Shown here: one piece after another, positions 1-64,000 of the stretch
Layout: every line of letters starts with the position of its first letter
Numbering within the stretch: the first letter of the stretch is position 1
Assembly: GCA_913061315.1 (NCBI GenBank)
Contig: CAJXUC010000001.1
Coordinates: forward strand, 72,197 to 136,196
Origin: an uncultured Gammaproteobacteria bacterium
Lineage (GTDB): Bacteria > Pseudomonadota > Gammaproteobacteria > GCA-001735895
Reading direction: 5' to 3'
Length of the DNA stretch: 64,000 bases
Translations under genes and position numbers: made by a program
The notes under the pieces: model-generated
The model's database searches: none
What the model was told of the DNA's origin: nothing
What the model saw: the letters and a program-made list of their open reading frames with translations, nothing else

Positions 1-165
1 CCTTATTACAAACCAACTCGAAACCAAGTCGATTTCGCCCCTGATTATTATTTGCATGAAACTGAGGCGTGGCTGAAATACCCGCATTCACTCGAAGGAC
101 TGAGCCTAGAAGAGATTGAAACGCATCGTCCAGAACTATTTGCCATTATCAAAGATCATGTTTAA
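1..165 (+). CDS. C-terminal end of an unidentified protein (partial, continues upstream of window)
   Basis: Open frame from position 1 to TAA at 163-165 (…DFAPDYYLHETEAWLKYPHSLEGLSLEEIETHRPELFAIIKDHV*); no family recognised. Confidence 0.35.
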   Translation, partial: PYYKPTRNQVDFAPDYYLHETEAWLKYPHSLEGLSLEEIETHRPELFAIIKDHV

Positions 166-323
166 GGCAGTTGAATGTATTAGATCAATTTAACAACATT
201 TAATTTAAGGGATATTGGCAAACTGTACTTTGAGACAATCTCATTCCTCAGGAAAAAGGTAAATATAGTGTCATAAAAATGCAAATAACGAATAATATCC
301 AATTCTTTTGGGTCTAAAATAAT

Positions 324-905
324 TCAATATCGATTTTTCAATAGAACATAATGTGCAGCAGACGTCACTAGATTTGTTTTTTCTGCTTCAGTCAGTGGGC
401 GTATTTTTTTTGCGGGGCTGCCATAATACAAAAACCCAGATTCAAGGCGTTTACCTGGTGGCACTAGTGAGCCAGCGCCAAGCATGACCTGATCTTCAAT
501 GACCGCATTATCCATAATGATTGAGCCCATACCAATTAAACATTGATTACCGACATGGCAGCCATGTAATAAAACTTTATGGCCAACCGTCACCTCATCA
601 CCTACATGTAATTCTGCACCGGCTGTCAACGGCAGCTTGATGTAAGAAACATGAAGAATTGAACCGTCTTGAATATTGGTATTATTACCAATGCGAATAA
701 TATTCACATCAGCACGGATTACCGTTAGTGGCCAGACGGAGCAATTTTCTCCAATCACAATGTCACCAATTAGGACGGCAGTATCATCAATGAAACTTGT
801 ATCACAAATGGTTGGGGCTTTGGCCTCAAAGTTACTTATCATATCGGTGCCTGACAGTTGGTTATTTGGTCGGTATAGTAGCGAAAAAATGAAAGCCTGA
901 GTCAC
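324..905 (-). CDS. yrdA: gamma-carbonic-anhydrase-like / hexapeptide-repeat (left-handed beta-helix) protein, YrdA family
   Basis: 193 aa. Near-collinear match to E. coli YrdA by recall (…VIGDV.IG…SVWPL.VIRADVN.I.IG..TNIQDGS.LHV…VTVGHKV.LHGC.VGN..L.GMGSI..D.AVIED.VM.GAGSLVP..KRLESG.LY.GSP.K.IRPL…). Confidence 0.85.
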   Translation of the reverse strand: MTQAFIFSLLYRPNNQLSGTDMISNFEAKAPTICDTSFIDDTAVLIGDIVIGENCSVWPLTVIRADVNIIRIGNNTNIQDGSILHVSYIKLPLTAGAELHVGDEVTVGHKVLLHGCHVGNQCLIGMGSIIMDNAVIEDQVMLGAGSLVPPGKRLESGFLYYGSPAKKIRPLTEAEKTNLVTSAAHYVLLKNRY

Positions 906-922
906 TAATTAATACCATTGGA

Positions 923-1792
923 ATGAAAGTAAAAATATTAACCAAACTGCGACTTTATTCTGAGTTGATACGTCTTGAAAAGCCCATTGGTATTTATTTG
1001 CTATTGTGGCCGACGCTATGGGCTTTGACCATCGCTGGTGAAGGTTCTCCAGATGGTTGGATACTGTTTGTTTTTATTTCTGGAGTGTTTTTAATGCGGT
1101 CAGCAGGCTGTGCCATAAATGATTATGCCGACCGCAAAATTGATCTGTATGTAGAACGAACTAAAAATAGGCCGTTGACCAGTGGCAGGATGACGTCTAA
1201 CGAAGCTCTATGGGTATTTGGTGTGCTTTGCTTAATTGCATTCGCACTTGTTCTCAGTCTTAATGCATTCACCATTGCACTATCCATTGGCGGGGTATTG
1301 CTCACCGCCAGCTATCCTTTCATGAAACGGTATCATTACCTGCCGCAAGTTCATCTAGGTGCTGCGTTTGGCTGGGCTGTACCAATGGCCTTCGCGGCGC
1401 AAATTGAAGCCGTGCCCAAACAGGGATGGTTACTTTATGTTGCAACAATAGTTTGGACCACTGCTTATGACACAATGTATGGCATGGCTGACCGCGAAGA
1501 AGATTTAAAGCTCGGGATGAAATCAACCGCTATTTTATTTGGTGAATATGACCGTGCAATTATTGGCTTATTACAAGGCCTGTTTATCCTGACGCTGTGG
1601 CTAGTGGGGATTGACCTGGAATTCTCATCCATTTATTTTTATGCGTTATTACTGGCCGCTACTTTTTTAGCTTACGAGCAGTTGTTGATTGTCTATCGAG
1701 TCCCAGAATATTGCTTTAATGCTTTTTTGCATAACCATTGGGTAGGAGCCATTGTATTTTTTGGAATTATTGGACACTACTACTGGACTTAA
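923..1792 (+). CDS. ubiA: 4-hydroxybenzoate octaprenyltransferase (UbiA prenyltransferase family)
   Basis: 289 aa polytopic membrane protein with the UbiA Asp-rich motif NDYADRKID and a second D-rich region (YDTMYGMADREED). Confidence 0.9.
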   Translation: MKVKILTKLRLYSELIRLEKPIGIYLLLWPTLWALTIAGEGSPDGWILFVFISGVFLMRSAGCAINDYADRKIDLYVERTKNRPLTSGRMTSNEALWVFGVLCLIAFALVLSLNAFTIALSIGGVLLTASYPFMKRYHYLPQVHLGAAFGWAVPMAFAAQIEAVPKQGWLLYVATIVWTTAYDTMYGMADREEDLKLGMKSTAILFGEYDRAIIGLLQGLFILTLWLVGIDLEFSSIYFYALLLAATFLAYEQLLIVYRVPEYCFNAFLHNHWVGAIVFFGIIGHYYWT

Positions 1793-1804
1793 TACGAACA
1801 AATT

Positions 1805-2704
1805 TTAACGTTTTAATGCAGCGGGCTTATTACGCCGTTGATGCTTGATTTCTCGTAATGATATATAGATACCACTCGCACAAATAATCGCAATGCCAAG
1901 CCAGACGATGGCGGTAGGCAGGTAATCAAAAAACACATAACTAAGCATGGTTGCGACGATTATCTCAGTATAGTTAAAGGGTGCGACAAGTGATGCTGGG
2001 GCGTATTGGCAGGATAAAATTACCAAAAAGTGGCCAGTAGCAGCAATCAACCCAATGGATGCAAATAACAAAATGGCTTCGCTATCTGCTGGTACCCAAA
2101 TCATTGGCACCCAGGGTGTTATTGCCACAGTGCCAACAACAGCCGTATAAAAAAGTGTCATCAACGGACTGCTACTGGTTGAAACCTTCCTTGTAACCAA
2201 AATATAGAGAGCATAACTTAGGCCTGCTATTAAAGCGTATAACAGGCTAGGCTGAAATTCTGTGCTATTGGGTTGTAATACGATCAGGACACCAACAAAC
2301 CCAAATAATGTAGCCAGTAAACGCTTCAGTCCAAACTTTTCACCGAGAAAGAAAGGAGAGAGTAGGGTCACGATTAAGGGTGATACAAACAGCAGGGCTA
2401 ATGCATTCGGAATTGGGTTAGTTTTGATGCTCAAAAAGAAAAAGAATGTTGATGATAGAAGGCAGAGACCCCGAAAAATTTGAATCCATGGATGCTTAGG
2501 CATTACCCACCACTTTTCCTTTCGCCAAATTAAAATTGGGATGAGCCAAATCACATTAAATATAAACCTGCCCCAGGTAATTTGGAGCACAGGGTATTGG
2601 GCCGCTAACATTTTGGCAAAGATATCCAATAATGGAATGACCATCATGCCTAGAATCATCAAAAAAATGCCGAGCATTGGGCGATCATGATTTGGTTGAT
2701 TCAT
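1805..2704 (-). CDS. DMT-superfamily (EamA-like) transporter
   Basis: 299 aa with ~10 predicted TM segments and a duplicated EamA-like architecture; convergent with ubiA. Confidence 0.75.
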   Translation of the reverse strand: MNQPNHDRPMLGIFLMILGMMVIPLLDIFAKMLAAQYPVLQITWGRFIFNVIWLIPILIWRKEKWWVMPKHPWIQIFRGLCLLSSTFFFFLSIKTNPIPNALALLFVSPLIVTLLSPFFLGEKFGLKRLLATLFGFVGVLIVLQPNSTEFQPSLLYALIAGLSYALYILVTRKVSTSSSPLMTLFYTAVVGTVAITPWVPMIWVPADSEAILLFASIGLIAATGHFLVILSCQYAPASLVAPFNYTEIIVATMLSYVFFDYLPTAIVWLGIAIICASGIYISLREIKHQRRNKPAALKR

Positions 2705-2752
2705 TACTAATCAGCTATTAACAGCAAGGTAGTTCGACTAAGCGTCCGTTTG

Positions 2753-3520
2753 TTACTTACCTAAACACTTTTGGTAAGCTCGAATTGCATTGGTTAAACC
2801 CATTTCAATGGCGTCGACTGTCATGGCATGCCCAATAGACACTTCAAGCAATTGCGGCAAAGTGGCAAAATGAGTCAGATTATTTAGGTTTAAATCGTGC
2901 CCTGCATTTAAACCAATATTAAGATCAAAAGCCTTTTCAGCTGCCCGATAAAATTGCTCGAATACGGCATCAACATTGTCATTCAAGTCATAGGCTTTCG
3001 CATAGGGTCCGGTATAAAGTTCAATACGATCAGTACCCATTTGTTTCGCCAGTTCGATTTGAACCAGATCTGGGTCCATAAACAAGCTCACCCGAGTTCC
3101 TATGCCCTGAAGTGCCTCAATAATTGGCTTCAAACGATCGCCGTCAACCGTCAAGTCAAAGCCGTGATCTGATGTTAACTGTGAATTATTGTCAGGTACT
3201 AGCGTGCATTGAGCGGGCTTAATTTCTTTTACCAATTCAATAAACCCAGGGTAATCGGTCACACCAGGTCGATCACTTTTCATTGGTGCAGCGAAAGGAT
3301 TGCCTTCCATATTGAATTCAACATCGAGCATTGCAGCCAAATCAAAACAATCGCTGACGCGAATATGACGTTGGTCAGGTCTAGGATGAACAGTTATGCC
3401 ATCGGCACCCGAGTCGATGCAAACTTTGGCGTGATGCGTCACGCTCGGATACTCGGTATCACGAGAATTACGTATCAAAGCAATTTTATTTAGATTAATG
3501 CTAAGGGCTGTTTGAGTCAT
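2753..3520 (-). CDS. pdxJ: pyridoxine 5'-phosphate synthase
   Basis: 255 aa with PdxJ hallmarks: LSINLNKIALIRNSR…GADGITVHPRPDQRHI…NAGHDLNLNNL…NIGHAM. Collinear with E. coli PdxJ by recall. Confidence 0.92.
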   Translation of the reverse strand: MTQTALSINLNKIALIRNSRDTEYPSVTHHAKVCIDSGADGITVHPRPDQRHIRVSDCFDLAAMLDVEFNMEGNPFAAPMKSDRPGVTDYPGFIELVKEIKPAQCTLVPDNNSQLTSDHGFDLTVDGDRLKPIIEALQGIGTRVSLFMDPDLVQIELAKQMGTDRIELYTGPYAKAYDLNDNVDAVFEQFYRAAEKAFDLNIGLNAGHDLNLNNLTHFATLPQLLEVSIGHAMTVDAIEMGLTNAIRAYQKCLGK

Positions 3521-3978
3521 TAGTTTATGCTCGCTAAATCAAATGATGGATGACGACTAAAGCTTGTTATGTATTGGACTGGTTTAATAACGCTCATGTT
3601 ACTGCGGTTTTGATCTTGCATCCATTAGTTACGCACTATCGAATGCCAGAGATTCGCCTTATTAAAATCATTTCATTAGATGTTGTTATAAGGGCTACTC
3701 GAAGAGTTGAAAAGCTGGCAATTAATAGAGCTGTTATTGATGAATATAAAATAACTTTTTGAAGATGGTCAATAAAAATTGTTATAAGTTGTTATAGGTT
3801 TTAGCTTTTAGAAAATATGGTATTACCTATACCCTATTCAGTCCAAATGAGGCACTTGGTAACGGCTTCTTTTGTAAATCTATTACCAACGACAATAATT
3901 TTAACGAATAAAACGAATTGACTAAAGCCTAGATATTGAACATTGGTTGGGTGCTTTGAATCTCGCTAGGTAATTATG

Positions 3979-6900
3979 TTACTTAGTCACAATTAGTTCA
4001 GGCACCCGCCAAGCATCATAAGTCTTCCATTTTGAGATCCATTCAGGAATATCAGCAGATGGCATAGGCCGAGCGATGCAATAACCCTGAGCTAACTTAC
4101 AGCCCAGTTTAAGCAGTGCCTCTCCATGGGCAATGGTTTCTACACCTTCGGCAATCACTTCACGTTGAAATGTCTTAGCTAATCCAATTACCCCTTCCAC
4201 AATCGCTAAATCTTCAGCATCTTCTAACATGTTAAGCACAAAACTCTGGTCGATTTTAATTAAGTAAGCTGGCAGGCGTCTGAGATGAGTGAGTGACGAG
4301 TACCCTGTACCAAAGTCATCTAAGGCAAAACGTATGCCTAACTCATGACAGGTATTCATGGTGTTAAACACTTGGCTAATGTCACTTAATTCGCTGGTTT
4401 CAAGTATTTCTAGTTCTAAATAAGTTGGACTAACATCTGGATAAACTGCCAGCAAGATTGCTAAACGAGAGGGGAAGTTATCTTGTTGTAATTGATAAGC
4501 ACTAATGTTGACACTAATCGCCAACCTTATACCCATGCGATGCCATTGACTTAATTGCTTTAATGCGTTGATTATAACCCATTCACCTACTTCTAGACTA
4601 ATGACATGACCCTCTATTATAGTCAAGAAATCTAAAGGTGGAATCAAACCACGGTCAGGATGCTGCCAACGAATTAGCGCTTCTACACCCATTACTTCAC
4701 TCGTGTTCATGTTCACCTTGGGTTGATAGTGCAGAAAAAATTCATTCAGTTCTAAAGCTGAATGAATATCATCTAATTCCGCTCTTTGAATCTCGATTGC
4801 ATTATTGTGTTCGGTATCAAATAAGTGATAACGATTCTTACCCCCTTGTTTAGCGAGATACATGGCTTGATCAGCGCGTCGCATGAGCTGATCTGGCTCC
4901 ACACCGTCCTGTGGGTATAGGGTGACACCAATACTGGCTGAAACTTGCATCACGTCATCATCCAGGGTAACTGCTTCAGAAGCGGCCATAAGTAGCCGTT
5001 CTAGTACAGGCTTACTCTCTTCAATGTTGTCTAAATCAACTATGACAGCAATAAACTCGTCACCCCCAATGCGGGCCAGCGTATCTCCTTCGCGCAGCGC
5101 CTCTTTCATACGATGTGATAATCTAATAAGTAGTTCATCCCCCACGTTATGGCCATAAGTATCATTAACCTCTTTGAAACTATCGAGATCAAGGAATGCG
5201 ACCGCTAAAGATTGTTTGCGACGATGGCATTGCATTATGGCTTGGCTTATTCGATCTGCGAGTAAGACACGGTTAGGCAGGTTAGTGAGTAAGTCATAAT
5301 GGGCATTGTGTTCGAGCTTTTTTTCAGTGTGTTTACGCTCAGTAATGTCAGTATGAATGCCGATCATTCTTAAGGGCTGCTGTGACGAACTCCATTCGGT
5401 AATTTCACCTAAAGTATTGAACCAGAGCCAGCCGCCTCCTTTCTTACTTCGTCGGTATTCGCTAGAAAATTCAATGCCGTGACTCAGGCAGGTCTGAAAA
5501 GAAGTCATTACGGCATCGTGATCATCTGGATGTAGGCTATCCTCCCAGCCCTGTAAGTCACCATGGAAGTTGACAGGGTTATAACCCAGCTGTTTAGCAT
5601 ACTCTGAACTGGTCAATGCCACCCCTGTTTGGATATTTAAGTCAAACCAAGCTTGCTTCGTGACAGCCAACGCAAGACGTAAACGGTTTTCACTAAACTT
5701 CAGTATTGATTCAGATTGTTTTTTTTCAATGGCAATGCTGGCTAGGTCAGCTGCTTGTTCAAGCGCAGAAATATTAGCGTTTGTCGGGGAATATACTTTG
5801 TGACAATAGATGCCAAAGGTGCCCAACAATTTACCGTTTGTGGCGAAGATTGGTTCTGACCAGCACGATACTAGTTTTGCTTTACTGGCCAGTTCCTTAA
5901 AGTTAGTCCAATAAGGATGGGACTGAATATCCTCAACAATGACGCGCTTATTAATAAAAGCGGCTGTTCCGCAGGAGCCAGCACCCATACTAATTTCTAT
6001 GCCATCAATCGCATCTCTATAAAACTCAGGAAGGCTTGGTGCAGCGCTAACCAATAAATTTTCCCCAAAATCATCTACTAATAAGATGCTACATAGCAAA
6101 GCTGGATTTTCTTCCTCAATGACTCGCACAATGGCTTCCGTTATGACTGCCAAGGTTACGTCACTTGCGATTAGCTCTAAAATATGGGTGCGAGACTTCC
6201 CCCATGATAAGACTTGATTACGCTCTGTAATATCCTGAGCCGTTCCGAATGACTGTGATGGTGTACCATTACTGTTAAACATAAACTCATGACGGGTATG
6301 AAGGTGGCGAGTATCGCCTGAAGGGCTGATAATTCGGTATTCAAGGTTTACCTTGTTGGTTAACCTTTCAGGGTCATTTTTGCTTTGTTTGAAATATTCT
6401 TTATCGTCAGGGTGAACTAAATTGATGACAGCTTCTGAGCTAGTGAAATAATCCAGTGCCTCAGGCACGGTCATGCTAAATAATAGTGCAAACTGAGTAG
6501 AGCAGGCAATTAATCTGTCTTCGACTAAATCCCAGCTCCAGTGGCCCATGTTCCCCATGGATTCTGCCTGACTAAATAATATGTTGCTTTTGCGCAAACT
6601 TTCTTTCGTTAATAAATTCGCAGTGATGTCAGTGGATATTGCACCTAGGCCATGGACATCGCCATCAGCGTTGAATATGGGGAACTTTACTGTTTGTAGT
6701 TTGCGTGGTTGGATATCAATATCAAATTCAATTGTTTGTTCACGTAATTCAGTTTTCCCAGAAGTTAGAACAGATAAATCATGCTCTCGCGAAGAAGCAG
6801 ATAGTTTGGGAGAAAAAATATTATCTGGGAGCAATCCCACTAGGTCATTACTTTTAACGCCACAATTTTTTTCAAATTGTTTATTGACCTTTACATAGCG

Positions 6901-7065
6901 GCCTTCTTTGTCCTTCAAATAAACTTCTAAAGGTGCATTTTCCAATATAGCATCGAGTCGCTGCTTGTGTATTAAGAGGTCATTTTTGGCTTTAGTGAGG
7001 CTATAAAGTTCTTTACGAAGGCGTTCATTTTCCAAAAGCAAGGCGGAAGAGGTCTTCTCATTCAT
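3979..7065 (-). CDS. c-di-GMP signalling protein: coiled-coil / PAS-GAF-PAS / GGDEF / EAL multidomain
   Basis: 1028 aa. Intact GGDEF motif (RIGGDEFIAV) followed by an EAL domain (EALIRWQHP…, DDFGTGYSSL…, QGY). A central GAF-like segment (GSCGTAAF…VIVEDIQSHP) and N-terminal PAS/PAC repeats. Confidence 0.9.
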   Translation of the reverse strand: MNEKTSSALLLENERLRKELYSLTKAKNDLLIHKQRLDAILENAPLEVYLKDKEGRYVKVNKQFEKNCGVKSNDLVGLLPDNIFSPKLSASSREHDLSVLTSGKTELREQTIEFDIDIQPRKLQTVKFPIFNADGDVHGLGAISTDITANLLTKESLRKSNILFSQAESMGNMGHWSWDLVEDRLIACSTQFALLFSMTVPEALDYFTSSEAVINLVHPDDKEYFKQSKNDPERLTNKVNLEYRIISPSGDTRHLHTRHEFMFNSNGTPSQSFGTAQDITERNQVLSWGKSRTHILELIASDVTLAVITEAIVRVIEEENPALLCSILLVDDFGENLLVSAAPSLPEFYRDAIDGIEISMGAGSCGTAAFINKRVIVEDIQSHPYWTNFKELASKAKLVSCWSEPIFATNGKLLGTFGIYCHKVYSPTNANISALEQAADLASIAIEKKQSESILKFSENRLRLALAVTKQAWFDLNIQTGVALTSSEYAKQLGYNPVNFHGDLQGWEDSLHPDDHDAVMTSFQTCLSHGIEFSSEYRRSKKGGGWLWFNTLGEITEWSSSQQPLRMIGIHTDITERKHTEKKLEHNAHYDLLTNLPNRVLLADRISQAIMQCHRRKQSLAVAFLDLDSFKEVNDTYGHNVGDELLIRLSHRMKEALREGDTLARIGGDEFIAVIVDLDNIEESKPVLERLLMAASEAVTLDDDVMQVSASIGVTLYPQDGVEPDQLMRRADQAMYLAKQGGKNRYHLFDTEHNNAIEIQRAELDDIHSALELNEFFLHYQPKVNMNTSEVMGVEALIRWQHPDRGLIPPLDFLTIIEGHVISLEVGEWVIINALKQLSQWHRMGIRLAISVNISAYQLQQDNFPSRLAILLAVYPDVSPTYLELEILETSELSDISQVFNTMNTCHELGIRFALDDFGTGYSSLTHLRRLPAYLIKIDQSFVLNMLEDAEDLAIVEGVIGLAKTFQREVIAEGVETIAHGEALLKLGCKLAQGYCIARPMPSADIPEWISKWKTYDAWRVPELIVTK

Positions 7066-7842
7066 TTAGACGACACCCGATGCCACTTGTCAGTGTTAAT
7101 TGGAATTTGATCATTACCTAAGCTTAGTAGAGGATAAAATTAATGCCAATGGGAATAAATCACTAGGTGGTTACGGTAATTGGATGCAGTGGTTTTTTTA
7201 GCTGAACTTTCAATGAGTTAGATTTCTAACCCTCAATTAAGATTTCTTAAAAAGTAAATTATTAGTTAAATGAAATTTAAAAAGATTAATAAAAAGTAAT
7301 AATTGTATCCGCCAATTAAAATCACTCAACAAGCCTAAGAAAGACTGCTAAAAAATCAAGCCTTCTATATTAAGACGCTGTAATGGAAAGCGGTGTTATA
7401 GAATCACAGATATGCTCAAAACTATTAGTTGCTTTATCACAATATGCCTTGTTTGGAGGTAGTCATGGGTTAGTCTGGGTGCGTTGTGCCACTCAGCATG
7501 GAAATTAAAAAAATTAAGTTTTCTATACAGAGTTTGGCATCATCTTGAGAAGATCTAAAGCCAGCTTGCTAAGGTGAGAAGAAGTGGCGACAGACTGTAT
7601 TTGAGTTAGCCTGTTGATATTGAATGTTGGTATCAATTGAAAGATTTCTGGATACCTCAACCATGGTGTTTATAAACCTCTGAACTTCAAGATCAATTCC
7701 AAAATAGTTCATTAAACTTTAAATATTAGAGTGAATTTTTATTGTTTAATGAGGTATGAAATCGTTTTGAGTATTATAAAAACCCTAATTAAATTAGAAA
7801 TAGGGGCGCAATAAACAACAGTAACATGATAAGTTTACAATA

Positions 7843-8670
7843 TCAGCTATCGTAAAGTGCACTCATTGATGCGGCTGCTCGTTTGAGTGATGGGAGATAC
7901 TGTCTAAGTAAAGCCAGAGATTTTCTAATAGTGGGGGCATGCATTGCAACAGTGAAACAGATTTCGTTTTTGGCATTAAATACGGGCACAGCGAGTGCAA
8001 CCATGCCCGGCAAAAATTCTTCATCATCGATGCCGATACCATCTCGTTTAATCAGTTTTAACTCAGTCTCAAGTTTAACCGGATCTGTTATTGATCGTTC
8101 GGTATATTGTTTCAGTGGTGCTGCGCAGATTAGTTTTTTACGCTGATTTGATGGCATGTGGGCAAGAAATAGTTTGCCGCTGGCGGTACAGTGTAAGGGT
8201 AGGTGAGAGCCAATTTTTAAATCAATTCGATAAGGCCAGTCACCTTCAACACGATCAAAATAAATCGTATGGTCGCCATCTAGCATAGCGCAATTGCAAG
8301 TTTCTTCTATTTCTTCAGACAAGGCCCTCAAGATGGCATGACGAGGTGCAGTTGACGCTCGATTTGTCAGAACGTCAAAACTGACATTTTTAAGTTTTGG
8401 ACCGATGGTTAAACGCTTGTTATTGGGTTCATACTGCAAATAACCTGCCTCTTCTAATTGTGAAGTTATCCGATGAACGGTTGGTTTAGGAATATCTAAT
8501 TCCTCGAGTAGGTCCGAGACTGTTTGCGCACGGGATGATGCGGCTACTTTTTCTAAAATTAACAGGCCTCTTAATAACGGCGAATTATTTTTACCACCTG
8601 AATTATTTTCTGACATTGAAAAACCTATCTTAGAATAAACACCTTTTAAAAAAGTCAAAGGTGTTGCCAT
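7843..8670 (-). CDS. IclR-family transcriptional regulator
   Basis: N-terminal wHTH (SDLLEELDIPKPTVHRITSQLEEAGYL) plus C-terminal IclR effector domain. The true start may be the internal Met at 8616 (MSENN…), which has a weak AGG upstream. Confidence 0.8.
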   Translation of the reverse strand: MATPLTFLKGVYSKIGFSMSENNSGGKNNSPLLRGLLILEKVAASSRAQTVSDLLEELDIPKPTVHRITSQLEEAGYLQYEPNNKRLTIGPKLKNVSFDVLTNRASTAPRHAILRALSEEIEETCNCAMLDGDHTIYFDRVEGDWPYRIDLKIGSHLPLHCTASGKLFLAHMPSNQRKKLICAAPLKQYTERSITDPVKLETELKLIKRDGIGIDDEEFLPGMVALAVPVFNAKNEICFTVAMHAPTIRKSLALLRQYLPSLKRAAASMSALYDS

Positions 8671-8689
8671 TGTTTATATCAACACTGTA

Positions 8690-9743
8690 GGAATTTTTTT
8701 CCCCTTGGTGTGTCTCTTGTTTACAGATAACTATAACCCCAAAACAGCACGAGGTAGGTCGACAATGGAGGCCAAAAGCTTCTAGCACTCAGTCCGCCAT
8801 TAAGGAAAAGAGATAAGGTAACACATGCCTTACGATCTGAAAATATGAGATGTTATAAATGTCACTTGCAACATATGGGCTGAAACCATAGGTTGAGGTT
8901 ATAAAAGCTATCGCATTATCCACCAGAAAAAACCGCAAAGTTAATGGGGTCTACGCCAACAGTATAGGCCATGGACTCTAATATAGGGGTTAAAATTATA
9001 GTGATTGGGAGGCTTTCTAACACTGCACCTGCTTAATGCCAACAGCATACAGGTAATGATGATAAGCATTGGCTCACCTAATGATGAGGTTACATCGTCC
9101 AAAAAAACCAAGTTCCTAGCTCCCAGTAATGAGAGTATCAGTTGCATGACGATAGAAACAGCAACTAATGGTGCTAAAATGTTAGTGATTTGACCTCATT
9201 GCATGAGTATATTAAGCATGCCGCCAATAAATAATTCACTTATCTGATGTTTGGCAAAAAAACATAGAAAATAAAATGATAATGCTAACCATACCACTAG
9301 TTGCTGCTGCAAACTTTTTTATCATAACCACCCTCAACTAGTTGAGGATGCATGATCAAAATAATAGTTGTGGAAGTATCGGAGTTTGACTCAGATATAG
9401 CCGCGAAGATACCTCAGGCTGATACCAATGCCATCCTCAGCCCACCATGAGCAGAAACCAAGCATGGAATAAGCAAAGTCAGAGAGAGGTATTGCAATAC
9501 TGGCGGCATTGATTAAATCACCCGTCATAATAAATAACGGCAATACCAGCAGATCCAAAAACTTAAACCTTCAAATAAAGTTGAGCCAATATTAGCCAGC
9601 ATAAAGTCGATCATTCGACTGATACAAGCGACCCAGAAGCCAAGCAACAAAAAATATAGCCAAACCAAAGATAAACAGGGCCGTGACACCGAGTCAATTA
9701 GAGTGTAATTTAAAAAACTGTTCCTGAATTGTTCCCAGCCCAT
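8690..9743 (-). pseudogene. eroded TRAP transporter large permease (dctM-like), multiple frameshifts
   Basis: Minus-strand translations give a DctM N-terminus (…LLLGFWVACISRMIDFMLANIGSTLFEG…). A fragment PLFIMTGDLINAASIAIPLSDFAYSMLG then shifts frame to HGGLRMALVSA; cf. DctM PFFILAGEIMNAGGIS…LVGH.RGGL…VVAS. In-frame stops and frame changes throughout; no intact ORF over 70 codons. Confidence 0.6.
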
Positions 9744-10000
9744 TCAATAGTGCTTGCATGATAACCGCTTCGCCACACTGACATCGTTGAATATCCTGTA
9801 ACAAACGCTGTATGGCGTGAACGATAATTAGACTCCAGACCACTGGCACCAGATTAAAATGAATTAGGTACATTGCGATACGACTTTACTGAGTTCCAGT
9901 AAAGCTGATTTTCATGCCTGCCAGTTGGTCAATCAATGTAGCCCTTTGCTTGTCTTTCTACTTAAGACCTAATTTCAAACCACGTGATTCACAATAATAA
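9705..10000 (-). pseudogene. remnant of TRAP small permease (dctQ-like), overlapping the dctM remnant start
   Basis: Hydrophobic 59-aa fragment (MYLIHFNLVPVVWSLIIVHAIQRLLQ…) ends with an overlap onto the dctM-like ATG, the usual dctQ/dctM junction geometry. Family assignment rests on position only. Confidence 0.3.
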
Positions 10001-10099
10001 TTATAGGTCATAACGTTTTTTCAATGGTTCCCGCAGCAGCGCTTCACTTTTATGGCTATTCAGGAAATGATATTGAGCTGCACGAGATAGAAGCATATA

Positions 10100-10430
10100 G
10101 GCCTAGTTGAGCACGTTTAAATAAGGGGCGCTGAACGCCTAGTTTTGAATCGAGGCAGAAAAAATATCGACAATGCCCTGCTGTGTTTTCTTAACTGAGC
10201 TGGTTTGACCACAAAAAATTGAGTGACTACCAATAATTTCAACTCGTATTTCACCATTCGTAGGGTCTTCCAAATTTTTAGCAAAAAATAATCCACCCTA
10301 TTTTTGAATATCAAGATTGGTTTCATTCAATCTCGAAGCGCCAAACTTCAATTAGAAATTTGGCCCCATAGCATAGCGTTTTTTGCGTTTCAGAATCACA
10401 GTGAGACTCTCCGTTCGGATTTTTGGACAT
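10100..10430 (-). pseudogene. remnant of TRAP DctP-family substrate-binding protein
   Basis: Minus-strand fragment TNGEIRVEIIGSHSIFCGQTSSVKKTQQGIVDIFSASIQN* resembles the DctP N-terminal region (…nGkikvevfp.gqLG.d.e.leal.lGtvDi…). It is truncated by stops; most of the roughly 1-kb gene is missing. Confidence 0.5.
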
Positions 10431-10782
10431 TGATTCTTTCCCTCAATTTAATTTAATGATCGTACAATGTCATTTGTGCCGTTTTCACCTTTTTATAAGA
10501 AGGTAAAGGCAAGGGTTGCCTCTCTACTATTACGTCGAATTTTCACATTTAGACCCACTCAGAAATTGATGCAGATCTATTTTGTTGATACCATGCGTCT
10601 CAGTTTTATACAAAATATAACTTTGAACCTTATATTATTGTTTGAAAACTAATATGTTTGATTAAATTTAACAGTGCGGTGTAACGAATATAGCAACGAC
10701 AAGAGAATCATCTATTTGCCATGGCTGGTTGTTTCGTAACCCAGGCATTGAATAAAGAGAGCATCTAAGAACGAGCACATAA

Positions 10783-12390
10783 GTGAATCAGTTAAAACAA
10801 ATTTATGATTACATTGTAGTAGGCGCAGGTTCAGCCGGATGCGTGCTAGCCAACCGTCTATCAGCCAATTCAGATAAGAGCGTCCTATTAGTTGAGGCTG
10901 GCGTAAAGGACACTAATCCTTGGATTCACGTCCCTGTTGGCTATTTCAAAACTATGCACAACCCAAAACTTGACTGGTGTTATAAAACTGAGCCAGATAA
11001 AGGCATTAACGGCAGAAGCCTGCAATGGCCACGTGGAAAAGTGCTTGGTGGTTCAAGCTCACTTAACGGATTGTTATACGTTCGAGGTCAACGCGAAGAC
11101 TATGATCGATGGTCGGCGTTGGGCAACAAGGGCTGGTCCTACGACGAAGTATTGCCCTACTTCAAAAAATCGGAGGACCAGGCAAGAGGTGCGGATGAAT
11201 ATCATGGTGTCGGTGGGCCGCTCAAAGTATCTGATTTACGTATTCGTCGACCAATTGCTGATTTTTTTATAAAGGCTGCCACTCAAATAGGCATACCCGA
11301 AAACCCTGACTACAATGGCGAAAAACAGGAAGGCGTCGGCTATTTTCAACAGACTGCACACAAAGGATTTCGATGTAGTACCGCAAAAGGTTTTCTGAGC
11401 CCGGTTCGCAATAGAGCTAACTTAACTATATTAACTAAGGCGCAAACAACACGTATTTTGCTTGAAGGTAAAAAAGCCGTCGGTATCGAATATTTGAAAT
11501 CAGGCCAGCTCCATCAAGCATCAGCCAGCTGCGAGGTCATAATCAGCGCAGGTGCCATCGGCTCGCCACAGCTATTGCAACTTTCAGGTATTGGCCCAGA
11601 AAACGTACTCAATAAGGCAGGTGTGCCAGTCGCTCATCACCTGCCAGGTGTCGGGCAAAACTTGCAAGATCACCTTCAAACTCGACTGGTATACAAAACC
11701 AGACTACGCACCCTGAATGACGAACTCAATAATATCTTCAAACGTGGTTTGGTAGGAATGCAATATTTATTGACTCGCAAGGGTCCGCTAACATTAGCCG
11801 CCAGTCAGGTCACTATTTTCACTAAATCTAACCCCGACGTAGAAAGGCCCGACATACAGTTCCACATGCAACCGCTCAGTGCCGATAAACCAGGTGATGG
11901 TGTTCATGAATTTTCAGCCTTCACACTATCAGTTTGCCAGTTGAGACCCAAAAGCCGTGGATCGGTTGAAATAAAATCGACAGACCCATTGGTATATCCA
12001 GATATTCATCCTGGCTATTTGGCAAACGACCATGACTGCCAGGTTGCCATCGACGGCATTAAAGTGGCCCGACGCATTGCTGACGCACCTGCCTTAAAAC
12101 CGCATATCATTGATGAGCACGTGCCAGGCAGGCAGTTCGAAACCGATGAACAGCTACTCGAGACGGCGCGCCAGTTTAGCCAAACCATCTACCATCCAAC
12201 CAGTACCTGTAAAATGGGATCTGATGATATGGCAGTAGTCGATGAACAGCTTAAAGTTCATGGTATCCACAATCTTAGAGTAGTTGACGCATCGATCATG
12301 CCCGAAATTGTATCAGGCAATACCAATGCCCCAACAATTATGATTGCAGAAAAAGCGGCTGATATGATTATTGATGAAGCTACTTTATAG
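10783..12390 (+). CDS. GMC-family FAD-dependent oxidoreductase (choline/alcohol dehydrogenase-like)
   Basis: 535 aa. N-terminal FAD-binding fingerprint YDYIVVGAGSAGCVLANRLS, GMC signature region, and C-terminal active-site segment …[29 protein letters not shown]. Confidence 0.9.
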   Translation: MNQLKQIYDYIVVGAGSAGCVLANRLSANSDKSVLLVEAGVKDTNPWIHVPVGYFKTMHNPKLDWCYKTEPDKGINGRSLQWPRGKVLGGSSSLNGLLYVRGQREDYDRWSALGNKGWSYDEVLPYFKKSEDQARGADEYHGVGGPLKVSDLRIRRPIADFFIKAATQIGIPENPDYNGEKQEGVGYFQQTAHKGFRCSTAKGFLSPVRNRANLTILTKAQTTRILLEGKKAVGIEYLKSGQLHQASASCEVIISAGAIGSPQLLQLSGIGPENVLNKAGVPVAHHLPGVGQNLQDHLQTRLVYKTRLRTLNDELNNIFKRGLVGMQYLLTRKGPLTLAASQVTIFTKSNPDVERPDIQFHMQPLSADKPGDGVHEFSAFTLSVCQLRPKSRGSVEIKSTDPLVYPDIHPGYLANDHDCQVAIDGIKVARRIADAPALKPHIIDEHVPGRQFETDEQLLETARQFSQTIYHPTSTCKMGSDDMAVVDEQLKVHGIHNLRVVDASIMPEIVSGNTNAPTIMIAEKAADMIIDEATL

Positions 12391-12884
12391 GCTGTAGAGG
12401 CAAAATTTTGGTTATCAATTACCATCTAGAGCACTTTGAATAATCCAGCACGATCTTCCACCCCAAACCCCGTCTAGATCTCTTTTGATATATTCCAGGA
12501 AGAAGGGCTGAAAGTTTGGCCTCGAATCAGTTTTTTTGCGCGAGCCGGAATGCAGTTAACAACATCCTTATATATGTTTAACGGTGCACCGATATGCAGA
12601 TTGCCAAGTGCATAGGAACTAGAATGAATAACTACTGCCATCTTTTTGCATTTGGGGCCGTATAAAAACAGATACAAGCTGGTTGGCTAACCAAGGCGTA
12701 TTCCGTCCGACAGATGTGGACCCCTTTTTTTCTAACTGAGAAATCTAAGGTGGAAACTACCCGTAATCCAATGTTCGTTATATAGTCGATACCGATTTAT
12801 CGCTTATGTCGCAAAGCCAAAAGTTAGCAGGGAAATAATAGGTATACCGTCCCTAGATCCCTGATAAATTCTGAGCTGACTGAC

Positions 12885-13883
12885 CTAACTAAATAAGGAC
12901 TCTCCCGACACGACTTCAAAATAAAGATAACATTGATAGGCCACGAATAAAGCGCATAGTACCGCGCCTTTGGCGCGGCTAATTTGATTGAGTTTTTGAT
13001 TTCTACTGAATGAGAACGCAAATAGCAAAAGAGTAAGGAACACCATTACCGGAAGATCTCGATGCAGTGCTGCTGAATCTATGACAAACCCTTGAATGAG
13101 CGCTGGAATACCTACCACCGCGAGACTATTGAAAAGGTTAGAGCCGATCACGTTACCAATGGCCATATCGGTCATCGACTTTTTCAGACTAGCAATCGAT
13201 GCTGCCAGCTCCGGTAAACTGGTGCCAAACGCGACGATCGTCAAACCAATCACCAAGTCGCTTACACCGAGGCTGTGTGCGATATTCGATGCGCCCCAAA
13301 CTAGCATGTGCGAACTGCTAATCAATAGCACTAGACCGAGCAAAACCCAAAGCCAGGCAGTTTTAATGGACATCGGCTGGTCGTCGCCAACTGCATCTTC
13401 ATCAACTGATACTTCTTTTTTGCCGTTGCGATGGCTATAAATCATATAAGACATGATTCCTATTAGCAGACCAATCAGCAGAAAACCATCGAGACGGTCT
13501 AACTGCAAGTCATAGAGGCACCACACGAGTACGACAGTGGCGCCGGCTAACAGTGGATATTCTGATCGAATCAGGCCGTTTGGTACAGAAATTGGCGCGA
13601 GCAACGCGGTAATGCCGAGGATTAACCCAACATTGGCAATGTTCGAGCCGATTGCATTGCCTACCGCAATACCAGGCACCTCTTCAAGTACCGCAATGAC
13701 CGATACAGCAATTTCTGGCGCCGAAGTGCCGAAACCAACCACGGTAATGCCGATAATTAGATTGGAAACACCCATGTGCTGCGCAATAGCAGCAGCACCG
13801 TCAACGAAACGATCGGCACTCCAGACCAGAATTGCAAGGCCAACTACAATAGCAGCGATAGACAATAACAAATTAGACTCCAC
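12885..13883 (-). CDS. yrbG: CaCA-family Na+/Ca2+ (K+-dependent-type) antiporter, YrbG-like
   Basis: 332 aa. Two internal alpha-repeat halves each carrying GxSxPE (GFGTSAPEIAVSV, AFGTSLPELAASI), about 10 TM segments, and a central acidic loop. Confidence 0.85.
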   Translation of the reverse strand: MESNLLLSIAAIVVGLAILVWSADRFVDGAAAIAQHMGVSNLIIGITVVGFGTSAPEIAVSVIAVLEEVPGIAVGNAIGSNIANVGLILGITALLAPISVPNGLIRSEYPLLAGATVVLVWCLYDLQLDRLDGFLLIGLLIGIMSYMIYSHRNGKKEVSVDEDAVGDDQPMSIKTAWLWVLLGLVLLISSSHMLVWGASNIAHSLGVSDLVIGLTIVAFGTSLPELAASIASLKKSMTDMAIGNVIGSNLFNSLAVVGIPALIQGFVIDSAALHRDLPVMVFLTLLLFAFSFSRNQKLNQISRAKGAVLCALFVAYQCYLYFEVVSGESLFS

Positions 13884-14139
13884 AAAAAAATTTAAACGAT
13901 AAACAATCAGAAAACGCAGATATAAAGTATCGAGGCTTATTTCTGCTTAAATAATAGGTTTGAATCAATCTATCGTTTTACTACTATCACTCAACGCAAT
14001 AGGCAAACAGAGCCACCTGTGACATTTGCTCAGCGGTTGCTGAATTTTCCCAGCTTTTTTCAAACATTGGATAGAATTTTATTTATTATGGTGATACTTA
14101 TAGTCTCATTTTTACAATTTATGAACATTATTGCAACCA

Positions 14140-14254
14140 AATTACCACTTTTCCATGGAATCATGTCGACTGCCTTCTCCACAATCATGATTGTTGGAGC
14201 ATTGGTTTTGCTAGATAGGGTCTTGGGCATGATCGAAGCATCAATATCACGCAA
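14140..14254 (-). pseudogene. fragment of a GMC-oxidoreductase C-terminus (paralogous to 10783-12390)
   Basis: Minus-strand [35 protein letters not shown]… matches the last ~35 residues of GMC enzymes (VDASIMP…[18 protein letters not shown]). No upstream catalytic body; it diverges into nonsense after ~40 codons. Confidence 0.7.
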
Positions 14255-14777
14255 TCCATTATACCCATCTAAAACCCTGATAAGTGGTCTGTTGAAAATA
14301 ACTGCCCAGTATGTTCAGTTAAAGATTAAAAAGTCCAGTTCCAGCCACGACTAATAGTACTTTGTGCGCCAGATTTCCGGACAGCTAATCTGAAGCCAAC
14401 GAAGGTATGGCCAAGTGGATCGATAAACCCCTCACCAACGTATGTTGCCAATCGACAATACGATAAACCCTTCTAAAATGGACTAAAAAGTCTCTTTTAG
14501 TGATGATTTAGGGCCCTTTTAGTTGATTCTAGTTCTGTATAGCGCCATCAAGTTTGGCTTTTGGGATGCCGGACTGAGACAAAACTTATGTGTATTTAGC
14601 CCTGTCACTCAATCGCAAAAAAATGTAAGATTGGGACTGATAGTCTCATTTTAGCTGAATTTTTTCAGTATGTGGCATTCAACTGGGGCGGAACGCCGGC
14701 CCAGCAAGCTCCGAGGCATCGTCTTCAGCCTCGCGAAGCATAAAATAACGAAGGCTTTCTTAATACGAGGAGTAGGT

Positions 14778-15875
14778 ATGATCAAACTAAAAACTATTGC
14801 TGCCAGTACAGCAGCCCTGGCACTCATGGCATCGTCTGCCATGGCGGAAGACAAAGTCTTGCGTATTCAGTCGGTGCTATCCACTTCAGCTGACGAAGTC
14901 GTTATGTTGAGGGAGTTTGGTAAAGATGTCGCAGCGCTGACTAACGGCTCGCTCACCATTGAAGTTCTGCCAGCAGGCGCTGTTGTCGGGCCACGAGACG
15001 TTATGGATGCCGTTGACTCGGGTCTGGTTGAAGGTGGTTTTGCCTGGACACATTATTGGGGTGGCAAACACGTTGCTGCTAACCTGTTCGGCGCACCTAT
15101 AGCGGGTGCCGGTGTAGGACTCGATAATATCGCGTTCCTGAGCTGGTTCCAGTACGGTGGTGGCAAGGAGTTGTACGATCGCCTATGGGGTGAAATGGGC
15201 GTGAACGTCAAAGGATTCATGCTGCAGCCAGTAGGCCCTGAGGCACTTGGTTGGTTCCCAAAACCAATCAAGTCGATGGATGACTTTCGTAAATTACGCT
15301 TCCGTGCGCCTCCGGGCATGGTGGGTGCCGCATACGCTGAAATTGGTGTTCCAGCGGTTGCTATGGGCGGTGGCGATATCCTACCAGCGCTTGAGAAAGG
15401 CACGATCGACGCAGCTGAGTGGTGCTGCCCCAAGCCAGATTCTGTCTTTGGTTTCCAAAAAGTATTAAAGCACTACTATCTCCAGGGTTTGCACCAGGTA
15501 GTCGTGAACGCAGACATGTATGTGAATGGCGATTTTTACAAGTCGCTGAGCGTCGTTGAGAAGAAAGCTTTGGAAGTGGCGGCAAACGCGTCTCTGTCAA
15601 AATCCTTGTCCTACAGAATCTATGAGAACGGTAAGGCACTGAAAGATCTGACGGATAATCACGGTGTTATCCTGGAAGATACACCAGCGGATTACTTCAC
15701 AGAGTACATGGCGGCCGCTAAGAAGTCGCTTCAAGCTGCTGCAGATAAAAACGAGTTTTTTGCAGAAGTGTGGCAGTCACAAAAAGATTTCGCCGACACG
15801 GTAGTTCCCTTCTGGTCTGGTGCTCAAACTTCAAACGCAAGTTTGGGTCGTGCGCACGCAGACACTCTGAAGTAA
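14778..15875 (+). CDS. dctP: TRAP transporter substrate-binding protein (DctP-type, extracytoplasmic solute receptor)
   Basis: Start taken at ATG 14778 (MIKLKT…), which follows GAGGAGTAGG; the six-frame ORF extends spuriously upstream to 14670. Signal peptide AALALMASSAMA. Conserved …GGGDILPALEKGTIDAAEW… motif of the larger TRAP SBP class. Immediately followed by the fused permease. Confidence 0.75.
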   Translation: MIKLKTIAASTAALALMASSAMAEDKVLRIQSVLSTSADEVVMLREFGKDVAALTNGSLTIEVLPAGAVVGPRDVMDAVDSGLVEGGFAWTHYWGGKHVAANLFGAPIAGAGVGLDNIAFLSWFQYGGGKELYDRLWGEMGVNVKGFMLQPVGPEALGWFPKPIKSMDDFRKLRFRAPPGMVGAAYAEIGVPAVAMGGGDILPALEKGTIDAAEWCCPKPDSVFGFQKVLKHYYLQGLHQVVVNADMYVNGDFYKSLSVVEKKALEVAANASLSKSLSYRIYENGKALKDLTDNHGVILEDTPADYFTEYMAAAKKSLQAAADKNEFFAEVWQSQKDFADTVVPFWSGAQTSNASLGRAHADTLK

Positions 15876-16065
15876 AAAAAGACTTCGTTGCGAGTCCCAT
15901 TTAGGGCTCGTTTCGAAGTTTCTGTAAGTAGTACCATCTTGGGTGAGCGTACAGACCACGAACGCTAGTTTGGGTCGTGCACATGCCAATATACTTAAGT
16001 AAAAAACTTCGTTGCGAGGCTCATGAGGGTCTCGCTTCGAAATTTCTGTAAGGGGCTAAGCCCTG
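15833..16065 (+). repeat. tandem ~120-bp duplication of the dctP 3' end plus downstream hairpin
   Basis: Copy 1 (15833-15930) includes the last 14 dctP codons (…SNASLGRAHADTLK*) and hairpin cttcgttgcgagtccc/gggctcgtttcgaag. Copy 2 (15957-16050) is ~80% identical, still reads …TNASLGRAHANILK*, and has its own hairpin (gcgaggctcatgagggtctcgc). A third small GC hairpin (ggggctaagccc) lies at 16051-16064. Confidence 0.7.
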
Positions 16066-16115
16066 TTTAAATAATAATAGCCCGAAATGGGTACAAAATA
16101 CTGGGGAGAAGGATC

Positions 16116-18590
16116 ATGGCTTTAGATGAAGTAAATCCAGAAGATCTTGAAATTGCGGATGAACTAATTGCTGAGCGTCGTACCGAGGCCCCGGGTGAAA
16201 CGCCAGAAGATATGACGTCCTGGCAACGCCCTATTACGGCAGCCATTGATATAATCAATTACCGGGTAGGCCAGATTATTGCCCTGCTCATTGTGCCGCT
16301 CCTTGTTGTAGTGGTTCTAGAAGTTCTTTCACGAAATTCCTTTTCGATTTTGCAAAATGCTGGGTTCGAAGACCTCGCCCGAACCCTTGGACTTGGTCCC
16401 ACGCTCTGGGTGTATGACACCAGCCGTATGATAGCTGGGATACTCTTCATGGCGGCCGCGGGCTATGGTTTGATGCGTGGGGTTCACATCCGGGCCGATT
16501 TCCTCTACCGAAATTGGTCGGCAAAAACACAAGCGACAGTAGATGCAACACTGTATCTGATGTTCTTTATGCCTTCGATGATCTTCTTTACCGTTATCGC
16601 CTCCGACTTCTGGTGGCTCGCCTTTTCAAGGGGCGAAACCATGCAGGTCGACAGTGCTTGGGGACCCCTTTTATGGCCCGCACGCCTGGCGATGCCCGTC
16701 GGTGCCTTCCTTTTGATGCTGCAAGGCCTCCCTGAAATTTTCCGTGCATTTCACAAGATGGGTAAAGAGCGAGAGCGTTGGTTTGTAAGGGCTTTACCTA
16801 TCTATATAATCGTACTGACCTGGCTCGTACTGGCGGTTTTCCATCCGAGTATGATCCCAGGTGGCGAATCGTTTTCTGACCTCATGTCTGCCCGCCCGAA
16901 CATAGACAAAGCTACCATCGGATTGATCATGCTAGGCGCCATGCTCTTCGTGATTTTTATCGGTTTTCCAATTGCCTTCACGTTAATCTTCCTTGCCTTT
17001 GTGTTTGGTATTTGGGGCGCCAACTTCAAGTTAACCACGCTATTGATGACGCTAAATACAAACTCCACCATGTTGAACGATCAGCTCATGGCCGTGCCAC
17101 TCTTCGTACTAATGGGAATCGTGATGGAAGCGGCGGGCTTGATGAACCGGTTGTTTGCATCGATCCAGATGATGATGTCGCGCGTTCGCGGCGCGTTGTT
17201 CATCGCCGTGCTAATCGTATCGACGATTTTTGCAGCAGCCACTGGCATTGTGGGTGCTTCTGTAACCCTACTTGGAATCATGGCGGGTGCGACCATGACC
17301 AGAGCAGGCTATGACGTCAAGCTTGCGGCTGGAACTATCACCGCAGGCGGCACATTGGGCATTCTGATACCACCCTCAATTATGCTGATCGTTATGGGAC
17401 CTGTTCTGGAAGTTTCAACCCTGGATCTTTTCCGTGGTGCCTTTATCCCTGGCGCCATGCTGGCTAGCCTTTACCTGCTCTACACACTGGGACGCTGCTG
17501 GCTGAATCCGGATCTAGGGCCAATTTTGTCAGACGAAGACCAACCACAAACGTCGCCATTTTATGGCGCTGAGGTCGCGCTGATTTGTTTGGGTGTTTTG
17601 ACCGTTTGCCGAGTCTTTGGCCTGGCCATGAGTGGTGCTTTTAGCAGTATGATGCCATTTGGCGGCCTGATCGTTTTGGGCATTACCTGTGCCATCGCTT
17701 ATGCCGCATACCGTCGCTTGAATCTACTCAAGATTGTGCTTCCGTTGACGCTTATTTTCCACATCTATATGATCTTTGCGACAATGGGCGAGGACGGTAG
17801 CCTAACGATCTGGTCGATAACTCTTGGTTCATTCACCCTGCTTTTGGGATATTTGGGACGACCGATTTATAACGCTGCGTCAGACAATGGGTTCTACTTC
17901 TCGGATCTATGGGATGAGTTCTTTGCCGGGCTCATGCCGCCCACGATCTTAATTTCTTTTGCTTTGGGGTCGATTCTTCTTGGCCTGGCAACACCTGCTG
18001 AAGCCGCAGCGATGGGCGCCTTTGGTGCCATCTTGTTAGCTATCGGTTACGGTAAATTTAACTTCCCTAGTTTCTTTGACAGTCTGGTCAAAGCCCTGGA
18101 GATCACAGTTCTGATCATGTTTTTGGTTGCCGCATCGAACTTCTTTGGCGCCGAATTCAGTTATTTGGGTACGCCAAAGATGATGACTGAGCTGCTACTT
18201 GACCTCGACATGTCGCCATACCTCATTCTGATCGTCATTATGGCACTGATCTTCCTTCTAGGATGGCCACTAGAGTGGGTGCCTATTGTTCTGATCGTTG
18301 TGCCAATTTTGTTACCAACAGTCGAGGCGCTGGACATCCACGGGCTGGATCGCTACGACCTCATGGTCTGGTTTGGGATTTTAGTCGCGGTGAATCTGCA
18401 GACCGCTTGGCTATCCCCACCTGTGGCCTTATCAGCTTACTTTTTGAAGGGAGTCGTGCCGGATTGGGATCTCAAGGACATCTATCTGGGTATGATGCAG
18501 TTCATGGGGATTCAACTCATCGGTCTTATCTTACTGTTTATCTTCCCGCAACTGGTGCTTTGGTTACCCAGAGTGATGTCTGGTGGGTAA
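16116..18590 (+). CDS. dctQM: TRAP transporter fused small+large permease (DctQ-DctM fusion) with N-terminal cytoplasmic extension
   Basis: 824 aa and highly hydrophobic. After a ~45-aa acidic N-terminus comes a 4-TM DctQ-like module, then a ~12-TM DctM-like module. Operonic with the DctP gene. Confidence 0.8.
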   Translation: MALDEVNPEDLEIADELIAERRTEAPGETPEDMTSWQRPITAAIDIINYRVGQIIALLIVPLLVVVVLEVLSRNSFSILQNAGFEDLARTLGLGPTLWVYDTSRMIAGILFMAAAGYGLMRGVHIRADFLYRNWSAKTQATVDATLYLMFFMPSMIFFTVIASDFWWLAFSRGETMQVDSAWGPLLWPARLAMPVGAFLLMLQGLPEIFRAFHKMGKERERWFVRALPIYIIVLTWLVLAVFHPSMIPGGESFSDLMSARPNIDKATIGLIMLGAMLFVIFIGFPIAFTLIFLAFVFGIWGANFKLTTLLMTLNTNSTMLNDQLMAVPLFVLMGIVMEAAGLMNRLFASIQMMMSRVRGALFIAVLIVSTIFAAATGIVGASVTLLGIMAGATMTRAGYDVKLAAGTITAGGTLGILIPPSIMLIVMGPVLEVSTLDLFRGAFIPGAMLASLYLLYTLGRCWLNPDLGPILSDEDQPQTSPFYGAEVALICLGVLTVCRVFGLAMSGAFSSMMPFGGLIVLGITCAIAYAAYRRLNLLKIVLPLTLIFHIYMIFATMGEDGSLTIWSITLGSFTLLLGYLGRPIYNAASDNGFYFSDLWDEFFAGLMPPTILISFALGSILLGLATPAEAAAMGAFGAILLAIGYGKFNFPSFFDSLVKALEITVLIMFLVAASNFFGAEFSYLGTPKMMTELLLDLDMSPYLILIVIMALIFLLGWPLEWVPIVLIVVPILLPTVEALDIHGLDRYDLMVWFGILVAVNLQTAWLSPPVALSAYFLKGVVPDWDLKDIYLGMMQFMGIQLIGLILLFIFPQLVLWLPRVMSGG

Positions 18591-18636
18591 ATCATGAAGG
18601 GTAAATTATGGTGCATCTCATTCAATTTAACTTGCG

Positions 18637-18822
18637 TTGAGCAGCGCCCGACAGGATGATATGGCACTAATCGATGAACGACTTAAGTTACTCGGCATTC
18701 AAAACTTAGATGTGATCGATACATCGATCATGCCGAAGATTGTGTCAGGTAATACCAATCCATCGACGATCATGATTGCGGAAAAAGCGGTCAATATGAT
18801 TATTGAATATAGCGCTCATTAA
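18637..18822 (+). pseudogene. second GMC-oxidoreductase C-terminal fragment (about 61 codons only)
   Basis: …LLGIQNLDVIDTSIMPKIVSGNTNPSTIMIAEKAVNMIIE… is collinear with the C-terminus of the intact GMC enzyme at 12210-12390 (…[40 protein letters not shown]…). Nucleotide identity over the segment is only moderate, so this is a paralog rather than a recent copy. It sits 47 bp after the dctQM stop. Confidence 0.75.
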
Positions 18823-18877
18823 AATTGCCAGATAAACATGTGATTTCATAAAAAGGGCCGAACTTTAAAGGACTGGA

Positions 18878-20071
18878 CTAGATCGTGTCACCAGGGACGC
18901 GAACTAAACCTTCCATCAAAACCCTGGCGCTACGACTCATTGTCGCTTTATTAACAGTCCATACGCCTTCGCACTGACTGACTTGCGCGCCTACTCGTAA
19001 CGTGCCAGACGGATGGCCGAAGCAAACGCTTTGGCGTTCACCACCACCGGCAGCCTGATTAACTATAGTACCGGGAATAGCGGCAGCGGTTGCAATCGCA
19101 ACGGCAGCGGTGCCCATCATCGCATGGTGTAATTTACCCATTGATAACGCCCTAACGTTCAAATCGATATCTAAAGCTGAAATGGGCTTAGTGCTTGAAG
19201 CTATATAATCAATCGGGTTGGCCACGATGGCCACTTTGGGTGTGTGCTGACGTTGTGACGCTTGTTCAATTGTATTAACCAAACCCATAGCCACCGCACC
19301 CTTTACTCGTATGATTTCAAATAGAGCGAGTGCTTTAGCATCGCTATTAATATCGTCCTGTAATTCGGTGCCGTTATACCCGAGATCCTGCGCCTTAATG
19401 AAAATAGTGGGAATGCCAGCATTAATCAGGGTCACCTTAATGGGTCCAACGTCGGGCACTTCAAGTTCGTCAATCAAATTTCCAGTTGGGAACATGGCAC
19501 CCCCAGCATCTGCTGGGTTGACAAACTCAACTTCTATTTCAGCTGCAGGAAAAGTGACACCATCGAGTTCGAAGTCACCGGTTTCCTGAACCTCATGGTC
19601 CGTGATTGGCACCTGTGCAATAATTGTTTTTTGAATATTGGCCTGCCAGATGCGAACTGTAGCTATGCCATTATCTGGCACAAGGCTCGGATCAACCAGC
19701 CCGTTACTAATTGCAAATGGACCAACAGCCGCACTTAAATTGCCACAGTTGCCACTCCAATCAACAACCGGCTTGTCGATAGAAACCTGACCAAACAAAT
19801 AGTCAACATCATGGTTGGGTTGGTTACTTTTTGACAAGATAACGACTTTACTGGTGCTCGAGGTTGCACCCCCCATGCCATCCGTTTGCTTACCATACGG
19901 GTCAGGGCTTCCGACAACACGTAGTAGCAGGGCATCGCGTGCTGCGCCGGGTTTTTTTGCCGCTTCAGGCAGGTTATCTTGTTTAAAAAAAACGCCTTTA
20001 CTGGTGCCACCACGCATATAGGTGGCGGCGATTTTGATTTGAGGAGGCGCTGTTTGATCGTTAAGTTTCAT
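18878..20071 (-). CDS. prpF: 2-methylaconitate isomerase PrpF (AcnD accessory protein)
   Basis: 397 aa PrpF/diaminopimelate-epimerase-fold family (…ATYMRGGTSKGVFF…). Directly downstream of acnD, as in known acnD-prpF pairs. Confidence 0.88.
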   Translation of the reverse strand: MKLNDQTAPPQIKIAATYMRGGTSKGVFFKQDNLPEAAKKPGAARDALLLRVVGSPDPYGKQTDGMGGATSSTSKVVILSKSNQPNHDVDYLFGQVSIDKPVVDWSGNCGNLSAAVGPFAISNGLVDPSLVPDNGIATVRIWQANIQKTIIAQVPITDHEVQETGDFELDGVTFPAAEIEVEFVNPADAGGAMFPTGNLIDELEVPDVGPIKVTLINAGIPTIFIKAQDLGYNGTELQDDINSDAKALALFEIIRVKGAVAMGLVNTIEQASQRQHTPKVAIVANPIDYIASSTKPISALDIDLNVRALSMGKLHHAMMGTAAVAIATAAAIPGTIVNQAAGGGERQSVCFGHPSGTLRVGAQVSQCEGVWTVNKATMSRSARVLMEGLVRVPGDTI

Positions 20072-20076
20072 TGTCG

Positions 20077-22671
20077 CTACGCTACGTTTGACGATTCAAG
20101 AAAGTCTTGTGCAAAACGTTGCAACACACCGCCAGCCTCGTAAACCGACACTTCTTCAGCGGTATCAATCCGGCAGATTACGGGTACTTTCAAGCTCTCT
20201 CCGCTACTACGATTAATTATCAGGGTCAATGTTGCTAGCGCTGTGATTTCTCCCGTTACATCAAATGTCTCAGTACCGTCAATATTATATGTTGCTCTAG
20301 TCTCACCGGCTTTAAATTCAATCGGCAATATACCCATACCTACCAGATTAGTTCGGTGAATACGCTCAAAACCTTCAGCCACAATGACCTCTACGCCGGC
20401 GAGTCGAACACCTTTGGCAGCCCAGTCGCGTGAAGAGCCCTGGCCATAGTCAGCCCCCGCAACAATGATTAATGGTTGCTTGCGTTGCATATAGGCTTCA
20501 ATGGCTTCCCACATTCGAGTAACTTTTCCCTCTGGCTCAATACGAGCCAGAGAGCCCTGTTGAGTTTCACCGTCCTTGGTTACCATTTCATTTAATAATT
20601 TTGGATTGGCAAAGGTCGCTCTTTGTGCAGTAAGATGGTCGCCACGATGGGTTGCATAAGAATTAAAGTCTACTTCTGGTAGGCCCATTTTAGTCAGATA
20701 CTCACCAGCAGCACTAGACGCCAATATGGCGTTTGAGGGTGATAAGTGATCTGTTGTAATATTGTCACCAAGCACTGCTAAAGGGCGCATGCCCTTTAAA
20801 TTGCGCTCACCCGCCAAGGCACCTTCCCAATAGGGTGGACGACGAATATAGGTAGTTTGAGGCCGCCAGTCATACAGTGGGTTAACGGATTCGGTGGCAC
20901 TATCAGATCCAGCAAACATAGGAATATAAACTTGCTGATACTGCTCAGGTTTAACGCTAGCCTTGACGACCGCATCAATTTCATCATCATCTGGCCAGAT
21001 ATCTTTCAGTGTGACAGGCTGGTCCTTTTGATCAAAGCCAAGTACATCTTTTTCTATATCAAAGCGAATAGTTCCGGCAATCGCATAGGCGACAACTAGC
21101 GGTGGTGAAGCTAGAAACGCTTGCTTTGCATAGGGATGGATTCGGCCATCAAAATTTCTATTACCGGATAAAACGGCAGTTGCATAGAGGTCTCTATCGA
21201 CTATTTCCTTCTGAATTACAGGATCAAGAGCACCACTCATGCCATTACAAGTAGTACAGGCAAATCCAACAATACCAAATCCAAGTTGTTCTAGTTCTGA
21301 AAGCAAGTTAGCTTCTTGTAAATAAAGTTGAACTGTTTTTGAACCTGGGGCGAGTGACGTCTTGACCCAGGGCTTTCTTAGCAGGCCAAGCTCATTGGCT
21401 TTACGCGCTATCAAACCAGCAGCGATCATATTGCGAGGATTACTGGTATTGGTGCAGCTGGTGATGGCGGCAATGATCACTGCACCATCTGGCATTAAAC
21501 CGGCTTTATTTTCAACTTTACCGGCAATACCGCGGGCAGCAAGTTCAGATGTTGGCACCCTTTTGTGGGGGCTGGATGGCCCAGCGATGTTACGAACTAC
21601 TGAAGATAAATCAAAGGTTAATACACGCTCATACACTGCGTTTTGGAGGTCGTCGGCCCATAAACCACATTGTTTAGCGTAGATCTCTACTAGTTTAACC
21701 TGTTCTGGTTCACGGCCAGTAAGTTTTAAGTAGTCAATGGTTTGCTGGTCTATATAAAACATCCCCGCTGACGCGCCAAATTCTGGGGTCATATTGGATA
21801 TTGTCGCTCGATCACCCAAAGTCAATGCAGCTGCTCCTTCCCCATAAAATTCGAGATAAGTGGATACAACTTTTTGATCTCGTAGAAATTCAGTAATAGC
21901 TAGAACAATATCAGTGGCAGTAATGCCAGGTTGACGTTTACCGGCCAAGTTAACACCGACGATATGTGGCAAACGCATGTGGGAGGCTCGGCCCAGCATA
22001 ACATTCTCTGCTTCAAGTCCACCGACACCAATGGCGAGAACCCCTAAAGCATCAACGTGAGGCGTATGACTATCAGTCCCAACTAAAGTATCAGGGAAGG
22101 CTAAGCCATCTTGTAATTGAATGACAGGAGACATTTTCTCTAAATTAATCTGATGCATGATGCCGTTACCGGGCTGAATGACATCAACATTCTTAAATGC
22201 TTTTTTGGTCCAATTAATGAAGTGAAATCGGTCGTCATTGCGGCGATCTTCAATTGCTCGATTTTTTTCGAATGCATCAGCTTCAAATCCACCATGTTCC
22301 ACAGCCAGTGAGTGATCAACAATTAACTGTGTTGGCACCACGGGATTAACTTGTGACGGGTCACCTCCTTGTTCGGCAATAGCATCACGCAAACCAGCGA
22401 GATCAACCAGTGCTGTTTGACCCAAAATATCATGACACACTACCCGCGCGGGATACCAAGGGAAGTCTAAATCCCGCTTACGGTAAATGAGTTGCCCTAG
22501 CGAGGCATTTAGCAAAGCTGGATCGCACCGTCGTACCAAGTTTTCGGCCAACACTTTTGAGGTATAAGGCAGGTGCTCATAAGCCCCGGGCTCAATAGCA
22601 TTGATGGCTAAACGTGCATCGAAATAATCAAATTGTGTGCCCACTAATGGTTTGCGAAAATCTGTATTCAT
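20077..22671 (-). CDS. acnD: Fe-S 2-methylcitrate dehydratase AcnD (aconitase A family)
   Basis: 864 aa aconitase-family protein with Fe-S ligand region (…CTNTSNP…, …GFACTTCNGMSG…) and swivel domain. Operon position between prpC and prpF. Confidence 0.9.
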   Translation of the reverse strand: MNTDFRKPLVGTQFDYFDARLAINAIEPGAYEHLPYTSKVLAENLVRRCDPALLNASLGQLIYRKRDLDFPWYPARVVCHDILGQTALVDLAGLRDAIAEQGGDPSQVNPVVPTQLIVDHSLAVEHGGFEADAFEKNRAIEDRRNDDRFHFINWTKKAFKNVDVIQPGNGIMHQINLEKMSPVIQLQDGLAFPDTLVGTDSHTPHVDALGVLAIGVGGLEAENVMLGRASHMRLPHIVGVNLAGKRQPGITATDIVLAITEFLRDQKVVSTYLEFYGEGAAALTLGDRATISNMTPEFGASAGMFYIDQQTIDYLKLTGREPEQVKLVEIYAKQCGLWADDLQNAVYERVLTFDLSSVVRNIAGPSSPHKRVPTSELAARGIAGKVENKAGLMPDGAVIIAAITSCTNTSNPRNMIAAGLIARKANELGLLRKPWVKTSLAPGSKTVQLYLQEANLLSELEQLGFGIVGFACTTCNGMSGALDPVIQKEIVDRDLYATAVLSGNRNFDGRIHPYAKQAFLASPPLVVAYAIAGTIRFDIEKDVLGFDQKDQPVTLKDIWPDDDEIDAVVKASVKPEQYQQVYIPMFAGSDSATESVNPLYDWRPQTTYIRRPPYWEGALAGERNLKGMRPLAVLGDNITTDHLSPSNAILASSAAGEYLTKMGLPEVDFNSYATHRGDHLTAQRATFANPKLLNEMVTKDGETQQGSLARIEPEGKVTRMWEAIEAYMQRKQPLIIVAGADYGQGSSRDWAAKGVRLAGVEVIVAEGFERIHRTNLVGMGILPIEFKAGETRATYNIDGTETFDVTGEITALATLTLIINRSSGESLKVPVICRIDTAEEVSVYEAGGVLQRFAQDFLESSNVA

Positions 22672-22690
22672 GTCATGCCCCTATAGCCAT

Positions 22691-23839
22691 TTAGGTTCGA
22701 TCTTTTATTGCTAAAAAATCTAAATTTTCTGGCCCAGTATAGTTTGCAGATGGACGGATGATTTTGCCATCTTGCCGCTGTTCGATGACATGTGCACCCC
22801 AGCCCGAAGTTCGAGCAATGACAAACAGTGGTGTAAACATATCAATAGGAATCCCCATCTGGTCATAAGATACTGCAGAAAACCAGTCCAGGTTGGGAAA
22901 CATTTTTTTCATTTCCCACATAGTACTTTCAAGCCTCTCAGCGACGTCGTACATCAATATAGAGTCATTTTCTGTCGAAAGTTTTTTGGCTACCTTTTTA
23001 ATCACTTCGTTGCGTGGATCACTCACGGTGTAAACCGGATGACCAAAGCCAATAACAATTTCTTTTTTGGCAACCCGCTCACGAATATCGGTTTCTGCTT
23101 CATCGGCTGAGCTATACCTCGATTGAATTTCAAACGCAACTTCGTTTGCACCACCATGTTTAGGCCCGCGCAAAGCCCCAATACCACCCGTAATGGCAGA
23201 ATACATATCTGAGCCGGTACCAGCGATGACACGGCTGGCAAAAGTGGAGGCGTTGAACTCGTGCTCTGCATATAAAATGAGTGAAATATGCATGGCCTTG
23301 ACCCAAGACTCTGGTGCTGGTTTGCCGTGCAGCAAGTGTAGGAAATGACCACCGATTGAATCATCATCAGTATTCAAGTCGATACGTTTTTTGTTATTGG
23401 AAAAGTGATACCAATAAACCAACATCGAACCAAAGCACGCCATTAGACGATCGATAATATCTCGTGCTGCGGCTTCGTTCTGATTGGACGACTCAGGAGC
23501 TTGACAACCCAGTGCAGAACAACCGGTTCGCATTACATCCATTGGGTGCGTGCTGGCAGGTAATTGTTCGAGAACAGTTTTCACCGATTGTGGTAGATCG
23601 CGCAACAATTTCAGCTTGACTTTGTAGGATGCTAGTTCAGATTGGGTCGGTAATTTTTCATGTACGATTAAATGGGCGACTTCTTCAAACTCACATGTTT
23701 CAGCAATATCGAGTATGTCAAAGCCACGGTAGTGCAAATCATTGCCGGTCCGACCCACGGTACAAATTGCTGTATTACCAGCAACTGTGCCAGATAGCGC
23801 TACCGATTTTTTAGGTTTAAATCCGGGTGCATTACTCAT
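22691..23839 (-). CDS. prpC: 2-methylcitrate synthase
   Basis: 382 aa citrate-synthase family with the short PrpC-type N-terminus (…[33 protein letters not shown]…) and catalytic H/H/D region (GFGHPVYT). Confidence 0.9.
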
Positions 23840-23876
23840 AATTTCTCCTTGTTGATTCCCTATATAAAATATTATT

Positions 23877-24785
23877 TTAGTCAGAAAAAAGCTGATCTAA
23901 AGTTTTTTCATACTGGTGATAGTCAAGAAAATCGTATAACTCCATACGGGTTTGCATGCTATCAACTACGTTTTGTTGGCTACCATCAGCCAGTATGCTT
24001 TGGTATACCTTCAGAGCAGCTAGGCTCATTGCTCGAAAGGCACTCAGTGGATAAAGCGATAATTTGACACCCACTGATGCCAACTGTTCACTGTCAAAAA
24101 GTGGCGTTGCACCAAATTCAGTAATATTGGCTAAAACGGGCACACTCACCATTTGGGTCACCTGCTGGTATTGTTCTAGCTCGTTAATCGCTTCAGGGAA
24201 TATCATGTCGGCACCAGCCTCAACACAGGCCGCAATTCTATCCAACGCCGAGTTCATGCCTTCAACGGCGAGTGCATCAGTTCGAGCCATGATAACAAAG
24301 CTATCATCAGTTCTAGCATCAACTGCAGCCTTCACTCTATCAACCATTTCAGCTTGCGTGACAATGGCTTTATTGGGTCGGTGACCACAGCGTTTTTGCA
24401 TGATTTGATCTTCAATATGAATGCCAGCTACGTTGACACGAGTCATTTCACGAACACAGCGTGCAATGTTAAAAGCGCCTCCCCAGCCGGTATCTGCATC
24501 GACTAATAACGGTAACGAACTTGCATCAGTAATTCGACGAGCGTCTTCAAGGACATCGTGAAGTGCCGAAATACCCAGATCAGGTGTGCCAAGTGAGCTA
24601 GCAGCAACCCCACCACCTGACAAATAAATAGCTTTATGCCCGCATTTTTCAGCCATGATCGCGCTATAGGCATTGACCGTTCCAACCACCTGGAGCGGAC
24701 TGTTTTGTTCGACTGCCAGGCGAAGTTTATCGCCAGATGAGGCGTGTGTGTTTGATATCGTTTGATTCGTAGTAGGACTAGTCAT
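23877..24785 (-). CDS. prpB: 2-methylisocitrate lyase
   Basis: ICL/PEP-mutase family (…KIAAAGFDA-type fold; DADTGWGGA; KRCGH). Start placed at Met 24785 (MTSPTT…), preceded by GGAG. The longer ORF to 24824 would overlap prpR by 47 nt. Confidence 0.85.
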
Positions 24786-25476
24786 TTTGTAACTCCAGTA
24801 TTGTCTTAACAATTTTCCATGCACCGCTTATATGGCGACGCATTAATAATTCAGCAAGTTCTTCGTCACGCTGTTCGATTGCAAAGGCAATTTGACGGTG
24901 TTGTGCAAGTGCCTTTGCAGGTCGAGTCGGTTGTTGACCTGACTGATAACGACACATGCGAATGAGTTGATAGAGCTCACCGTTTAAATTTTCCAAAATC
25001 CACTGATTTTGACTGGCACTGGCAATGCGGTGATGAAAGTCAATATTACCCTCTTCCTGAAGATAGGTTTTACCGTCAGATTCTGAAATAACTTGCTCAT
25101 GCGTGTCGAGAAGATTTTGCAGTGACACAATGGCCTCGTCACTCATATGCCTCGCAGCTAACCGAGCGGCCATACCTTCAAGCGCTTCACGTGCGGTGTA
25201 AATGTCATGCATGGTTTTGATGTCGAGCGTTACAACTCTTGATCCAGCATGAGGGACGCGTAGAATCAGTTTCATTTGCTCAAGGCGGTGGATCGCTTCG
25301 CGTAAAGGACCCCGACTAATACCATATTTGAATGCCAGTTCTGATTCTACTATTTTGCTACCTTGACTCAGTTCTCCCCGGATAATTTCCGCTTTAATGG
25401 ACTCATAGACCTTACCAGCCAAGGTTTTTGTCTGTGTCAGAGTGCCCTCGAGTTCTTTTTGACTGACTTCATTCAT
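24778..25476 (-). CDS. prpR: GntR-family (FadR/FCD subfamily) transcriptional regulator, likely methylcitrate-operon regulator
   Basis: 232 aa. N-terminal GntR wHTH (…[23 protein letters not shown]…) plus C-terminal all-helical FCD domain. First gene of the prp operon, with its stop overlapping the prpB start. Confidence 0.8.
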
Positions 25477-25479
25477 ATA

Positions 25480-25560
25480 ATTGTTAACAATAAAGGGAAA
25501 AATAGTAAATTTTTCGGGCTATTCTGCTCTGATAACCCAATAATTGTCAACAATAAAGAA
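25480..25560. promoter_or_regulatory. two copies of a 16-bp element ATTGTyAACAATAAAG, the first a perfect 12-bp palindrome, in the prpR/gltA divergent region
   Basis: ATTGTTAACAAT at 25480-25491 is a perfect palindrome 4 nt upstream of the prpR ATG. ATTGTCAACAAT at 25545-25556 is a one-off variant. Both are followed by AAAG. The t.GT…AC.a core fits FadR/GntR-type operators. Confidence 0.45.
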
Positions 25561-25819
25561 TTTGAGATTATTGTATCCCATATCCTATAGTCAATGGGTA
25601 AGGCGTCAATGCCAATCTGCAGGGTTTAATCCTGAGGATTGCATTATTTAATACTAGTCGTGATAACTACGTAAGGAATCAGATAATAAGGTATATTGCC
25701 GCTCTGCCATAAAATAGTAGGGTAAACACCCAGATCTTATATTCAAATCAATAGTCAGATACTAAGCCAATTTTCACAATATAGATTTTATCACTATCCG
25801 GACCAGAGAGAAGATATTC

Positions 25820-27121
25820 ATGTCAACCGTAACTATCATCGACGACGAAACCGGCAAAAAAGTACAAATGCCATTGTTAACTCCCACCAGTGGTCCAAAA
25901 ACAATCGACATCAGCATGCTATACAAAGAGTTAGGTTATTTCACTTACGATCCTGGGTTCATGTCGACCGCTAGTTGCTCAAGTGCTATTACCTTTCTTG
26001 ATGGTGAACAAGGCATTCTGCAATATCGTGGATATCCAATTGAGCAATTGGCAGAACATAGCAATTATTTAGAGGTTTGTTATTTACTATTGAATAACAA
26101 GCTACCAAATCGCTTAGAACTGACAGAGTTTGAAGTCGACATCACCAACCATACGATGCTCCATGAAGCATTAAAGAGCTTTTTTAGTGGTTTTCGTCGA
26201 GACGCCCATCCGATGGCTATTATGGTCGGTGTTGTAGGCGCATTAGCTGCTTTTTATCACGACCACATGGACATCAAAAATCCTGAGCATCGTAAGATTA
26301 CTGCTCACCGCTTGCTGGCAAAAATGCCAACCATTGCTGCTTGGAGTTATCGTTTTGCGACGGGTAAGCCTTTTGTTTATCCTCGCAACGATCTGAACTA
26401 TACCGAGAACTTCTTGCATATGATGTTCTCTATGCCAAGCAACGATTACAAACCAAGCTCGCTATTAGCTAAAGCGCTTGATTTAATCCTTATTCTGCAT
26501 GCCGATCATGAGCAAAATGCATCGACGTCTACTGTCCGTTTAGCTGGCAGCTCTGATGCCAATCCATTTGCAGCCGTTGCTGCGGGTGTTGCCACCCTTT
26601 GGGGTCCTGCGCATGGTGGTGCAAACGAAGCAGTAATTCGGATGTTAATTGATATTAATGAATCAGGTAAGCCTTTGCAGTTATTCATTGATCGTGCAAA
26701 AGATAAGAACGATGATTTTCGACTGATGGGTTTTGGTCATCGTGTTTACAAAAATCACGATCCGCGCGCCACCCTTATCCGTGAGATCTGTCACAAATTG
26801 CTCAACGAAATGGAAACAACCGGTGAACAGCAAAAAATGCTTGAAACCGCAATGGCTTTAGAAAAGGTAGCCTTAGAGGACGAATATTTCATCACCCGTA
26901 ACCTCTATCCAAATGTTGATTTTTATTCGGGTATTATTTTCCTTGCGATGGGTATCCCAATGAACATGTTCACAGTTATGTTTGCAATGGCCCGAACGGT
27001 GGGCTGGGTTGCGCAATGGAACGAAATGATATCTGAGCCAGGTTATAAAATTGGTCGACCAAGACAGCTTTATACCGGTCCAATTGATCTAAAATACGAT
27101 TCTATTGATAAACGCAGTTAA
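25820..27121 (+). CDS. gltA: citrate synthase (type II, hexameric type)
   Basis: 433 aa. Collinear with E. coli GltA by recall (…[20 protein letters not shown]…[14 protein letters not shown]…). Confidence 0.92.
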
Positions 27122-27198
27122 GCCCTAAGCTATTCATAAGTGATTTATACGTCCGATTGCTAAACCCAATAGGCCGCCTACACAGTAGAGAAAAAATT

Positions 27199-29778
27199 AT
27201 GTTACAGATATACCGAGACCACACCGCTGAGCGCGCTTTAGAGGGTATTCCTCCGAAGCCCCTAAGTGCACAACAAACAGCTGATTTAATAGAGCTCTTT
27301 AAAGCACCCGCTGCCGGTGAAGAAAACTATATGCTGGAATTGTTAACCCAGCATGTGCCGGCAGGTGTTGATGAAGCTGCTTATGTTAAAGCAGGCTTCC
27401 TAGCTGCAATTAGTTCAGGTGAGACGACTTCACCATTAATTGATCCTGTAAAAGCAATCGAAATCTTAGGCTCTATGTTAGGTGGCTACAATATCCAGCC
27501 ACTGATTGCTGGTCTAGATAATGAAGCAACAGGCGTCGCAGCTGTAAAGGCGCTTTCACATACACTGCTTATGTTTGATGCCTTCTATGATGTAAAGGAA
27601 AAAGCAGATGCTGGAAATACTTACGCGAAGCAAGCTGTCGAGTCTTGGGCCAACGCCGAGTGGTTCACCAGCAAGCCATCACTAGAGAACAAGGTAACCG
27701 TCACAATATTTAAGGTACCGGGCGAAACCAATACCGATGACTTATCCCCCGCACAAGATGCTTGGTCGCGTCCAGATATTCCGTTACACGGCAATGCCAT
27801 GTTAAAAATTGTCCGTGAAGGTGTCGCTGAAAACCCATTAGAGACAATCAAAAAATTAAAGGAAAAAGGTTTTCCAGTCGCTTATGTTGGTGACGTTGTT
27901 GGCACTGGTTCTTCGCGTAAATCAGCCACTAACTCAGTACTTTGGCACATGGGCCAAGATATCCCTTTTATTCCTAATAAGCGCAACGGTGGTTATTGTT
28001 TCGGTACTAAAATTGCACCTATTTTCTTCAATACAATGGAGGACGCCGGCGCATTACCGATCGAAATGGACGTTTCAGAAATGGAAACTGGCGATATTAT
28101 CGACGTCTATCCTTTTGCCGGAAAAGCCACCAAACATGGTAGCGAGGAAGTCATCGCAACTTTTGAACTCAGCACCAACGTTTTAAAAGACGAAGTTCAA
28201 GCCAATGGTCGTATTCCTCTGATTATTGGTCGTGGTCTCACTGGTCGAGCGCGCGAATCTCTAGGCTTACCTGTCAGTGATGTATTTGAAGTGCCTGAAG
28301 CCAAAGAAGACAGTGGCAAGGGGTTTACTCTTGCTCAAAAAATGGTGGGTAAAGCGTGTGGCGTTACGGGTGTTCGTCCCAACATGTATTGTGAACCCAA
28401 GATGACTACGGTTGGCTCACAAGACACAACGGGGCCGATGACGCGAGACGAGCTGAAAGATCTAGCCTGCCTAGGTTTCTCTGCCGACCTAGTGATGCAG
28501 TCTTTTTGTCATACAGCCCCTTATCCTAAACCCGTTGATGTGATTACCCATCACACGTTGCCAGATTTTATCCAGACTCGTGGTGGCGTGTCGCTGCGGC
28601 CGGGAGACGGCGTCATTCACTCGTGGATGAATCGCATGTTACTCCCCGATACGGTCGGTACTGGAGGTGATTCACACACCCGTTTCCCAATCGGTATTTC
28701 TTTCCCTGCGGGTTCTGGTTTAGTAGCATTCGCTGCTGCAACCGGTGTTATGCCACTGGATATGCCTGAATCAGTTTTAGTTCGTTTTAAAGGCGAAATG
28801 CAGCCAGGTATTACATTACGTGACTTGGTAAACGCGATTCCATACTCAGCCATTCAACGTGGACTGTTAACGGTCGAAAAGAAAGGTAAAAAGAATGTTT
28901 TCTCTGGTCGTGTCCTCGAAATTGAAGGCTTACCCAAGCTCAAAGTTGAGCAAGCATTTGAGCTATCAGACGCCTCTGCAGAGCGATCAGCCTCGGGTTG
29001 TAGCGTTAAACTAGATAAAGAGCCCATCATCGAATATATGAACTCAAACATCACCATGTTTAAGTGGATGATTTATGAAGGTTATGGTGACGTGCGTACC
29101 ATCAAGCGCCGCATTGAAGAAATGGAAGCCTGGTTGGCAAATCCGATATTAATGGAAGCTGACAGTGATGCTGAATATGCTGAAATTATTGAGATTGATC
29201 TCAACGAAATCAAGGAGCCTTTGCTGGCTTGTCCGAACGATCCTGATGATGTTAAGACTCTGTCGGACGTTGCGGGGACTAAAATAGATGAAGTCTTTAT
29301 TGGTTCTTGCATGACTAATATTGGTCATTTTCGCGCAGCGGGTAAATTGCTCGAGAAATTAGAAGGCCCGGTGGCAACTCGACTCTGGATTGCACCACCT
29401 ACCAAAATGGACGAAGCGCAGTTAACTGCTGAAGGTTATTATAATATCTTTGGTCGCACTGGAGCTCGTACTGAAATGCCCGGCTGTTCACTGTGTATGG
29501 GTAATCAGGCTCGAGTTGCAGCCAACAGCACAGTGGTTTCGACTTCAACTCGAAATTTTCCCAATCGCTTGGGCGCTGGAGCTGATGTCTACTTGGCGTC
29601 AGCAGAGTTGTCGGCTGTTGCGTCCATTATGGGCAAAATTCCAACCATGGAAGAGTATATGGTTTACGCAAATGATATTAATACGATGGCTGAAGACGTT
29701 TATCGTTATCTCAACTTTAACGAAATGGACAGTTACATGACGGCAGCAGAAAGTGCTTTTCCAGTGGCCGTTGTTTAG
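27199..29778 (+). CDS. acnB: aconitate hydratase B / 2-methylisocitrate dehydratase
   Basis: Start taken at [22 protein letters not shown]…, matching the AcnB N-terminus by recall (MLEEYRKHVAERAAEGI.PKPL); the six-frame ORF begins 14 codons earlier. HEAT-like N-domain plus aconitase catalytic domains with Cys ligands. Confidence 0.9.
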
Positions 29779-29806
29779 ACGTCAAGTTTAAATGGTTAAA
29801 AACGAA

Positions 29807-29834
29807 AGGCGTTCATTGAGCGCCTTTTGTTTAA
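29807..29834 (+). terminator. rho-independent terminator after acnB
   Basis: aaaggcgttca…tgagcgccttt stem followed by TTTTGTTT, about 30 nt after the acnB stop. A second weaker GC hairpin plus T-run lies at ~29896-29925. Confidence 0.6.
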
Positions 29835-30575
29835 CGGCAGTTAAAACAATAAATCAAGATCGTTACTGATGGTAAAGCAGGTTGGAAGGGCGCATCGGTG
29901 ACATGGCGCCTCTTTTAACCAATCCTTCAGAAAAGTCTTTAATGATGCACAAACTGGTACGCATGATTTGTAAGCTATATCCGCTAAAGAATAAAAACGG
30001 AAAGAAGTCTGGATGTAATTAACCATCGAATATGTATGTTTTCATTTTAGTGATTAAACTTTCTACACCTGAATTAGTTGGCCAACCTATATAATCAAAT
30101 CAATTTTAAATTCAGTTAAGCCAATTCAATTCGACCTAGCATTTCTACTGAAAATTTTATTCTAAGGCTAGACTCAGTGATTTTAACTTTTACTTAAAAT
30201 CGGTTAAATTAAAACAACACTCAGTCACATAACGAAACCTTCGAACTAGGCGTGCAACATAGTGCTGAGGGAACAAAAGGGTAGTCGTTTGTATCGCTAA
30301 TGAAACCATTGATGCCATTACACCTATTATCTGGTCGTAGAACATTATTTAAGTCATAGGTACAGCTGATGAAGTAACAGTGGGAAAGATTAATATAAAA
30401 GATGAAACTAATGATGGGCCTCAATTCTCAATAGGCAGTTTCAAATAATTTGGTTATGATTGAAAGTAGTCTTAAAGGTAAACACTGTTTCATACAGGCT
30501 AAATTGGTTTTATATTTGACCAATCAAAGCTGAAGGTAGATGTTTCCTTACTATCAGGTGGATAATATTCATTTT

Positions 30576-31613
30576 ATGACAAAACCCGCTCGCTCAAAGC
30601 TGACCCTCCGTGGAGAAAGAGTCACCATTGACTCAAATGAAGCCATTGATATAGTCAGTGCTATCTTTGAGAAAATTGGTTGCAATAAAAGAACGGCTCG
30701 TACCGTAGCTGAGCATCTGGCTGATACCAGCCTATGTGGGATGGAAAGCCATGGGCTGATGCGTACTCTTCAATACACTGAACAATTTCAGAACGGTTAT
30801 ATGGATCCATTTGCAGTACCCCGTATTGTCACGACACTGAGGGGTGCGCAAGAGGTTGATGGTTTTGGTGGCATCGGTATTCCAGCCATGAGTCTGGCCT
30901 ACCGACATGGCATGAAGATTGCCAAAAAAGCTGGAATATCTGCATTGGCGGTACGTAACGTTGGTCATACTGGTCGGCATGGTGCCTTTGCTGATGAAGC
31001 TGCAGAAGAGGGATTTTTAACCTTGTGTACTGGCGGAGGAAATCGAGAGATCTGGCGACAGGTTGCACCTCATGGTGGCGCAAAAGCCCTCCTGCCAACA
31101 AATCCCTGGTGTGCTGGTATTCCAGGAGGTGAGCAGGGTTCAGTGGTAATGGATTTTGCCACATCGAAAATCGCCGGAGGTTGGATTTATGCGGCACAAA
31201 GTGCTAACGCACTGTTACCGGAGGATTGTATCATTGATGCTAAAGGTAACCCCACACGAGAACCTGCGGACTATTTTAATGGAGGGGCGATTCTGCCTGC
31301 CGGTGAGCACAAAGGTTACGCACTGGCACTAATGGGTGAGTTAATCGGTGAAGCTATGCTTGGCCCATCAACAACAGAATGCAATTGGATATTGATTACA
31401 ATTGATACCAAGCGCTTTCGAGAACCCTCTGCGATGCGTTGCGTTGCTGAGGGATTGCTTGAAGAGTTACGCCAGTGTCCACCAGCATCAGGCTTTGAAC
31501 GAGTTGAAATCCCGGGAGAACGTGAGCGTGAATATCGAACCCAATCCAACGGAGCCATCTCCATACCAGAAGATACTTGGCAGCAGATTCTGGCGCTGCA
31601 GACAGCCCTGTAG
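30576..31613 (+). CDS. Ldh_2-family (malate/L-lactate/ureidoglycolate/sulfolactate dehydrogenase-type) NAD(P)-dependent oxidoreductase
   Basis: Start placed at MTKPARSKLTLRGERV…; the ORF extends to 30540. Family pattern: …AEHLADTSLCGMESHGLMR…, …VRNVGHTGRHGAFA…, …GGAKALLPTNPW…. Confidence 0.75.
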   Translation: MTKPARSKLTLRGERVTIDSNEAIDIVSAIFEKIGCNKRTARTVAEHLADTSLCGMESHGLMRTLQYTEQFQNGYMDPFAVPRIVTTLRGAQEVDGFGGIGIPAMSLAYRHGMKIAKKAGISALAVRNVGHTGRHGAFADEAAEEGFLTLCTGGGNREIWRQVAPHGGAKALLPTNPWCAGIPGGEQGSVVMDFATSKIAGGWIYAAQSANALLPEDCIIDAKGNPTREPADYFNGGAILPAGEHKGYALALMGELIGEAMLGPSTTECNWILITIDTKRFREPSAMRCVAEGLLEELRQCPPASGFERVEIPGEREREYRTQSNGAISIPEDTWQQILALQTAL

Positions 31614-31772
31614 CAAAACAAGGTGGGGTAATGGAGTCGCTATATTGCAAATAGCGATTAACAAATGGCTGAAAGTCAGGTTAACAGCGTGTGAAAGATT
31701 TTTTTAATGAGTTTATGTCTAAAAAAGTGAAGCAATTCTCGGTGCTGAAATTGCTGTTGGCCGATTAGGTTT

Positions 31773-33158
31773 CTAGCCTGAAAGCTTTTGGTGAACTGTA
31801 TCCAGTGCTAACTGATAGCGGTCAAACATGTCGTTAATCTGCGTTTCAGTTATTATCAGTGGTGGGCAAACACCCACACCATCACCCGGTAACGCACGCG
31901 TAATAAGGCCATGCTGACGCGCGGCAGCCATTACTTGTGCAGCAACTTTGTCACTGGGTGGGAATTGCTCCTTAGTCGATTTATCTTTGACGAGTTCGAA
32001 AGCACCAATTAAACCAATGCCTCGCGCATCACCAACTAAAGGATGCGATCCGAATTCGCCAATACGTTTCATGAACGTTTTAGAAACAGTTCGGACGTGT
32101 TCTAGCATATTGTCATCACGATAGATATTCAAGGTTTCTAGGGCTACCGCAGAGGCTACCGGGTGGCCGCCATAAGTATTGCCGGTCCCAAATACGCCAT
32201 GTGTGTTACTGCCACTAACAAAGGCATCGTACATTCTCTCACTGATCAGAACAGCACCAATAGGTTGATAAGCGGATGATAATTGTTTGGCGCAGGTAAT
32301 CATGTCTGGCTTGATGTTGTAGGTATCACAGCCCCACATGTTTCCAGTCCGGCCAAAACCACAAATGACTTCGTCAGCAACAAACAGGATGTTATGTTTT
32401 TTTAACACGGCCTGTACTTTTTCAAAATAATGGGCGGGTGGAATAAGAACGCCACCAGCACCCATAACCGGTTCAGCGAAAAACGCACCGATCGTATCTG
32501 GATCAGCATCAAGAATTTGCTGCTCAAGCTCATTCACGATGCGGTCGGTAAACTCGGCTTCACTTTCTCCATCCCGACCATTTCGATAATAATGGGGTGT
32601 TTCGCAATGCATCACGTCTATTGCGGGTAAATCAAATCCATTCTGTGCGTAAGGCAATCCAGTTAAGCTACCAGCGGCAACGGTAACACCATGATAAGAG
32701 CGTTTTCGAGCAATCAGGCGCTTCTTTTTGGGTAGTCCCAATGCGTTAAAATAATACCAGACCATCTTGATTGCAGAATCAACGGCTTCCGAACCAGAGT
32801 TAACTAAAAATGCACGGCTAATGCCTTCAGGTGCAATTTCCACCAATCGCTCACTGAGTTCAATGGCGGGTTGGGTCGAACGATGACTGAAAAGATGTGA
32901 ATAAGGTAATTTTTTAAATTGAGCCATTGCTGCATCAACCAAGCGGGATTCACTAAAACCCAACGAGGTACACCAAAGTCCAGACATGGCTTCGACTAGA
33001 CGATTGCCTTTATCATCATCAACATAGATACCCTCACCACCCACGATGGTGAAAGGTCCAAGGTCTTCGTGCCCACTGAGGTTGGTAAAAGGATGAAGAA
33101 CGTACTTCCTATCAGTATCTGCTGAGGTATTAGCTGAATTTGGGGCAGAATTATTCAC
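31773..33158 (-). CDS. class-III (omega-amino-acid:pyruvate-type) PLP aminotransferase
   Basis: Close collinearity with Vibrio-type omega-transaminases by recall (…NSGSEA.D…KMVW…; …FFAEPVMGAGGV…; …DEVICGFGRTGN.WGC…; PLP-lysine context TCAK). The six-frame ORF begins with TTG at 33188; a GTG at 33158 preceded by GGAG is the more likely start. Confidence 0.85.
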   Translation of the reverse strand: MNNSAPNSANTSADTDRKYVLHPFTNLSGHEDLGPFTIVGGEGIYVDDDKGNRLVEAMSGLWCTSLGFSESRLVDAAMAQFKKLPYSHLFSHRSTQPAIELSERLVEIAPEGISRAFLVNSGSEAVDSAIKMVWYYFNALGLPKKKRLIARKRSYHGVTVAAGSLTGLPYAQNGFDLPAIDVMHCETPHYYRNGRDGESEAEFTDRIVNELEQQILDADPDTIGAFFAEPVMGAGGVLIPPAHYFEKVQAVLKKHNILFVADEVICGFGRTGNMWGCDTYNIKPDMITCAKQLSSAYQPIGAVLISERMYDAFVSGSNTHGVFGTGNTYGGHPVASAVALETLNIYRDDNMLEHVRTVSKTFMKRIGEFGSHPLVGDARGIGLIGAFELVKDKSTKEQFPPSDKVAAQVMAAARQHGLITRALPGDGVGVCPPLIITETQINDMFDRYQLALDTVHQKLSG

Positions 33159-33432
33159 GATCAATCTCCGGTTAGTGCAACGAATCAATTTGATCCATCT
33201 GTTGGTAAAATGCGTCAGTTAAATAGACGCCTACTTTACCAGCAGTAAAATTAGCAGGCGGTTTCTGCAAAAGAGACTGCAAGACTTAGAGTATAAAACT
33301 TAAAGGCCCCTTATTCAAAGAATTATAAAAGGCCTGTTTACTAATACCAAATGGGTCAACTCAATGCATATTGGCAAACTGAGTTGAAAGCTATTGAATT
33401 CAATTGACGACTGATTTAGGTAAAAATTATCC

Positions 33433-34641
33433 TCATTTCCAAGGTTCTGGGCCCTCTGGTATAACTGTATTTTTACCACGAACAATATCACCCTGTTGAT
33501 CATACATTGGCAGTGAACATAGTTTTGCTCTATGAACCTCACCGTCAATGCACATCACATTAAGATCCGTGTCGGTAAATGTTCCATTATCGTCTAAACG
33601 GACAATTGCAACACCACATTGTTGAAAAGGAGACCAAGAAGAAGAAGTAACCATACCGATATTATTACCGTTAAATGTTAAGCTACGGCCTCGCTCAGCT
33701 ATGCTATCGTGAACTCGCATGCCGTAAGTTCGGTTTTTTTTATTCGATTTTTCCAAGGCTACACGTCCAATAAAATCAGCTTTTTCCATATTAATGAAAT
33801 GGCCTAGCCCCGCTTCAAAAGGTGTCGTCATCTCTCCAAAATCGGTATGGCTGAGTAATCCGGCTTCAATTCGGCGGGCACGGAATACCGGAGTACCTGT
33901 CAGCATCATTTGGTATTTCTGACCCAATTCCCAAATACGATTACCGATGGCCTCTGCGTCATTTTCGGGACGAAGGTAAAACTCCCAACCAAGTTCATTC
34001 GAAAAACCAGTCCGTGTAATAATAACGGGCTGGCCAGCAATGCTCACTTCAGCAATATCGAAGTAACGCCAAGGGTCGGGGAAATCATCATCAATCACAT
34101 CTTTTAATAAATCCATGGCTCGTGGACCTTGTACCTGACTAACCCAAACGTTGGGATCAGAAATAGTGACATCCAGATCACCTATATGAGCCATGTACCA
34201 CTTGGTCAGTTCACCATCGGCCTGGGCCATCCAGAACTTGTCTTCAGCCAGCCTTAACAAAACGCCATCATTAATCATACAACCATTATGATATAGCGCA
34301 AAATTATAGGAGCACCGACCCACTTTTACGCCACTGACGTCTCTTGCAAAGACACGGTCAGAAAATTTTTCAGCATCCGGTCCACTGATTTGAACGGGGA
34401 ATTCACCCGTATTCCGAAGGATTACTTTTTGACGAACGGCCCAGTATTGTTCGTCATCAGTCACATTGTTTAAATGCTCTGGCGTCATGCGGTTATTATA
34501 AAGCTGATATTCTGGATCAAAGGGTAACTCCAAATAAGATAAAGGATGCACCTTCATACCTGAGGCCAAATGATGAGGACGTGCCCCTTTGGCTGGCAAC
34601 GCTTTTATTGCGTAGCGTGATTTTACAATGTCATCATGCAT
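33433..34641 (-). CDS. GcvT/aminomethyltransferase-family folate-dependent protein (demethylase-like; DmdA-like hypothesis)
   Basis: 402 aa. Aligns block-for-block with GcvT (…ISGPDAEKF…VGRCSYNFALYHNGCMINDGVLLRLAEDKFW… vs GcvT …L.G…FL…DV.KL..GKA.YS.MLN..GGVIDDLIVYY..ED.F…; …TRTGFSNELGWEFYL vs TTGYTGEAGYEIAL; …RIEAGLLSHTDFGE vs RLEAGMNLYGQEMDE). No P/H/L glycine-cleavage partners nearby. Confidence 0.8.
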   Translation of the reverse strand: MHDDIVKSRYAIKALPAKGARPHHLASGMKVHPLSYLELPFDPEYQLYNNRMTPEHLNNVTDDEQYWAVRQKVILRNTGEFPVQISGPDAEKFSDRVFARDVSGVKVGRCSYNFALYHNGCMINDGVLLRLAEDKFWMAQADGELTKWYMAHIGDLDVTISDPNVWVSQVQGPRAMDLLKDVIDDDFPDPWRYFDIAEVSIAGQPVIITRTGFSNELGWEFYLRPENDAEAIGNRIWELGQKYQMMLTGTPVFRARRIEAGLLSHTDFGEMTTPFEAGLGHFINMEKADFIGRVALEKSNKKNRTYGMRVHDSIAERGRSLTFNGNNIGMVTSSSWSPFQQCGVAIVRLDDNGTFTDTDLNVMCIDGEVHRAKLCSLPMYDQQGDIVRGKNTVIPEGPEPWK

Positions 34642-34767
34642 AGTAAGGGACCGTCAATATTTAATTAGTGTGTTAATAAATTGAGCTGGCGTAATACTAG
34701 TTATGCCAGTAGCTTGAGTTGGAAAAGCAAGTGGTTGGCCAAATTAATCTTAATATCAGTCATTTAC

Positions 34768-35853
34768 TCACTCGTTGATTAATGGTTTAAAAGAAGTATT
34801 GATGCGATTGATAATTGTCCAGATAAAGTTGGCTCTAGCCCCGCCAAGAAGGTCTTTAGCTTTGTTGCGCTGCTTTGCTTCGCGTAATTCATAGTCAATA
34901 GCACGGTTAAGATCATGGCCTATATTCAATGCAATCTGACCAGGTCAATATAATCGCAGTTGCGCCATAGTTTTAGACAGTGTGTCGTCATACTAACCGT
35001 GACCCGATTACAAATTTCAAGCAGGCACGGATTTTTACAAGCTGCATCAGAAAAGGTCTCTTCTCGTCTGGTGTCATATCCTGCCAGAACCATCTTGTGC
35101 TTCACGGAGGGCCTCAAGCATGGCGTGCTTGCCATGGCAGCTTGTGTGAAATTTATGTTGTACTGATTCAAAAATATAGTCTGAACTGGGTTCATACCAC
35201 ATTGCCGGTTTATGAGCCTCACTGGCATGCGTTGTAGAAAAGCCCTGAAGCGTATTAATGGTATCTGGGTTGGTGAAAAAACCATCTGCGGTTAGGATGG
35301 CTACCTCAATCCCATTTGAAGCTGCCATATCTGCAGGATAGGGTTTACCCATTGTGCCAAATTGGGCCTCGATGCCTGGATTACGGGTCGCACAAAGTCC
35401 AAGGGCGTGAGTTGTCTGCTCAACACTCAATTCCAGAATTCGACAGGCTACTTCAGAGTCAATCAAACCAGCATCAATAAAATTATCGATCGAATTAAGG
35501 CCTATTTTTTCAGCCGTCGCCATTACAGCTGGTATGACAGCAACGCTCGGATGGCCAAAATTAAGAAAGTGTGTATCGTCGTAATGGAATGGGTGAGAGA
35601 TTGCGCCGTTATAAAGAGCTGCAGCACGTGCAGATAACGTCACCCGACTGCCAATAATACTGGCCTGCGGTGAACCGCCTTCGTCAAGTAGCATTTGGAG
35701 AACGATTCGGCTGACTGGCTCATCACGCCCAACGATAACAACTGTAATCCAGTCTCTTAAAGATAATTCCGCTATCTTACGAGCGCTTTTCGGGGTCAAC
35801 GTGCGTTTAGTGTTAATCGCAAAAGTAGCAATTTTCTGGCTAATACCCATCAA
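34768..35853 (-). pseudogene. MmgE/PrpD-family (2-methylcitrate dehydratase-like) gene interrupted by at least two frameshifts
   Basis: ORF 35074-35853 carries the MmgE/PrpD N-domain (…LSLRDWITVVIVGRDEP…GHPSVAVIPAVMATAEKIG…HKFHTSCHGKHAMLEALREA) and stops. The reading continues in a second frame (ORF 34926-35285) and then a third frame (…IGHDLNRAIDYELREAKQRNKAKDLLGG…* ending ~34768). Confidence 0.55.
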
Positions 35854-35877
35854 GCGTAGACTATTCAGTGAGGCTAT

Positions 35878-37035
35878 TTAATAAGATCGCGGCATGCCCA
35901 GCACATGTTCGGCAAGGTAGCTGAGTATCATATTGGTCGAAATCGGAGCAACTTGATATAAGCGCGCCTCACGAAATTTGCGTTCAATATCGTATTCCAC
36001 CGCAAAACCAAAACCACCGTGAGTCTGCACACAAGCTTCAGCTGCCGCCCAAGAAGCATCAGCCGCTAACATTTTAGCCATGTTAGCTTCCTCACCTGGA
36101 TTACCACCAGACTCATAGAGGCGAATGGCTTCTCTTAATACCAATTCTGCTGCACGCATTTCTGCATAAGCTTTTGCAATTGGAAACTGCACACCTTGGT
36201 TCTGACCAATTGGCCTGCCAAAAACCGTGCGTTCACTGGCGTAACGGCTGGAGGTATCAGTGAACCATTTGGCATCACCAATACACTCAGCGGCAATAAG
36301 AATACGTTCGGCATTCATGCCAGAAAGAATATAACGAAAGCCCTTACCCTCTTCACCAATAAGGTTCTCAGCTGGCACCCTCACATCGTCAAGAAATACT
36401 TCAGTGGTGGAGTGGTTCATCATGGTTTTTATTGGACGAATGGTAAGTGAATTTTCATCGCAATCGCGCATATCAACGAGTAGCACAGACAGGCCATCTG
36501 TTTTTTTCGCAACTTGATCTAGGGGTGTAGTTCGGCACAATAACAACATTAAGTCTGAATGTTCCGCACGCGAGGTCCAAATTTTCTGACCGTTAACAAT
36601 ATAGTCATCACCGTCTCGTCGAGCCGTAGTGCGCAGTGCAGTGGTATCGGTGCCACTACTGGGTTCAGTTACGCCAAAGGCTTGAAGTCGCAAGCTACCA
36701 TCGGCGATACCGGGCAAAAAGCGTTGTTTTTGTTCTTCTGACCCATGACGTAATAAAGTACCCATAGTATACATCTGTGCGTGGCAGGCGGCTGCATTGC
36801 AACCCTCGTGATGAATAGTCTCGAGGATCGCAGAAGCTGCCGAAATAGGTAATTCTGATCCGCCATAAGTTTCAGGTATTAACGCCGCTAAATAGCCTGA
36901 TTCTGTAAGTGCTTGCACGAATTCGATTGGATAGGCTTGTGTTTGATCTTTTTTGCGCCAATAAGCGCCATCGAAGTCTTTGCATAGCCGGCGCAATCCT
37001 TCTCTAATTTCTTCATGGTCAAGTTCATATTTCAT
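35878..37035 (-). CDS. acyl-CoA dehydrogenase family protein
   Basis: 385 aa ACAD fold (…LRLQAFGVTEPSSGTD…, …GEEGKGF…, C-terminal four-helix bundle with catalytic Glu region …YQVAPISTNMI…). Its ATG overlaps the stop of the upstream CoA-transferase by 1 nt. Confidence 0.88.
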   Translation of the reverse strand: MKYELDHEEIREGLRRLCKDFDGAYWRKKDQTQAYPIEFVQALTESGYLAALIPETYGGSELPISAASAILETIHHEGCNAAACHAQMYTMGTLLRHGSEEQKQRFLPGIADGSLRLQAFGVTEPSSGTDTTALRTTARRDGDDYIVNGQKIWTSRAEHSDLMLLLCRTTPLDQVAKKTDGLSVLLVDMRDCDENSLTIRPIKTMMNHSTTEVFLDDVRVPAENLIGEEGKGFRYILSGMNAERILIAAECIGDAKWFTDTSSRYASERTVFGRPIGQNQGVQFPIAKAYAEMRAAELVLREAIRLYESGGNPGEEANMAKMLAADASWAAAEACVQTHGGFGFAVEYDIERKFREARLYQVAPISTNMILSYLAEHVLGMPRSY

Positions 37036-38195
37036 TATTTGGTACCTAATGGGCTGAATTCAGTTCTAAGTGAATCACCCTGTTGATTTAACAAGGGCAC
37101 AATTTTAGGACGTGCCACATCGGTTTTCACGGGCAGATCCGCCATTTTAATGGTGACTGCACCAAACTGTGCTTCAAACTCACGTAAAAATTCATGTTCA
37201 GACAAGTCATCGACACTGCTCAATTGACCGCAAGCAATTTTATTCAGGTTAAGTAATTCGATCAGCTCAACTCGGGTCTTTTGAGAAAATAGAGCGTCGA
37301 TCGTTTGGTGTACCTCATCGCGATTAGCGACACGGTCCGTGTTGTCTTTAAATCGCGGGTCATCAGCCAGCTCAGGTTGGCAAAGCACCGTTTCGCAAAA
37401 AACTCGCCATTCCCGATTACTCTGAATCGCGATCAAAACTTGAGCCTCATCTCGACTAGTGAAAGCACCATAAGGTGCAATTAATGCATGCGTCAGGCCG
37501 AGTCGCTTCGGAGCACCACCAAAATAACGTTGTGCCATCAGCGGCATGTTCATCCAGTCTGCCATTACATCAAACATCGAAATTGATAAGTCAATGCCTT
37601 CACCAGTTCGACTGCGTTGTAATAAGGCACGTAAAATCGCCGAAAATGCGGTTAAACCTGTACCGATGTCACAGATTGATATGCCAACGCGTGTCTCATC
37701 TTCGGCCGTGCCCGTTACCGAACAAATGCCGCTCTCGGCTTGCACTAAAAAGTCATAAGCTTTTTTATTGGCTGCAGCACCAGAGTTACCATAGCCATTA
37801 ATTTCACAACAAATTAATTTCGGGTTTTGCTGACGTAGGGTGTCACCATTGAACCCACGCCGTGCTAAAGCACCGGGTGCAAGATTGTGTAAAAAAACAT
37901 CGGCCTCACGCAGCATATTAAGCAACAAGTCAACATCCTCCGTCTGGTTAAGGTCGATACAAATCGATTCCTTACCACGGTTAAGCCAAGCGAATATACT
38001 GCTATTACCATCGGCACCGCGGTCATAGGCTCGCGCAAAATCGCCTTCTTTTCGTTCGACTTTAAGCACTCTGGCACCCGCATCCGCCAGCAGCAAACCA
38101 CAATAAGGTGCCGAGACAGCTTGCTCGATAGAAACCACTAAAAAGCCATCAAGTTCGCGATTAAGTCCCATACATTTCCCCATTAGACAGAACAT
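37035..38195 (-). CDS. family-III CoA-transferase (CaiB/BaiF/Frc/itaconate-CoA-transferase type)
   Basis: CoA-transferase III signature N-terminus (…LDGFLVVSIEQAVSAPYCGLLLADAGARVLKVERKEGDFAR…) and interlocked-dimer fold length. The start may be the internal MGLNREL (38171). Confidence 0.85.
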   Translation of the reverse strand: MFCLMGKCMGLNRELDGFLVVSIEQAVSAPYCGLLLADAGARVLKVERKEGDFARAYDRGADGNSSIFAWLNRGKESICIDLNQTEDVDLLLNMLREADVFLHNLAPGALARRGFNGDTLRQQNPKLICCEINGYGNSGAAANKKAYDFLVQAESGICSVTGTAEDETRVGISICDIGTGLTAFSAILRALLQRSRTGEGIDLSISMFDVMADWMNMPLMAQRYFGGAPKRLGLTHALIAPYGAFTSRDEAQVLIAIQSNREWRVFCETVLCQPELADDPRFKDNTDRVANRDEVHQTIDALFSQKTRVELIELLNLNKIACGQLSSVDDLSEHEFLREFEAQFGAVTIKMADLPVKTDVARPKIVPLLNQQGDSLRTEFSPLGTK

Positions 38196-38288
38196 AAAGA
38201 CTATGCGTGATTGGGATCAATATAAATATTAGAAACTATAGATAGGTGCGATAACATTTGATGATACCAAGATTGACGATTAAACTCA

Positions 38289-39218
38289 GTGGTTATGGAT
38301 CTTAAACAAATTAAAACATTTATTTGCGTCGCAGAGTCAGGCTCCTTAAGCAGGGCATCAGACCGGCTACACACAGTTCAGCCAGCGTTATCGCGCCAAA
38401 TTAAACTGCTTGAACATGAAATTGGAGTCGACTTGTTTACCCGCCATGTGCGCGGTATGGAATTGACGGAAGCAGGACAGGCATTTTTCGATAGAATGAC
38501 GGGACTTGTACGTCAAATTGAAACCTCAGTGCATGACATTCAATCCATGCGAGGGAAAATAAAAGGGCACGTGGCACTTGGCATTATGCCAACTATTAGC
38601 ACCGTATTGTCGGTCAGACTAATGCGGCGAGTAAAAGAAGAGTTCCCTGATATAGAGTTACGTATTGTAGAAGGTTACTCAGTCCATCTGCTCGAATGGC
38701 TTCAGCGTGGTGATATCGATGTAACGTTTCAGTATGGTTCCTCAAGTGATTATCATTTGCGCAGCGAAGACATGTTGTTCGAAGACATCGTGCTAATCAG
38801 TGCACCCAATTCACTACCTGAGATATCAGCTGAAGTCAGCCTCGAAGCCGCCTCAAAATTGCCCTTGGCGTTACCCAGTGAATCTTTTGGTTTACGACGC
38901 GTGCTCGAATCAGCCGGCGCCGCCAACGGTGTCTCAATTACACCAAGCTATCAAGTCGACTCATTTTGGGTGATAAAGTCACTGGTAGAGTCAGGTATAT
39001 GTCATTCACTCATGCCGGTTTCATCAGTTTTAGAGCAGGTCGAGGCAGGTTTAATTGAGACCCGACAGATCACACCACCAATCCAACGCCAGATTGTTTT
39101 ACTGACACCGAATGACCGTGTCAATACTCGGGCGACGGATGCCGTCATAGGTTTGTTAAAAAAAGAAGTGGATGAGATGATAGCTTGTGGAGAATGGCCT
39201 GCGGTCGCTATTTCATAG
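38289..39218 (+). CDS. LysR-family transcriptional regulator (divergent from the CoA-transferase operon)
   Basis: 309 aa. N-terminal LysR wHTH (…LKQIKTFICVAESGSLSRASDRLHTVQPALSRQIKLLE…) plus LysR substrate-binding domain. Confidence 0.88.
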   Translation: MVMDLKQIKTFICVAESGSLSRASDRLHTVQPALSRQIKLLEHEIGVDLFTRHVRGMELTEAGQAFFDRMTGLVRQIETSVHDIQSMRGKIKGHVALGIMPTISTVLSVRLMRRVKEEFPDIELRIVEGYSVHLLEWLQRGDIDVTFQYGSSSDYHLRSEDMLFEDIVLISAPNSLPEISAEVSLEAASKLPLALPSESFGLRRVLESAGAANGVSITPSYQVDSFWVIKSLVESGICHSLMPVSSVLEQVEAGLIETRQITPPIQRQIVLLTPNDRVNTRATDAVIGLLKKEVDEMIACGEWPAVAIS

Positions 39219-39355
39219 TTTGAAGTAAAGTCTGTTAAAAACGTAGGGTTCTATTATCAAATAATGGCATAGTGAGGTTAACCCCATTCTATTTGTATTA
39301 TGTTAATTTGTGCTCATAATCCTAACACTTGATAATTTACTCTCGGTGCACACTG

Positions 39356-40222
39356 ATGAATGTCGAACAACGCCCGGTTAAATCACGCAGAAGCTTTATT
39401 TTTTCACCGGGACTTAAGCCAGAAATGTTTCCTAAAGCACTCGCTTCAGGTACCGATATTGTTTGTGTAGAACTAGAAGATGGCATCGCGCCCAAAGACA
39501 AATCAGAAGCTCGCCTTAAAGCATTGCAACTATTCGAAACCCCTCAAGCAGATGACGGTGTTGAGCGAATTGTGCGCATTAACAGCATGCGAGAATCATT
39601 TGGTATTGCGGATGTGCAAGCGATTCTGGCCACTAAGACACCACCGCCTGCTCTGATGATGCCCAAGGTTAAAAATTCAGATGAAGTTATTATGTTGGAT
39701 AATTTGCTAACCGAGGCTGGACATGACACGCGACTACATATCATCATCGAAACCAATGCTGGGCTAGAAGCCTGCTTTGACATTGCCCATTGCAGCCCTC
39801 GAATCGACGCGTTATTTTTTGGTGGTGTCGATATGGCTGCCGAATTGAGATGTGAAAACGCTTGGCAACCATTGCTTTACGCGCGCTCGCGGGTTGTTCA
39901 TGCCGCTGCTTCCGCGGGGCTTGATGTGGTCGATGTTCCCTTTCTGGACTTAAACGATCCTGAAGGTATGGTTTTAGAAGCGCAACAAGCAAAATCGTTG
40001 GGTTTTTCTGGAAAAGGGTCGATTCACCCAAAACAAATTGCCGAACTGAATGCTGTTTTCACCCCAACGGATGAATCAATAGCCCGTGCGAAACGAATTA
40101 TTGAAACCTTTGAAGAAGCCGACACGGGGTTGGTTGTGATCGATGGTAAACTCATTGAGAAACCAGTATTAAGGGACATGTACCGCATACTTGCTATTGC
40201 TGCCGCAGCCCAAAAAAGCTAA
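39356..40222 (+). CDS. CitE-like / HpcH-HpaI-family acyl-CoA lyase (citrate-lyase beta, malyl-/citramalyl-CoA lyase-like)
   Basis: Start at MNVEQRPVKSRRS…; the ORF extends to 39329. CitE-like pattern: …SFIFSPG…, …DIVCVELEDGIAP.DK…, …HIIIETN.GL…, …FGG.DMAAEL…. Confidence 0.78.
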   Translation: MNVEQRPVKSRRSFIFSPGLKPEMFPKALASGTDIVCVELEDGIAPKDKSEARLKALQLFETPQADDGVERIVRINSMRESFGIADVQAILATKTPPPALMMPKVKNSDEVIMLDNLLTEAGHDTRLHIIIETNAGLEACFDIAHCSPRIDALFFGGVDMAAELRCENAWQPLLYARSRVVHAAASAGLDVVDVPFLDLNDPEGMVLEAQQAKSLGFSGKGSIHPKQIAELNAVFTPTDESIARAKRIIETFEEADTGLVVIDGKLIEKPVLRDMYRILAIAAAAQKS

Positions 40223-40289
40223 AAATCAAAGCTTAAAAAGCTAAACTAAAAATCAAACCATTAAAACCTGTACCTAGAAGGAGTAACCA

Positions 40290-41093
40290 GTGTCATTACC
40301 CTCCAAACATTACGAAACACTGTTAGTAACTGCTGCAGCAGAACACGTATTGCAAATCACCTTAAATCGGCCTGAATCATCGAACGCGTTTAATACACAC
40401 ATGGCACGTGAGATGATCGAGCTAATTGAAGGGCTTTCACTCGACCCTGAAGACAACCGCTGTATTTTACTCACAGGGGCTGGTGAGCGCGCTTTTTGTG
40501 CCGGTGGTGACTTGAAGGAACGTAAAGGCATGACCGATCAAGACTGGGGCAAACAGCATTTGACATTCGAACGCATGGTGCGCGCCATAATCAATAGCCC
40601 GACCCCGATTATTGCCGTGATTAACGGCGCAGCCTACGGTGGTGGATGCGAACTAGCAGGTGCGGTTGATTTTGCATACGCGTCTGACAATGCACGTTTT
40701 GCACTAACCGAAACCTCATTGGGAATTATTCCAGGCGCTGGAGGTACCCAAACACTGGCAAGAGCAATGGGCGAGCGACGTTGCAAGGAGTTAATCCTTA
40801 GCGCAAAACCATTCAGCGCCACCGAGGCATTGCAATGGGGTCTTCTCAATGCAGTCTACCCACTCGCTGATCTATTACCCGCAGCACTTGGTGCCGCAAA
40901 ACGAATTGCTGCCAACGCGCCCATTGCGGTAAGGCAAGCAAAACAATCGATTCATCGGGGTCTGCAAATGTCTTTAGCCGATGGTCTGGCATTCGAAATA
41001 GAAGCTTATAATCGTACCGTTCCAACTGATGATCGCTATGAAGGTGTGCTGGCCTTCAACGAAAAACGTAAACCACAATTTAAGGGGCGTTAA
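40290..41093 (+). CDS. enoyl-CoA hydratase/isomerase (crotonase superfamily)
   Basis: 267 aa. Crotonase oxyanion-hole segments (…LLTGAGERAFCAGGDLKE…, …IAVINGAAYGGGCELAGAVDFAYAS…) and catalytic Glu context (…TETSLGIIPGAGGTQ…). Confidence 0.88.
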   Translation: MSLPSKHYETLLVTAAAEHVLQITLNRPESSNAFNTHMAREMIELIEGLSLDPEDNRCILLTGAGERAFCAGGDLKERKGMTDQDWGKQHLTFERMVRAIINSPTPIIAVINGAAYGGGCELAGAVDFAYASDNARFALTETSLGIIPGAGGTQTLARAMGERRCKELILSAKPFSATEALQWGLLNAVYPLADLLPAALGAAKRIAANAPIAVRQAKQSIHRGLQMSLADGLAFEIEAYNRTVPTDDRYEGVLAFNEKRKPQFKGR

Positions 41094-41098
41094 TTAAA

Positions 41099-42016
41099 AT
41101 GACGGATCTAGCAACGGTAAGGGAAGTTGGCCTGCGTGATGGACTGCAATTAGTTAAACGCACATTGCCAACTGATATAAAAATTGAATGGTGCCAAACA
41201 CAGGCAGCCTGTGGCTTTAGAGAAATGGAGGTGACCTCTTTCGTGCCACCTAAAGTCATTCCACAATTTGCCGACGCTGAGTCTGTTTTAAAAGCCGCTC
41301 AATCTATCAGCAATATGCGCGCAGCGGTATTAGTACCCAACCTGAAATGGGGGTTACAGGCACTGGATCATGGCGCTAAAAAGATTACCTTTGTATTGTC
41401 AGTCAGTGAAGCCCACAACATGGCTAATGTTAGACGCACTACCGACACGTCGATTGCCGAGTTTTCCGAATTGATTGCTGAACGTAATTGCAGAGGACTG
41501 CAAGACAGCGTGATGATGTCCGTGGCATTGGCCACGACCTTCGGTTGTAGTTTACAGGGTGAAGTAGCCGAACCGCGTGTCTACAATGTTGCCGAGCAAG
41601 TGCTCATGGCTGGCGCGCAGGAGCTCAATATGGCAGACACCGTGGGTTATGGTAACCCTATACAGGTTAAACGAATATTTACTGAAATCTTGCAATTGGC
41701 GGATAAAGTGCAGGTAGCAGCTCATTTTCATGATACCCGAGGCATGGGCCTTGCCAACGCAGTCGCAGCGCTTGAAGCCGGTGTGCGCGAATTTGATGCG
41801 TCGCTTGGCGGTCTTGGGGGCTGTCCGTTTGCGAAAGGAGCCTCTGGCAATATCGCCACGGAAGATTGTGTTTATCTGTTGGAAAGTCTTGGTTTTGCAA
41901 CCGGTATTAATATTCTAGCAATGCTTGAAGTACGCAAAAATCTGAAGGACTGGTTACCCGACGAGCCACTAGAAGGCAAGTTATTAAAGGCAGGTTTAGC
42001 GGCCACGTTTGAATGA
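41099..42016 (+). CDS. HMG-CoA-lyase-like (DRE-TIM metallolyase) acyl-CoA lyase
   Basis: 305 aa. HMGL family (…VREVGLRDGLQ…, …HFHDTRGMGLANAVAALEAG…, …GGLGGCPFAKGASGNIATED…). Starts 6 nt after the crotonase gene. Confidence 0.85.
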   Translation: MTDLATVREVGLRDGLQLVKRTLPTDIKIEWCQTQAACGFREMEVTSFVPPKVIPQFADAESVLKAAQSISNMRAAVLVPNLKWGLQALDHGAKKITFVLSVSEAHNMANVRRTTDTSIAEFSELIAERNCRGLQDSVMMSVALATTFGCSLQGEVAEPRVYNVAEQVLMAGAQELNMADTVGYGNPIQVKRIFTEILQLADKVQVAAHFHDTRGMGLANAVAALEAGVREFDASLGGLGGCPFAKGASGNIATEDCVYLLESLGFATGINILAMLEVRKNLKDWLPDEPLEGKLLKAGLAATFE

Positions 42017-42607
42017 TTTTTAAAACAATTTAGGCGATAAAGATTTTATTTTTTTCTCAAATGCGATGAATTTATCGCAAGAATAATGTCGATGGCTTTA
42101 ATTTTCCAGCGGTGTCGTAAAGTATCAAAAAAATGATTAGCGTGATTATTAATTTTGCAAAATTACTATTTAATTTAGACTAAAAGTGGTTGTTTAGTTT
42201 TTACTCAATCAACCTAACCCAAACATATAAACATGACAAAATTGAATAATACAAAGATTAGATATTCTCATAAAATAGGCTGTCAGTAATAAGGCTATAA
42301 TCTAAGGTTTACTGGGCGGGTAGTTGAGACGTACCCTTTATTTTAGTAATCAGTATAGCCTTCATCTTGACTGCATCCACGCCGTTACGATGCGCTTCTT
42401 TATCTACAGATTGAGAACCCCTCTGTTGGACTCTAAACCATAGTTCTAAAAAACTAGCCCTATTAAATATTAAGCTCAAACCCACGCCTATTAGTGTTGT
42501 GCAATTTGGGTTATAAACTACTCACCATTACACGATAAGGCTTGGAAAATGATTCTTAGCTAAACTAATATTTAATAATTTTCTCTATTGAGTTAGGCAA
42601 TAATTGA

Positions 42608-43150
42608 TGCAGAGGGCAATATCTTTTGACTGGTGGCATTGAACCTTACAAACACATGCGGCCTCCATTAATGGGCAGGATTGCGAGTGAAGATTTTTAT
42701 ATGTTTACTGCAGCAGGCCTTGCTAGTGGCACAGCTACGATAATTGATTTCATTATCCTTGGATCAGAACAATCTTTGATAGATGTCTATCATCAATGGA
42801 TGGACAGGGTAGAAAAGTCGGTCTCAGATTATAGCTTTCATGTTGTGGTAACTTGGTAGAATGATGGTTTTTATGAAGGTATGGGTAAATTCGTCCGTAA
42901 ACATAACTTTAATAGTTTTTAGCATTTTATGGCTTATCAGAATGTTAATATTGCAACTGATGAAACGATGGTGAACAGCTATAGCAGGTCGTTAGAGCTT
43001 GGTGCCTTAATGACAGCTTATGCTGGAAACGGCAAACTTGTGTTCCAGCTACAAAAGAAGGTGTTAGAAATGGACATTACAGGTGCAGAGGGTTATCTAA
43101 TGTCACATAATCCCGAGGTTGAAGGCGAAGTTGCAAAATGTGCCATATGA
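42608..43150 (+). pseudogene. hydantoinase/dihydropyrimidinase pseudogene (N- and C-terminally truncated, frameshifted, catalytic His motif mutated)
   Basis: Two fragments, 42626-42859 and 42929-43150. TGGIEPYKHMRPPLMGR…GTATIIDF…SDYSFHVVVTW aligns with PGGIDPHTHLEMPFMGT…GGTTMIIDF…CDYSLHVAVTW, so PHTH has become PYKH. …LGALMTAYAGNGKLVFQLQKKVLEMDITGAEGYLMSHNPEVEGEVA aligns with …GALVTVHAENGD.I..LQ.KLL..GITGPEGHALSRPPEVEAEA. There is an in-frame stop at 42605, no ATG, and no C-terminal half. Confidence 0.8.
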
Positions 43151-43243
43151 ATTGCATAGACGCTTGATGTAGTTATTTATCTAGCACACGTTTGAACTCA
43201 AGCAGCGTTTGAATCTATAGATAAAAAAATCGGAGAAATCAAA

Positions 43244-44524
43244 GTGAACAAAAATACACTTAATGTTCCAAAAGACGATGTAAATAGGATGTTAAAACCT
43301 GCGATCAATGGTGATCGTCTCTGGGACAGTTTAATGGAAATGGCTAAGATTGGTGCTACTGAAAAAGGTGGCTGCTGCAGATTGGCACTAACTGACCTCG
43401 ACAAGCAGGGTAGAGATTTATTTGTGCAATGGTGCGAACAAGCAGGCTGCACCGTTAAGGTGGATAAAATGGGCAATATCTTCGCACGCCGCGAAGGCAC
43501 CGATTCAAACCTACCTGCCGTATTAACGGGTAGTCATTTGGACACTCAGCCAACAGGTGGCCGCTTTGATGGTGTTTATGGCGTCCTAACGGGACTGGAA
43601 GTCATTCGTTCTTTAAATGACATGGGAATACAAACTCGTCATTCCATTGAAGCCTGTGTCTGGACCAATGAAGAGGGCTCTCGATTTCCACCAGCAATGG
43701 TTGCATCCGGTATTTTTGGGGGCGTATTCGACCTTGATTATGGACTCAATCGAGCCGATCAAAATGGCCTCACTATGGGCCAGGAACTTCAACGCATTGG
43801 TTATGCGGGTGAAGAAGACGTTGGTGGGCGCGAGGTGCACGCTTATTTTGAAGCGCATATCGAACAAGGGCCTATTCTCGAAGTCGAGGACAAGACCATT
43901 GGTATTGTCACCGATGCGCAGGGTCAGCGGTGGTACGAAGTCACGCTCATAGGCGTAGAGTCACACGCTGGACCAACGCCTATGAGTCAGCGCAAAGATG
44001 CCTTGTTAGGTGCAGCAAAAATCGTACAGCTGGTTAATCAAGTGGGGCTGGCTCATGCCCCTCTGGCTTGTGCTACAGTCGGTATGCTCGATGTCTACCC
44101 TAATTCTCGTAATGTCATCCCAGGCCGCGTGGCTTTTACTATTGACTTTCGTCATCCTGACGATGCTATTTTGGAAAAAATGGACCGTCTTTTGCGTGAA
44201 GGAGTTGACAAGGTTGTTTCCGATATTGGGCTCGAATGTGAGTTAGAGCAAATTTTTTATTATGCCCCAATCGCTTTTGACAAGAGCTGTATCGATGCGG
44301 TACGCATAGGTACTGAAGCGTATGGCTATTCATCCCGCGACATCGTGTCGGGTGCAGGACATGACGCTTGCTATCTTGCAAGGGTCGCACCTACCTCAAT
44401 GGTATTTATTCCCTGTATCGATGGCATTAGCCATAATGAAATAGAAGATGTTAAGCCTGAATGGATTACGGCTGGGGCAAATGTTGTCTTGTCAGCGATG
44501 TTGAATAAAGCAGGTATAGCTTAA
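43244..44524 (+). CDS. M20-family amidohydrolase: N-carbamoyl-amino-acid amidohydrolase / beta-ureidopropionase / allantoate amidohydrolase type
   Basis: 426 aa. …INGDRLWDSLMEMAKIGATEKGG…, …GSHLDTQPTGGRFDGVYGVLTGLEVIRSL…, …ACVWTNEEGSRF… is typical of AmaB/AllC-type carbamoylases. GTG start at 43244 with GGAG upstream; alternative ATG at 43289. Confidence 0.82.
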   Translation: MNKNTLNVPKDDVNRMLKPAINGDRLWDSLMEMAKIGATEKGGCCRLALTDLDKQGRDLFVQWCEQAGCTVKVDKMGNIFARREGTDSNLPAVLTGSHLDTQPTGGRFDGVYGVLTGLEVIRSLNDMGIQTRHSIEACVWTNEEGSRFPPAMVASGIFGGVFDLDYGLNRADQNGLTMGQELQRIGYAGEEDVGGREVHAYFEAHIEQGPILEVEDKTIGIVTDAQGQRWYEVTLIGVESHAGPTPMSQRKDALLGAAKIVQLVNQVGLAHAPLACATVGMLDVYPNSRNVIPGRVAFTIDFRHPDDAILEKMDRLLREGVDKVVSDIGLECELEQIFYYAPIAFDKSCIDAVRIGTEAYGYSSRDIVSGAGHDACYLARVAPTSMVFIPCIDGISHNEIEDVKPEWITAGANVVLSAMLNKAGIA

Positions 44525-44605
44525 CTAAAAACTGAGTTTATGAGCATGAGTCAAATACAACTGACGGCGGACATTTAAACGACGCGTCTTAATGCCGACG
44601 AATAT

Positions 44606-44870
44606 ATGAAGGACTTTAGTGACATTCATCTTCCACTTAGTCCAATGGCAGCGCTGATAGAAGCGGGCCGCTGCAATTTTTGTCATGACGCACCTTGCAC
44701 CACTAATTGCCTTACTGGGATCGATGTTGCTGGCTTGATTCGGATGATAAGTACCGAAAACAATATCGGGACGGCCCGTTTGATTTTAGAGGTCAATATT
44801 CTTGGCGGTAGTTGTGCCTGAGTTTGCCCAACAGAAAAACTGTTTGAACAGGCTTGCGTGCGCAATGATT
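44606..44870 (+). pseudogene. N-terminal fragment of a PreT/GltD-like NAD(P)H-dependent dihydropyrimidine-dehydrogenase/glutamate-synthase small subunit
   Basis: …EAGRCNFCHDAPCTTNCLTGIDVAGLIRMI…, then after a stop/frameshift …VCPTEKLFEQACV… gives the Fe-S cysteine cluster pattern of PreT/GltD N-termini. Only about 90 codons; no FAD/NAD domains follow. Confidence 0.5.
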
Positions 44871-45068
44871 AGGATCATCGGCCTGTGAGCCTTGGTTTAC
44901 AACAGTGCCGTGCGGTCGATATAGTGAAGTTGATGCCCGCACCGGGAGAGTTGTAACTAGGAAATATTCCAAATTGTACGACACATGAAAATAATACTAT
45001 GAGAGTGAGTTAACTTTTGATACAACAGCTAGGTAAAAGATAATAGTTATAAAAATTAAGATAGAGAG

Positions 45069-45588
45069 TATGTCTAGCAGTAACAAGATAGTCGAAGTTG
45101 ATGAGTTTATTGAGTTAGATGCTGGAGAAGATGTTACTTCCAGTCGGAGATACGACGTTGATATAGCACCTAAATCCATTACTCAAACTAGAGGTGTAAT
45201 GATAACTGTCTTTTTTAGTGTGGTGTTAATGAGCTGGAAGTTACTTTAAAAGCTAGTGTTAATTGTGTCAGATGTGAATGTCGAAAGGCTTTATTCCAAT
45301 TGGTTGTTAGGTCTATTTGAGTTTATTAGGTCCATCGCTAGGATCATGATTGTTAATTACTTTTCAATTCTTCGTCAGGCGCTTGATTGGACCGCTTTAT
45401 TCAAAGATAAAAGCCTCAGTCCCGTTTGGAACTTGAACGACTTTGTCGCATTTCTGTTTCCAGTTGCGATGACTTTTATCGCGGTAAACACTGGCGCCCT
45501 TAGTCAATTTTACAGTTATGGTTGGTTTACTGGGTTAATACTTGGTGGTTTGATTTACTACGCTATGAATATGAAGGCAAAAATTTAA
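45069..45588 (+). pseudogene. remnant of an NCS1-family (hydantoin/allantoin/cytosine-type) permease with large internal deletion
   Basis: A 59-codon N-terminal piece (MSSSNKIVEVDEFIELDAGED…) and a 110-codon C-terminal piece (…FPVAMTFIAVNTGALSQFYSYGWFTGLILGGLIYYAM…) resemble NCS1 termini. About 300 codons of TM core are missing. Confidence 0.45.
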
Positions 45589-45623
45589 TGGACAATATGG
45601 CAATATTAGATAAGTACACTTAA

Positions 45624-46085
45624 ATGGTATCTTCAATAGCCATTATATTTATAGTGTTTGCGGTGACTGCTGGGGCCATGTTGCCAGTTCAAGGCGTAAT
45701 TAACAGTCAGCTTGGTAAAAGCCTCGATAATGTCATACTAGCAACGTTAATTTCGTTTGTTGTAGGTGGGATAACATTACTAGTTGTGTTTCTTTATCGG
45801 AGTAGTGGATCGTTAGGCATCAGCTTACTGGGCTTAAAAGAAGTACCGCCTATGTTGTACATAGGTGGTGTACTAGGTGCAATTTACGTCACGGCAGTAG
45901 CCGTACTGATCCCAAAAGTAGGTGTTGCAAACACCATGATAGCAGTAATATTTGGACAGGTTCTATTGTCATTATTACTTGATCATTACGGCATTTTAGG
46001 GGTCGAAGTTAGAGAGATTGGTTGGTTTAGAATTTTGGGGGCTAGTTTGGTCTTATTGGGCCTAGTGCTGGTAGTCAAATACTAA
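45624..46085 (+). CDS. small DMT-superfamily membrane protein (YdcZ/DUF606-like, 5 TM)
   Basis: 153 aa with five hydrophobic spans; N-terminal pattern …TAGAMLPVQGVINSQLGK… is typical of the DUF606/YdcZ half-transporter family. Confidence 0.6.
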   Translation: MVSSIAIIFIVFAVTAGAMLPVQGVINSQLGKSLDNVILATLISFVVGGITLLVVFLYRSSGSLGISLLGLKEVPPMLYIGGVLGAIYVTAVAVLIPKVGVANTMIAVIFGQVLLSLLLDHYGILGVEVREIGWFRILGASLVLLGLVLVVKY

Positions 46086-46160
46086 TGGGCTTGCTCAATG
46101 TATGTTGGGAAGGGTTCTAACTATTTAATTTAAATTAAAACAACAAAAGTGGAGAAAAGA

Positions 46161-47168
46161 ATGTCATCAAAAATATCACGTCGTTCATTTACCAAGTTAT
46201 CTGCGGCCTGTGTTGGTGTGCTCGGATTTGGCATGTTTCCGGCACTTGCCAATAATTTTAAAGTAGCGGGGATTTACACCCAGCCTATTCAACAAAAATG
46301 GGATGCTCGATTGCATCAGGCGCTTTTAGCGGCTGAATCAAAGGGTGGCATTGAGTATGTATTTTCTGAAAAGGTAGCCAACACTGACTATATTCGCGTA
46401 CTGCGTGAATATTGCGAAAGTGGTGTCAAACTAATTGTTGGAGAAGCTTTTGGCATTTCAAAAGAAGCGCGTAAGGTTGCGGATGAATACCCAGAAGTTT
46501 CGTTCTTAATGGGCGACCCGTTTGAAGCCCATGGCTCTAACTTTTCGGTATTCGATAATTATATCCATGAACCTTGCTATTTAATGGGTATTATTGCTGG
46601 GTCTATGACCAAAACTAATAAGCTTGGCATGGTGGGTGGTTACCCAATAGGCGAAGTAAATCGTCTTTTCCATGCGTTTATCAATGGCGCTAAATCGGTT
46701 AACTCAAAAATTGAAGTCAAAGTGACTTTTATTGGTTCCTGGTATGATCCACCGAAAGCAAAAGAAGCTGCGTTTGCTCAAATAGAATCGGGTGTCGATA
46801 TTTTGTATGCGGAACGAGCAGGTGTTGTCGATGCTGCAAGAGACAAAGGTATTCTTGCTTTTGGTAATGTGAACGACATGAACAAGGAAGAAAATGGCAA
46901 AGACGTGGTCGTTACATCGGCTTTATGGCATATGGAATCAGCGGTTGCTCACGCTATTTCACGGGTTAAAGCAGGTACATTCTCAGCTGAAAACTATCGC
47001 GACTGGACAATGATGCCAAAAGGTGGCGCAAGCCTCGCGCCATACCATGAATTTGAAAACCGAATTCCAGCGAAAGCCAAGGCAACGGTCGAAAAGCTAA
47101 CGGCTCAAATCCTGACTGGTTCATTTACCGTTGATATAATTGACACAGAGCCTAAGTCATCCTTTTAG
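46161..47168 (+). CDS. BMP-family (PnrA/Med-like) ABC-transporter substrate-binding protein with Tat/Sec signal
   Basis: Start at ATG 46161 (GGAG 9 nt upstream). SRRSFTKLSAACVGVLGF signal. BMP family body (…KVAGIYTQPI…, …GYPIGEVNRLFHAFINGAK…, …DILYAERAGVVDAA…). Confidence 0.8.
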   Translation: MSSKISRRSFTKLSAACVGVLGFGMFPALANNFKVAGIYTQPIQQKWDARLHQALLAAESKGGIEYVFSEKVANTDYIRVLREYCESGVKLIVGEAFGISKEARKVADEYPEVSFLMGDPFEAHGSNFSVFDNYIHEPCYLMGIIAGSMTKTNKLGMVGGYPIGEVNRLFHAFINGAKSVNSKIEVKVTFIGSWYDPPKAKEAAFAQIESGVDILYAERAGVVDAARDKGILAFGNVNDMNKEENGKDVVVTSALWHMESAVAHAISRVKAGTFSAENYRDWTMMPKGGASLAPYHEFENRIPAKAKATVEKLTAQILTGSFTVDIIDTEPKSSF

Positions 47169-47195
47169 TATAGAAATGGACCTACTGTAAAAACC

Positions 47196-48770
47196 ATGTC
47201 GACATTATCTTTTAATCAGATAACTAAACGATTTGGCTCGCTTACCGCTAATGACAGCATTACGCTGTCATTAGGGGATAGTGAGATTATGGCTTTGCTG
47301 GGCGAAAATGGCGCAGGTAAAACCACATTGATGAATATCCTGTTTGGTCATTATGTGGCTGATGAAGGATCGATCGAAATCGATGGCCAAATGTTGCCTC
47401 CCGGTTCTACCGAAGCTGCTATTAAAGCGGGTGTTGGAATGGTTCATCAGCATTTCACTTTGGCTGACAACCTCACTGTCATCGAAAATATTGTATTGGG
47501 TACTGAAAGCTTATGGAACTGGCGGCAGGATATGACAGCAGCCCGGCGTAAATTGGTCGACATGTCTGAAGCCTATTCACTTGTCATCAATCCAGATGCC
47601 TTGGTTGCTGATCTGTCAGTGGGTGAACGCCAGCGAGTCGAAATCATGAAGGCGCTTTACCGTGATGCGAGAATCTTGATACTTGATGAGCCTACGGCAG
47701 TTCTAACACCGCAAGAAACAGAAAATCTTTTTATTACACTAAGGTCTCTGACAGACAAGGGGCTATCAGTTATTTTTATTTCTCATAAGCTGCATGAAAT
47801 TCTCGCTATCAGCGACCATGTGGCTGTTTTACGCCGTGGCAAAATTGTAGGCACCATTCAAACGGTTGATGCTGATCGCAATGGTCTAGCTGAAATGATG
47901 GTTGGTAAAGCTGTCATAAGGCCGCAGCTTGAATCTATGGAGCCAGGTGCTCCAATATTAACTATCAGCGGACTGAGTGCTACTAGCCACGATAAACTGC
48001 CATTGCTGAAGAGTATCGACCTGATTATTCATGCGCATGAAATTATTGGTATTGCCGGTGTTGCTGGTAACGGCCAAGTGGCTCTAGCTGACGTATTGTC
48101 TGGCTTGAACCAGCAGTATTCAGGTGCACTTGAGCTCCATAATGAAACGCTCACTGATGCGGGTCCTTCAGAATTTGTAGCGCGTGGTATCGGACGGATC
48201 CCAGAAGATCGTCATGCGCGTGGCATGATTGGTGATATGGATATTTGGGAAAATTTAATTAGCGAAGATTTACGTTCAAAGCAAGTGTCAAGATGGAAAA
48301 CTATAATCAATAAAAAAGTGGCTATTGACCGGGCCGAACGATTAATAGACAGCTATGACGTCCGTTGTAAAGGGCCGTTAGCACAGACCAAATTATTATC
48401 GGGTGGCAATATCCAAAAACTTATTTTAGCCCGAGCACTCTCTCCTAAACCAGATTTTATATTGGCCAACCAGCCAGTCAGAGGGCTTGACGAAGGTGCT
48501 ATCGCTTACGTGCATGAGCAGTTGTTTGCTGCGCGCAAAAGAGGCGCTGCTATTTTGCTCATTTCTGAAGATTTAGATGAGCTGTTGTCTTTATGTGACC
48601 GTATTGCAGTTATTTATCAGGGGGAATTAAGTCCGGCCCTGCCAGCCTCATCACGAACAGTGACTGAACTAGGTTTAATGATGGCAGGACAAGCAGTGCA
48701 ACCGACACCTAAAAATGAGGAGCTATACAGTTCAGTAAAATTTTCAGCTGGAGGCACTAATGCAAATTGA
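47196..48770 (+). CDS. ABC-transporter ATP-binding protein with duplicated ATPase domains (BMP/nucleoside-sugar type)
   Basis: 524 aa. Walker A GENGAGKTT, signature LSVGERQRVEI, Walker B ILILDEPT, and a second degenerate NBD (…LSGGNIQKLILARAL…). Confidence 0.9.
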   Translation: MSTLSFNQITKRFGSLTANDSITLSLGDSEIMALLGENGAGKTTLMNILFGHYVADEGSIEIDGQMLPPGSTEAAIKAGVGMVHQHFTLADNLTVIENIVLGTESLWNWRQDMTAARRKLVDMSEAYSLVINPDALVADLSVGERQRVEIMKALYRDARILILDEPTAVLTPQETENLFITLRSLTDKGLSVIFISHKLHEILAISDHVAVLRRGKIVGTIQTVDADRNGLAEMMVGKAVIRPQLESMEPGAPILTISGLSATSHDKLPLLKSIDLIIHAHEIIGIAGVAGNGQVALADVLSGLNQQYSGALELHNETLTDAGPSEFVARGIGRIPEDRHARGMIGDMDIWENLISEDLRSKQVSRWKTIINKKVAIDRAERLIDSYDVRCKGPLAQTKLLSGGNIQKLILARALSPKPDFILANQPVRGLDEGAIAYVHEQLFAARKRGAAILLISEDLDELLSLCDRIAVIYQGELSPALPASSRTVTELGLMMAGQAVQPTPKNEELYSSVKFSAGGTNAN

Positions 48771-49812
48771 ACTCCGCGACCACACATCGTTATTGCGAGC
48801 TGGAATGGCACCAATAGCTGCAGTTTTTGCCACTCTAGTCATTTGTTCTGCGTTAATACTCTGGGCTGATGTTCCTGTACTGGAAGCCTATGCTCTTTTG
48901 TTTAAAGGTGCCTTTGGTTCTTCTTTTGCACTTAAAGAAACATTTACTCGTTCGATACCGCTTATGCTCACTGGATTAGCGGTTGCCGTTGCCTTCCGTT
49001 CGAAGTTTTATAACATTGGTGCCGAAGGCCAGCTTTATGCGGGTGCGCTGGCTTCGGTCTACTTTGGTACAGGGTTGATCGATCTACCAGTGTTTATAAT
49101 GGTGCCGTTCTTACTGTTAGTGGGCGCACTGGCTGGAGGTGCGTTGTTGTTGGTGCCGGTATTGCTTAAAACAAAATTAAAAGTAGACGAAGTAGTCACC
49201 ACGTTATTACTCAACTTCGTCATGTTGTTAATGGTGAGTTACTTAATAGAGGGTCCTTGGCGTGATCCAATGGCAATGGGCTGGCCACAAACAGCGTCGA
49301 TAGTGGATAACGGTGTACTACCGGCTTTGCTAACAAAAGGGAGGCTGCACGCGGGACTGATTGTTGCGCTGCTGGCGGCAGTTTTAGTCTGGGCAGTCAT
49401 GCGTTTTACGGTGTTGGGTTATGAAATAAAAGCCGTTGGTTTTAATGCTAAAGCGGCTGAGTTTTCGGGTATCAATGTGAATAAAACAGTAGTCTATACA
49501 GCTTTGATATCAGGTGGTCTAGCGGGTATTGCTGGTGTCAGTGAAGTTGCGGGGTTAAAAGGCTATTTAACACTCGACCTGTCTCCTGGATTTGGTTACA
49601 CCGGTGTTGCAGTTGCGATGCTAGCAAGATTACATCCTCTGTCAGTCGTGCCTGCCGCATTATTCTTATCGTCTATTTATGTTGGGGCCGACTCGATGAG
49701 TCGCGCTGTTAATATTCCTACCTATATTGCGGACGTTTTGGTAGGTGTTTCGGTACTCGCCATTCTTGTCTGTGTTATGTTGACTCAATATAAAATTAGG
49801 TTTCGTCAATGA
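48760..49812 (+). CDS. ABC-transporter permease (BMP-type, first)
   Basis: 350 aa polytopic; its start overlaps the ATPase stop. Confidence 0.85.
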   Translation: MQIELRDHTSLLRAGMAPIAAVFATLVICSALILWADVPVLEAYALLFKGAFGSSFALKETFTRSIPLMLTGLAVAVAFRSKFYNIGAEGQLYAGALASVYFGTGLIDLPVFIMVPFLLLVGALAGGALLLVPVLLKTKLKVDEVVTTLLLNFVMLLMVSYLIEGPWRDPMAMGWPQTASIVDNGVLPALLTKGRLHAGLIVALLAAVLVWAVMRFTVLGYEIKAVGFNAKAAEFSGINVNKTVVYTALISGGLAGIAGVSEVAGLKGYLTLDLSPGFGYTGVAVAMLARLHPLSVVPAALFLSSIYVGADSMSRAVNIPTYIADVLVGVSVLAILVCVMLTQYKIRFRQ

Positions 49813-50756
49813 GTGAACTAATTGATATCTTGCTTACCACGGGCTTTTGGGCAGCAACGATCCGCATTGTTAGTCCACTTATTTTTGGTACTTTGGGAGA
49901 ACTTATTTGCGAGCGTGCTGGCGTTCTCAACCTAGGTATTGAAGGCATTATGACCGTTGGTGCGATGTCTGGCTGGATGTGGGTTTATCAAGGCGGTGAT
50001 CTTTGGGGTGGCGTTTTATTTGCCGCCAGCATGGGTGCACTGTTTGGCTTGCTTCACGCAACCTTCACGGTTCACTTGTGTTTGTCGCAGCATGTTACGG
50101 GCATAGGGATTACATTGTTTGCTTCATCGTTGAGCTATTTCGTTTACCGCATGTTGTTACCATCGGCGACCACACCACCTAAAATTGAGCCATTTCAAAA
50201 TTATCCAATACCACTCTTGTCTGATATTCCAATGGTAGGTGAAGCCCTATTTAATCAATCACCACTCACCTACCTTGCGCTACTTTGTGTCCCAATTGTT
50301 TGGTATATGCTTCACCGAACCCCTATCGGCTTAGCCGTTCGCATGGCAGGTGAAAATCCTGTCGCGGTCGAGGCTCAGGGCATTAACGTACTAGCAGTTC
50401 GTACCGGTGCCGTAATGGTTGGCAGTGCATTGATGGCAGTTGGTGGTGCCTTTATAACCATGTCGTGGTTTGATGCCTTTTATTTTGGGATGGTCAATGG
50501 GCGCGGCTGGATATGTGTGGCTCTGGTTATTTTTGCTTCTTGGAAACCCGGCAAAGCATTACTTGGTGCATTACTATTTGCCGGATTAGAAGCCATGCAA
50601 GTACGCGCTCAATTGTCTTCTGGGACAGTCATTCCCTATCAGTTTTTTCTCATGCTGCCCTATGTCATGTCGATTCTAGCAATGATCGTAATGGCCAGAA
50701 AAGCCAAATATCCACAGGCGTTGTTAGTACCGTTTAGACGTGGTGAAAGAGTTTAG
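49809..50756 (+). CDS. ABC-transporter permease (BMP-type, second)
   Basis: 315 aa polytopic; 4-nt overlap with the first permease. Confidence 0.85.
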   Translation: MSELIDILLTTGFWAATIRIVSPLIFGTLGELICERAGVLNLGIEGIMTVGAMSGWMWVYQGGDLWGGVLFAASMGALFGLLHATFTVHLCLSQHVTGIGITLFASSLSYFVYRMLLPSATTPPKIEPFQNYPIPLLSDIPMVGEALFNQSPLTYLALLCVPIVWYMLHRTPIGLAVRMAGENPVAVEAQGINVLAVRTGAVMVGSALMAVGGAFITMSWFDAFYFGMVNGRGWICVALVIFASWKPGKALLGALLFAGLEAMQVRAQLSSGTVIPYQFFLMLPYVMSILAMIVMARKAKYPQALLVPFRRGERV

Positions 50757-50766
50757 GAGTTTTCAA

Positions 50767-51216
50767 ATGTTAGATGAGAAGGACCAAAGATTTTTACGTG
50801 TCGCTTATGACGAAGCCAAAGCTGGGTTTGATGAAGGCGGTTGTCCGATTGGCAGTTCATTGGCTAAAGATGGCCAATTAATCGCTCAGGGGCGCAATCA
50901 GCGAGTGCAAGCTGGAGATCCAATTGCTCATGGTGAAATGGATTGCTTACGAAAAGCCGGCCGCCAGAAAAGTTATAAGGGTATGACGTTATATACTTCA
51001 TTGTCTCCGTGCATGATGTGTTCTGGTACAATTGTACAGTTTGGTATCCAACGAATAGTGGTGGGTGAAAATAAGAACTTTGGTGGCAATGAAGCATTTC
51101 TACGTAGTCGAGGAGTTGAAGTCATCCTAGCGGACGATAAAGATTGCGAAGACTTAATGCAACGTTTTATCACTGAAAAACCAGAATTGTGGGCAGAGGA
51201 TATTGCTGAAGATTAA
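50767..51216 (+). CDS. CDA-fold cytosine deaminase (yeast Fcy1-type) / nucleoside deaminase
   Basis: Start at ATG 50767 (AGGAG 8 nt upstream). Zinc motifs HGEMDCL and SPCMMCSGTIV. Near-collinear with S. cerevisiae Fcy1 by recall (…GGCPIGSSL…GRNQR…HGE…TLYTSLSPCMMCSGTIVQFGIQRIVVGEN.NF…LRSRGVEV…). Confidence 0.78.
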   Translation: MLDEKDQRFLRVAYDEAKAGFDEGGCPIGSSLAKDGQLIAQGRNQRVQAGDPIAHGEMDCLRKAGRQKSYKGMTLYTSLSPCMMCSGTIVQFGIQRIVVGENKNFGGNEAFLRSRGVEVILADDKDCEDLMQRFITEKPELWAEDIAED

Positions 51217-52113
51217 TCGCTATGTTTTAAAAAGCCTCTGAAAATAATGCAAGAGGAGATAGTGACGCGCATTGAATCGATTAAAAGCGGTAAGTTTTGT
51301 TAGAAATTAAAGATGCGACGCTCTAATAAAGCAGAAAAAAAGTAGCCGTTAAACTTCATCGAATAAATGGGTTCGGTTATGAGTTATGCTCACTTTATTC
51401 GTACAACAAGCCTTTCAAAACAACATCAATTAGAGTTTTTTTGCTTCTTCAATAAGCCTTATCTGACAAGGGCTGACCATTATTAAGCACATTGTTCGGC
51501 GTACTTAAATCTGCGTAGTGCTGGGTTGAGGCCCAGATCATATAAAGAAGATAACGCGGATGTACCGGCCGCAACATACCTCAGTCGATCCAGCTTTGAA
51601 TCTGTTTTTCACGAGATTGGCACCATTCAAGCAGGTGACTTTCCATGTAGTCACGCATCGTGACTGATTTCGTTGGCCCAAACTTTCCACCCGTTTGGAC
51701 GACTGCGTGATAACGCCATTTTAGCGCTAATAAAAGCGTTGAGGGCTTCTTGAGGATCATCATGGTCATCAAATTGATCGGCGGCTTTTAATCATACGAG
51801 GAATACGTCATCTTAGCGCCCTGAAAACCACAAGTAGCAAAGACGAATTCAGCAACCCAAAGAATAAATTTTTCACCTCGCCTTCGTCGCTTTGCATTGC
51901 TCGTTGGAGAGATTTCTTCAGATTGAGTACGTTTAACATCCAAGGCGATTATCCTCGCTGGTTATCTATACTTAACTTTAATAGAGATGGGGATATTGAC
52001 AGTAGAGAGACTATAATAAGGTGTTTAAATTCAAGTGATCAGTCTGACAAATTCATTTCATATAGATTAGAATTTGTATCACGAAGTGAAAAACTAAAAC
52101 CTGAGAGACATTT

Positions 52114-52767
52114 ATGAGCCACAAAGTCCATCTGATAGACCACCCTTTGATCCAACATAAACTAACCCTAATGCGTCAAAAAAATACGGCTGCCGCAGAG
52201 TTCAGAAGGCTTTTAAAGGAAATTAGCTTATTGGTTGGATACGAAGCCACGCGCGATTTAGCAATGACAACCAAGGTAATTGACACGCCACTTGAAGCAA
52301 TGGAAGCCCCTATTTTGGCGGGCAAAAAAATGTGCTTCTTTTCAATTTTGCGGGCAGGAGAAGGGCTTTTATCTGGATTAGAAGAGTTAGTACCTTCTGC
52401 CAGAATTGGCCATGTTGGGCTCTATCGTGACCCCGTAACATTAGAGGCCATTGAGTATTACTTTAAAGCCCCTGCAGATCTTGAGCAACGGCTTTGCATC
52501 GTGGTAGACCCAATGTTAGCGACCGGACATTCGGCGTCCGCTGCTCTGACTAGAATTAAAGGTGCAGGTGCTAAAAACATTCGTTTTATTTGTCTATTGG
52601 CTGCTCCTGATGGTATTCAAACACTCAAGGAAGACCATCCAGATGTGCCTATATACACGGCTTCTTTGGATCGAGAGTGCAATGAGAAAGGTTATATTTT
52701 GCCCGGCTTAGGTGATGCTGGAGATCGATTGTTTGGAACTCGTTCAGGCAGTATAAAAAAGAAATAG
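52114..52767 (+). CDS. upp: uracil phosphoribosyltransferase
   Basis: 217 aa. Collinear with E. coli Upp by recall (…HPL..HKL.LMR…, ILRAG…, PRPP motif [13 protein letters not shown], …YTASLD…[12 protein letters not shown]…FGT). Confidence 0.92.
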
Positions 52768-52871
52768 TTAAAAACTTATTGTAGTGGAGGGTAGGTGTAA
52801 AACGTCGAAGTCAGAGACACAAGCCAAGCAATAATATTGCTTTATGCAGGCAGAAATATAGTTTCTAAATA

Positions 52872-52927
52872 TTGCCGCTACTGATTCAGATTATTTTTGA
52901 TCAGAATCAGTAACGGCAACTTTTTTA
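52872..52927. terminator. bidirectional rho-independent terminator between convergent upp and dcyD-like gene
   Basis: A 16-bp stem ttgccgctactgattc / gaatcagtaacggcaa with one mismatch and a 16-nt loop, followed by cTTTTTT. Confidence 0.6.
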
Positions 52928-52940
52928 AGTATTACGGGGT

Positions 52941-53966
52941 TTAGATGTATCCGGGTAGGTTGAATACGTCTGGATAGCCGCATAATGAAACACTGCCGCC
53001 CGTGTGTAAGAAAACAACATTCTCACCCTTTTTGAAGTGACCTTTTCGGATCAGGTCGACTAGCCCTGAGAAGCCTTTGCCAGAATAAACAGGATCAAGC
53101 AAAATACCTTCATATTGAGCCATTAACTTAACCGCCTCAACCATTGCTTCTGTTGGCAAACCATAGCCATCACCCACATAATCGCTGTTGGCCACAACAC
53201 GCTCACGTTTTACAACGTCTGGATCCATACCCATGAAGTCAGCCGTTCGCTGCGCTAGGCTAAATACCATTTCTTCCTGCTTCTGTTTTGGGGCACGAAC
53301 ACCCACGCCATAAACAGGAATGCCTGAGTTCATGCCTTCCATTCCCAGTACAAGACCAGCTTGTGTGCCTGAACTGCCGGTAGCATGCACTAGGTGATCA
53401 ATTTGTAATGAACGATCATTAGCCTGAGTAATTAACTCAACTGCTGCATTAACGTAACCAAGTGCGCCAATCTCGTTAGAGCCACCACCGGGAATAATGT
53501 ATGGGTTACGGCCATCGTCACGAAGTTTCTGTGCGATGACTTCCATCTCTGCGTTCATGTCGGTATTAGCGGCGCGTTTAGCGATTGTTGCACCATGTAA
53601 TTGGTTGAACAAAACATTGCCGTTGAGAACATAAGCATCATCTTCATAGCCGGTTCTATCTTCTAACAAAATATGGCATTCAAGCCCCATTTTAGCGGCT
53701 ATCGCAGTCGTTTGACGTGCATGGTTTGATTGTGTGGCACCCTGTGTAATGATCACATCCGCCTTCTTTAGTTGAGCGTCAGCCATTAAGAACTCAAGCT
53801 TACGAGTTTTGTTACCACCAGATGATAGGCCGGTACAATCATCGCGTTTAATCCATAAATTTGGGCCACCCAATGCTTCTGATAAGCGTGGCATTGGTTC
53901 GAGTGCAGTTGGTAGATGGGCGAAATGTAAGCGAGGAAATTTTGAAAGATGCATTTTAGTCTCCAA
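52941..53966 (-). CDS. dcyD: PLP-dependent D-cysteine desulfhydrase / ACC-deaminase family enzyme
   Basis: 341 aa. …[28 protein letters not shown]… with PLP-lysine in GGNKTRKL; tryptophan-synthase-beta fold II. Confidence 0.8.
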
Positions 53967-54080
53967 AGTTAATTTAATGCATAGTTACACAAATAAAAAC
54001 GAAGAAACAATGCTTATTTCTTTGCTTAAAGTTATTATTTGTTATATTAGGTTTTGAGACTATTAACAATAGTAATCATT

Positions 54081-54977
54081 ATGGATCTTAAAGGTTTAGA
54101 AGATTTACTTGCACTATTAGAAGAGCAATCCTTCACCCGTGCAGCGAAGCGAAGACACGTCACTCAGCCTGCTTTTTCACGGCGGATACGCCTACTCGAA
54201 GATTGGTTAGGCGTGGATATTGTTGATAGACGAACCAAGCCTGTTAGTATTTTGCCTGCTGGAAGAGAGTTAGAAGAGGGTTTTAGGGACTTAATCACAC
54301 GCTTATATGCATTGCGTAGCCGTATACAGGCAAAATCTAAAAATCAGGATAGAATCAGTTTTGTTGCTCAGCACACGTTAGCAATGTCTAGGTTTCCACG
54401 GCTCATTAAAGCGATCAAAAGACAATTGCCTGATACCGCCTATCGAGTGACACCGGTGAATAATCATGAGTGTGAATCGCAATTTAGGAAAGAAGGTCAA
54501 TTTTTACTCTGTTATGAGGCATCGCACTTTGAGTTTGATTTCACCTATTCTTCAGTAAAGAGAATTTTTCTCAATAAGGAATCACTTATTCCGGTTATCA
54601 GTCGTGATGCCTTGCATCAGTTCAACAATATTCAGTCATTGCTGACAGGTAATATTCCGATGTTAATGTATCAGGAAGGTGGATTTATGGCCGATGTAAT
54701 TGCTAGAACCTGTTTACCTCAAGTCATGCGGGACTATAAAATAGATGTTATCTGTGAATCTGCTTTTTCAGCCAGCTTAAAAGAAATGGCCTTGGCAGAT
54801 ATGGGTGTTGCCTGGTTAGCTGAAGGAATTATTGAAAAAGAGCTTAGTACTGGCACATTAATATCGCTCGACAGTTACTTTGGCAGCACTGAGCTTGATA
54901 TTGTTTTGTATTATAGAGAAGACAATCAATCCGAACAGGCTAAGCGTGTTTTCGAATACTTGCATTCAGAGTTTTAA
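54081..54977 (+). CDS. LysR-family transcriptional regulator (divergent from dcyD-like gene)
   Basis: Start at MDLKGLEDLLALLEEQSFTRAAKRRHVTQPAFSRRIRLLE… (the ORF extends to 54054). wHTH plus LysR substrate-binding domain. Confidence 0.85.
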   Translation: MDLKGLEDLLALLEEQSFTRAAKRRHVTQPAFSRRIRLLEDWLGVDIVDRRTKPVSILPAGRELEEGFRDLITRLYALRSRIQAKSKNQDRISFVAQHTLAMSRFPRLIKAIKRQLPDTAYRVTPVNNHECESQFRKEGQFLLCYEASHFEFDFTYSSVKRIFLNKESLIPVISRDALHQFNNIQSLLTGNIPMLMYQEGGFMADVIARTCLPQVMRDYKIDVICESAFSASLKEMALADMGVAWLAEGIIEKELSTGTLISLDSYFGSTELDIVLYYREDNQSEQAKRVFEYLHSEF

Positions 54978-55167
54978 ACGGAAATTAGTTTGTTCAGAGA
55001 AAGAGCCTTAATGGGGTATCAAAGCATGCCATATTGGATTGATTTATTTAGCCCTAGATTTTTATAAGAGAACTTTATTTTATTAGAATGTAGGGATAGC
55101 TAAAGAGGCACTTCATAAACCATTGTAAGACTTAATATTGAATCAGGATTAATCTAAAAGTAACTGA

Positions 55168-55650
55168 ATGAAGATTAGAACCGCCAACACAAATGATTTT
55201 AATCAAATCTGGCCTATATTTCACGAAATAGTAAAGGCGGGTGATACTTATGCTCTTTCTCCTGAAACAAGCCAACTTGAGGCGAAGGAAATCTGGTTAG
55301 AACAGCCAAGGAAAACTTTCATAGTAGAAGAAAAGGGCAAAGTATTGGGCACCTATATCATTAAGACTAATCAAGCTGGCCCGGGAGAGCATGTCTGTAA
55401 TTGTGCATATATGGTGTCATCAATAGCCCGAGGCCAGGGGCTTGCAACAATGATGTGCGAACATTCACAGGTAATCGCACGTGGTATGGGTTACAAAGGC
55501 ATGCAATTCAACTTTGTTGCCGGTAACAATATAATTGCCATTAAGCTTTGGCAAAAGCTCGGTTTTGACACAGTTGGAAATTTACCTAAAGCTTTTAATC
55601 ATCCCAAGGTAGGGTTCATCGATGCACTCGTGATGTACAAATGGCTCTGA
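55168..55650 (+). CDS. GNAT-family N-acetyltransferase
   Basis: 160 aa with acetyl-CoA binding motif A region (…IARGQGLATMM…) and GNAT fold length. Confidence 0.75.
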   Translation: MKIRTANTNDFNQIWPIFHEIVKAGDTYALSPETSQLEAKEIWLEQPRKTFIVEEKGKVLGTYIIKTNQAGPGEHVCNCAYMVSSIARGQGLATMMCEHSQVIARGMGYKGMQFNFVAGNNIIAIKLWQKLGFDTVGNLPKAFNHPKVGFIDALVMYKWL

Positions 55651-58004
55651 CCGCTAGTTTTCTGTTGACAAGACAGTGGCGTGATACACCAACAGGAATT
55701 TGTCTCGACTTTTGGTTGGTGAGCAAAAAAGGGCCGATTCATGTTTCTATTCCGAATCAAAAAGCTATTTTTTTCATCCGCACCACAGACTGTGACCAAG
55801 TAGCGACAGCCCTGAAACGTATAGGTTCTATGGTAATCAAGCCGTTAGATTTAAAATCATTCCGTTTTGAATCGATGAGTGGTGTTTACTTTGATTCACA
55901 ACAAAAACTGTATCAAGCACGTGAGCTGCTGAAACATCAAAACATACCTTGTTATGAGTCAGATATTCGACCAGCAGATCGTTATTTGATGGAGCGCTTT
56001 ATAACAGCACCTGTGTCGATTGAATTTGACGATTATCAAAATCTAATCGAACCGGCTCGACTCAAGCCGACTAGTTACACACCAACGTTTGAGGTGATGT
56101 CATTTGATATTGAAACAGATTACGCCACAAACGAATTATTCTCGATTGCTTTTGCTTCCAATGATTGCCAAAAAGTTTTAATGATTGGTAATCATAAAAA
56201 TACTAGTCTAATTGAATATGTCAACGATGAAAGAATGCTTCTGAGGCGTTGGATCGAGACTGTGATTGATATAGATCCAGATATATTTATCGGTTGGAAT
56301 GTTGTCAATTTTGATTTAAAAGTGTTACAGGAAAGGTCTAAAAAGTTAGGTGTTCCATTGCGAATAGGTCGTGGTAAAACGATAGCGCATTGGCGTAAAG
56401 CTCAGACAGAAACTGACCATTACTTCATATCAATTCCTGGAAGAGTCGTGCTATGTGGTATAGATACCCTGAAAAGTGCCACTTATAACTTCCCAAGCTT
56501 CTCACTCGAAGTGGTTGGACAGACATTACTGGGTCGGGGTAAATTAATTCATGACAGTCAGTCGTTGCATGACCCATTATTTAAAGCAAAGGAAATTCAA
56601 CGTCAGTTCCATGAAGACAAGCCAAAACTAGCCGCTTATAACTTAGAAGATTGCCAGCTGGTACGCGACATTTTTGACAAGGCTGATCTAATCAATTTTA
56701 CGATCGAACGGGCACGACTTACAGGGCTTGAGATGGACAAAGTGGGTGGTTCGGTCGCTGCATTTGATAATCTCTATTTACCAAGACTGCATCGCAAAGG
56801 ATTTGTTGCGCCTAATATTGGTGACTACCAAGGCAAGCTTAGCGCGCCTGGGGGTTATGTAATGGACTCAAAGCCAGGCATGCATCAAAGTGTCCTAGTA
56901 CTCGACTACAAAAGTCTTTACCCTAGTATTATTCGTACATTTAAAGTTGATCCCTATGCACGAATTGTGGCTAAAAAAATGGAGCCAAACGATGTTATCG
57001 ACGGATTTGATGGTGCTAGCTTTAGTAAGGAGGACAATATACTGCCTGACATTATAGCCACACTCTGGCAGGCTCGTGATGTCGCTAAGCAAGGTAACAA
57101 CCCCGCCTTATCCCAGGCGATTAAAATTATTATGAATTCGTTTTATGGTGTTCTGGGAACGCCAGGCTGTCGGGTGCACGATTCTCGTTTAACGAGTTCG
57201 ATTACTAAACGGAGTCATGCCATCATTTTGCAAACAGTCAAAATAATTGAAGCTGAAGGCTATGAAGTAATTTATGGCGATACAGATTCAGTTTTTGTTT
57301 CATTACAAAAAGCTTGTGACAACCAACAGGCAAAAGAAATTGGCGATCAGCTGACGAAGCTAGTTAATCAATACTGGGAACTGATATTAGAGCAGGATTA
57401 TGGCTTACCTTCATATTTAGAAATGGAATTTGAAACCCATTTTAAACAGTTCTTTATGCCGACAGTCAGAGGGTCTGATCAAGGCAGTAAAAAACGATAT
57501 GCAGGATTAATTGAGGATGATCAGGGTAATAGGGTCATACACTATAAGGGGCTAGAAACAGTTCGTACTGATTGGACTGAACTCGCCAAGGTTTTCCAGC
57601 AAAAGTTATATCAATTAGTTTTTGATGGAGAGGCGTACGAAGCCTATATTTTGTTAACGATTAGATTGTTACTGAAGGGGAAATATGACAACCAACTGAA
57701 ATATCGAAAGCGTCTACGAAAGCCATTAGAAAATTATATAAAGAATATTCCACCTCATGCTCAAGCTGCAATCAAAGCTGAGTTATTATTTAAAAAAATG
57801 AATCAACCTTCACGCTATCGAAATAAAATATGGATAGAATATGTGATCACGCTAAGCGGGGCTGAGACTTTGGAATGTCAGAAGTCAAAACTTGATTATG
57901 AACATTACATCGAAAGGCAATTGACCCCCATCGCCGACACAATTTTGACTGCTGTAAATAGTTCTATGGAGGCGGTTACCGGACAACAGCAAAATTTATT
58001 TTGA
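55641..58004 (+). CDS. polB: DNA polymerase II (family B)
   Basis: 787 aa. N-terminus collinear with E. coli PolB by recall (MA.AGFILTRHWRDTP.G….FWL). ExoI DIETD (SFDIETD), polymerase motif A (LDYKSLYPSII), motif C YGDTDS, and KKRYA. Confidence 0.93.
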   Translation: MALTASFLLTRQWRDTPTGICLDFWLVSKKGPIHVSIPNQKAIFFIRTTDCDQVATALKRIGSMVIKPLDLKSFRFESMSGVYFDSQQKLYQARELLKHQNIPCYESDIRPADRYLMERFITAPVSIEFDDYQNLIEPARLKPTSYTPTFEVMSFDIETDYATNELFSIAFASNDCQKVLMIGNHKNTSLIEYVNDERMLLRRWIETVIDIDPDIFIGWNVVNFDLKVLQERSKKLGVPLRIGRGKTIAHWRKAQTETDHYFISIPGRVVLCGIDTLKSATYNFPSFSLEVVGQTLLGRGKLIHDSQSLHDPLFKAKEIQRQFHEDKPKLAAYNLEDCQLVRDIFDKADLINFTIERARLTGLEMDKVGGSVAAFDNLYLPRLHRKGFVAPNIGDYQGKLSAPGGYVMDSKPGMHQSVLVLDYKSLYPSIIRTFKVDPYARIVAKKMEPNDVIDGFDGASFSKEDNILPDIIATLWQARDVAKQGNNPALSQAIKIIMNSFYGVLGTPGCRVHDSRLTSSITKRSHAIILQTVKIIEAEGYEVIYGDTDSVFVSLQKACDNQQAKEIGDQLTKLVNQYWELILEQDYGLPSYLEMEFETHFKQFFMPTVRGSDQGSKKRYAGLIEDDQGNRVIHYKGLETVRTDWTELAKVFQQKLYQLVFDGEAYEAYILLTIRLLLKGKYDNQLKYRKRLRKPLENYIKNIPPHAQAAIKAELLFKKMNQPSRYRNKIWIEYVITLSGAETLECQKSKLDYEHYIERQLTPIADTILTAVNSSMEAVTGQQQNLF

Positions 58005-58038
58005 TTGCAGTAGGTTAAGTACGAACTACTGCAATCAA
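58001..58038. terminator. perfect 13-bp-stem hairpin between convergent polB and deaD (bidirectional terminator-like)
   Basis: ttgattgcagtag – 12 nt – ctactgcaatcaa; overlaps the polB stop and ends 3 nt before the deaD stop. A/T-rich flanks but no long T-run. Confidence 0.5.
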
Positions 58039-58041
58039 CGT

Positions 58042-60027
58042 TTAGTCACTTTGTTTTTTTAGGCCTAACTTTTTTAACGGTTCTTGGCCTGCTGAGTTGC
58101 TGTCACTAGTGCTTTTAACAATCTTCCTTTTTGGCTTTCCTTTGTCCTTCGTATCACGTTTTCTAATTTTTTCTCTTGGCTTATCTTCGACCTTTGGCGG
58201 TCTCTTGTCTCGCTTTTTACCGGTCGACTCTGGCTTACTATCATTCCCTTGGTTGCGATCTCTACCCTGACTTCTGTCTGAGCTTTGACCCCGATCTCTA
58301 TCTCTGCCTGAACCTGCATCCGCTCGCTGTGCAATATCTTCTTTGCTAGCCACAGAAATATCCAGAGGATAGGTACCAATACGGACACGCTTTAAACTTT
58401 CAAATAATTCATTAGGCATACCATCGGGCATGTCCACTAAGCTGTGTCCTTCAAATATCTTAATTCGACCTATATTTTTACTGTCGATATTGGCCTCATT
58501 GGCAATAGCACCAACAATATTACCGGGCATAATTTTATGTTCATGCCCAACTTCTAGGCGATAAGTCTTCATGCCTTCTTCTGGACCGGCATTGGCATCA
58601 CGCCGTGATGAGCGTTCCTTGCGTGGTGGGCGGTCATCTCTATTGCTAACGCGGCTACCACGGTCATCCCCTTTCTTCCAGTCATTATCGGCTTGGCGAT
58701 TGGGTTTATTTTGTAATAGGAAAGGTGTGTCACCTTGTAACATCTGCGCTAATGCACCTGCGATAGCTAAAGGTGTCGCGTCAGTTTCGATTTGATATTG
58801 CTCGACCATTTGATAAAACATTTTAGACTTATCGCTTGCGATGGCATCGGTAATACGCTGTTTGAATCTCTCAATCCGTTTATCATTAATAAGTTCAGTT
58901 GAGGGTAACTCCATCATTTCAATTTCTTTTCGAGTTGCCTTCTCAATAGCGCCTAGCAAACGTCTTTCGCGTGGTGCTACAAATAGAATTGCATCACCCT
59001 GACGTCCGGCCCGACCTGTTCGACCAATCCGGTGGATATAAGCTTCTGCGTCATAGGGGATATCATAGTTTATAACATGGCTAATTCGTTCCACATCAAG
59101 ACCGCGTGCGGCAACGTCCGTTGCAACTAAAATATCGAGCTTACCTTTTTTTAAGTTATCAATGGCACGTTCACGCTGATTTTGGGGAATGTCACCATTC
59201 AGTGGCGTTGAGGCATAACCTCGAGCTTCTAACTTTTCAGACAATTCAACCGTGGCTGTTTTTGTCCTTACGAAGACAATCATAGCGTCAAACTTTTCAG
59301 CTTCGAGTATTCGTGTCAGAGCATCGAGTTTGTGAATGCCGCTAACAGGCCAAAAACGTTGGCGAATAGTGTCCGCTGTAGCCGTCTTTAACTTAATCGT
59401 TACTTCAACAGGATTGTTAAGGTGGCTAGCTGCAATTCGTCGTATTTGGGTGGGCATGGTGGCAGAGAATAAAGCGATTTGACGAGTGTCGGGTGTTTGC
59501 TCCAGTACCCATTCGACATCATCGATAAATCCCATGCGGAGCATTTCGTCTGCTTCGTCTAGTACCAATACCTTAAGATTATTTAATTTGAGGTTTCCTC
59601 GACGCATATGGTCCATGACGCGACCCGGTGTGCCAACAACAACGTGAACGCCACGCTCAAGTGCTCGGATTTGGGTGCGAAATTCTTGCCCACCATAAAC
59701 CGGCAAAACATGGAATCCCTTCATATGCTTGGCATATTTCTGAAATGCTTCAGCAACTTGCAAAGCAAGTTCGCGAGTAGGTGCCAAAACTAATACTTGA
59801 GGATCTTTTTGTTTAAGATCAAGATTAGTCAGTATAGGCAGTGCAAAAGCTGCGGTCTTGCCGGTACCTGTTTGCGCTTGACCGACCACATCTCGTCCTT
59901 CGAGTAACAATGGTATGGTTTGTGCTTGAATTGGAGATGGAGTTTCATATCCAACTTCGTCGAGTATTTTAAAAATAGGTTGAGAAAGCGCCAGTTGATC
60001 GAACGCAGTTACCGAATCGGTGGTCAT
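58042..60027 (-). CDS. deaD: DEAD-box ATP-dependent RNA helicase DeaD/CsdA with C-terminal DbpA-like and RG-rich tail
   Basis: 661 aa. Q-motif (…FDQLALSQPI…PSPIQ), AQTGTGKT, DEAD (VLDEADEML), SAT, HRIGRTGRAG. C-terminal Arg/Asp/Gly/Ser/Lys-rich low-complexity extension. Long (~240 nt) 5' leader. Confidence 0.92.
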   Translation of the reverse strand: MTTDSVTAFDQLALSQPIFKILDEVGYETPSPIQAQTIPLLLEGRDVVGQAQTGTGKTAAFALPILTNLDLKQKDPQVLVLAPTRELALQVAEAFQKYAKHMKGFHVLPVYGGQEFRTQIRALERGVHVVVGTPGRVMDHMRRGNLKLNNLKVLVLDEADEMLRMGFIDDVEWVLEQTPDTRQIALFSATMPTQIRRIAASHLNNPVEVTIKLKTATADTIRQRFWPVSGIHKLDALTRILEAEKFDAMIVFVRTKTATVELSEKLEARGYASTPLNGDIPQNQRERAIDNLKKGKLDILVATDVAARGLDVERISHVINYDIPYDAEAYIHRIGRTGRAGRQGDAILFVAPRERRLLGAIEKATRKEIEMMELPSTELINDKRIERFKQRITDAIASDKSKMFYQMVEQYQIETDATPLAIAGALAQMLQGDTPFLLQNKPNRQADNDWKKGDDRGSRVSNRDDRPPRKERSSRRDANAGPEEGMKTYRLEVGHEHKIMPGNIVGAIANEANIDSKNIGRIKIFEGHSLVDMPDGMPNELFESLKRVRIGTYPLDISVASKEDIAQRADAGSGRDRDRGQSSDRSQGRDRNQGNDSKPESTGKKRDKRPPKVEDKPREKIRKRDTKDKGKPKRKIVKSTSDSNSAGQEPLKKLGLKKQSD

Positions 60028-60282
60028 GAGTAGAGCCTGAGAAAATATAGAATGCCTGAACGCGTAAGCTTGATGGGCAAAGGCCAGAAGGGGGTCGCAT
60101 ATTACAGGCTTTAATGGACGTTTGCACCATAAATCATTGCTCTAATCAATTACTTATTGGCTTAATTGCCATAATTCGCATCAAAAATAGAAATATCGAC
60201 CGAAACTATCTCTTTTGTAATCAGTCCACAAAGCGTAATTAAACTTTGCGTTTTAACCAGCACTCTTATTTTGGTCCTAACT

Positions 60283-61131
60283 ATGCTTCATTTTAAAGCC
60301 GGCTCTTCACTTATAATCGCGCTATTGGTTTTGTTTTTTTCGAGTCTGGTATCGGCAGCACCCGCATCTGAGTTGTGGGGCAAATGGGCATCGTATGATA
60401 TTAACTCAAACCTAACTATCGACCATAGCGAATGGAATGACTTAACTCATCGATTTGTTACGCCTTCCAAAGATGGTATCAATCGATTGGCCTATTCAAA
60501 GTTTCAACAGGGTGAAAAAAAACAGTTGCAAGCCTATATTTTGAGCTTATCGAAAACCCCAATCAGACAATATAATCGAGACGAACAAAAGTCATATTGG
60601 ATCAATTTATACAACGCCGTCACGATCAACTTAATACTGGACAACTATCCCATTGCAAGCATTAGGGAAATTGAATCAGGGTTCTTTAGTTTTGGCCCTT
60701 GGGATAAAGAACTCATTATGGTTGAAGGTGAAAAAATAAGCTTGAATGATATTGAACATCGAATATTACGGCCTATTTGGAAAGATCCTCGAATTCACTA
60801 CGCCGTCAACTGTGCTTCAATCGGATGTCCAAACCTACAATCAAAAGCATTTACGGCAGAGAATGCTGAAGCATTGTTAAATTTAGCGGCGGTTGAGTTC
60901 ATTAATCACGCTCGTGCGGTCAAAGTAAAAAACAACAAACTCCGAGTATCTAGTATTTATAACTGGTACAAAGTTGATTTTGGCGGTACTGATGTAAGCA
61001 TCATCAATCATCTGCGCCAATATGCCAAACCTGAACTTGCCGAGCAACTCAGTAATATAGGGTCGATTGATAATGATGATCATTACAACTGGAGTATTAA
61101 CAGCCTGAGCTCAGAGAAACTCTTCAACTGA
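60283..61131 (+). CDS. secreted DUF547-like protein
   Basis: Signal peptide LIIALLVLFFSSLVSAAPAS. Conserved-looking …YWINLYNAVTINLIL… and …HYAVNCASIGCPNL… resemble the DUF547 pattern as recalled. Function unknown. Confidence 0.45.
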   Translation: MLHFKAGSSLIIALLVLFFSSLVSAAPASELWGKWASYDINSNLTIDHSEWNDLTHRFVTPSKDGINRLAYSKFQQGEKKQLQAYILSLSKTPIRQYNRDEQKSYWINLYNAVTINLILDNYPIASIREIESGFFSFGPWDKELIMVEGEKISLNDIEHRILRPIWKDPRIHYAVNCASIGCPNLQSKAFTAENAEALLNLAAVEFINHARAVKVKNNKLRVSSIYNWYKVDFGGTDVSIINHLRQYAKPELAEQLSNIGSIDNDDHYNWSINSLSSEKLFN

Positions 61132-61180
61132 CCCAGCAGGACTGATACTATTTAATTATTATTTCTCTGGACGCCTAGAC

Positions 61181-62245
61181 ATGTCTGTTCGTTACTCTCA
61201 TAGCTCACTGATACAGTTTTCTACAGAATTATTTACTGCGGTTGGTTTGTCTCTCGAGCGGGCAAGTGTTCTGGCAACTGTTTTTGTTGAAGCTGATTTA
61301 CTTGGTTTTACAACTCACGGTATGAACCGAATATCGAGTAACCTCGACTGGTTGTCAAGGGGTGAAACGCGCATTAATGGTGAGTCTAAAGTAATAGTTG
61401 ACCGGGGCAACGTGTTTAATTGGGACGCTAATTTTTTGCCCGGTCCCTGGGTAATGTCACAAGCAATTGATGAATGCATCGAACGGGTTGCAACACGTGG
61501 TATCGTCACTGCCACAATACGTAAAAGCCAGCACATTGCTTGCCTCGGGGCTTATTGCCCAAAAATTGTTGAGGCTGGGTATGTTGCATTGATTACTTGC
61601 TCAACACCTAACGAGCATTCTGTGTGTGCACATGGTGGTATTGACCCTATATTTTCAGCCAACCCGATTGCTTTTGTAGCCCCTGCCGATGACTATCCTA
61701 TTTTGTTCGACATCAGTATGTGTATTACTGCTGGTGGCTATGTAAGCCGTGCACAACGTGCAGGTGAAAAAATGGCAGGTAAATACCTCAAGGATAATAA
61801 AGGCGTAGTAACAGATGATCCCGCTACATTTTTTTCTGATCCACCGGGTAGTATTCTTCCCATCGGTGGCATATCACATGGTTACAAAGGCTATGCGTTA
61901 TCCATGTTAACAGAATTGCTAAGCATGGCCTTAGGTGGGTATGGCCGTGCAGATGACAGTAGTGATGACGGTGAAGCTAACTCTGTATTCATACAAATAA
62001 TAGATCCACAAGCTTTTGGCTCATTAGAGGATTTCAAAAAACAAACTAACGCAATTAAATCGCTTTGTGAAAATAGCCGAAGTCAGGATGGGGAGTCATC
62101 AGTTCGAGTACCAGGACAACGGGCCTGGCACTATAGAAAGCAGCAACTTAAAGATGGGATTGAACTCTATCCGACCATTATGCAAGACCTTGCAATTTGG
62201 GCTGACAAGCTCAGTGTAAAACTCCCCACTCCAGCAGTATCTTGA
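61181..62245 (+). CDS. Ldh_2-family oxidoreductase (second paralog in window)
   Basis: 354 aa. Same family pattern as 30576-31613 (…GFTTHGMNRISS…, …SQHIACLGAY…, …GGIDPIFSANPIAF…) but clearly divergent in sequence. Confidence 0.75.
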   Translation: MSVRYSHSSLIQFSTELFTAVGLSLERASVLATVFVEADLLGFTTHGMNRISSNLDWLSRGETRINGESKVIVDRGNVFNWDANFLPGPWVMSQAIDECIERVATRGIVTATIRKSQHIACLGAYCPKIVEAGYVALITCSTPNEHSVCAHGGIDPIFSANPIAFVAPADDYPILFDISMCITAGGYVSRAQRAGEKMAGKYLKDNKGVVTDDPATFFSDPPGSILPIGGISHGYKGYALSMLTELLSMALGGYGRADDSSDDGEANSVFIQIIDPQAFGSLEDFKKQTNAIKSLCENSRSQDGESSVRVPGQRAWHYRKQQLKDGIELYPTIMQDLAIWADKLSVKLPTPAVS

Positions 62246-62366
62246 TGGAGTCATACTTGATTCTAATTACTTGACTAACGCATAAATTGCTATCTAGGTC
62301 ATAAAGGTTGTTGAGCATTTAATTTTTTAAGGTCGCTATTCGATTATGACTCCTGATTGATAAGCA

Positions 62367-63299
62367 CTAACGTAGAAAAATTAGCCAGAGGCTTAAGGTC
62401 AGAACTGACAGGGTTGTGGCTAGAATGACAGAGCTTGCAGCAATAGCTTCCCCGCGCTTGTACATAGTGGTAAATAAATACGCATTTAAACCTGGGGCCA
62501 TCGCCGCCATTAGTACAATTGAACGTATGACGTCCTCTGTAAGCTCGAACCACCAACAGACCAATAGCGAAATAATCGGATGTACTATTAGAGTCAAGGC
62601 GGCAATGACAGAAGCTTCCCAGCTGGTCTTTTTCACAGAATATCGGGTTAGTACTCCACCTAAGCCAAAAAGAGCAACAGGAATGGCTGAACGAGCCAAC
62701 AATTCAATTGATGCATAAACGGGTTCAGGCACTTGAAATCCACTGATATTAACCAACAACCCGAGACCTATTCCGATCATTAAACTGTTCTTAAACATTG
62801 CTCGAACCACAACAACAGCGGTATCACGTCCATTCCTGCCATCAGCACGGGTAAACTCCATAACAGTAATGCCAATGAAGTAACAAATTGGGGCGTTAAC
62901 AGCAAGCAATGCAAAATTGGGTGCCATAAATTCAAGACCCCAGGCACGCTCAGAAATTGGCAAGCCAAGCATCACCAAGTTAGAGAAAAGAGCCGCAAAA
63001 GCGATTCCAACTGACTCACCGGGTCTTTTTTTGAATCCAAACTGAAAAATAAGCATTGCGATAATAAAACAACTGACTGCACCGCTGTAATAGGCAATTA
63101 AAGGTCGCCATTCAAAAGCAGCATTTAAATCTAACGAATAGGTTGCCCGGAATAACAGGCATGGGATTGCAATTAATACGCCAAAACGCATTAATCCATC
63201 AATTACCGGTCCGGTTATTAATCCCATTTTTACAAATGCATAGCCAACAACGACCAGCACAAAAACGGGAATAATAATATTAAATATCTCAAAAAACAC
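62367..63299 (-). CDS. AEC-family (auxin-efflux-carrier / MdcF-like) membrane transporter
   Basis: 310 aa with about 10 TM segments. Two-repeat AEC architecture; N-terminal MFFEIFNIIIPVFVLVVVGY typical of the family. Confidence 0.78.
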   Translation of the reverse strand: MFFEIFNIIIPVFVLVVVGYAFVKMGLITGPVIDGLMRFGVLIAIPCLLFRATYSLDLNAAFEWRPLIAYYSGAVSCFIIAMLIFQFGFKKRPGESVGIAFAALFSNLVMLGLPISERAWGLEFMAPNFALLAVNAPICYFIGITVMEFTRADGRNGRDTAVVVVRAMFKNSLMIGIGLGLLVNISGFQVPEPVYASIELLARSAIPVALFGLGGVLTRYSVKKTSWEASVIAALTLIVHPIISLLVCWWFELTEDVIRSIVLMAAMAPGLNAYLFTTMYKRGEAIAASSVILATTLSVLTLSLWLIFLR

Positions 63300-63549
63300 G
63301 GTAGTTTTAGCTGCTCCTTTTGGAAAAAGCGTGGAATAAAGTTTTTAAGTTTTTTGCTAGTTATCTAATTTAGCCGTTTAGAAGGGGTGGTCCAGCAGGT
63401 CATTAAGGCCAATATTTATAATGCTAGCGAAGGTATATAGAGAGAAGGAGGTTACTATAAATTGATACCTCAAGTAATCAAAATTTACTAACCATTGTCT
63501 TATTTGACAACTGCCTATGAACAATGGAAACCGAGAAAAACCAATAACA

Positions 63550-64000
63550 CTATTCCCAAGAGGCACTTCTCCACAAGTCCATGCTTTTCAGCGCAGTAAG
63601 ATGGGCGTTCCGATCTTTAAGCATAAAAGCATCGAAATCTGAGTAGAATTTTTCCATGGACATACCAAATAAATCTTCAAAACTATCTTTCCATCCTTGG
63701 CCTGGGTTTAGTTTGTCTTTTTCAGCATAGTTTATGTAGTAATCGACTATTAATTTTTTATAGTTAGCGTCATCAAGAGACCACAGGTAGACATGTGCCA
63801 TAAAGCCACCAGTATAGGCATATGCAAACTCTCTCGCTTCTCCATTGTTTGGGTTGTTTGATGATTCATAGAGCCCACCTTTATATTCATAATCTTTTAA
63901 AGAGACGGTGTCTCCCTTTCCAGCTGCCGTGTTAATAACGCTTCGTGCTTCGTCCATATGAGCAATCATTCCAGTCCTTTGATCAACGGTTTTGTCAAAC
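63550..64000 (-). CDS. unidentified protein, 3' portion (continues beyond window end)
   Basis: The minus-strand ORF stays open to the window edge (…FDKTVDQRTGMIAHMDEARSV…YYINYAEKDKLNPGQGWKD…). No family recognised. Confidence 0.4.
   Translation of the reverse strand, partial: FDKTVDQRTGMIAHMDEARSVINTAAGKGDTVSLKDYEYKGGLYESSNNPNNGEAREFAYAYTGGFMAHVYLWSLDDANYKKLIVDYYINYAEKDKLNPGQGWKDSFEDLFGMSMEKFYSDFDAFMLKDRNAHLTALKSMDLWRSASWE

Follow-up and report, generated by a model that had tools for sequence, protein, structure and literature searches.

The 64,000-nucleotide stretch of DNA analysed here (the window) carries, between 7.4 and 18.9 kb, what is probably a mosaic, partly decayed island for the uptake and oxidation of small algal hydroxy-sulfonates of the isethionate/DHPS class, the surviving genes of which would form one working set. 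Two types of locus are present, one with an intact GMC dehydrogenase gene next to relics of a TRAP transporter operon (locus A) and the other with an intact TRAP transporter flanked on both sides by GMC relics (locus B). The reciprocal decay of GMC–TRAP modules proposed in the first-pass annotation is supported and refined by the homology of the relics, by intact counterparts in relatives and by the selection acting on the genes. Whereas the notion of 2 redundant modules with complementary survivors stands, that of only 2 GMC copies does not: there were at least 3, the 2 stubs being of different origin. The gene order is identical in 16 marine metagenome contig loci (L001 to L016; numbers from L001 to L109 label the compared contig loci and relatives), 2 of which are overlapping cuts of a single scaffold. 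Because these loci come from many separate samples and assemblers, an assembly artefact can be ruled out, in line with the earlier view that the stubs are real. The relics cover their homologues only partially, contain stops or frame changes and show relaxed constraint.

Anatomy of the two loci

Locus A begins with an intact gene for an IclR-family regulator (type IclRw; 7843–8670, minus strand; Pfam HTH_IclR and IclR_C), which is 90% identical to its orthologue in the sister lineage L098, with a dN/dS of 0.025. Relics of a classical TRAP dctM gene extend over 8774–9710 on the minus strand, in 3 pieces (8774–8929, 9004–9213, and 9300–9710) matching in tblastn amino acids 363–414, 269–337, and 3–142, respectively, of the DctM of L061; the frame is ridden with stop codons and yields a Pfam DctM match (E = 3e-5). 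The dctP relic (9787–10384, minus strand) covers amino acids 51–251 of approximately 409, with 9992–10384 aligning to residues 51–180 of the L061 DctP-like protein (70% identity over 131 aa, E = 5e-57) and 9787–9996 to residues 182–251 (tblastn); its frame matches Pfam DctP (E = 1e-5). The 3′ third of dctP has been deleted, as has dctQ, for which no relic was found at locus A at E ≤ 1e-4. The reference proteins used in these comparisons are encoded beside the GMC orthologue of Vibrio nigripulchritudo (L061) and of other genomes. Thus, the Pfam matches and alignments identify the remnants at 8.7–10.4 kb as TRAP genes, as had been suggested, although their true extent is 8774–10384, so that the previously chosen start of the feature at position 10100 cuts through them.

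Divergent from these relics, the gene for GMC_A (10783–12390, plus strand) encodes an intact GMC flavoprotein dehydrogenase of 535 aa, a candidate IseJ-like isethionate dehydrogenase, with a GMC_oxred_N domain (PF00732, E = 1e-53), in which the GxGxxG motif of the FAD-binding domain reads GAGSAG, and a GMC_oxred_C domain (PF05199, E = 2e-39); its dN/dS is 0.086. Pfam and tblastn searches therefore agree with the initial description of locus A as an intact GMC gene beside a ruined, divergent TRAP operon. Orthologues of GMC_A are widespread, 72–77% identical, and neighboured by an IclR gene and a transporter of the TRAP or MFS type. Between the 2 loci lies an intact gene for a YrbG-like Ca2+/Na+ antiporter of the Na_Ca_ex family (12885–13883, minus strand; Pfam E = 3e-66; 250 bits against the 180-bit cut-off of NCBIfam TIGR00367; dN/dS 0.146), which is a recurrent island member adjoining dctQM, hpsN or a GMC gene in L105, L103, L022, and L035.

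Locus B contains, as first described, an intact dctP followed by a fused dctQM, with the GMC genes on either flank reduced to relics. The solute-binding protein DctP (14778–15875, plus strand; 365 aa; PF03480, E = 5e-29) starts with MIKLKTIAASTAALALMASSAMA, which by eye looks like a signal peptide, and is 90–98% identical across relatives (dN/dS 0.02–0.07). Among solved structures, its nearest matches are TRAP binding proteins of the TakP/lactate type (4pet, 2hzk, and 2zzv; E of approximately 1e-30), of which 4pet and 2zzv, the lactate-binding protein TTHA0766, presumably use bound Ca2+; the solved RpHpsK (24gc) was not matched at E ≤ 1e-5. The dctP leader (14648–14777, plus strand) is conserved in a 10-lineage alignment and has a predicted hairpin and anti-Shine-Dalgarno pairing, with an RNAalifold consensus of 25 pairs, 6 of which carry compensatory changes, and no match to an Rfam family. 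Downstream, a 124-bp tandem duplication of the dctP 3′ end (15877–16052, plus strand) repeats the last 24 codons (copy at 15928–15999, DctP residues 342–365; tblastn E = 7e-6; direct repeat D2); it is present in L101 and missing in L098. The fused DctQM (16116–18590, plus strand; 824 aa; PF04290 DctQ and PF06808 DctM) is in line with the lengths of the homologues listed, 792–833 and mostly 820–826 aa, and is 84–91% identical to proteins from Rhodobacteraceae and other marine bacteria (dN/dS 0.04–0.07).

The left GMC relic, GMC_B, is a collapsed pseudogene divergent from dctP (14144–14450, minus strand). The earlier call of a stub here holds, but the C-terminal-only extent of 14140–14254 was too small, because tblastn with the GMC proteins of L093 and L097 shows 3 segments retained over 14144–14450: amino acids ~22–45 with an in-frame stop (14320–14384), 183–194, identical at 10 of 12 positions (14265–14300), and 490–530 (14144–14266). 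The GMC_A protein itself matches here with residues 492–529 (14272–14159, minus strand; 63% identity, tblastn E = 5e-9). In nucleotide sequence, the relic is 81% identical to a GMC fragment with its 3′ flank in L103 and 78–79% identical to the genes of L093 and L097, and its layout corresponds to the intact divergent GMC–dctP pairs of the latter 2. Compared with L098, it aligns without gaps at 66–74% identity versus 82–84% for the flanking functional DNA, and its deletion junctions are identical in the 2 lineages.

The right relic, GMC_R (18655–18822, plus strand), is a 3′-terminal stub of amino acids ~480–535, automatically called as a 53-aa open reading frame (18661–18822) with a precomputed PF05199 match; GMC_A residues 481–531 align at 18655–18807 (plus strand; 71% identity, tblastn E = 8e-17). 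Both stubs align with the last 40–55 residues of the intact GMC protein and neither has a usable N-domain. They are only moderately similar to the intact gene, as previously stated: nucleotide identity is 75% for the right stub (152 nt compared) and 77% for the left (86 nt). Together they form an inverted repeat, 74% complementary over 87 nt. GMC_R joins the conserved 3′ flank of dctQM directly and is what remains of a GMC gene that stood last in an operon dctP-dctQM-hpsN-SDR-ADH-GMC. In L098, only the last 13 GMC codons are retained, behind hpsN, SDR, and ADH pseudogenes and before prpF. In nucleotide sequence, the window stub is 92% identical to that of L101, with 11 nonsynonymous and 3 synonymous changes, giving a dN/dS of approximately 1.0–1.4, an estimate that rests on 14 substitutions. 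It thus evolves neutrally, whereas the surviving genes for IclR, GMC_A, the antiporter, DctP, and DctQM are under purifying selection (dN/dS 0.02–0.15).

Intact counterparts, apparent mobility, and a common palindrome

Related genomes contain intact arrangements for all the decayed parts, namely the classical TRAP module, the GMC–dctP pair, and the hpsN-SDR-ADH-GMC operon, so that the stubs have full-length GMC genes as their syntenic counterparts and are not fortuitous matches. The classical TRAP genes are intact together with IclR and GMC in L061, L017, L018, L034, and L057, with the order IclR, dctM, dctQ, and dctP on one strand and the divergent GMC on the other in V. nigripulchritudo. GMC divergent from dctP is intact in L097 and L093, and dctP-dctQM-hpsN-SDR-ADH-GMC in L023. 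HpsN is encoded intact in L097, L022, L023, L082, L103, L105, and L109, and as a pseudogene, like SDR and ADH, in L098; no match to HpsN, SDR or ADH was found in positions 1–24000 or 6001–21000 of the window. Module B was once a larger island, probably for organosulfonates, of which hpsN, SDR, and Zn-ADH have also been lost here. Genes of the GMC_A type natively adjoin the fused TRAP transporter in L022, L035, L025, L027, and others. L101 and L106 settled the redundancy the opposite way, retaining an intact GMC_B with its own IclR and a type-A IclR reduced to a 33-aa relic.

Between the window and L098, synonymous sites have diverged by 0.38–0.57 (dS) in the block from GMC_A through the antiporter to dctP-dctQM, as opposed to 1.3–4.2 in the flanking IclR, prpF, acnD, and prpC genes. 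The block therefore appears to move between lineages by recombination, and some of the decay may thus predate its arrival in this genome.

The consensus palindrome GAGAC-N5-GTCTC has 3 matches in the 64-kb window, with 0.79 expected, and all 3 lie in the promoter regions of the GMC, antiporter, and dctP genes, which amount to approximately 1 kb. GATAC-N5-GTCTC, a candidate operator, precedes the intact GMC gene by ~180 bp (10587–10601); a second copy precedes the antiporter gene by ~220 bp (14093–14107), directly behind the 3′ end of the left GMC relic. GGGAC-N5-GTCTC lies ~130 bp upstream of dctP (14633–14647). The first copy is kept in L098 and the second has a homologue behind the GMC fragment of L103 (13077), while perfect copies occupy the dctP-upstream position in L101, L105, L097, L082, and L093. 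Related palindromes are found between dctP and GMC in L061 and between IclR and GMC in L109, with a perfect copy between IclR and GMC in Aliiroseovarius. The palindrome lies beside 2 IclR types that are only ~38% identical, and it is missing at ≤1 mismatch from L022 and L035, where the regulator type is the same. Together with the T-run behind it, each palindrome also reads as a small hairpin, and the dctP copy was flagged as terminator-like by a scan. From the common palindrome, we infer that the survivors may be co-regulated.

Candidate substrates and known sulfonate clusters

By analogy with gene neighbourhoods in relatives, a hydroxy-sulfonate (isethionate or DHPS) is a likelier substrate than choline. 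These neighbourhoods encode HpsN, HpsO/P-like dehydrogenases, sulfopyruvate decarboxylase, and an FMN-dependent lactate-dehydrogenase-like enzyme, and disfavour the choline-like or polyol substrate suggested initially. The HisD-like protein of L097 matches a solved sulfopropanediol 3-dehydrogenase with E = 3e-176, and the Aliiroseovarius cluster comprises IclR divergent from GMC-DctP-DctQM-TerC-HpsN-SDR-ADH-Usp-ComD-ComE-FMN_dh, its ComDE exceeding the NCBIfam cut-offs. No xsc, pta or sulfite-handling genes were recognised among the window genes scanned.

IseJ, which papers on the ise cluster describe simply as "membrane-bound flavin-dependent", is presumably a GMC-family enzyme, and Weinitschke and co-workers are said to have reported the dehydrogenase with differing transporter types among bacteria. 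GMC_A is likened here to IseJ by gene order. The isethionate cluster iseR-iseM-iseL-iseK-iseJ of Ruegeria pomeroyi DSS-3 (SPO2355-2359; PMC4334477) agrees, in gene families and in their order, with the arrangement of IclR, dctM, dctQ, dctP, and flavin-dependent dehydrogenase genes that is intact in L061 and in the window has its TRAP genes as relics, with the window IclR gene in the iseR position. In Cupriavidus necator, iseJ goes with an MFS transporter gene, iseU (Weinitschke et al. 2010, as cited in PMC4334477 and PMC6453916), and the GMC dehydrogenases compared here likewise occur with varied transporters: classical TRAP, fused TRAP, and, in Pandoraea, MFS. Unlike in the ise cluster, the classical TRAP system of the window is dead, and the sole intact transporter belongs to another TRAP subfamily, with a fused DctQM.

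The second comparison is with the R. pomeroyi DHPS cluster, hpsKLM-hpsNOPQ(R)-slcD, and with hpsN, hpsO, and hpsP of Cupriavidus pinatubonensis (PMC4334477, PMC11382572, PMC13335735). Relatives of the locus B transporter (TRAP_B) adjoin genes for HpsN, SDR, Zn-ADH, Usp, and sulfopyruvate decarboxylase, with the FMN-dependent lactate-dehydrogenase-like enzyme at the place of SlcD, a likeness of position. By contrast, the window has no hpsN, hpsO or hpsP, its binding protein differs from the RpHpsK type, and its island also includes GMC, IclR, and Ca2+/Na+ antiporter genes. SAR11_0864, the only TRAP binding protein that Ca. Pelagibacter ubique has, binds isethionate and R/S-DHPS with Ca2+ (PMC11485210); it is placed in SSN cluster 3 (PMC13335735) and is tied to hpsNOP-type neighbourhoods in Alpha-, Beta-, and Gammaproteobacteria. 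The window DctP shares with it the distinctness from RpHpsK and, in its relatives, the hpsNOP neighbourhood, and may be of this type.

Alternative readings and the surviving set

It is possible, though in our view the less probable course of events, that the block already bore its GMC scars when it came in by recombination or horizontal transfer, the scars being by-products of cassette shuffling among marine bacteria rather than of reciprocal loss in situ. The low dS inside the block and the shared deletion junctions of the left relic are consistent with such an arrival, as are the ~50% GC of the TRAP genes versus ~40% in the surrounding non-coding DNA, the different gene order in nearly every lineage, and cassette fragments elsewhere (GMC aa 365–530 and DctQM aa 762–819 in L103, GMC aa 83–136 in L105 and L082, and DctM tails in L022 and L023). 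However, decay clearly also went on in place: with a prpF junction common to all 3, the window, L098, and L101 differ in what is left downstream of dctQM, and the extent of the classical TRAP relics differs between the window and L098, which has a larger deletion at the dctM site. Moreover, a scarred arrival would change the place of the decay and not the survival of complementary parts, and hence overlaps with the explanation we favour. Rather unlikely is that the survivors are no functional pair, TRAP_B serving enzymes encoded elsewhere, the GMC_A substrate entering by another route, and their adjacency being a leftover of deletions. Here, the window IclR is only 37–39% identical to the regulators beside the dctP palindrome in type-B clusters, L022 and L035 do without the palindrome, and identity to Aliiroseovarius is 90% for DctP and 86% for DctQM versus 55% for GMC and 37–41% for IclR, so that the TRAP pair behaves as a unit of its own, much more conserved and more mobile than the GMC and IclR genes next to it. 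Against this, the GMC family adjoins this TRAP type in many independent lineages, a rare palindrome is common to all 3 promoter regions of the window, and the dS values indicate that GMC_A, antiporter, dctP, and dctQM were inherited or exchanged with L098 as one unit.

The initial functional reading, in which the GMC enzyme would oxidise choline or a polyol and the TRAP system would take up a choline-like osmolyte, is improbable. Public annotation pipelines do call GMC_A a choline dehydrogenase, its nearest solved structures include an oxygen-dependent choline dehydrogenase, and it reaches the NCBIfam choline-dehydrogenase subfamily PRK02106 (641 bits, cut-off 605); it nevertheless falls short of the BetA equivalog TIGR01810 (530 bits, cut-off 732), and no betB, betI or betT was seen near GMC_A in the window or among the relatives' neighbours examined, which are instead the sulfonate genes listed above. 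In addition, TRAP transporters carry organic anions, whereas choline is a cation. Least credible is a small functional gene or regulatory element in the right stub, an open reading frame of 53–61 codons that persists in many samples: the frame is open in the window and L101, lies directly behind the conserved dctQM flank, and is called as a gene in 13 of the 13 L001–L016 loci that extend beyond dctQM. Yet its dN/dS is that of neutral sequence, every population variant retrieved (A/P, K/R, and V/M) alters an amino acid, L098 keeps 13 codons only, and since the FAD-binding N-terminal domain is absent, it cannot be an enzyme.

In the mosaic island that we consider the best explanation, an ancestral module A would have comprised IclR, the classical dctP-dctQ-dctM, and a GMC dehydrogenase, and module B a GMC gene divergent from dctP-dctQM, followed by hpsN, SDR, Zn-ADH, and a further GMC gene, plus the Ca2+/Na+ antiporter. 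Deletions would have taken redundant or unselected parts, removing the classical TRAP system of module A, collapsing GMC_B to about 300 bp, and eliminating hpsN, SDR, ADH, and most of the terminal GMC gene in a single event. The outcome resembles reciprocal loss after duplication or acquisition in that one copy per function is left, L101 and L106 having kept the other GMC and regulator, but differs in that the survivors stem from different cassette variants, apparently linked by a common operator, making it a mosaic of operons and not of single genes. The working set would then consist of the IclR regulator, GMC_A, the antiporter, and TRAP_B: DctP would bind the sulfonate in the periplasm, DctQM would import it using a cation gradient, GMC_A would convert isethionate to sulfoacetaldehyde, oxidising a primary alcohol to an aldehyde, and the regulator would control the 3 transcription units through the palindrome. 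Joint action of the survivors, also put forward initially, gains indirect support because the GMC and TRAP genes are natively paired elsewhere, the palindrome is common to them, and the intact genes are under purifying selection; the cooperation itself is what we infer from these. With the loss of hpsNOP, the lineage probably narrowed from isethionate and DHPS to isethionate-type substrates, and if DctP has dual isethionate/DHPS specificity, this would explain how a GMC branch for isethionate and an hpsNOP branch for DHPS came to share one transporter. None of this biology is of a new kind: the region is a clear, if unremarkable, example of genome pruning in a marine bacterium.

Intact genes and relics at the two GMC/TRAP loci

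The first-pass annotation had described an intact GMC oxidoreductase gene beside TRAP transporter remnants (locus A) and an intact TRAP transporter flanked by GMC stubs (locus B), and this anatomy was borne out by the ORF map, Pfam scans and tblastn of window proteins against the window. At locus A, the ORF map and Pfam scan place an intact GMC flavoprotein gene of 535 aa (GMC_A; 10783–12390, plus strand), and the minus strand at 8.7–10.4 kb is stop-ridden, yet yields Pfam DctP and DctM matches. At locus B, intact dctP (14778–15875, plus strand) and fused dctQM (16116–18590, plus strand) lie between 2 GMC stubs. The last ~50 residues of GMC_A were matched by tblastn at 18655–18807 on the plus strand (71% amino acid identity, E = 8e-17) and its C-terminal residues at 14272–14159 on the minus strand (63%, E = 5e-9), the GMC copies being 74–77% alike in nucleotides. 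The stubs have opposite orientations, and the truncated 5′ end of each points inward. The same layout recurs in metagenomes, in 16 contig loci that come from independent samples and assemblers (Tara and other marine assemblies among them), and thus is not an assembly artefact; the 53-aa right-hand stub ORF is present in all 13 metagenome loci extending beyond dctQM.

Orthologues of GMC_A, 72–77% identical, occur in many Gamma- and Betaproteobacteria among the matches listed in the genome-collection scan. In Vibrio nigripulchritudo (locus L061), Cocleimonas flava (L034) and several MAGs, divergent dctP (~408 aa), dctQ and dctM genes and an IclR gene precede the GMC gene, and in Pandoraea the orthologue is flanked by IclR and MFS transporter genes instead. 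Alignment to the relatives' proteins resolved the minus-strand relics of the window into 2 pieces of DctP (aa 51–180 at 9992–10384, with 70% identity and E = 5e-57, and aa 182–251 at 9787–9996) and 3 of DctM (aa 3–142 at 9300–9710, aa 269–337 at 9004–9213 and aa 363–414 at 8774–8929); dctQ and the 3′ third of classical dctP have been deleted. The sister lineage L098 has a bigger deletion at the same position. Between the GGDEF-EAL and IclR genes, 780 bp without genes hold another relic, a collapsed alpha/beta-hydrolase (Abhydrolase_3) pseudogene (7379–7712, minus strand) of which aa 1–57 and ~260–308 remain; the gene is intact at the corresponding position in L098 and in a further contig locus, L106.

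The left GMC relic (14144–14450, minus strand) comprises 3 pieces in gene order, aa ~22–45 (containing a stop codon), aa 183–194 (10/12 identical) and aa 490–530. It is closest to the B-type GMC and, with its 3′ flank, shares 81% DNA identity with a fragment in L103 and 78–79% with the intact genes of L093 and L097, in both of which GMC and dctP are divergently oriented, just as the relic and dctP are here. In L098, the junctions of the relic are identical (gap-free alignment), window and L098 being 66–74% identical within the relic and 82–84% in the flanking antiporter gene and dctP upstream region. To judge from the gene's repeats, the first deletion may have occurred between 2 VGYF-coding copies. 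Another scenario, insertion of a TRAP cassette into a single GMC gene, was rejected: the pieces on either side of the transporter are both C-terminal and lie inverted, and N-terminal pieces survive in gene order in the left relic.

The right stub (18655–18822, plus strand) is closest to the GMC_A type (75–78% nucleotide identity), as is the gene of L023, in which the order dctP-dctQM-hpsN-SDR-ADH-GMC is intact. In L098, dctQM is followed by pseudogenes of hpsN (aa 7–333, frameshifted), SDR (aa 132–258) and ADH (aa 1–204), beyond which come the 13 final GMC stub codons, with the same flank as far as prpF, the prpF junction being shared with the window. In the window and in the related locus L101, the conserved ~65-nt 3′ flank of dctQM (18591–18654) is fused directly to GMC codon ~474–480; therefore, one deletion took hpsN, SDR, ADH and most of the GMC gene. 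With the right stub resembling GMC_A and the left relic the B type, at least 3 GMC genes were once present. The two 448-aa members of the stub's 90% cluster (P0147 and P0150), considered as longer right-hand GMC proteins, were rejected as cytochrome bd subunit I, which is in that cluster through a clustering artefact of the protein collection. Several public sources annotate the 53-aa stub as "choline dehydrogenase."

Selection and recombination across the locus

Nei-Gojobori dN/dS values for the window–L098 and window–L101 pairs are 0.02–0.15 for the IclR gene, GMC_A, the antiporter gene, dctP, dctQM, prpF, acnD and prpC, and 1.0–1.4 for the right stub, which carries 11 nonsynonymous and 3 synonymous changes (14 in all); among population variants of the 53-aa ORF, every variable position is an amino acid change. 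The surviving genes are functional; the stubs are neutral relics. Complementary decay of redundant GMC and TRAP modules, as initially proposed, is supported by relic homology, intact counterparts in relatives and selection. Of the original two-module account, the reciprocal decay stands, but the copy number and the origin of the stubs do not: there were 3 GMC copies, and the stubs differ in origin.

L101 has the same prpF junction as the window (PrpF 94% identical) and shares with it 2 derived features, the right stub and a 124-bp dctP-tail duplication. Upstream of dctP, it carries an intact plus-strand B-type GMC gene, 71% identical to GMC_A. The same gene (99.8% identical) is found in loci L106–L108, where the adjacent IclR is 69% identical to the L097 type and 39% to that of the window, alongside a truncated FMN-dehydrogenase gene; of the window-type IclR, a 33-aa relic remains. 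That lineage therefore retained the alternative regulator and GMC gene. The loss of hpsNOP here as well, with a related lineage having gone the opposite way, sharpens the reading of complementary decay. Directly after the intact B-type GMC gene of L106, at the expected dctP position, lies a defence/mobile island (11180–21012; also in L107 and L108) encoding an HTH_17 excisionase-like protein, an MmeI N-terminal fragment, AbiTii, CcdA/CcdB and a TIR-SIR2 (Thoeris-like) protein. The tandem duplication in the dctP–dctQM spacer (15877–16052, plus strand) repeats the last 24 dctP codons and is absent in L098.

In the compared stretch (window 7843–23839 against L098 and L101), dS between the window and L098 is 0.38–0.57 across GMC_A, the antiporter gene, dctP and dctQM, as against 1.3–4.2 in the flanking IclR gene, prpF, acnD and prpC. 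This mosaic divergence indicates recombination tracts through the locus, by which the block appears to have been exchanged, and some of the decay may be older than its acquisition here. For the window–L101 pair, dS is 0.25 in prpF and 1.05 in acnD.

In relatives, the fused TRAP genes lie in a mosaic island with GMC, HisD-family, SDR, Zn-ADH, Ca/Na antiporter and IclR genes, the order of which differs in almost every lineage. GMC and DctQM fragments are common scars in these islands (GMC aa 365–530 and DctQM aa 762–819 in L103; GMC aa 83–136 in L105 and L082; DctM tails in L022 and L023). DctQM is 84–91% identical across marine Gammaproteobacteria and Rhodobacteraceae. Between the window (14778–18590) and the cluster of the roseobacter Aliiroseovarius pelagivivens (L109, 8792–12475), the TRAP pair retains 86–90% protein identity, whereas GMC (only 55%) and IclR (37–41%) are far more diverged, and the TRAP DNA has ~50% GC versus ~40% in adjoining non-coding DNA. 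Both contrasts point to horizontal transfer of the transporter genes alone between classes.

The Ca2+/Na+ antiporter gene (TIGR00367; 12885–13883, minus strand) is a recurrent sulfonate-island member, found in L105, L103, L022 and L035. TRAP transport is generally Na+-coupled, and the antiporter could conceivably serve the transporter by managing cations. A SAR11 homologue of the window's TRAP class requires Ca2+ for ligand binding (PMC11485210).

A shared palindrome and the dctP leader

Aligning the dctP upstream regions of 10 lineages revealed a palindrome, GAGAC-N5-GTCTC, and a conserved leader; a direct search for 12-mers common to the promoter regions of the GMC gene and dctP yielded no convincing match, and a consensus promoter scan stayed at background level. 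With at most 1 mismatch, the palindrome occurs 3 times in the 64-kb window versus 0.79 expected, in the promoter DNA (~1 kb in total) of GMC_A (10587–10601), the antiporter gene (14093–14107) and dctP (14633–14647); the background is 0.03 per kb in 1.6 Mb of related loci. The likeness extends into the flanks, as (AAAA)TGAGAC-N5-GTCTCA(TTTT). Perfect copies lie upstream of dctP in L101, L105, L097, L082 and L093. A. pelagivivens has another perfect copy between its IclR and GMC genes, 25 bp ahead of the latter (L109, 7009–7023); the palindrome also precedes GMC_A in L098 and lies between dctP and the GMC gene in V. nigripulchritudo (L061, 9882–9896). It accompanies 2 IclR types and is absent, at up to 1 mismatch, from L022 and L035. 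Each palindrome with its T-run is also readable as a small hairpin, the one at dctP having come up as terminator-like in the scan. On positional evidence, the palindrome is a good candidate for a shared operator, putatively of an IclR-type regulator.

The ~130-nt dctP leader (14648–14777, plus strand) is conserved about as strongly as coding DNA across divergent lineages and is predicted to fold into a GC-rich hairpin, with the Shine-Dalgarno sequence paired to a GCUCC stretch; a search of 8000–19500 matched no Rfam family. The leader may be a cis-regulatory RNA. That the surviving parts work together is plausible; in L022 and L035, a GMC_A-type gene with a window-type IclR gene natively adjoins the fused TRAP genes.

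Candidate substrates and a possible combined sulfonate island

The first-pass suggestion of a choline-like substrate is weak, since GMC_A scores below the BetA equivalog cut-off, no bet genes surround it among the window and relatives' neighbours examined, and the ligands of TRAP systems are anions. A hydroxy-sulfonate is the more probable substrate. The isethionate and DHPS branches of sulfonate catabolism would converge on sulfoacetaldehyde. The HisD-like protein of L097 matches the solved sulfopropanediol 3-dehydrogenase HpsN, which acts on DHPS, at E = 3e-176, and the A. pelagivivens cluster reads IclR, then, across the intergenic region, GMC-DctP-DctQM-TerC-HpsN-SDR-ADH-Usp-ComD-ComE-FMN_dh, with ComD and ComE above the NCBIfam cut-offs for sulfopyruvate decarboxylase. 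This cluster has its parallel in the hpsN/O/P/Q and slcD genes of Ruegeria pomeroyi (PMC4334477, PMC13335735). The gene order of locus A is that of the R. pomeroyi isethionate cluster iseR-iseM-iseL-iseK-iseJ (PMC4334477), GMC_A being a candidate IseJ-like isethionate dehydrogenase. From SAR11, a TRAP binding protein is known that takes both isethionate and DHPS as ligands and that is linked to hpsNOP neighbourhoods (PMC11485210, PMC13335735). Among solved structures, the window DctP matched neither DHPS-binding RpHpsK nor isethionate-binding 8t9t at E ≤ 1e-5; the classical DctP of L061 alone matches them, weakly.

Elsewhere in the window, Pfam domains identify 2 Ldh_2-family dehydrogenase genes (30540–31613 and 61181–62245, plus strand), a family that includes sulfolactate dehydrogenase ComC, and a PLP-dependent (PALP) enzyme gene (52941–53966, minus strand) adjoining a LysR regulator gene; cysteate sulfo-lyase CuyA is a PALP member. 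By family, all 3 could be further sulfonate genes. A 258-aa ORF with only an N-terminal MmgE/PrpD domain (35074–35853, minus strand; profile positions 1–134 of 244) may be a truncated prpD-like gene, the window already using the AcnD/PrpF route.

We tentatively raise the possibility, which we hold to be rather unlikely as a whole, of an undescribed combined sulfonate island uniting GMC, fused TRAP, hpsN/O/P and antiporter genes. One dual-specificity, Ca2+-dependent TRAP transporter of the SAR11_0864 type (a binding protein from Ca. Pelagibacter ubique) would feed 2 branches meeting at sulfoacetaldehyde, that of isethionate via the GMC enzyme and that of DHPS via HpsNOP, sulfolactate dehydrogenase and sulfopyruvate decarboxylase, with a single palindromic operator and the structured dctP leader controlling the whole. 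The island would be recombination-prone, its TRAP pair moving between Alpha- and Gammaproteobacteria, and closely related polar-ocean lineages would prune it in opposite directions, leaving the window genome an isethionate-only specialist on a hybrid regulon.

Every part is of a known family and the process, too, is of a known type, so that current understanding is refined, not overturned. Automatic labels mislead here, "choline dehydrogenase" and "mannitol/chloroaromatic TRAP" masking a probable sulfonate island. Tallies of matches to GMC or TRAP families would run too high, because several matches here are dead relics, among them the 53-aa ORF that gene calls in many metagenomes list as "choline dehydrogenase." In marine exchange between phytoplankton and bacteria, isethionate and DHPS are major currencies, and their bacterial users are still largely inferred from annotation. 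The palindrome and dctP leader offer concrete handles on regulation, and the locus is a compact natural experiment in the resolution of redundant operons, in which sulfonate range can differ between close lineages via small deletions.

Follow-up and report, generated by a model that had tools for sequence, protein, structure and literature searches.

The window, the whole 64,000-nucleotide stretch of DNA analysed here, contains at positions 30540-42016 a LysR-controlled gene cluster that on balance probably degrades branched C5-dicarboxylates of the methylsuccinate/mesaconate type as CoA esters, and that has partly decayed in this genome. This reading holds because the acyl-CoA dehydrogenase (ACAD) of the cluster closely resembles PA0879 and shows virtually no subfamily-specific differences from the ACADs of canonical clusters built on Ich and Ccl. 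The region is a metabolic gene cluster and not evidently horizontally acquired DNA. Its G+C content (0.435-0.477) is close to that typical of the window (~0.43) and no mobility genes were found flanking it, so we do not regard it as a foreign island. Pfam and NCBIfam profile searches recovered, in place, all ten protein families named in an initial annotation of the sequence, among them the minus-strand family-III CoA-transferase (CoAT), ACAD and MmgE/PrpD families and, divergently, a LysR regulator followed by a CitE-like lyase, a crotonase and an HMGL-like lyase, so that two lyase families are indeed present.

Conservation of the cluster

More than a dozen loci, drawn from different classes, carry this gene set with its order conserved, which argues that the grouping is more than chance. 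A block consisting of LysR divergent from CoAT-ACAD-PrpD, together with crotonase-HMGL and with or without a RipC-like CitE, occurs in marine Gamma- and Alphaproteobacteria and on a Paraburkholderia plasmid. The crotonase-HMGL pair accompanies CoAT-ACAD-PrpD in Pelagibius, Hyphomicrobiales, Paracoccaceae, Roseovarius, SAR116/Puniceispirillales, uncultured gammaproteobacteria and the Paraburkholderia plasmid, which also bears ETF and ETF-QO and has HMGL present but CitE absent. TRAP or MFS carboxylate transporters are encoded in related clusters. The locus had been described as a composite island that copies no textbook pathway; it is no copy, but judging from these comparisons neither is it a one-off, and it belongs to a recurrent, previously undescribed marine cluster type in which a crotonase/HMGL-like pair appears to replace the usual hydratase and lyase.

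The LysR-type regulator (38289-39218, plus strand; Pfam HTH_1 and LysR_substrate) is divergent from the CoAT-ACAD operon across an AT-rich control region that we read directly in the sequence (38196-38294). This divergent layout is kept in related loci L007, L008, L025, L026, L027, L044, L097 and L098, and the regulator is 45-84% identical to those at the same position in related loci. Its probable start is the ATG at 38295, and gene callers on identical contigs likewise begin it after 38289 (307 aa).

CoA-transferase and acyl-CoA dehydrogenase

The genes for CoAT (37035-38195, minus strand; Pfam CoA_transf_3, 316 bits) and ACAD (35878-37035, minus strand; four Pfam ACAD domains) share one base between stop and start, as read at the junction sequence TAATG (37037-37033); the 1-nt ATG/TAA overlap for which translational coupling had been suggested is thus real. 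The best NCBIfam matches of the CoAT are the oxalate (218), succinate-glutarate (209) and succinyl-CoA:mesaconate (189) CoA-transferase models, all under cut-off, and the CaiB model scores 96 against a cut-off of 413. The protein is 55-80% identical to CoATs of crotonase/HMGL- and DmdA-type clusters and 40-49% identical to those of Ich-type clusters. We propose that it is an Ict-like succinyl-CoA:methylsuccinate (C5-dicarboxylate) CoA-transferase. The 90% cluster to which it belongs carries the automatic JGI label 'itaconate CoA-transferase'.

The ACAD is approximately 62% identical to PA0879 over 349 codons in a frameshift-tolerant alignment, the figure being approximate since the published reference sequence has dropped letters. 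Biochemical work has characterised PA0879 as an (RS)-methylsuccinyl-C4-CoA dehydrogenase (Gonner et al. 2025, PMC12290011). Its reported catalytic efficiency on methylsuccinyl-CoA is modest, at ~4 s-1 mM-1 (PMC12290011), which may leave room for another preferred substrate. Plasmid-borne homologues in canonical C5-dicarboxylate clusters are 63-78% identical to the window's ACAD. Homologues are found in a MaoC-ACAD-CaiB-CitE-TRAP cluster in Phaeobacter, a fumarase-ACAD-CaiB-MaoC-CitE cluster in Thermus and a cluster in Palleronia with class-I fumarase divergent from CoAT-ACAD-PrpD, and they adjoin MaoC-type hydratase genes in Cupriavidus. Among 27 ACADs sampled from three cluster types, just 1 of 385 columns separates the Ich-type from the crotonase/HMGL- and DmdA-type enzymes, and the pocket segments CHAQMYTMG, GMNAERILIAAECIGD and RLYQVAPISTN are common to all three. 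These comparisons suggest that the enzyme is an (RS)-methylsuccinyl-C4-CoA dehydrogenase (Mcd).

Hydratase and lyases

The CitE-type lyase (39329-40222, plus strand; Pfam HpcH_HpaI) has RipC_Ccl as its best NCBIfam model (263 bits, cut-off 375), and its best PDB match is 3qll (187 bits), deposited as 'Citrate lyase', which we take to be Yersinia RipC. Its identity to the CitE of type-B and type-C clusters is 70-87%, against only 29% for that of the Phaeobacter Ich-type cluster. Being nearest to RipC/Ccl, it is a candidate (S)-citramalyl-CoA (or malyl/beta-methylmalyl-CoA) lyase. Its probable start is the ATG at 39356, and gene callers on identical contigs likewise begin it after 39329 (288 aa, MNVEQ...).

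The hydratase (40290-41093, plus strand; Pfam ECH_1, 232 bits) is crotonase-type and not MaoC-type, as first annotated, and the entire 64-kb window lacks a hotdog/MaoC gene. Both catalytic Glu motifs (GGGCEL and LTETSLG) are present. Among solved structures the protein comes closest to 3kqf, a Bacillus-type crotonase (215 bits), with the methylglutaconyl-CoA hydratase AUH scoring lower (164 bits), and the best NCBIfam match is the generic enoyl-CoA hydratase model PRK07657 (275 bits, under cut-off). In at least 12 loci the gene lies in synteny with both HMGL and CoAT-ACAD. By analogy, it may be a mesaconyl-C4-CoA hydratase forming (R)-citramalyl-CoA; to our knowledge, no crotonase-type mesaconyl-CoA hydratase has been described, the known ones being MaoC-type.

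The HMGL-like lyase (41099-42016, plus strand; Pfam HMGL-like) passes the subfamily-level NCBIfam model PRK05692 (276 bits, cut-off 246) and conserves the catalytic motifs RDG, HFHDTRG and GGCP. Its best PDB match is 6nds (246 bits), with most solved HMG-CoA lyases at 165-195 bits (2ftp, 165), and no carboxylase genes were found in any locus syntenic with it. By the same kind of analogy we propose an (R)-citramalyl-CoA lyase giving acetyl-CoA and pyruvate, although a true HMG-CoA substrate is possible given that the generic HMG-CoA-lyase subfamily model is passed.

MmgE/PrpD pseudogene

The annotated MmgE/PrpD gene (34645-35853, minus strand; MmgE_PrpD_N fragment at 35074-35853) belongs to that family but is not intact. 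The open frame has only 259 codons. Aligned with its orthologue in the close relative L097, which is intact at 441 aa, it matches residues 1-283 and nothing thereafter, the C-terminal third being lost to other reading frames. An in-frame deletion of ~31 residues removes the NHYQTGFH segment with the catalytic Tyr and His, and the conserved HALD motif is replaced by HPFH. Metagenome contigs that are otherwise nearly identical have an open frame of 258 or 307 aa here. To judge by these lesions, the gene is a pseudogene, evidently the remnant of an Msi-like 2-substituted-succinate isomerase/epimerase. The PrpD proteins of intact relatives retain the residues H, D, H, Y, H, K and K seen in IDS epimerase and Msi, while being just 30-37% identical to PA0881 and C. 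necator Msi. The substrates of the PrpD family accompanying such clusters are 1,4-dicarboxylates built on a succinate backbone (PMC12290011).

GcvT-family gene and linkage to DMSP genes

Downstream lies a GcvT-family gene (33433-34641, minus strand; Pfam GCV_T/GCV_T_C) encoding a folate-binding protein of a 403-aa subfamily. By its score on the DmdA model (186, cut-off 410) the protein is not DmdA; in structure comparisons it comes closest to the GcvT domain of TMAO demethylase (127 bits) and to DmdA (115 bits). Members of the subfamily lie directly downstream of ACAD-PrpD, or of an in-cluster ADH-ALDH pair, in several gene orders. Since they follow the ACAD-PrpD genes in such different arrangements, the gene is a recurrent cluster member and not a passenger, and we propose a THF-dependent demethylase or C1-acceptor feeding the pathway. 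Neither the cluster nor ADH/ALDH is present in 14 of the 38 metagenome loci of the subfamily with enough flank. The gene's companions in related genomes are either a Zn-ADH together with a BADH-like aldehyde dehydrogenase (530-540 bits) or a Rieske oxygenase.

Linkage to DMSP genes in related loci adds to the earlier reading. SAR116-like contigs carry CoAT-ACAD-PrpD-GcvT-Rieske-ECH2-DddP co-directionally with short gaps (DddP 675, cut-off 600), placing the GcvT, Rieske and DddP genes in a single operon, and Arenicellales-type loci have a true DmdA (527 bits, cut-off 410) directly upstream of CoAT-ACAD-CitE. Locus L103 adjoins a large AidB-type ACAD, a second GcvT-family gene, which we infer to be DmdC- and DmdA-like, respectively, and an ADP-forming acyl-CoA synthetase; L007 adjoins MTTB and DMGDH-like genes.

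Proposed pathway and alternative explanations

We lean towards a scheme running from methylsuccinate through methylsuccinyl-C4-CoA, mesaconyl-C4-CoA and citramalyl-CoA to acetyl-CoA and pyruvate, which as a whole we hold to be modestly probable. From its family and its coupling to ACAD, the CoAT would transfer CoA to the C4 carboxyl of methylsuccinate, with succinyl-CoA as the probable donor. The ACAD, with its likeness to PA0879 and canonical-like pocket segments, would oxidise methylsuccinyl-C4-CoA to mesaconyl-C4-CoA. The crotonase would then hydrate this product and the HMGL-family enzyme cleave the result to acetyl-CoA and pyruvate. Methylglutaconyl-CoA hydratase and HMG-CoA lyase offer the analogy here: (R)-citramalyl-CoA has the same spatial arrangement as (S)-HMG-CoA and should therefore be the intermediate; the crotonase/HMGL pair would thus be the stereochemical mirror of Pseudomonas MaoC-type Ich and CitE-type Ccl. 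The RipC-like CitE may add an exit for (S)-citramalyl-CoA (or malyl/beta-methylmalyl-CoA). Relatives in which the PrpD gene is intact would have an enzyme of that family, bearing every residue of the two-base epimerase set, acting ahead of the steps above; with the gene dead in this genome, at most one enantiomer could enter. The GcvT protein, by gene linkage, would most likely act in an upstream feeder branch, demethylating a methylated precursor.

The likeness to Pseudomonas-type itaconate/C5-dicarboxylate clusters that was first proposed is borne out by the ACAD, its homologues in canonical clusters and the RipC/Ccl-nearest CitE. Of the substrates then suggested (itaconate, mesaconate or citramalate), a C5-dicarboxylate stands; the itaconyl-CoA isomerase/hydratase Ich is not present, so methylsuccinate and not itaconate is the best fit to CoAT, ACAD and PrpD (following Gonner et al. 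2025). Against the methylsuccinate scheme are the low identities of the CoAT to canonical clusters (40-49%) and of the relatives' PrpD to PA0881/Msi, and it leaves the recurrent GcvT, ADH/ALDH, Rieske, DddP and DmdA linkage unexplained. A C6 route, which we consider unlikely, would start from 3-methylglutarate, 3-methylglutaconate or HMG, with a SUGCT-like CoAT giving 3-methylglutaryl-CoA, ACAD giving 3-methylglutaconyl-CoA, and the crotonase and HMGL, as true methylglutaconyl-CoA hydratase and HMG-CoA lyase respectively, leading to acetoacetate and acetyl-CoA. It draws on the HMGL score above the HMG-CoA-lyase cut-off, on CoAT matches to succinate-hydroxymethylglutarate CoA-transferase structures (156 bits) and the succinate-glutarate model, on crotonase matches led by PRK07657 and 3kqf with AUH further down, and on the Paraburkholderia version with HMGL and without CitE. 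However, the ACAD lacks group-specific differences from ACADs in C5-specific contexts (MaoC-type Ich with CitE-type Ccl, or class-I fumarase/mesaconase), the accompanying PrpD family is one for succinate backbones, the window's CitE would have no role, and the HMGL scores lower on most solved HMG-CoA lyases than on 6nds.

The DMSP-gene linkage (DmdA in Arenicellales-type loci, DddP in SAR116-like contigs), the BADH-like ALDH and the neighbours of L103 and L007 would suit DMSP-family catabolism, in which GcvT demethylates DMSP or a related sulfonium/betaine, CoAT, ACAD and crotonase act as DmdB/C/D analogues on a thioether acid (or CaiB/A/D on a betaine), and the lyases cleave the hydrated product. 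We find this improbable. The ACAD is of the same enzyme type as Pseudomonas Mcd, and at 385 aa it does not fit bona fide DmdC, which is a larger AidB-type ACAD; PrpD-family enzymes need a succinate-type dicarboxylate and CitE-type enzymes an alpha-hydroxy-carboxylate; and the DmdA, CaiA, CaiB and CaiD equivalog models are far under cut-off on the window's proteins. In marine oligotrophs, osmolyte genes with no common function are often crowded together, and the nearby DMSP genes may therefore point to a common ecology and not to a single pathway. In another reading the region would hold two or more unrelated units and no composite pathway, with CoAT-ACAD a minimal methylsuccinate unit, CitE-crotonase-HMGL part of another pathway, and GcvT, transaminase and Ldh_2 independent. 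Many loci do have CoAT-ACAD alone or with CitE only, L097 lacks the crotonase, the GcvT subfamily also occurs elsewhere (the 14 loci above), and neither the transaminase nor Ldh_2 is a conserved neighbour. We nonetheless think this quite improbable, because Alpha-, Beta- and Gammaproteobacteria all have crotonase-HMGL linked with CoAT-ACAD-PrpD about a common LysR gene, in three or more arrangements, and the GcvT subfamily follows ACAD/PrpD in at least four gene orders. A leucine/isovalerate (liu) or carnitine (cai) pathway is scarcely credible, even though the crotonase and HMGL resemble LiuC/LiuE and the CoAT, ACAD and crotonase belong to the families of CaiB, CaiA and CaiD. Neither methylcrotonyl-CoA carboxylase nor isovaleryl-CoA dehydrogenase was found with the cluster in syntenic loci, nor were carboxylase subunits found in the window region, and without an accompanying carboxylase the cluster fits neither the liu nor the cai pathway. 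On the isovaleryl-CoA dehydrogenase model the score is 25 bits, and the CaiA (155, cut-off 540) and CaiD (155, cut-off 500) models, like CaiB, are far under cut-off; missing defining genes and model scores together effectively refute this reading. The comparison of gene order and identities with the itaconate and cai systems proposed in the initial annotation thus upholds the C5 likeness, and the conserved synteny is with CoAT-ACAD-PrpD, not with liu genes.

Lineage-specific neighbours

The initial annotation also placed GcvT, an omega-transaminase and Ldh_2 in the island; all are present and GcvT is recurrent, but the other two are not conserved neighbours. The class-III aminotransferase (31773-33188, minus strand; Pfam Aminotran_3) scores 663 bits on NCBIfam PRK06105 (cut-off 517). 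It directly follows GcvT only in the window's own lineage (L105, L106), lies 6.5 kb off in L107, and the other related loci compared do not have it. Gene callers on identical contigs give it a later start (461 aa). No Ldh_2 synteny was found in related loci outside that lineage, and both genes thus appear to be lineage-specific neighbours and not conserved cluster members. The Ldh_2-family 2-hydroxyacid dehydrogenase (30540-31613, plus strand; Pfam Ldh_2, 277 bits), convergent with the transaminase, falls far under cut-off on the NCBIfam equivalogs (malate/lactate/ureidoglycolate, 185; L-sulfolactate dehydrogenase, 143) and probably has a separate function. Some near-identical contigs carry its gene in split or truncated form.

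Gene content of the cluster

Every protein family that the initial annotation had read from the sequence was recovered in place by ORF listing and profile searches. On the minus strand lie a family-III CoA-transferase (CoA_transf_3, hereafter CoAT; 37035-38195), an acyl-CoA dehydrogenase with four domains (ACAD; 35878-37035), an N-terminal fragment of an MmgE/PrpD protein (35074-35853), a GcvT-family protein (33433-34641) and a class-III aminotransferase, the omega-transaminase (31773-33188). The plus strand carries a LysR regulator (38289-39218), a CitE/HpcH lyase (39329-40222), a crotonase (ECH; 40290-41093), an HMG-CoA-lyase-family lyase (HMGL; 41099-42016) and an Ldh_2 dehydrogenase (30540-31613). 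The claimed overlap of the CoAT and ACAD genes is real, with stop and start codon sharing the junction TAATG. As the base composition of the region is unremarkable for the window and no mobility genes flank the cluster, the "island" of the initial annotation is better read as a gene cluster. Scans for promoters and terminators were uninformative, their matches being rarer than in shuffled sequence. Marine metagenomes of Tara Oceans, JGI and ENA contain proteins identical to those of the window, on 19 to 73 contigs. Close relatives are labeled uncultured Gammaproteobacteria or Candidatus Azotimanducaceae, and among the species-representative genomes scanned, the best of the matches listed was 68% identical.

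The acyl-CoA dehydrogenase and its relatives

In the itaconate cluster of Pseudomonas and Cupriavidus, the ACAD PA0879 is an (RS)-methylsuccinyl-C4-CoA dehydrogenase (Mcd), PA0881, an MmgE/PrpD protein, serves as the (S)-(R)-methylsuccinate isomerase (Msi), and the family-III CoA-transferase acts preferentially on (R)-methylsuccinate and itaconate (Gonner et al. 2025, PMC12290011). The PA0879 DNA of the PMC12290011 supplement was compared in a copy that lacks some letters; a frameshift-tolerant alignment was used, and the identities are approximate. Aligned in this way to the incomplete query, the window ACAD is about 62% identical to PA0879 over 349 codons, and the ACAD of a canonical roseobacter cluster is 81% identical. 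Values of 31-39% from plain tblastn against PA0879 and PA0881 were discarded as meaningless, since the queries lacked letters.

A tblastn search of plasmids found ACAD homologs at 63-78% identity in several phyla, in contexts that are unmistakably those of C5-dicarboxylate metabolism. These include LysR<->MaoC-ACAD-CaiB-CitE-TRAP-VOC in Phaeobacter, a set of CitE, fumarase alpha and beta subunits, ACAD, CaiB and MaoC in Thermus, class-I fumarase<->CoAT-ACAD-PrpD in Palleronia, and ACAD-PrpD-MaoC in Cupriavidus metallidurans. When 27 ACAD sequences from three cluster architectures were aligned over 385 columns, 107 columns were invariant and only one separated the ACADs of clusters with the hydratase Ich from the rest. 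The acyl-pocket segments, including the one carrying the catalytic Glu, were common to all three groups. On these grounds, we treat the window ACAD as a putative Mcd.

Three architectures across marine lineages

We surveyed the loci fetched with an alignment of the CoAT together with those around its close homologs, and found three cluster types. Type A is Pseudomonas-like (LysR<ACAD>CoAT>Ich(hotdog)>CitE; for example in Marinobacter and Phaeobacter). Type B, to which the window belongs, reads [Zn-ADH<]HMGL<ECH<LysR<CoAT>[ALDH>]ACAD>PrpD>[GcvT], with or without CitE. It is carried by uncultured gammaproteobacteria (loci L097-L099 and L007), Pelagibius, Hyphomicrobiales, Paracoccaceae, Roseovarius and Puniceispirillales, and in reordered form by a Paraburkholderia terrae plasmid, where it is accompanied by ETF, ETF-QO and an MFS transporter. 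Type C, GcvT>CoAT>ACAD>CitE, occurs in Arenicellales and Acidiferrobacteraceae MAGs with DMGDH-like and choline-kinase-like genes in its flanks. None of the surveyed loci of any type contains biotin carboxylase genes. The window CoAT shares no more than 40-49% identity with its counterparts in canonical clusters. In L007, where the type B cluster is without PrpD, CitE and GcvT, an MTTB-family methyltransferase and two DMGDH-like (DAO-FAO_M-GCV_T) genes adjoin it (15545-21134).

The Pseudomonas/Cupriavidus cluster for itaconate and methylsuccinate degradation, reportedly the subject of work by Sasikaran et al. in 2014, shares with the window a divergent LysR gene, CoAT beside ACAD, MmgE/PrpD directly after ACAD, a CitE-type lyase and the same expected end products, acetyl-CoA and pyruvate. 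Unlike it, the window has a crotonase and an HMGL in place of the MaoC/hotdog Ich; its CitE is RipC-like, the PrpD of its cluster type has only low identity to Msi, and a GcvT-family gene is part of that type. Without Ich, itaconate itself is probably not a substrate of the window cluster. The initial annotation had proposed a Pseudomonas-like C5-dicarboxylate cluster that copies no textbook pathway; the ACAD at about 62% identity to PA0879 and the missing Ich bear this out, with corrections; the inactivation of the PrpD gene had escaped it.

A crotonase, two lyases and no Ich

That the hydratase is of the crotonase and not the MaoC type, as the initial annotation had it, is confirmed: the crotonase lies in the cluster with both catalytic glutamates kept, and tblastn with three Ich/MaoC proteins found no match for a hotdog/MaoC hydratase in the 64-kb window. 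Profile searches likewise place both a CitE-like and an HMGL-like lyase in the cluster, in agreement with the first reading. For CitE, the best equivalog model is RipC_Ccl (263 bits, below the cut-off of 375) and the best PDB match 3qll (187 bits); it shares just 29% identity with its counterpart in the canonical Phaeobacter cluster. In the HMGL, the RDG, HxH and GGCP motifs are conserved, and the protein passes the subfamily-level HMG-CoA-lyase model.

Under the CIP rules, (S)-HMG-CoA and (R)-citramalyl-CoA share one spatial arrangement, and mesaconyl-C4-CoA is the lower homolog of (E)-3-methylglutaconyl-CoA. These relationships make a route through crotonase and HMGL coherent. A crotonase resembling methylglutaconyl-CoA hydratase would convert mesaconyl-C4-CoA to (R)-citramalyl-CoA, and the HMG-CoA-lyase-like enzyme would cleave this to acetyl-CoA and pyruvate, with the RipC-like CitE providing a possible additional branch through the (S)-enantiomer. 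By analogy, we infer that such a route would mirror the one in which a MaoC-type Ich and a CitE-type Ccl act through the (S)-enantiomer. Chloroflexus aurantiacus, in which Friedmann et al. are said to have described in 2007 an HMG-CoA-lyase-family (R)-citramalyl-CoA lyase yielding acetyl-CoA and pyruvate, has this lyase alongside a CitE-type (S)-specific one, the two lyase families paired in the window, and offers a precedent for the proposed cleavage. Its lyase, unlike that of the window, works in the autotrophic 3-hydroxypropionate bi-cycle.

PrpD decay in the window

The MmgE/PrpD gene reported in the initial annotation is present and in the right place, but alignment to a relative indicates that it is inactivated. 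Only 259 codons are open, and only residues 1-283 of the intact 441-residue ortholog of a close relative align. Approximately 31 residues are deleted, including the NHYQTGFH segment with the catalytic Tyr and His, the HALD motif has become HPFH, and nothing is left of the C-terminal third. Metagenome contigs that are otherwise nearly identical have an open frame of 258 or 307 codons. PrpD function is lost in the window, and the dead gene records how this genome is losing part of the pathway.

Identity of the intact type B PrpD proteins to PA0881 and to the Cupriavidus necator Msi is just 30-37%. All of the residues H, D, H, Y, H, K, K known from IDS epimerase and Msi are nonetheless present, the Tyr that serves as second base among them, and this pattern fits a predicted epimerase or isomerase of a 2-substituted succinate.

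A distinct GcvT subfamily and its linkage to DMSP genes

The window GcvT fails the DmdA equivalog test (186 bits, below the cut-off of 410), is 31% identical to the bona fide DmdA of the type C locus L017, and is remote from all solved relatives. It belongs to a 403-residue subfamily conserved at approximately 60-80% identity in many marine bacteria. We observed PrpD-ALDH-GcvT in a gammaproteobacterial relative, PrpD-GcvT in Puniceispirillales, PrpD<LysR>ECH>HMGL>DctPQM>ADH>ALDH>GcvT in three Rhodobacteraceae genomes and PrpD<Ich<ACAD>GcvT on one contig; in one exception the cluster was absent nearby. Scanning metagenomes with the subfamily alignment gave 38 loci whose upstream sequence extends over 3 kb or more. 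An Mcd-type ACAD lay directly upstream of GcvT in 14 of these, usually with PrpD, CoAT, ECH and HMGL, an ADH-ALDH pair alone accompanied it in 10, and neither was present at the other 14. The GcvT gene is not a passenger of the cluster.

SAR116-like loci hold a co-directional block with short gaps, CoAT>ACAD>PrpD>GcvT>Rieske>ECH2>DddP, in which ECH2 is a second crotonase (L148 5263-13533; also L140, L150, L151, L155, L156 and L157). Its DddP passes the DMSP lyase equivalog model (675 bits, cut-off 600), and its Rieske protein is GbcA-like, below the cut-off (172 versus 670 bits). In type C, a GcvT-family gene lies directly upstream of CoAT-ACAD-CitE (L015, L017, L019 and L021, at about 8.7-13 kb, from the Arenicellales and Acidiferrobacteraceae MAGs); the L017 copy is a bona fide DmdA, scoring 527 bits against the cut-off of 410. 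The type B ALDH is most like betaine-aldehyde dehydrogenases (530-540 bits, below the cut-off). Together, the linkages with GcvT, DmdA and DddP genes are an argument for a connection, in the sea, of the Mcd-type module with DMSP genes and with the demethylation of some methylated compound. A demethylase is not accounted for by methylsuccinate catabolism alone.

Around the four type C loci we also noted DMGDH-like, choline-kinase-like, alpha/beta-hydrolase and PhyH genes. Beside the Rhodobacteraceae type B cluster of L103 lies a further set (11330-19533) of LysR, an AidB-type 549-aa ACAD, a 380-aa GcvT-family gene, an ADP-forming acyl-CoA synthetase and a molybdopterin oxidoreductase, possibly an alternative DMSP-demethylation-like cluster.

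Interpretation and alternatives

On balance, we favor a LysR-controlled pathway of the methylsuccinate/mesaconate type, with an Mcd, a crotonase/HMGL branch through (R)-citramalyl-CoA and a RipC-like (S)-branch, partly decayed in this genome; this is the reading that we consider probable, though by no means secure. The pairing of crotonase and HMGL also recalls leucine degradation. LiuC (3-methylglutaconyl-CoA hydratase) and LiuE (HMG-CoA lyase) are of the same two families, adjacent and in the same order, with the catalytic motifs kept, and a C6 route for 3-methylglutarate or HMG would use the pair on such substrates. The synteny partners of the window pair are CoAT-ACAD-PrpD, and its lyase scores 246 bits against 6nds and 165-195 bits against other solved HMG-CoA lyases (2ftp, 165); we consider the C6 route unlikely. 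The liu pathway proper, which the initial annotation had named as an assignment that would refute its reading, fares far worse: methylcrotonyl-CoA carboxylase genes and isovaleryl-CoA dehydrogenase are absent at the cluster, no biotin carboxylase or carboxyltransferase gene occurs in the region or in syntenic loci, and the isovaleryl-CoA dehydrogenase model gives 25 bits against a cut-off of 545. The comparison of gene order and identities that the initial annotation had suggested ends similarly for carnitine degradation (cai): the CaiA (155 versus 540 bits), CaiB (96 versus 413) and CaiD (155 versus 500) models all fail. With the defining carboxylase genes missing and scores this far below the equivalog cut-offs, we reject liu and cai as hardly credible.

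An organosulfur or onium route of the DMSP family draws on another likeness. As in DmdA-DmdB-DmdC-DmdD, the cluster brings together a GcvT-family protein, an enzyme for CoA activation, an ACAD and a crotonase, and a true DmdA or DddP is adjacent in related loci. DMSP demethylation differs in activating its substrate with a ligase, where the window has a CoA-transferase, and in using the larger AidB-type ACAD instead of an Mcd-type one. The window cluster has PrpD and two C-C lyases in addition, and its GcvT is not recognized as DmdA; such a route strikes us as improbable. Quite improbable, too, is that unrelated genes merely stand side by side here. That would suit the omega-transaminase and Ldh_2, which are confined to the window's lineage; the type B order recurs from gammaproteobacteria to Puniceispirillales.

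More tentatively, and with doubts that outweigh our confidence, the methylsuccinate/mesaconate-type reading may be extended: the window could be a decaying copy of an undescribed, widespread marine pathway funneling an abundant methylated algal metabolite into branched C5-dicarboxylate catabolism. The metabolite, for example a sulfonium related to DMSP or a hydroxy-acid of the betaine type, would become a 2-substituted succinate by the action of a dedicated GcvT-family demethylase, whose partners would be either a GbcA-like Rieske oxygenase or a Zn-ADH together with a BADH-like ALDH. The PrpD-family protein would epimerize this product, which would then pass through the Mcd-type ACAD and through crotonase and HMGL via (R)-citramalyl-CoA. 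Gonyol, gamma-butyrobetaine/carnitine, S-(methylthio)succinate and homoserine or aspartate betaine come to mind as substrates only as ideas, as does a propionyl-CoA plus glyoxylate route. A homarine operon (PMC13236597) proved unrelated. We found no literature on the ECH/HMGL variant, on linkage to GcvT or DddP, or on methylsuccinate and DMSP together.

If this extended reading is true, the cluster, by lying next to dmdA and dddP, joins the cycling of DMSP-type osmolytes to branched C5-dicarboxylate metabolism across SAR116, Arenicellales, roseobacters and uncultured gammaproteobacteria, the window's lineage among them. It was not until 2025 that methylsuccinate degradation was ascribed to the Pseudomonas cluster, and where methylsuccinate-type acids come from in the environment is still debated. 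Abundant marine clades appear to hold the same dehydrogenase in another enzymatic setting, where a crotonase and an HMG-CoA-lyase-like enzyme replace Ich and Ccl; the pair would be a second, stereochemically mirrored solution to the same conversion. The cluster yields candidates for a crotonase-type mesaconyl-CoA hydratase and a heterotroph (R)-citramalyl-CoA lyase, activities to which few or no genes are assigned. We hypothesize that the repeated linkage to a distinct GcvT subfamily and to dmdA/dddP points to a methylated substrate among the labile carbon and sulfur compounds of the ocean.

Neighboring genes

Among the extra members listed by the initial annotation, GcvT recurs across lineages, while the omega-transaminase and Ldh_2 do not belong to the cluster type. 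The omega-transaminase directly follows GcvT only in the window's own lineage (L105, L106), and Ldh_2 is likewise restricted. In near-identical contigs, the equivalents of window 30540-31613 are split into 154- and 168-aa pieces (L005 16584-17657) or shortened to 301 aa (L006 16747-17652), which reflects either further gene decay in the population or assembly error.

At the place corresponding to Ldh_2, the closest relatives with an intact cluster (L097 17794-21134; L098 12539-15390) have histidinol-dehydrogenase-family, split TPP-enzyme and FMN-dependent dehydrogenase genes, a combination that we take to be typical of DHPS/sulfolactate metabolism. From this resemblance to DHPS/sulfolactate-type catabolism we infer that such regions look like mosaics of algal-metabolite catabolic modules.

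Upstream of the window cluster lie a TRAP transporter, a complete AcnD/PrpF-type methylcitrate operon for propionyl-CoA, gltA and acnB. The operon (18878-25476, minus strand) comprises prpF (18878-20071), acnD (20077-22671), prpC (22691-23839), prpB (23877-24824) and a GntR/FCD regulator (24778-25476), all on the minus strand; gltA (25820-27121) and acnB (27157-29778) follow on the plus strand. The TRAP transporter, also on the plus strand, is encoded by a gene for the DctP binding protein (14670-15875) and one for an 824-aa membrane protein in which DctQ and DctM are fused (16116-18590). Since this DctP shares just 27% identity with the binding protein that related type B clusters contain, this transporter is not assignable to the C5 pathway. 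The type B binding protein has no close solved relative, its best structure match scoring 71 bits. Downstream, within 42017-45600, a 1.2-kb stretch 3' of HMGL contains no called ORFs other than small ones (58-77 aa). Beyond it come an M20 peptidase (43244-44524), more small ORFs and a DMT/YdcZ membrane protein (45624-46085); a Bmp-type ABC transporter also lies downstream of the cluster. Unrelated M20 peptidases are also found near several other type B clusters (L016, L028, L033).

Follow-up and report, generated by a model that had tools for sequence, protein, structure and literature searches.

Judged by its sequence, the GcvT-like gene described here represents a separate and widespread marine subfamily that is neither GcvT nor DmdA. 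Its product can tentatively be read as a THF-dependent C1 transferase, DmdA-like in action, that may act on a methylated onium carboxylate, the skeleton of which would be degraded as CoA esters. The protein has the GcvT fold with an intact folate site, and its gene lies in a conserved arrangement with CoA-ester enzymes that recurs well outside the window (the whole 64 kb stretch of DNA analysed).

Fold, folate site and clade

The open reading frame has an ATG start and fills 33433..34641 on the minus strand exactly, and four independent marine metagenome assemblies carry 99.5-100% identical proteins, so that it is no assembly artefact. Pfam matches were obtained for GCV_T (PF01571; E 1.4e-39, 136.3 bits against a cutoff of 25.6) and GCV_T_C (PF08669; E 2.4e-08, 34.2 bits against 25.9). 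The AlphaFold (AF2) model (pLDDT 89.9) has the three-domain T-protein fold, with Foldseek TMq values of 0.81 for 1WOO, 0.81 for 3TFH and 0.83 for 1PJ6 (dimethylglycine oxidase, DMGO). The folate-contact residues, taken as the Asp near N10, the Glu/Tyr of the GxE(x)Y block and the Arg of RxE, are retained (D125, E220, Y222, R257 and Y112), and D125, E220, Y222, R257 and E259 are invariant both within the family and throughout the reference clades. The description of a stand-alone GcvT-fold protein with folate-binding blocks, given in an earlier note on this DNA, is thus borne out by the ORF, Pfam, the model and the folate residues.

The family consists of ~403-residue proteins that are 57-100% identical and are united with 100% bootstrap support. 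It sits outside the DmdA, Tdm and GcvT clades, within a 96%-supported clade of stand-alone proteins; 3TFH groups with other representatives, and the node uniting DmdA with the GcvT-like family has only 22% support. Its hosts are marine Gammaproteobacteria, Rhodobacterales, SAR116 and cultured SAR11 and Phaeobacter strains, the cultured carriers being Phaeobacter inhibens P66 (WP_102875617.1; on plasmid pP66_d), Tritonibacter scottomollicae and Pelagibacter HIMB1695/HIMB1709, while metagenomic homologues number in the thousands. Literature searches for a characterised member found none.

The overall fold (TM 0.81, rmsd 2.2 Å) and the folate-binding blocks are shared with GcvT (1WOO, 1YX2), and databases name members of the family 'glycine cleavage T', 'glycine cleavage system aminomethyltransferase T' or 'aminomethyltransferase family protein'. 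That the protein is nonetheless an ordinary glycine-cleavage T protein, or a subunit of sarcosine/dimethylglycine oxidase type, is effectively refuted. The GcvT models score 134, 105 and 77 bits against cutoffs of 300, 236 and 459, soxA scores 129.7 bits against 1164, there is no FAD-binding DAO domain, and the phylogenetic check proposed earlier places the protein outside the GcvT clade. GcvT acts on a protein-bound aminomethyl-lipoyl group, whereas the GcvT-like gene has no H or P proteins nearby; as that note had claimed, the roughly 50 window ORFs scanned include no GcvH, GcvP or GcvL and no sarcosine-oxidase (Sox) or Dgc partner.

Closer comparison is invited by DmdA (P. ubique, 3TFH; NF009133), the top NCBIfam profile. 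Both are stand-alone marine proteins of about 370-400 residues with the three-domain GcvT fold, folate residues E204/Y206 and D108 of DmdA correspond to E220/Y222 and D125, and the genes for both neighbour those of CoA-activating enzymes, ACADs and crotonases. Identity with DmdA, which the earlier note had entertained, is not sustained: the protein misses every equivalog cutoff, including that of DmdA (185.8 bits against 410; NF009133/PRK12486), falls outside the DmdA clade and is 28% identical to 3TFH. The two differ at DmdA positions M35, W58 and E238, which are arginines (R51, R76 and R256) invariant in the GcvT-like family and compatible with a more anionic substrate than that of DmdA. The DMSP-specific Trp (W171 in the alignment of PMC7487153, W197 in 3TFH) is replaced by an invariant Phe213, although Phe also occurs there in 2/6 DmdA-clade representatives, and Q200, a Gln throughout the DmdA clade, is replaced by Glu216, which is common to GcvT and Tdm. 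Conserved extensions of ~45 residues at the N-terminus and ~20 at the C-terminus further set the family apart from DmdA.

The best sequence match among solved structures is the C-terminal domain of Tdm (9Q59; E 1e-35, about 30% identity), with which Glu216 and Gly126 are shared. Tdm, like the GcvT-like family by proposal, serves methylated-osmolyte catabolism, but it is a fusion of ~760-790 residues in which an N-terminal DUF1989-type domain generates formaldehyde, and the 402-residue GcvT-like protein belongs to a separate clade and matches the Tdm profile over positions 400-762 only (184.9 bits against a cutoff of 1100). LigM and DesA are also stand-alone GcvT-fold enzymes, aryl O-demethylases that transfer a methyl group directly to give 5-methyl-THF, and their genes often lie beside the ligase, hydratase-lyase and ALDH of ferulate/vanillate catabolism, resembling the SAR11 gene order described below. 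They are remote from the GcvT-like protein (56.8 and 71.9 bits, over the N-terminal half only, against cutoffs of 580 and 800; Foldseek TM 0.65-0.69) and longer (450-470 residues), and no ring-cleavage genes lie near the GcvT-like family.

Gene neighbourhood in the window and in other lineages

The features of the window are as follows.

30540..31613, plus strand (opposite the GcvT-like gene): Ldh_2-family dehydrogenase (Pfam Ldh_2)
31773..33188, minus strand: class-III pyruvate-type omega-transaminase, directly downstream of the GcvT-like gene (Pfam Aminotran_3; PRK06105)
33433..34641, minus strand: putative folate-dependent, stand-alone GcvT-like C1 transferase, 402 residues (Pfam, clade, model)
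34771..35853, minus strand: MmgE/PrpD-family (IRG1/IDS-epimerase-like) pseudogene, frameshifted, in three frames, ~40 residues missing
35878..37035, minus strand: acyl-CoA dehydrogenase (ACAD), 385 residues (Pfam Acyl-CoA_dh N/M/1)
37035..38195, minus strand: family-III CoA-transferase, 386 residues (Pfam CoA_transf_3, E 4.9e-94)
38289..39218, plus strand: divergent LysR-family regulator (Pfam HTH_1 and LysR_substrate)
39329..40222, plus strand: CitE/HpcH-family acyl-CoA lyase, RipC/Ccl-like (Pfam HpcH_HpaI)
40290..41093, plus strand: crotonase-family enoyl-CoA hydratase (ECH; Pfam ECH_1, E 1.1e-68)
41099..42016, plus strand: HMG-CoA-lyase-like enzyme (HMGL; Pfam HMGL-like; PRK05692)

The transaminase, Ldh_2 dehydrogenase, ACAD, CoA-transferase and crotonase that had been named as neighbours are all present. 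The PrpD pseudogene, the divergent LysR gene, the CitE/RipC-like lyase and the HMG-CoA-lyase-like gene had not been described before. An Rfam scan of the window, made with riboswitch or other RNA control in mind, gave zero matches, and promoter and terminator scans in the window were not enriched relative to shuffles.

Pfam MmgE_PrpD_N was found on a 259-residue fragment of the PrpD-like pseudogene, and tblastn with intact orthologues recovers residues 1-287, 329-362 and 364-436 in different frames; the gene is whole (440 residues) in locus L001. Its closest solved relatives are 7bra, 2hp0 and 6r6u (B. subtilis 'IRG1' and IDS epimerase), and it is assigned to the IRG1/IDS-epimerase branch. The ACAD always adjoins the PrpD-like gene, as Mcd and Msi adjoin each other in PMC12290011, where methylsuccinate isomerase is reported always to adjoin an ACAD. 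It keeps the IVD-type catalytic Glu (by eye) and reaches no equivalog cutoff; a PDB search returned generic short/branched-chain ACADs and no DmdC-type match. The stop codon of the CoA-transferase overlaps the ACAD start by 1 nt, and the nearest characterised relatives of this enzyme use dicarboxylates (YfdE, SUGCT, and succinate-glutarate and mesaconate transferases). The suggestion that the CoA-transferase, ACAD and crotonase stand in for DmdB, DmdC and DmdD finds no support in homology. The closest characterised counterparts are dicarboxylate CoA-transferases, and the order of ACAD and PrpD is the methylsuccinate/itaconate arrangement.

On the plus strand beyond the CoA-transferase, the genes recur in the same company. 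LysR orthologues (54-56% identity) occupy the equivalent position in L017, L022 and L023, and the alphaproteobacterial loci L022 and L023 carry an ECH orthologue (68-69% identical) with an HMGL orthologue (62-63%) beside it. The HMGL exceeds the cutoff of NCBIfam PRK05692 (276 bits against 246), and the CitE-type lyase, which recurs in the clusters, stays below that of RipC_Ccl (263 against 375). Downstream, the omega-transaminase is a firm assignment (PRK06105, 663 bits against a cutoff of 517; PDB omega-transaminases at E 1e-148), and translation may begin at an internal ATG, for a protein of 404-461 residues.

Approximately 105 loci of the family were surveyed and dereplicated to 40 groups (39 for counts of the immediate upstream gene). 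In ~30 of the ~105 loci, spanning 57-100% protein identity, the order is HMGL<ECH<[CitE<][LysR<]CoA-transferase>ACAD>PrpD-like>GcvT-like, so the link with CoA-ester enzymes noted earlier is no coincidence of the window. Gamma and alpha loci share orthologues of ECH, HMGL, LysR and PrpD (52-69% identity). Per 40 groups, the partners are ALDH (16), PrpD (15), ACAD (14), ADH (11), and CoA-transferase, ECH and HMGL (10 each), and the gene immediately upstream is most commonly PrpD (12/39), followed by ALDH (8/39). ALDH and ADH are generic and uninformative on substrate. Other recurrent partners are TRAP transporters, an S/N-oxide reductase (MGD) and GbdR-like regulators. SAR11 loci lack PrpD, the CoA-transferase and ACAD and carry instead an acyl-CoA ligase and a crotonase, in the operon GcvT-like>ligase>crotonase>ALDH; a PDB search for likeness of the ligase to DmdB gave zero matches at E<=1e-60, a threshold too strict to be informative.

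The transaminase and Ldh_2 genes do not share this conservation. The former follows the GcvT-like gene in the window lineage alone (L001, L019-21, L027-29), where it occupies the place of the ALDH/ADH genes of other lineages, which are absent from the window. The latter is not a conserved partner: it is frameshifted in the sibling assembly L019, some Rhodobacteraceae loci have only distant relatives (25-28% identity) near the GcvT-like gene, and its membership in the system is doubtful.

The nearest resemblance of the neighbouring CoA enzymes is to the methylsuccinate/itaconate module (Ict, Mcd, Msi, Ccl) and not to DmdB/C/D. With the Ict, Mcd, Msi, Ich and Ccl cluster of Pseudomonas and Cupriavidus (PMC12290011) they share a family-III CoA-transferase, a CitE/HpcH-type lyase, a LysR regulator, an ACAD directly beside an MmgE/PrpD-family protein and, by analogy, chemistry on 2-substituted C4-dicarboxylates. 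The order CoA-transferase>ACAD>PrpD with CitE nearby, a criterion drawn from that study, is found in the window and in ~30 loci. In contrast, GcvT-like, ALDH, ADH and HMGL genes are missing from the characterised cluster, its hydratase is the MaoC-type Ich whereas that of the window is a crotonase (ECH_1), the lyase misses the RipC/Ccl cutoff, and the PrpD-like protein, nearest to B. subtilis 'IRG1' and IDS epimerase, is set beside Msi by gene order.

This close parallel raises the question of whether a self-contained module for branched C5-dicarboxylates (methylsuccinate/itaconate-type) merely lies next to a GcvT-like gene of unrelated C1 or amino-acid function that travels along. Arrangement types C, D and E have the GcvT-like gene but not the module, and the product of the gene is 70% identical between alpha and gamma lineages, which suggests island transfer; some of the co-occurrence may indeed reflect en-bloc horizontal transfer. 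Incidental juxtaposition is nevertheless very unlikely. PrpD lies directly upstream and co-directional in 12 of the 39 groups across 57-100% identity, and the SAR11 and P. inhibens arrangements, which are unrelated, also place CoA-activating enzymes and crotonases with the gene. Moreover, ALDH and ADH are inserted between PrpD and the GcvT-like gene, in the same direction, in L002, L017 and L049, and single operons of this type (CoA-transferase>ACAD>PrpD>[CitE>ADH>]ALDH>GcvT-like) indicate that the modules are joined into one pathway.

Proposed reaction, substrate and alternatives

The tentatively preferred reading is that the enzyme binds a small anionic methylated onium substrate, a dimethylsulfonium or quaternary ammonium carboxylate, and would move one methyl group directly onto N5 of THF. 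The substrate probably is, or becomes, a 2-substituted C4-dicarboxylate, as characterised members of the PrpD-like protein's family all act on C2/C3-substituted C4 1,4-dicarboxylates (PMC12290011). The demethylated skeleton would be epimerised by the PrpD-like enzyme and then activated by the family-III CoA-transferase, or by an AMP-ligase in SAR11; the CoA ester would be desaturated by the ACAD and hydrated by the crotonase, and CitE/HMGL-type lyases would split the product into acetyl-CoA and a small acid or aldehyde. A TRAP transporter, Zn-ADH and ALDH may supply the pathway from a hydroxy-acid precursor in other lineages, and neighbouring oxygenases may remove further methyl groups. In the window the feeder ALDH/ADH are missing and the PrpD-like gene has decayed. 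For the family as a whole the dicarboxylate assignment may fail, given that SAR11-type loci have no PrpD, CoA-transferase or ACAD.

Demethylase-type oxygenases adjoin the GcvT-like gene in about a third of groups, and they are of three unrelated classes that differ between lineages: FA_hydroxylase (6/40 groups), GbcA-like Rieske (5) and P450 (2). This suggests a different role, in which formaldehyde, or a hemiaminal or hemiacetal, would be set free by a distinct oxidative demethylase and joined by the protein to THF, forming 5,10-methylene-THF in the manner of the GcvT-type domains in Tdm, SoxA and dimethylglycine oxidase. MocD, an FA_hydroxylase-family protein, offers a precedent for O-demethylation in that family, and both the Tdm match and the shared Glu216 point the same way. 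Sequence cannot tell methyl transfer and methylene capture apart. The gene arrangement makes a role as C1-capturing partner rather unlikely: an adjacent oxygenase is lacking in most loci, those of the window, SAR11 and P. inhibens types included, none of the three classes occurs anywhere in the 64 kb window, and the enzyme thus appears able to act alone. The many residues invariant in the family, the three arginines among them, and the conserved extensions also suggest a defined substrate and not formaldehyde only. It counts against the preferred reading that neither metF, folD nor purU is linked to the GcvT-like gene in the ~105 loci.

A methylated sulfonium or ammonium compound, as the earlier note proposed, fits several partners found in other lineages, namely DddP, the SBP56-family gene, the S/N-oxide reductase, the GbcA-like Rieske protein and GbdR-like regulators, but DMSP itself, its first candidate, is unlikely. 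DddP (674 bits, cutoff 600) is encoded 1 or 2 genes downstream of the GcvT-like gene in five loci, two lineages have a member of the SBP56 (methanethiol oxidase) family at a distance of 8-9 genes, and the SAR11 operon mirrors the dmdA-acuH-dmdB-dmdC logic (PMC10746254). Together with the top profile match, these contexts suit a functional DMSP demethylase that is non-orthologous to DmdA or a very divergent form of it, with the CoA-transferase or ligase, ACAD and crotonase acting as DmdB/C/D and the ALDH oxidising acetaldehyde. Such a role is improbable given the score less than half the DmdA cutoff, the position outside the clade, and the arginines in place of Glu238, Trp58 and Met35; the Phe at W197 is one that 2/6 DmdA-clade representatives also have. 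Ratified divergent DmdAs, the complementation-tested SAR92 proteins, are 35-40% identical, and a 21-24% homologue failed complementation (PMC10746254); against a benchmark of at least ~35%, the 28% identity to 3TFH is low. The ACAD is not DmdC-like, and PrpD, CitE and HMGL have no role in DMSP demethylation. Furthermore, P. inhibens and like hosts are reported to possess canonical DmdA (PMC12366255), on which account a second copy would be redundant there.

Several other routes were considered and rejected. The homABCDER operon of homarine catabolism has no GcvT-family protein (PMC13236597). A 3-sulfinopropionyl-CoA desulfinase route, with a second demethylation of MMPA followed by Act/Acd, is disfavoured by the ACAD, which scores only 183 bits against the desulfinase model (cutoff 600). 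The carnitine (cai-type) CoA-transferase, ACAD and ECH offer chemical analogy only, the Cai equivalogs scoring 96-155 bits against cutoffs of 413-540. Oxidation of pantoate or mevalonate via ADH and ALDH is otherwise without support; a ketopantoate-reductase-family gene occurs in one Rhodobacteraceae lineage only.

No candidate natural substrate fits all contexts. A bolder and more doubtful extension of the THF-dependent methyl transfer proposed above would give the family the central role in a pathway, undescribed and present across the oceans, by which a methylated metabolite distinct from DMSP, glycine betaine and TMAO is demethylated. This pathway would couple THF-dependent methyl removal to a methylsuccinate-like CoA route in SAR11, SAR116, roseobacters and marine gammaproteobacteria. 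Among the candidates for the metabolite are relatives of DMSP, either sulfonium compounds or S-oxides, for example DMSOP, the demethylation of which is explicitly an open question (PMC10686828). A betaine whose oxidation yields a substituted succinate is another candidate, for example homoserine betaine, the head group in betaine lipids.

Possible place in marine one-carbon metabolism

In marine bacteria, the fate of the methyl groups and of the sulfur or nitrogen of abundant osmolytes is governed by THF-dependent demethylases, DmdA and Tdm among them, with consequences for the fluxes of DMS and methanethiol. The GcvT-like family is abundant, strongly conserved and operon-borne, and would be wrongly assigned in metagenomic surveys whose criteria for DmdA or GcvT are loose. 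The family is probably the mark of an undescribed route by which some metabolite of the ocean is demethylated, and the cultured carriers make the question of its substrate directly testable. With the substrate identified, marine C1 and organosulfur/organonitrogen cycling would gain a further step, probably an entire CoA-dependent pathway, and the frequency of an itaconate/methylsuccinate-like module among oligotrophic marine bacteria would be accounted for.

Fold and family of the GcvT-like protein

33433–34641, minus strand: GcvT-like gene, an ATG-started ORF of 402 aa

Two Pfam domains, GCV_T (E 1.4e-39) and GCV_T_C (E 2.4e-08), are recognised in the protein encoded by this ORF (the query). 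Its AlphaFold2 model (input alignment of 34 sequences, mean pLDDT 89.9) superposes with a TM-score of ~0.8 on related structures, among them GcvT (1WOO), dimethylglycine oxidase and DmdA (3TFH). The universal folate-contact residues D125, Y112, E220, Y222, R257 and E259 are kept, so the GcvT fold with folate-binding blocks described in the earlier note is borne out. The observation is confirmed in its other parts too: the neighbouring genes it named are all found in the window, and no GcvH/P/L, sarcosine-oxidase or Dgc partner is present among the ~50 window ORFs scanned. An Rfam search of the window gave no match. The ORF is real, since four independent marine metagenome contigs (ENA, JGI, TARA) carry proteins 99.5–100% identical to it; the nearest named genomes are MAGs of uncultured marine Gammaproteobacteria.

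The query reaches the cutoff of none of the curated protein models for DmdA, TMAO demethylase (Tdm), GcvT, SoxA and LigM/DesA. The top match is DmdA (185.8 bits, cutoff 410), followed by the C-terminal domain of Tdm (184.9 bits, cutoff 1100), GcvT (134 bits, cutoff 300), then SoxA, and lastly LigM/DesA (57–72 bits). Against the solved structures of DmdA, the Tdm C-terminal domain and two GcvTs, identity lies at 28–30% in every case. Experimentally ratified gammaproteobacterial DmdAs, by comparison, are 35–40% identical to reference DmdAs, and a homologue with 21–24% identity did not complement a dmdA mutant (PMC10746254). The 89 sequences of a bootstrapped neighbour-joining tree were family members, representatives of 50%-identity clusters (drawn from an exhaustive search of 1.8 billion proteins), paralogues found in the fetched loci and four solved references. 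The query family forms a clade with 100% support and belongs to a larger clade (96% support) whose members are stand-alone and uncharacterised; DmdA, Tdm and GcvT fall into clades of their own, and the node uniting the query super-clade with the DmdA-containing group is supported at only 22%. The residue that PMC7487153 describes as specific to DMSP, W171 in its alignment (W197 in 3TFH), is an invariant Phe in the query family, although two of six DmdA-clade representatives also have Phe there. Met35, Trp58 and Glu238 of the DmdA clade are replaced by invariant Arg51, Arg76 and Arg256, and Glu216 stands where the DmdA clade has Gln. The query is therefore not a member of the DmdA, GcvT, Tdm, Sox/DMGDH or LigM families. 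The DmdA identity raised earlier is thus not upheld, and of the placements that the earlier note would have taken as a refutation, the one in the GcvT clade is contradicted by the tree and the one with sarcosine/dimethylglycine-oxidase subunits by the profile scores.

There are more than 3,000 homologues at E ≤ 1e-10, the best-scoring being ~403 aa long and 60–92% identical to the query, and source databases name family members only 'aminomethyltransferase' or 'glycine cleavage T'. The family has ~130 invariant columns, some of them in conserved extensions at the N-terminus (~45 aa) and C-terminus (~20 aa), which have no counterpart in DmdA or GcvT. Its hosts are marine Gammaproteobacteria, Rhodobacteraceae, SAR116, Rhodospirillaceae and the cultured SAR11 isolates HIMB1695 and HIMB1709. 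Further cultured carriers, on annotated replicons, are Phaeobacter inhibens P66 (plasmid pP66_d, WP_102875617.1, 58% identity), two more P. inhibens plasmids and one Tritonibacter scottomollicae plasmid. A ~15-kb island with a family member has the same protein accessions in pP66_d (locus L107) and T. scottomollicae (L108) and adjoins relaxase/T4SS genes, which indicates recent horizontal transfer on mobilisable plasmids.

In the two Pelagibacter isolates (HIMB1695, L013; HIMB1709, L018), three GcvT-family paralogues lie inside 10 kb, namely the 403-aa family member, a 367-aa GcvT-like protein and a 448-aa DmdA-like protein (236 bits, DmdA model), interspersed with two acyl-CoA ligases, two crotonases and one ALDH, a 'methyl-group island' in a streamlined genome. 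Another locus (L023, 12293–19533) encodes a 380-aa paralogue, 35% identical and within the same 96%-supported clade, flanked by an AidB-type acyl-CoA dehydrogenase and an ADP-forming acyl-CoA synthetase with a molybdopterin oxidoreductase, so that proximity to CoA-activating enzymes extends to the wider clade.

Gene neighbourhood in the family and in the window

Of 108 loci gathered, 106 had all their flanking ORFs clustered, and 104 of the 106 have a family copy; dereplication at 90% identity gave 40 groups. Neighbours were counted within ±7 genes; these are minimum numbers, as many contigs are short. ALDH is found in 16 of the 40 groups, MmgE/PrpD-family (PrpD-like) proteins in 15, acyl-CoA dehydrogenase (ACAD) in 14, Zn-ADH in 11, and family-III CoA-transferase (CoAT3), crotonase (ECH) and an HMG-CoA-lyase-like protein (HMGL) in 10 each, followed by FA_hydroxylase (6), acyl-CoA ligase and Rieske oxygenase (5 each), and DddP and Mo-oxidoreductase (3 each). 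The gene directly upstream is PrpD-like in 12/39 groups and ALDH in 8/39. Five arrangements recur:

Type A: HMGL<ECH<[CitE<][LysR<]CoAT3>ACAD>PrpD>GcvT-like; ~30 loci, 57–100% identity to the query
Type B: PrpD<PrpD< / LysR>ECH>HMGL>DctPQM>ADH>ALDH>GcvT-like; alphaproteobacteria
Type C: DctPQM>ADH>ALDH>GcvT-like>FA_hydroxylase
Type D: FA_hydroxylase>GcvT-like>SABATH-type methyltransferase or P450
Type E: LysR< / GcvT-like>acyl-CoA ligase>crotonase>[ligase>]ALDH; SAR11-type loci, ~27

In a type A variant (L002, L017, L049), the operon carries [CitE>ADH>]ALDH between PrpD and the GcvT-like gene, and the ECH, HMGL, LysR and PrpD proteins of type B are 52–69% identical to those of the window. The recurring arrangements are no chance juxtaposition, and the link between CoA-ester enzymes and the GcvT-like gene is well supported. 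In five Rhodobacteraceae loci (L024, L026, L033, L035, L036) a SABATH-type (Methyltransf_7) methyltransferase, a type rare in bacteria, follows the GcvT-like gene, placing a methyltransferase beside a putative demethylase; a trans-3-hydroxy-L-proline dehydratase and a DUF3604 protein are nearby, with BKACE and an amidase in some.

Of the genes seen in its relatives, those for ALDH and ADH, the TRAP-adjacent genes and the oxygenase genes are missing from the window lineage, which has instead a downstream omega-transaminase, a lineage-specific feature of 7 loci. The Ldh_2 gene beside it (30540–31613) is no conserved partner; its counterpart in L019 (13029–14036) is split by a frameshift, and a second Ldh_2-family paralogue lies at 61181–62245 of the window. 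The earlier note overlooked a divergent LysR gene, a CitE/RipC-like lyase, the HMGL gene and the following pseudogene:

34771–35853, minus strand: MmgE/PrpD-family pseudogene, between the ACAD and GcvT-like genes

It retains residues 1–287, 329–362 and 364–436 in three frames, with ~40 residues missing. The decay is shared by the independent sibling assemblies L019 and L020, whereas L001, with a GcvT-like protein 92% identical to the query, has kept an intact copy of 440 aa. The CoA-transferase stop overlaps the ACAD start by one base at 37035 and ECH and HMGL are 5 nt apart, which suggests translational coupling within each pair.

Two further features lie in the window:

18878–29778, prpB, prpC, acnD and prpF on the minus strand: complete methylcitrate-cycle operon, AcnD/PrpF type, with a GntR regulator
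14670–18590, plus strand: TRAP transporter, a DctP gene and a fused DctQM gene (824 aa)

The methylcitrate operon, which is followed by gltA and acnB, is directly beside the studied cluster, and propionyl-CoA handling is therefore encoded next door. The DctM part of the transporter is 36–46% identical to DctM proteins operonic with ADH-ALDH-GcvT-like genes in other gammaproteobacterial loci, so this TRAP system is a candidate for the transporter of the GcvT-like pathway, displaced from its usual place. A 2.1-kb interval (8670–10783), flanked by genes for an IclR regulator and a GMC oxidoreductase, has no ORF above ~70 aa and no Rfam match, and may be decayed genes or non-coding DNA.

Partner enzymes and the candidate substrate

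The CoA-transferase, ACAD and crotonase had been proposed to stand in for DmdB, DmdC and DmdD, a mapping that finds no homology support in the partners. The nearest characterised relatives of the CoA-transferase use dicarboxylates (YfdE, SUGCT, succinate-glutarate and mesaconate transferases), the ACAD is of a generic short/branched-chain type, with no DmdC-type match in its search, and the PrpD-like protein falls in the IRG1/iminodisuccinate-epimerase branch. In the itaconate cluster of Pseudomonas/Cupriavidus, whose ACAD and MmgE/PrpD genes are always adjacent, as they are in the query loci, the former encodes a methylsuccinyl-C4-CoA dehydrogenase and the latter an (S)-(R)-methylsuccinate isomerase, and all characterised MmgE/PrpD substrates have a C2/C3-substituted C4 1,4-dicarboxylate backbone (Gonner et al. 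2025, PMC12290011). By analogy, the trio of CoA-transferase, ACAD and PrpD-like protein and the RipC/Ccl-like CitE-family lyase of the window (263 bits, below the 375 cutoff) look like a 2-substituted-succinate module. ALDH and Zn-ADH are generic enzymes. Their position after a TRAP transporter suggests that a hydroxy-acid is oxidised to a dicarboxylate, and the extra Arg51, Arg76 and Arg256 would be compatible with a more anionic substrate.

Other lineages add neighbours of another kind. Five loci of a ~60%-identity lineage (L063, L069, L071, L076, L079) have a genuine DddP DMSP lyase (674 bits, cutoff 600) 1–2 genes downstream, together with a GbcA-like Rieske oxygenase; upstream of this cluster are an adenylosuccinate-lyase-like gene, what looks by eye like a MoxR-type AAA ATPase, and another conserved gene of unknown function. 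The Rieske oxygenase is directly downstream in nine loci, and an MGD-type S/N-oxide reductase is near in no fewer than four lineages, one of them represented by the P. inhibens island; a GbdR/GlxA-type regulator and a cytochrome P450 also occur. An SBP56-family protein lies 8–9 genes away in two unrelated lineages; SBP56 is the family of methanethiol oxidase. These lineage-specific neighbours point to methylated onium compounds, in keeping with the methylated sulfonium or ammonium substrate first proposed. DMSP itself is an unlikely substrate, because the tests for DmdA membership failed, the PrpD, CitE and HMGL partners would be left without explanation, and hosts such as P. inhibens already have a canonical DmdA. 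Relatives of DMSP may be candidates, for example DMSOP, whose demethylation is stated to be an open question (PMC10686828).

Chemistry of the query family

The GcvT/DmdA fold is compatible with methyl transfer and with capture of a C1 unit. In the former, as in DmdA and LigM, an activated methyl donor would pass its methyl group directly, in a redox-neutral step, to N5 of THF, and neighbouring oxygenases would remove later methyl groups. In the latter, a serious rival, a formaldehyde-level C1 unit would be captured as 5,10-methylene-THF, as in Tdm, DMGO and GcvT; three unrelated demethylase-type oxygenase classes swap places beside the constant GcvT-like gene, and Glu216 is as in GcvT and Tdm, unlike DmdA. 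However, an oxygenase is missing from most loci, those of the window, SAR11 and P. inhibens types among them, the many family-specific invariant residues suggest a defined small-molecule site, and the order ADH>ALDH>GcvT-like suggests action on the acid product. Direct methyl transfer is preferred, with modest confidence. The original interpretation thus stands in its link to CoA enzymes, and not in the DmdA identity or the DmdB/C/D mapping. The query is no DmdA, though most probably it would act in a DmdA-like manner; within the GcvT/DmdA fold it belongs to a new subfamily, uncharacterised though widespread, that sits in a conserved CoA-dependent catabolic operon.
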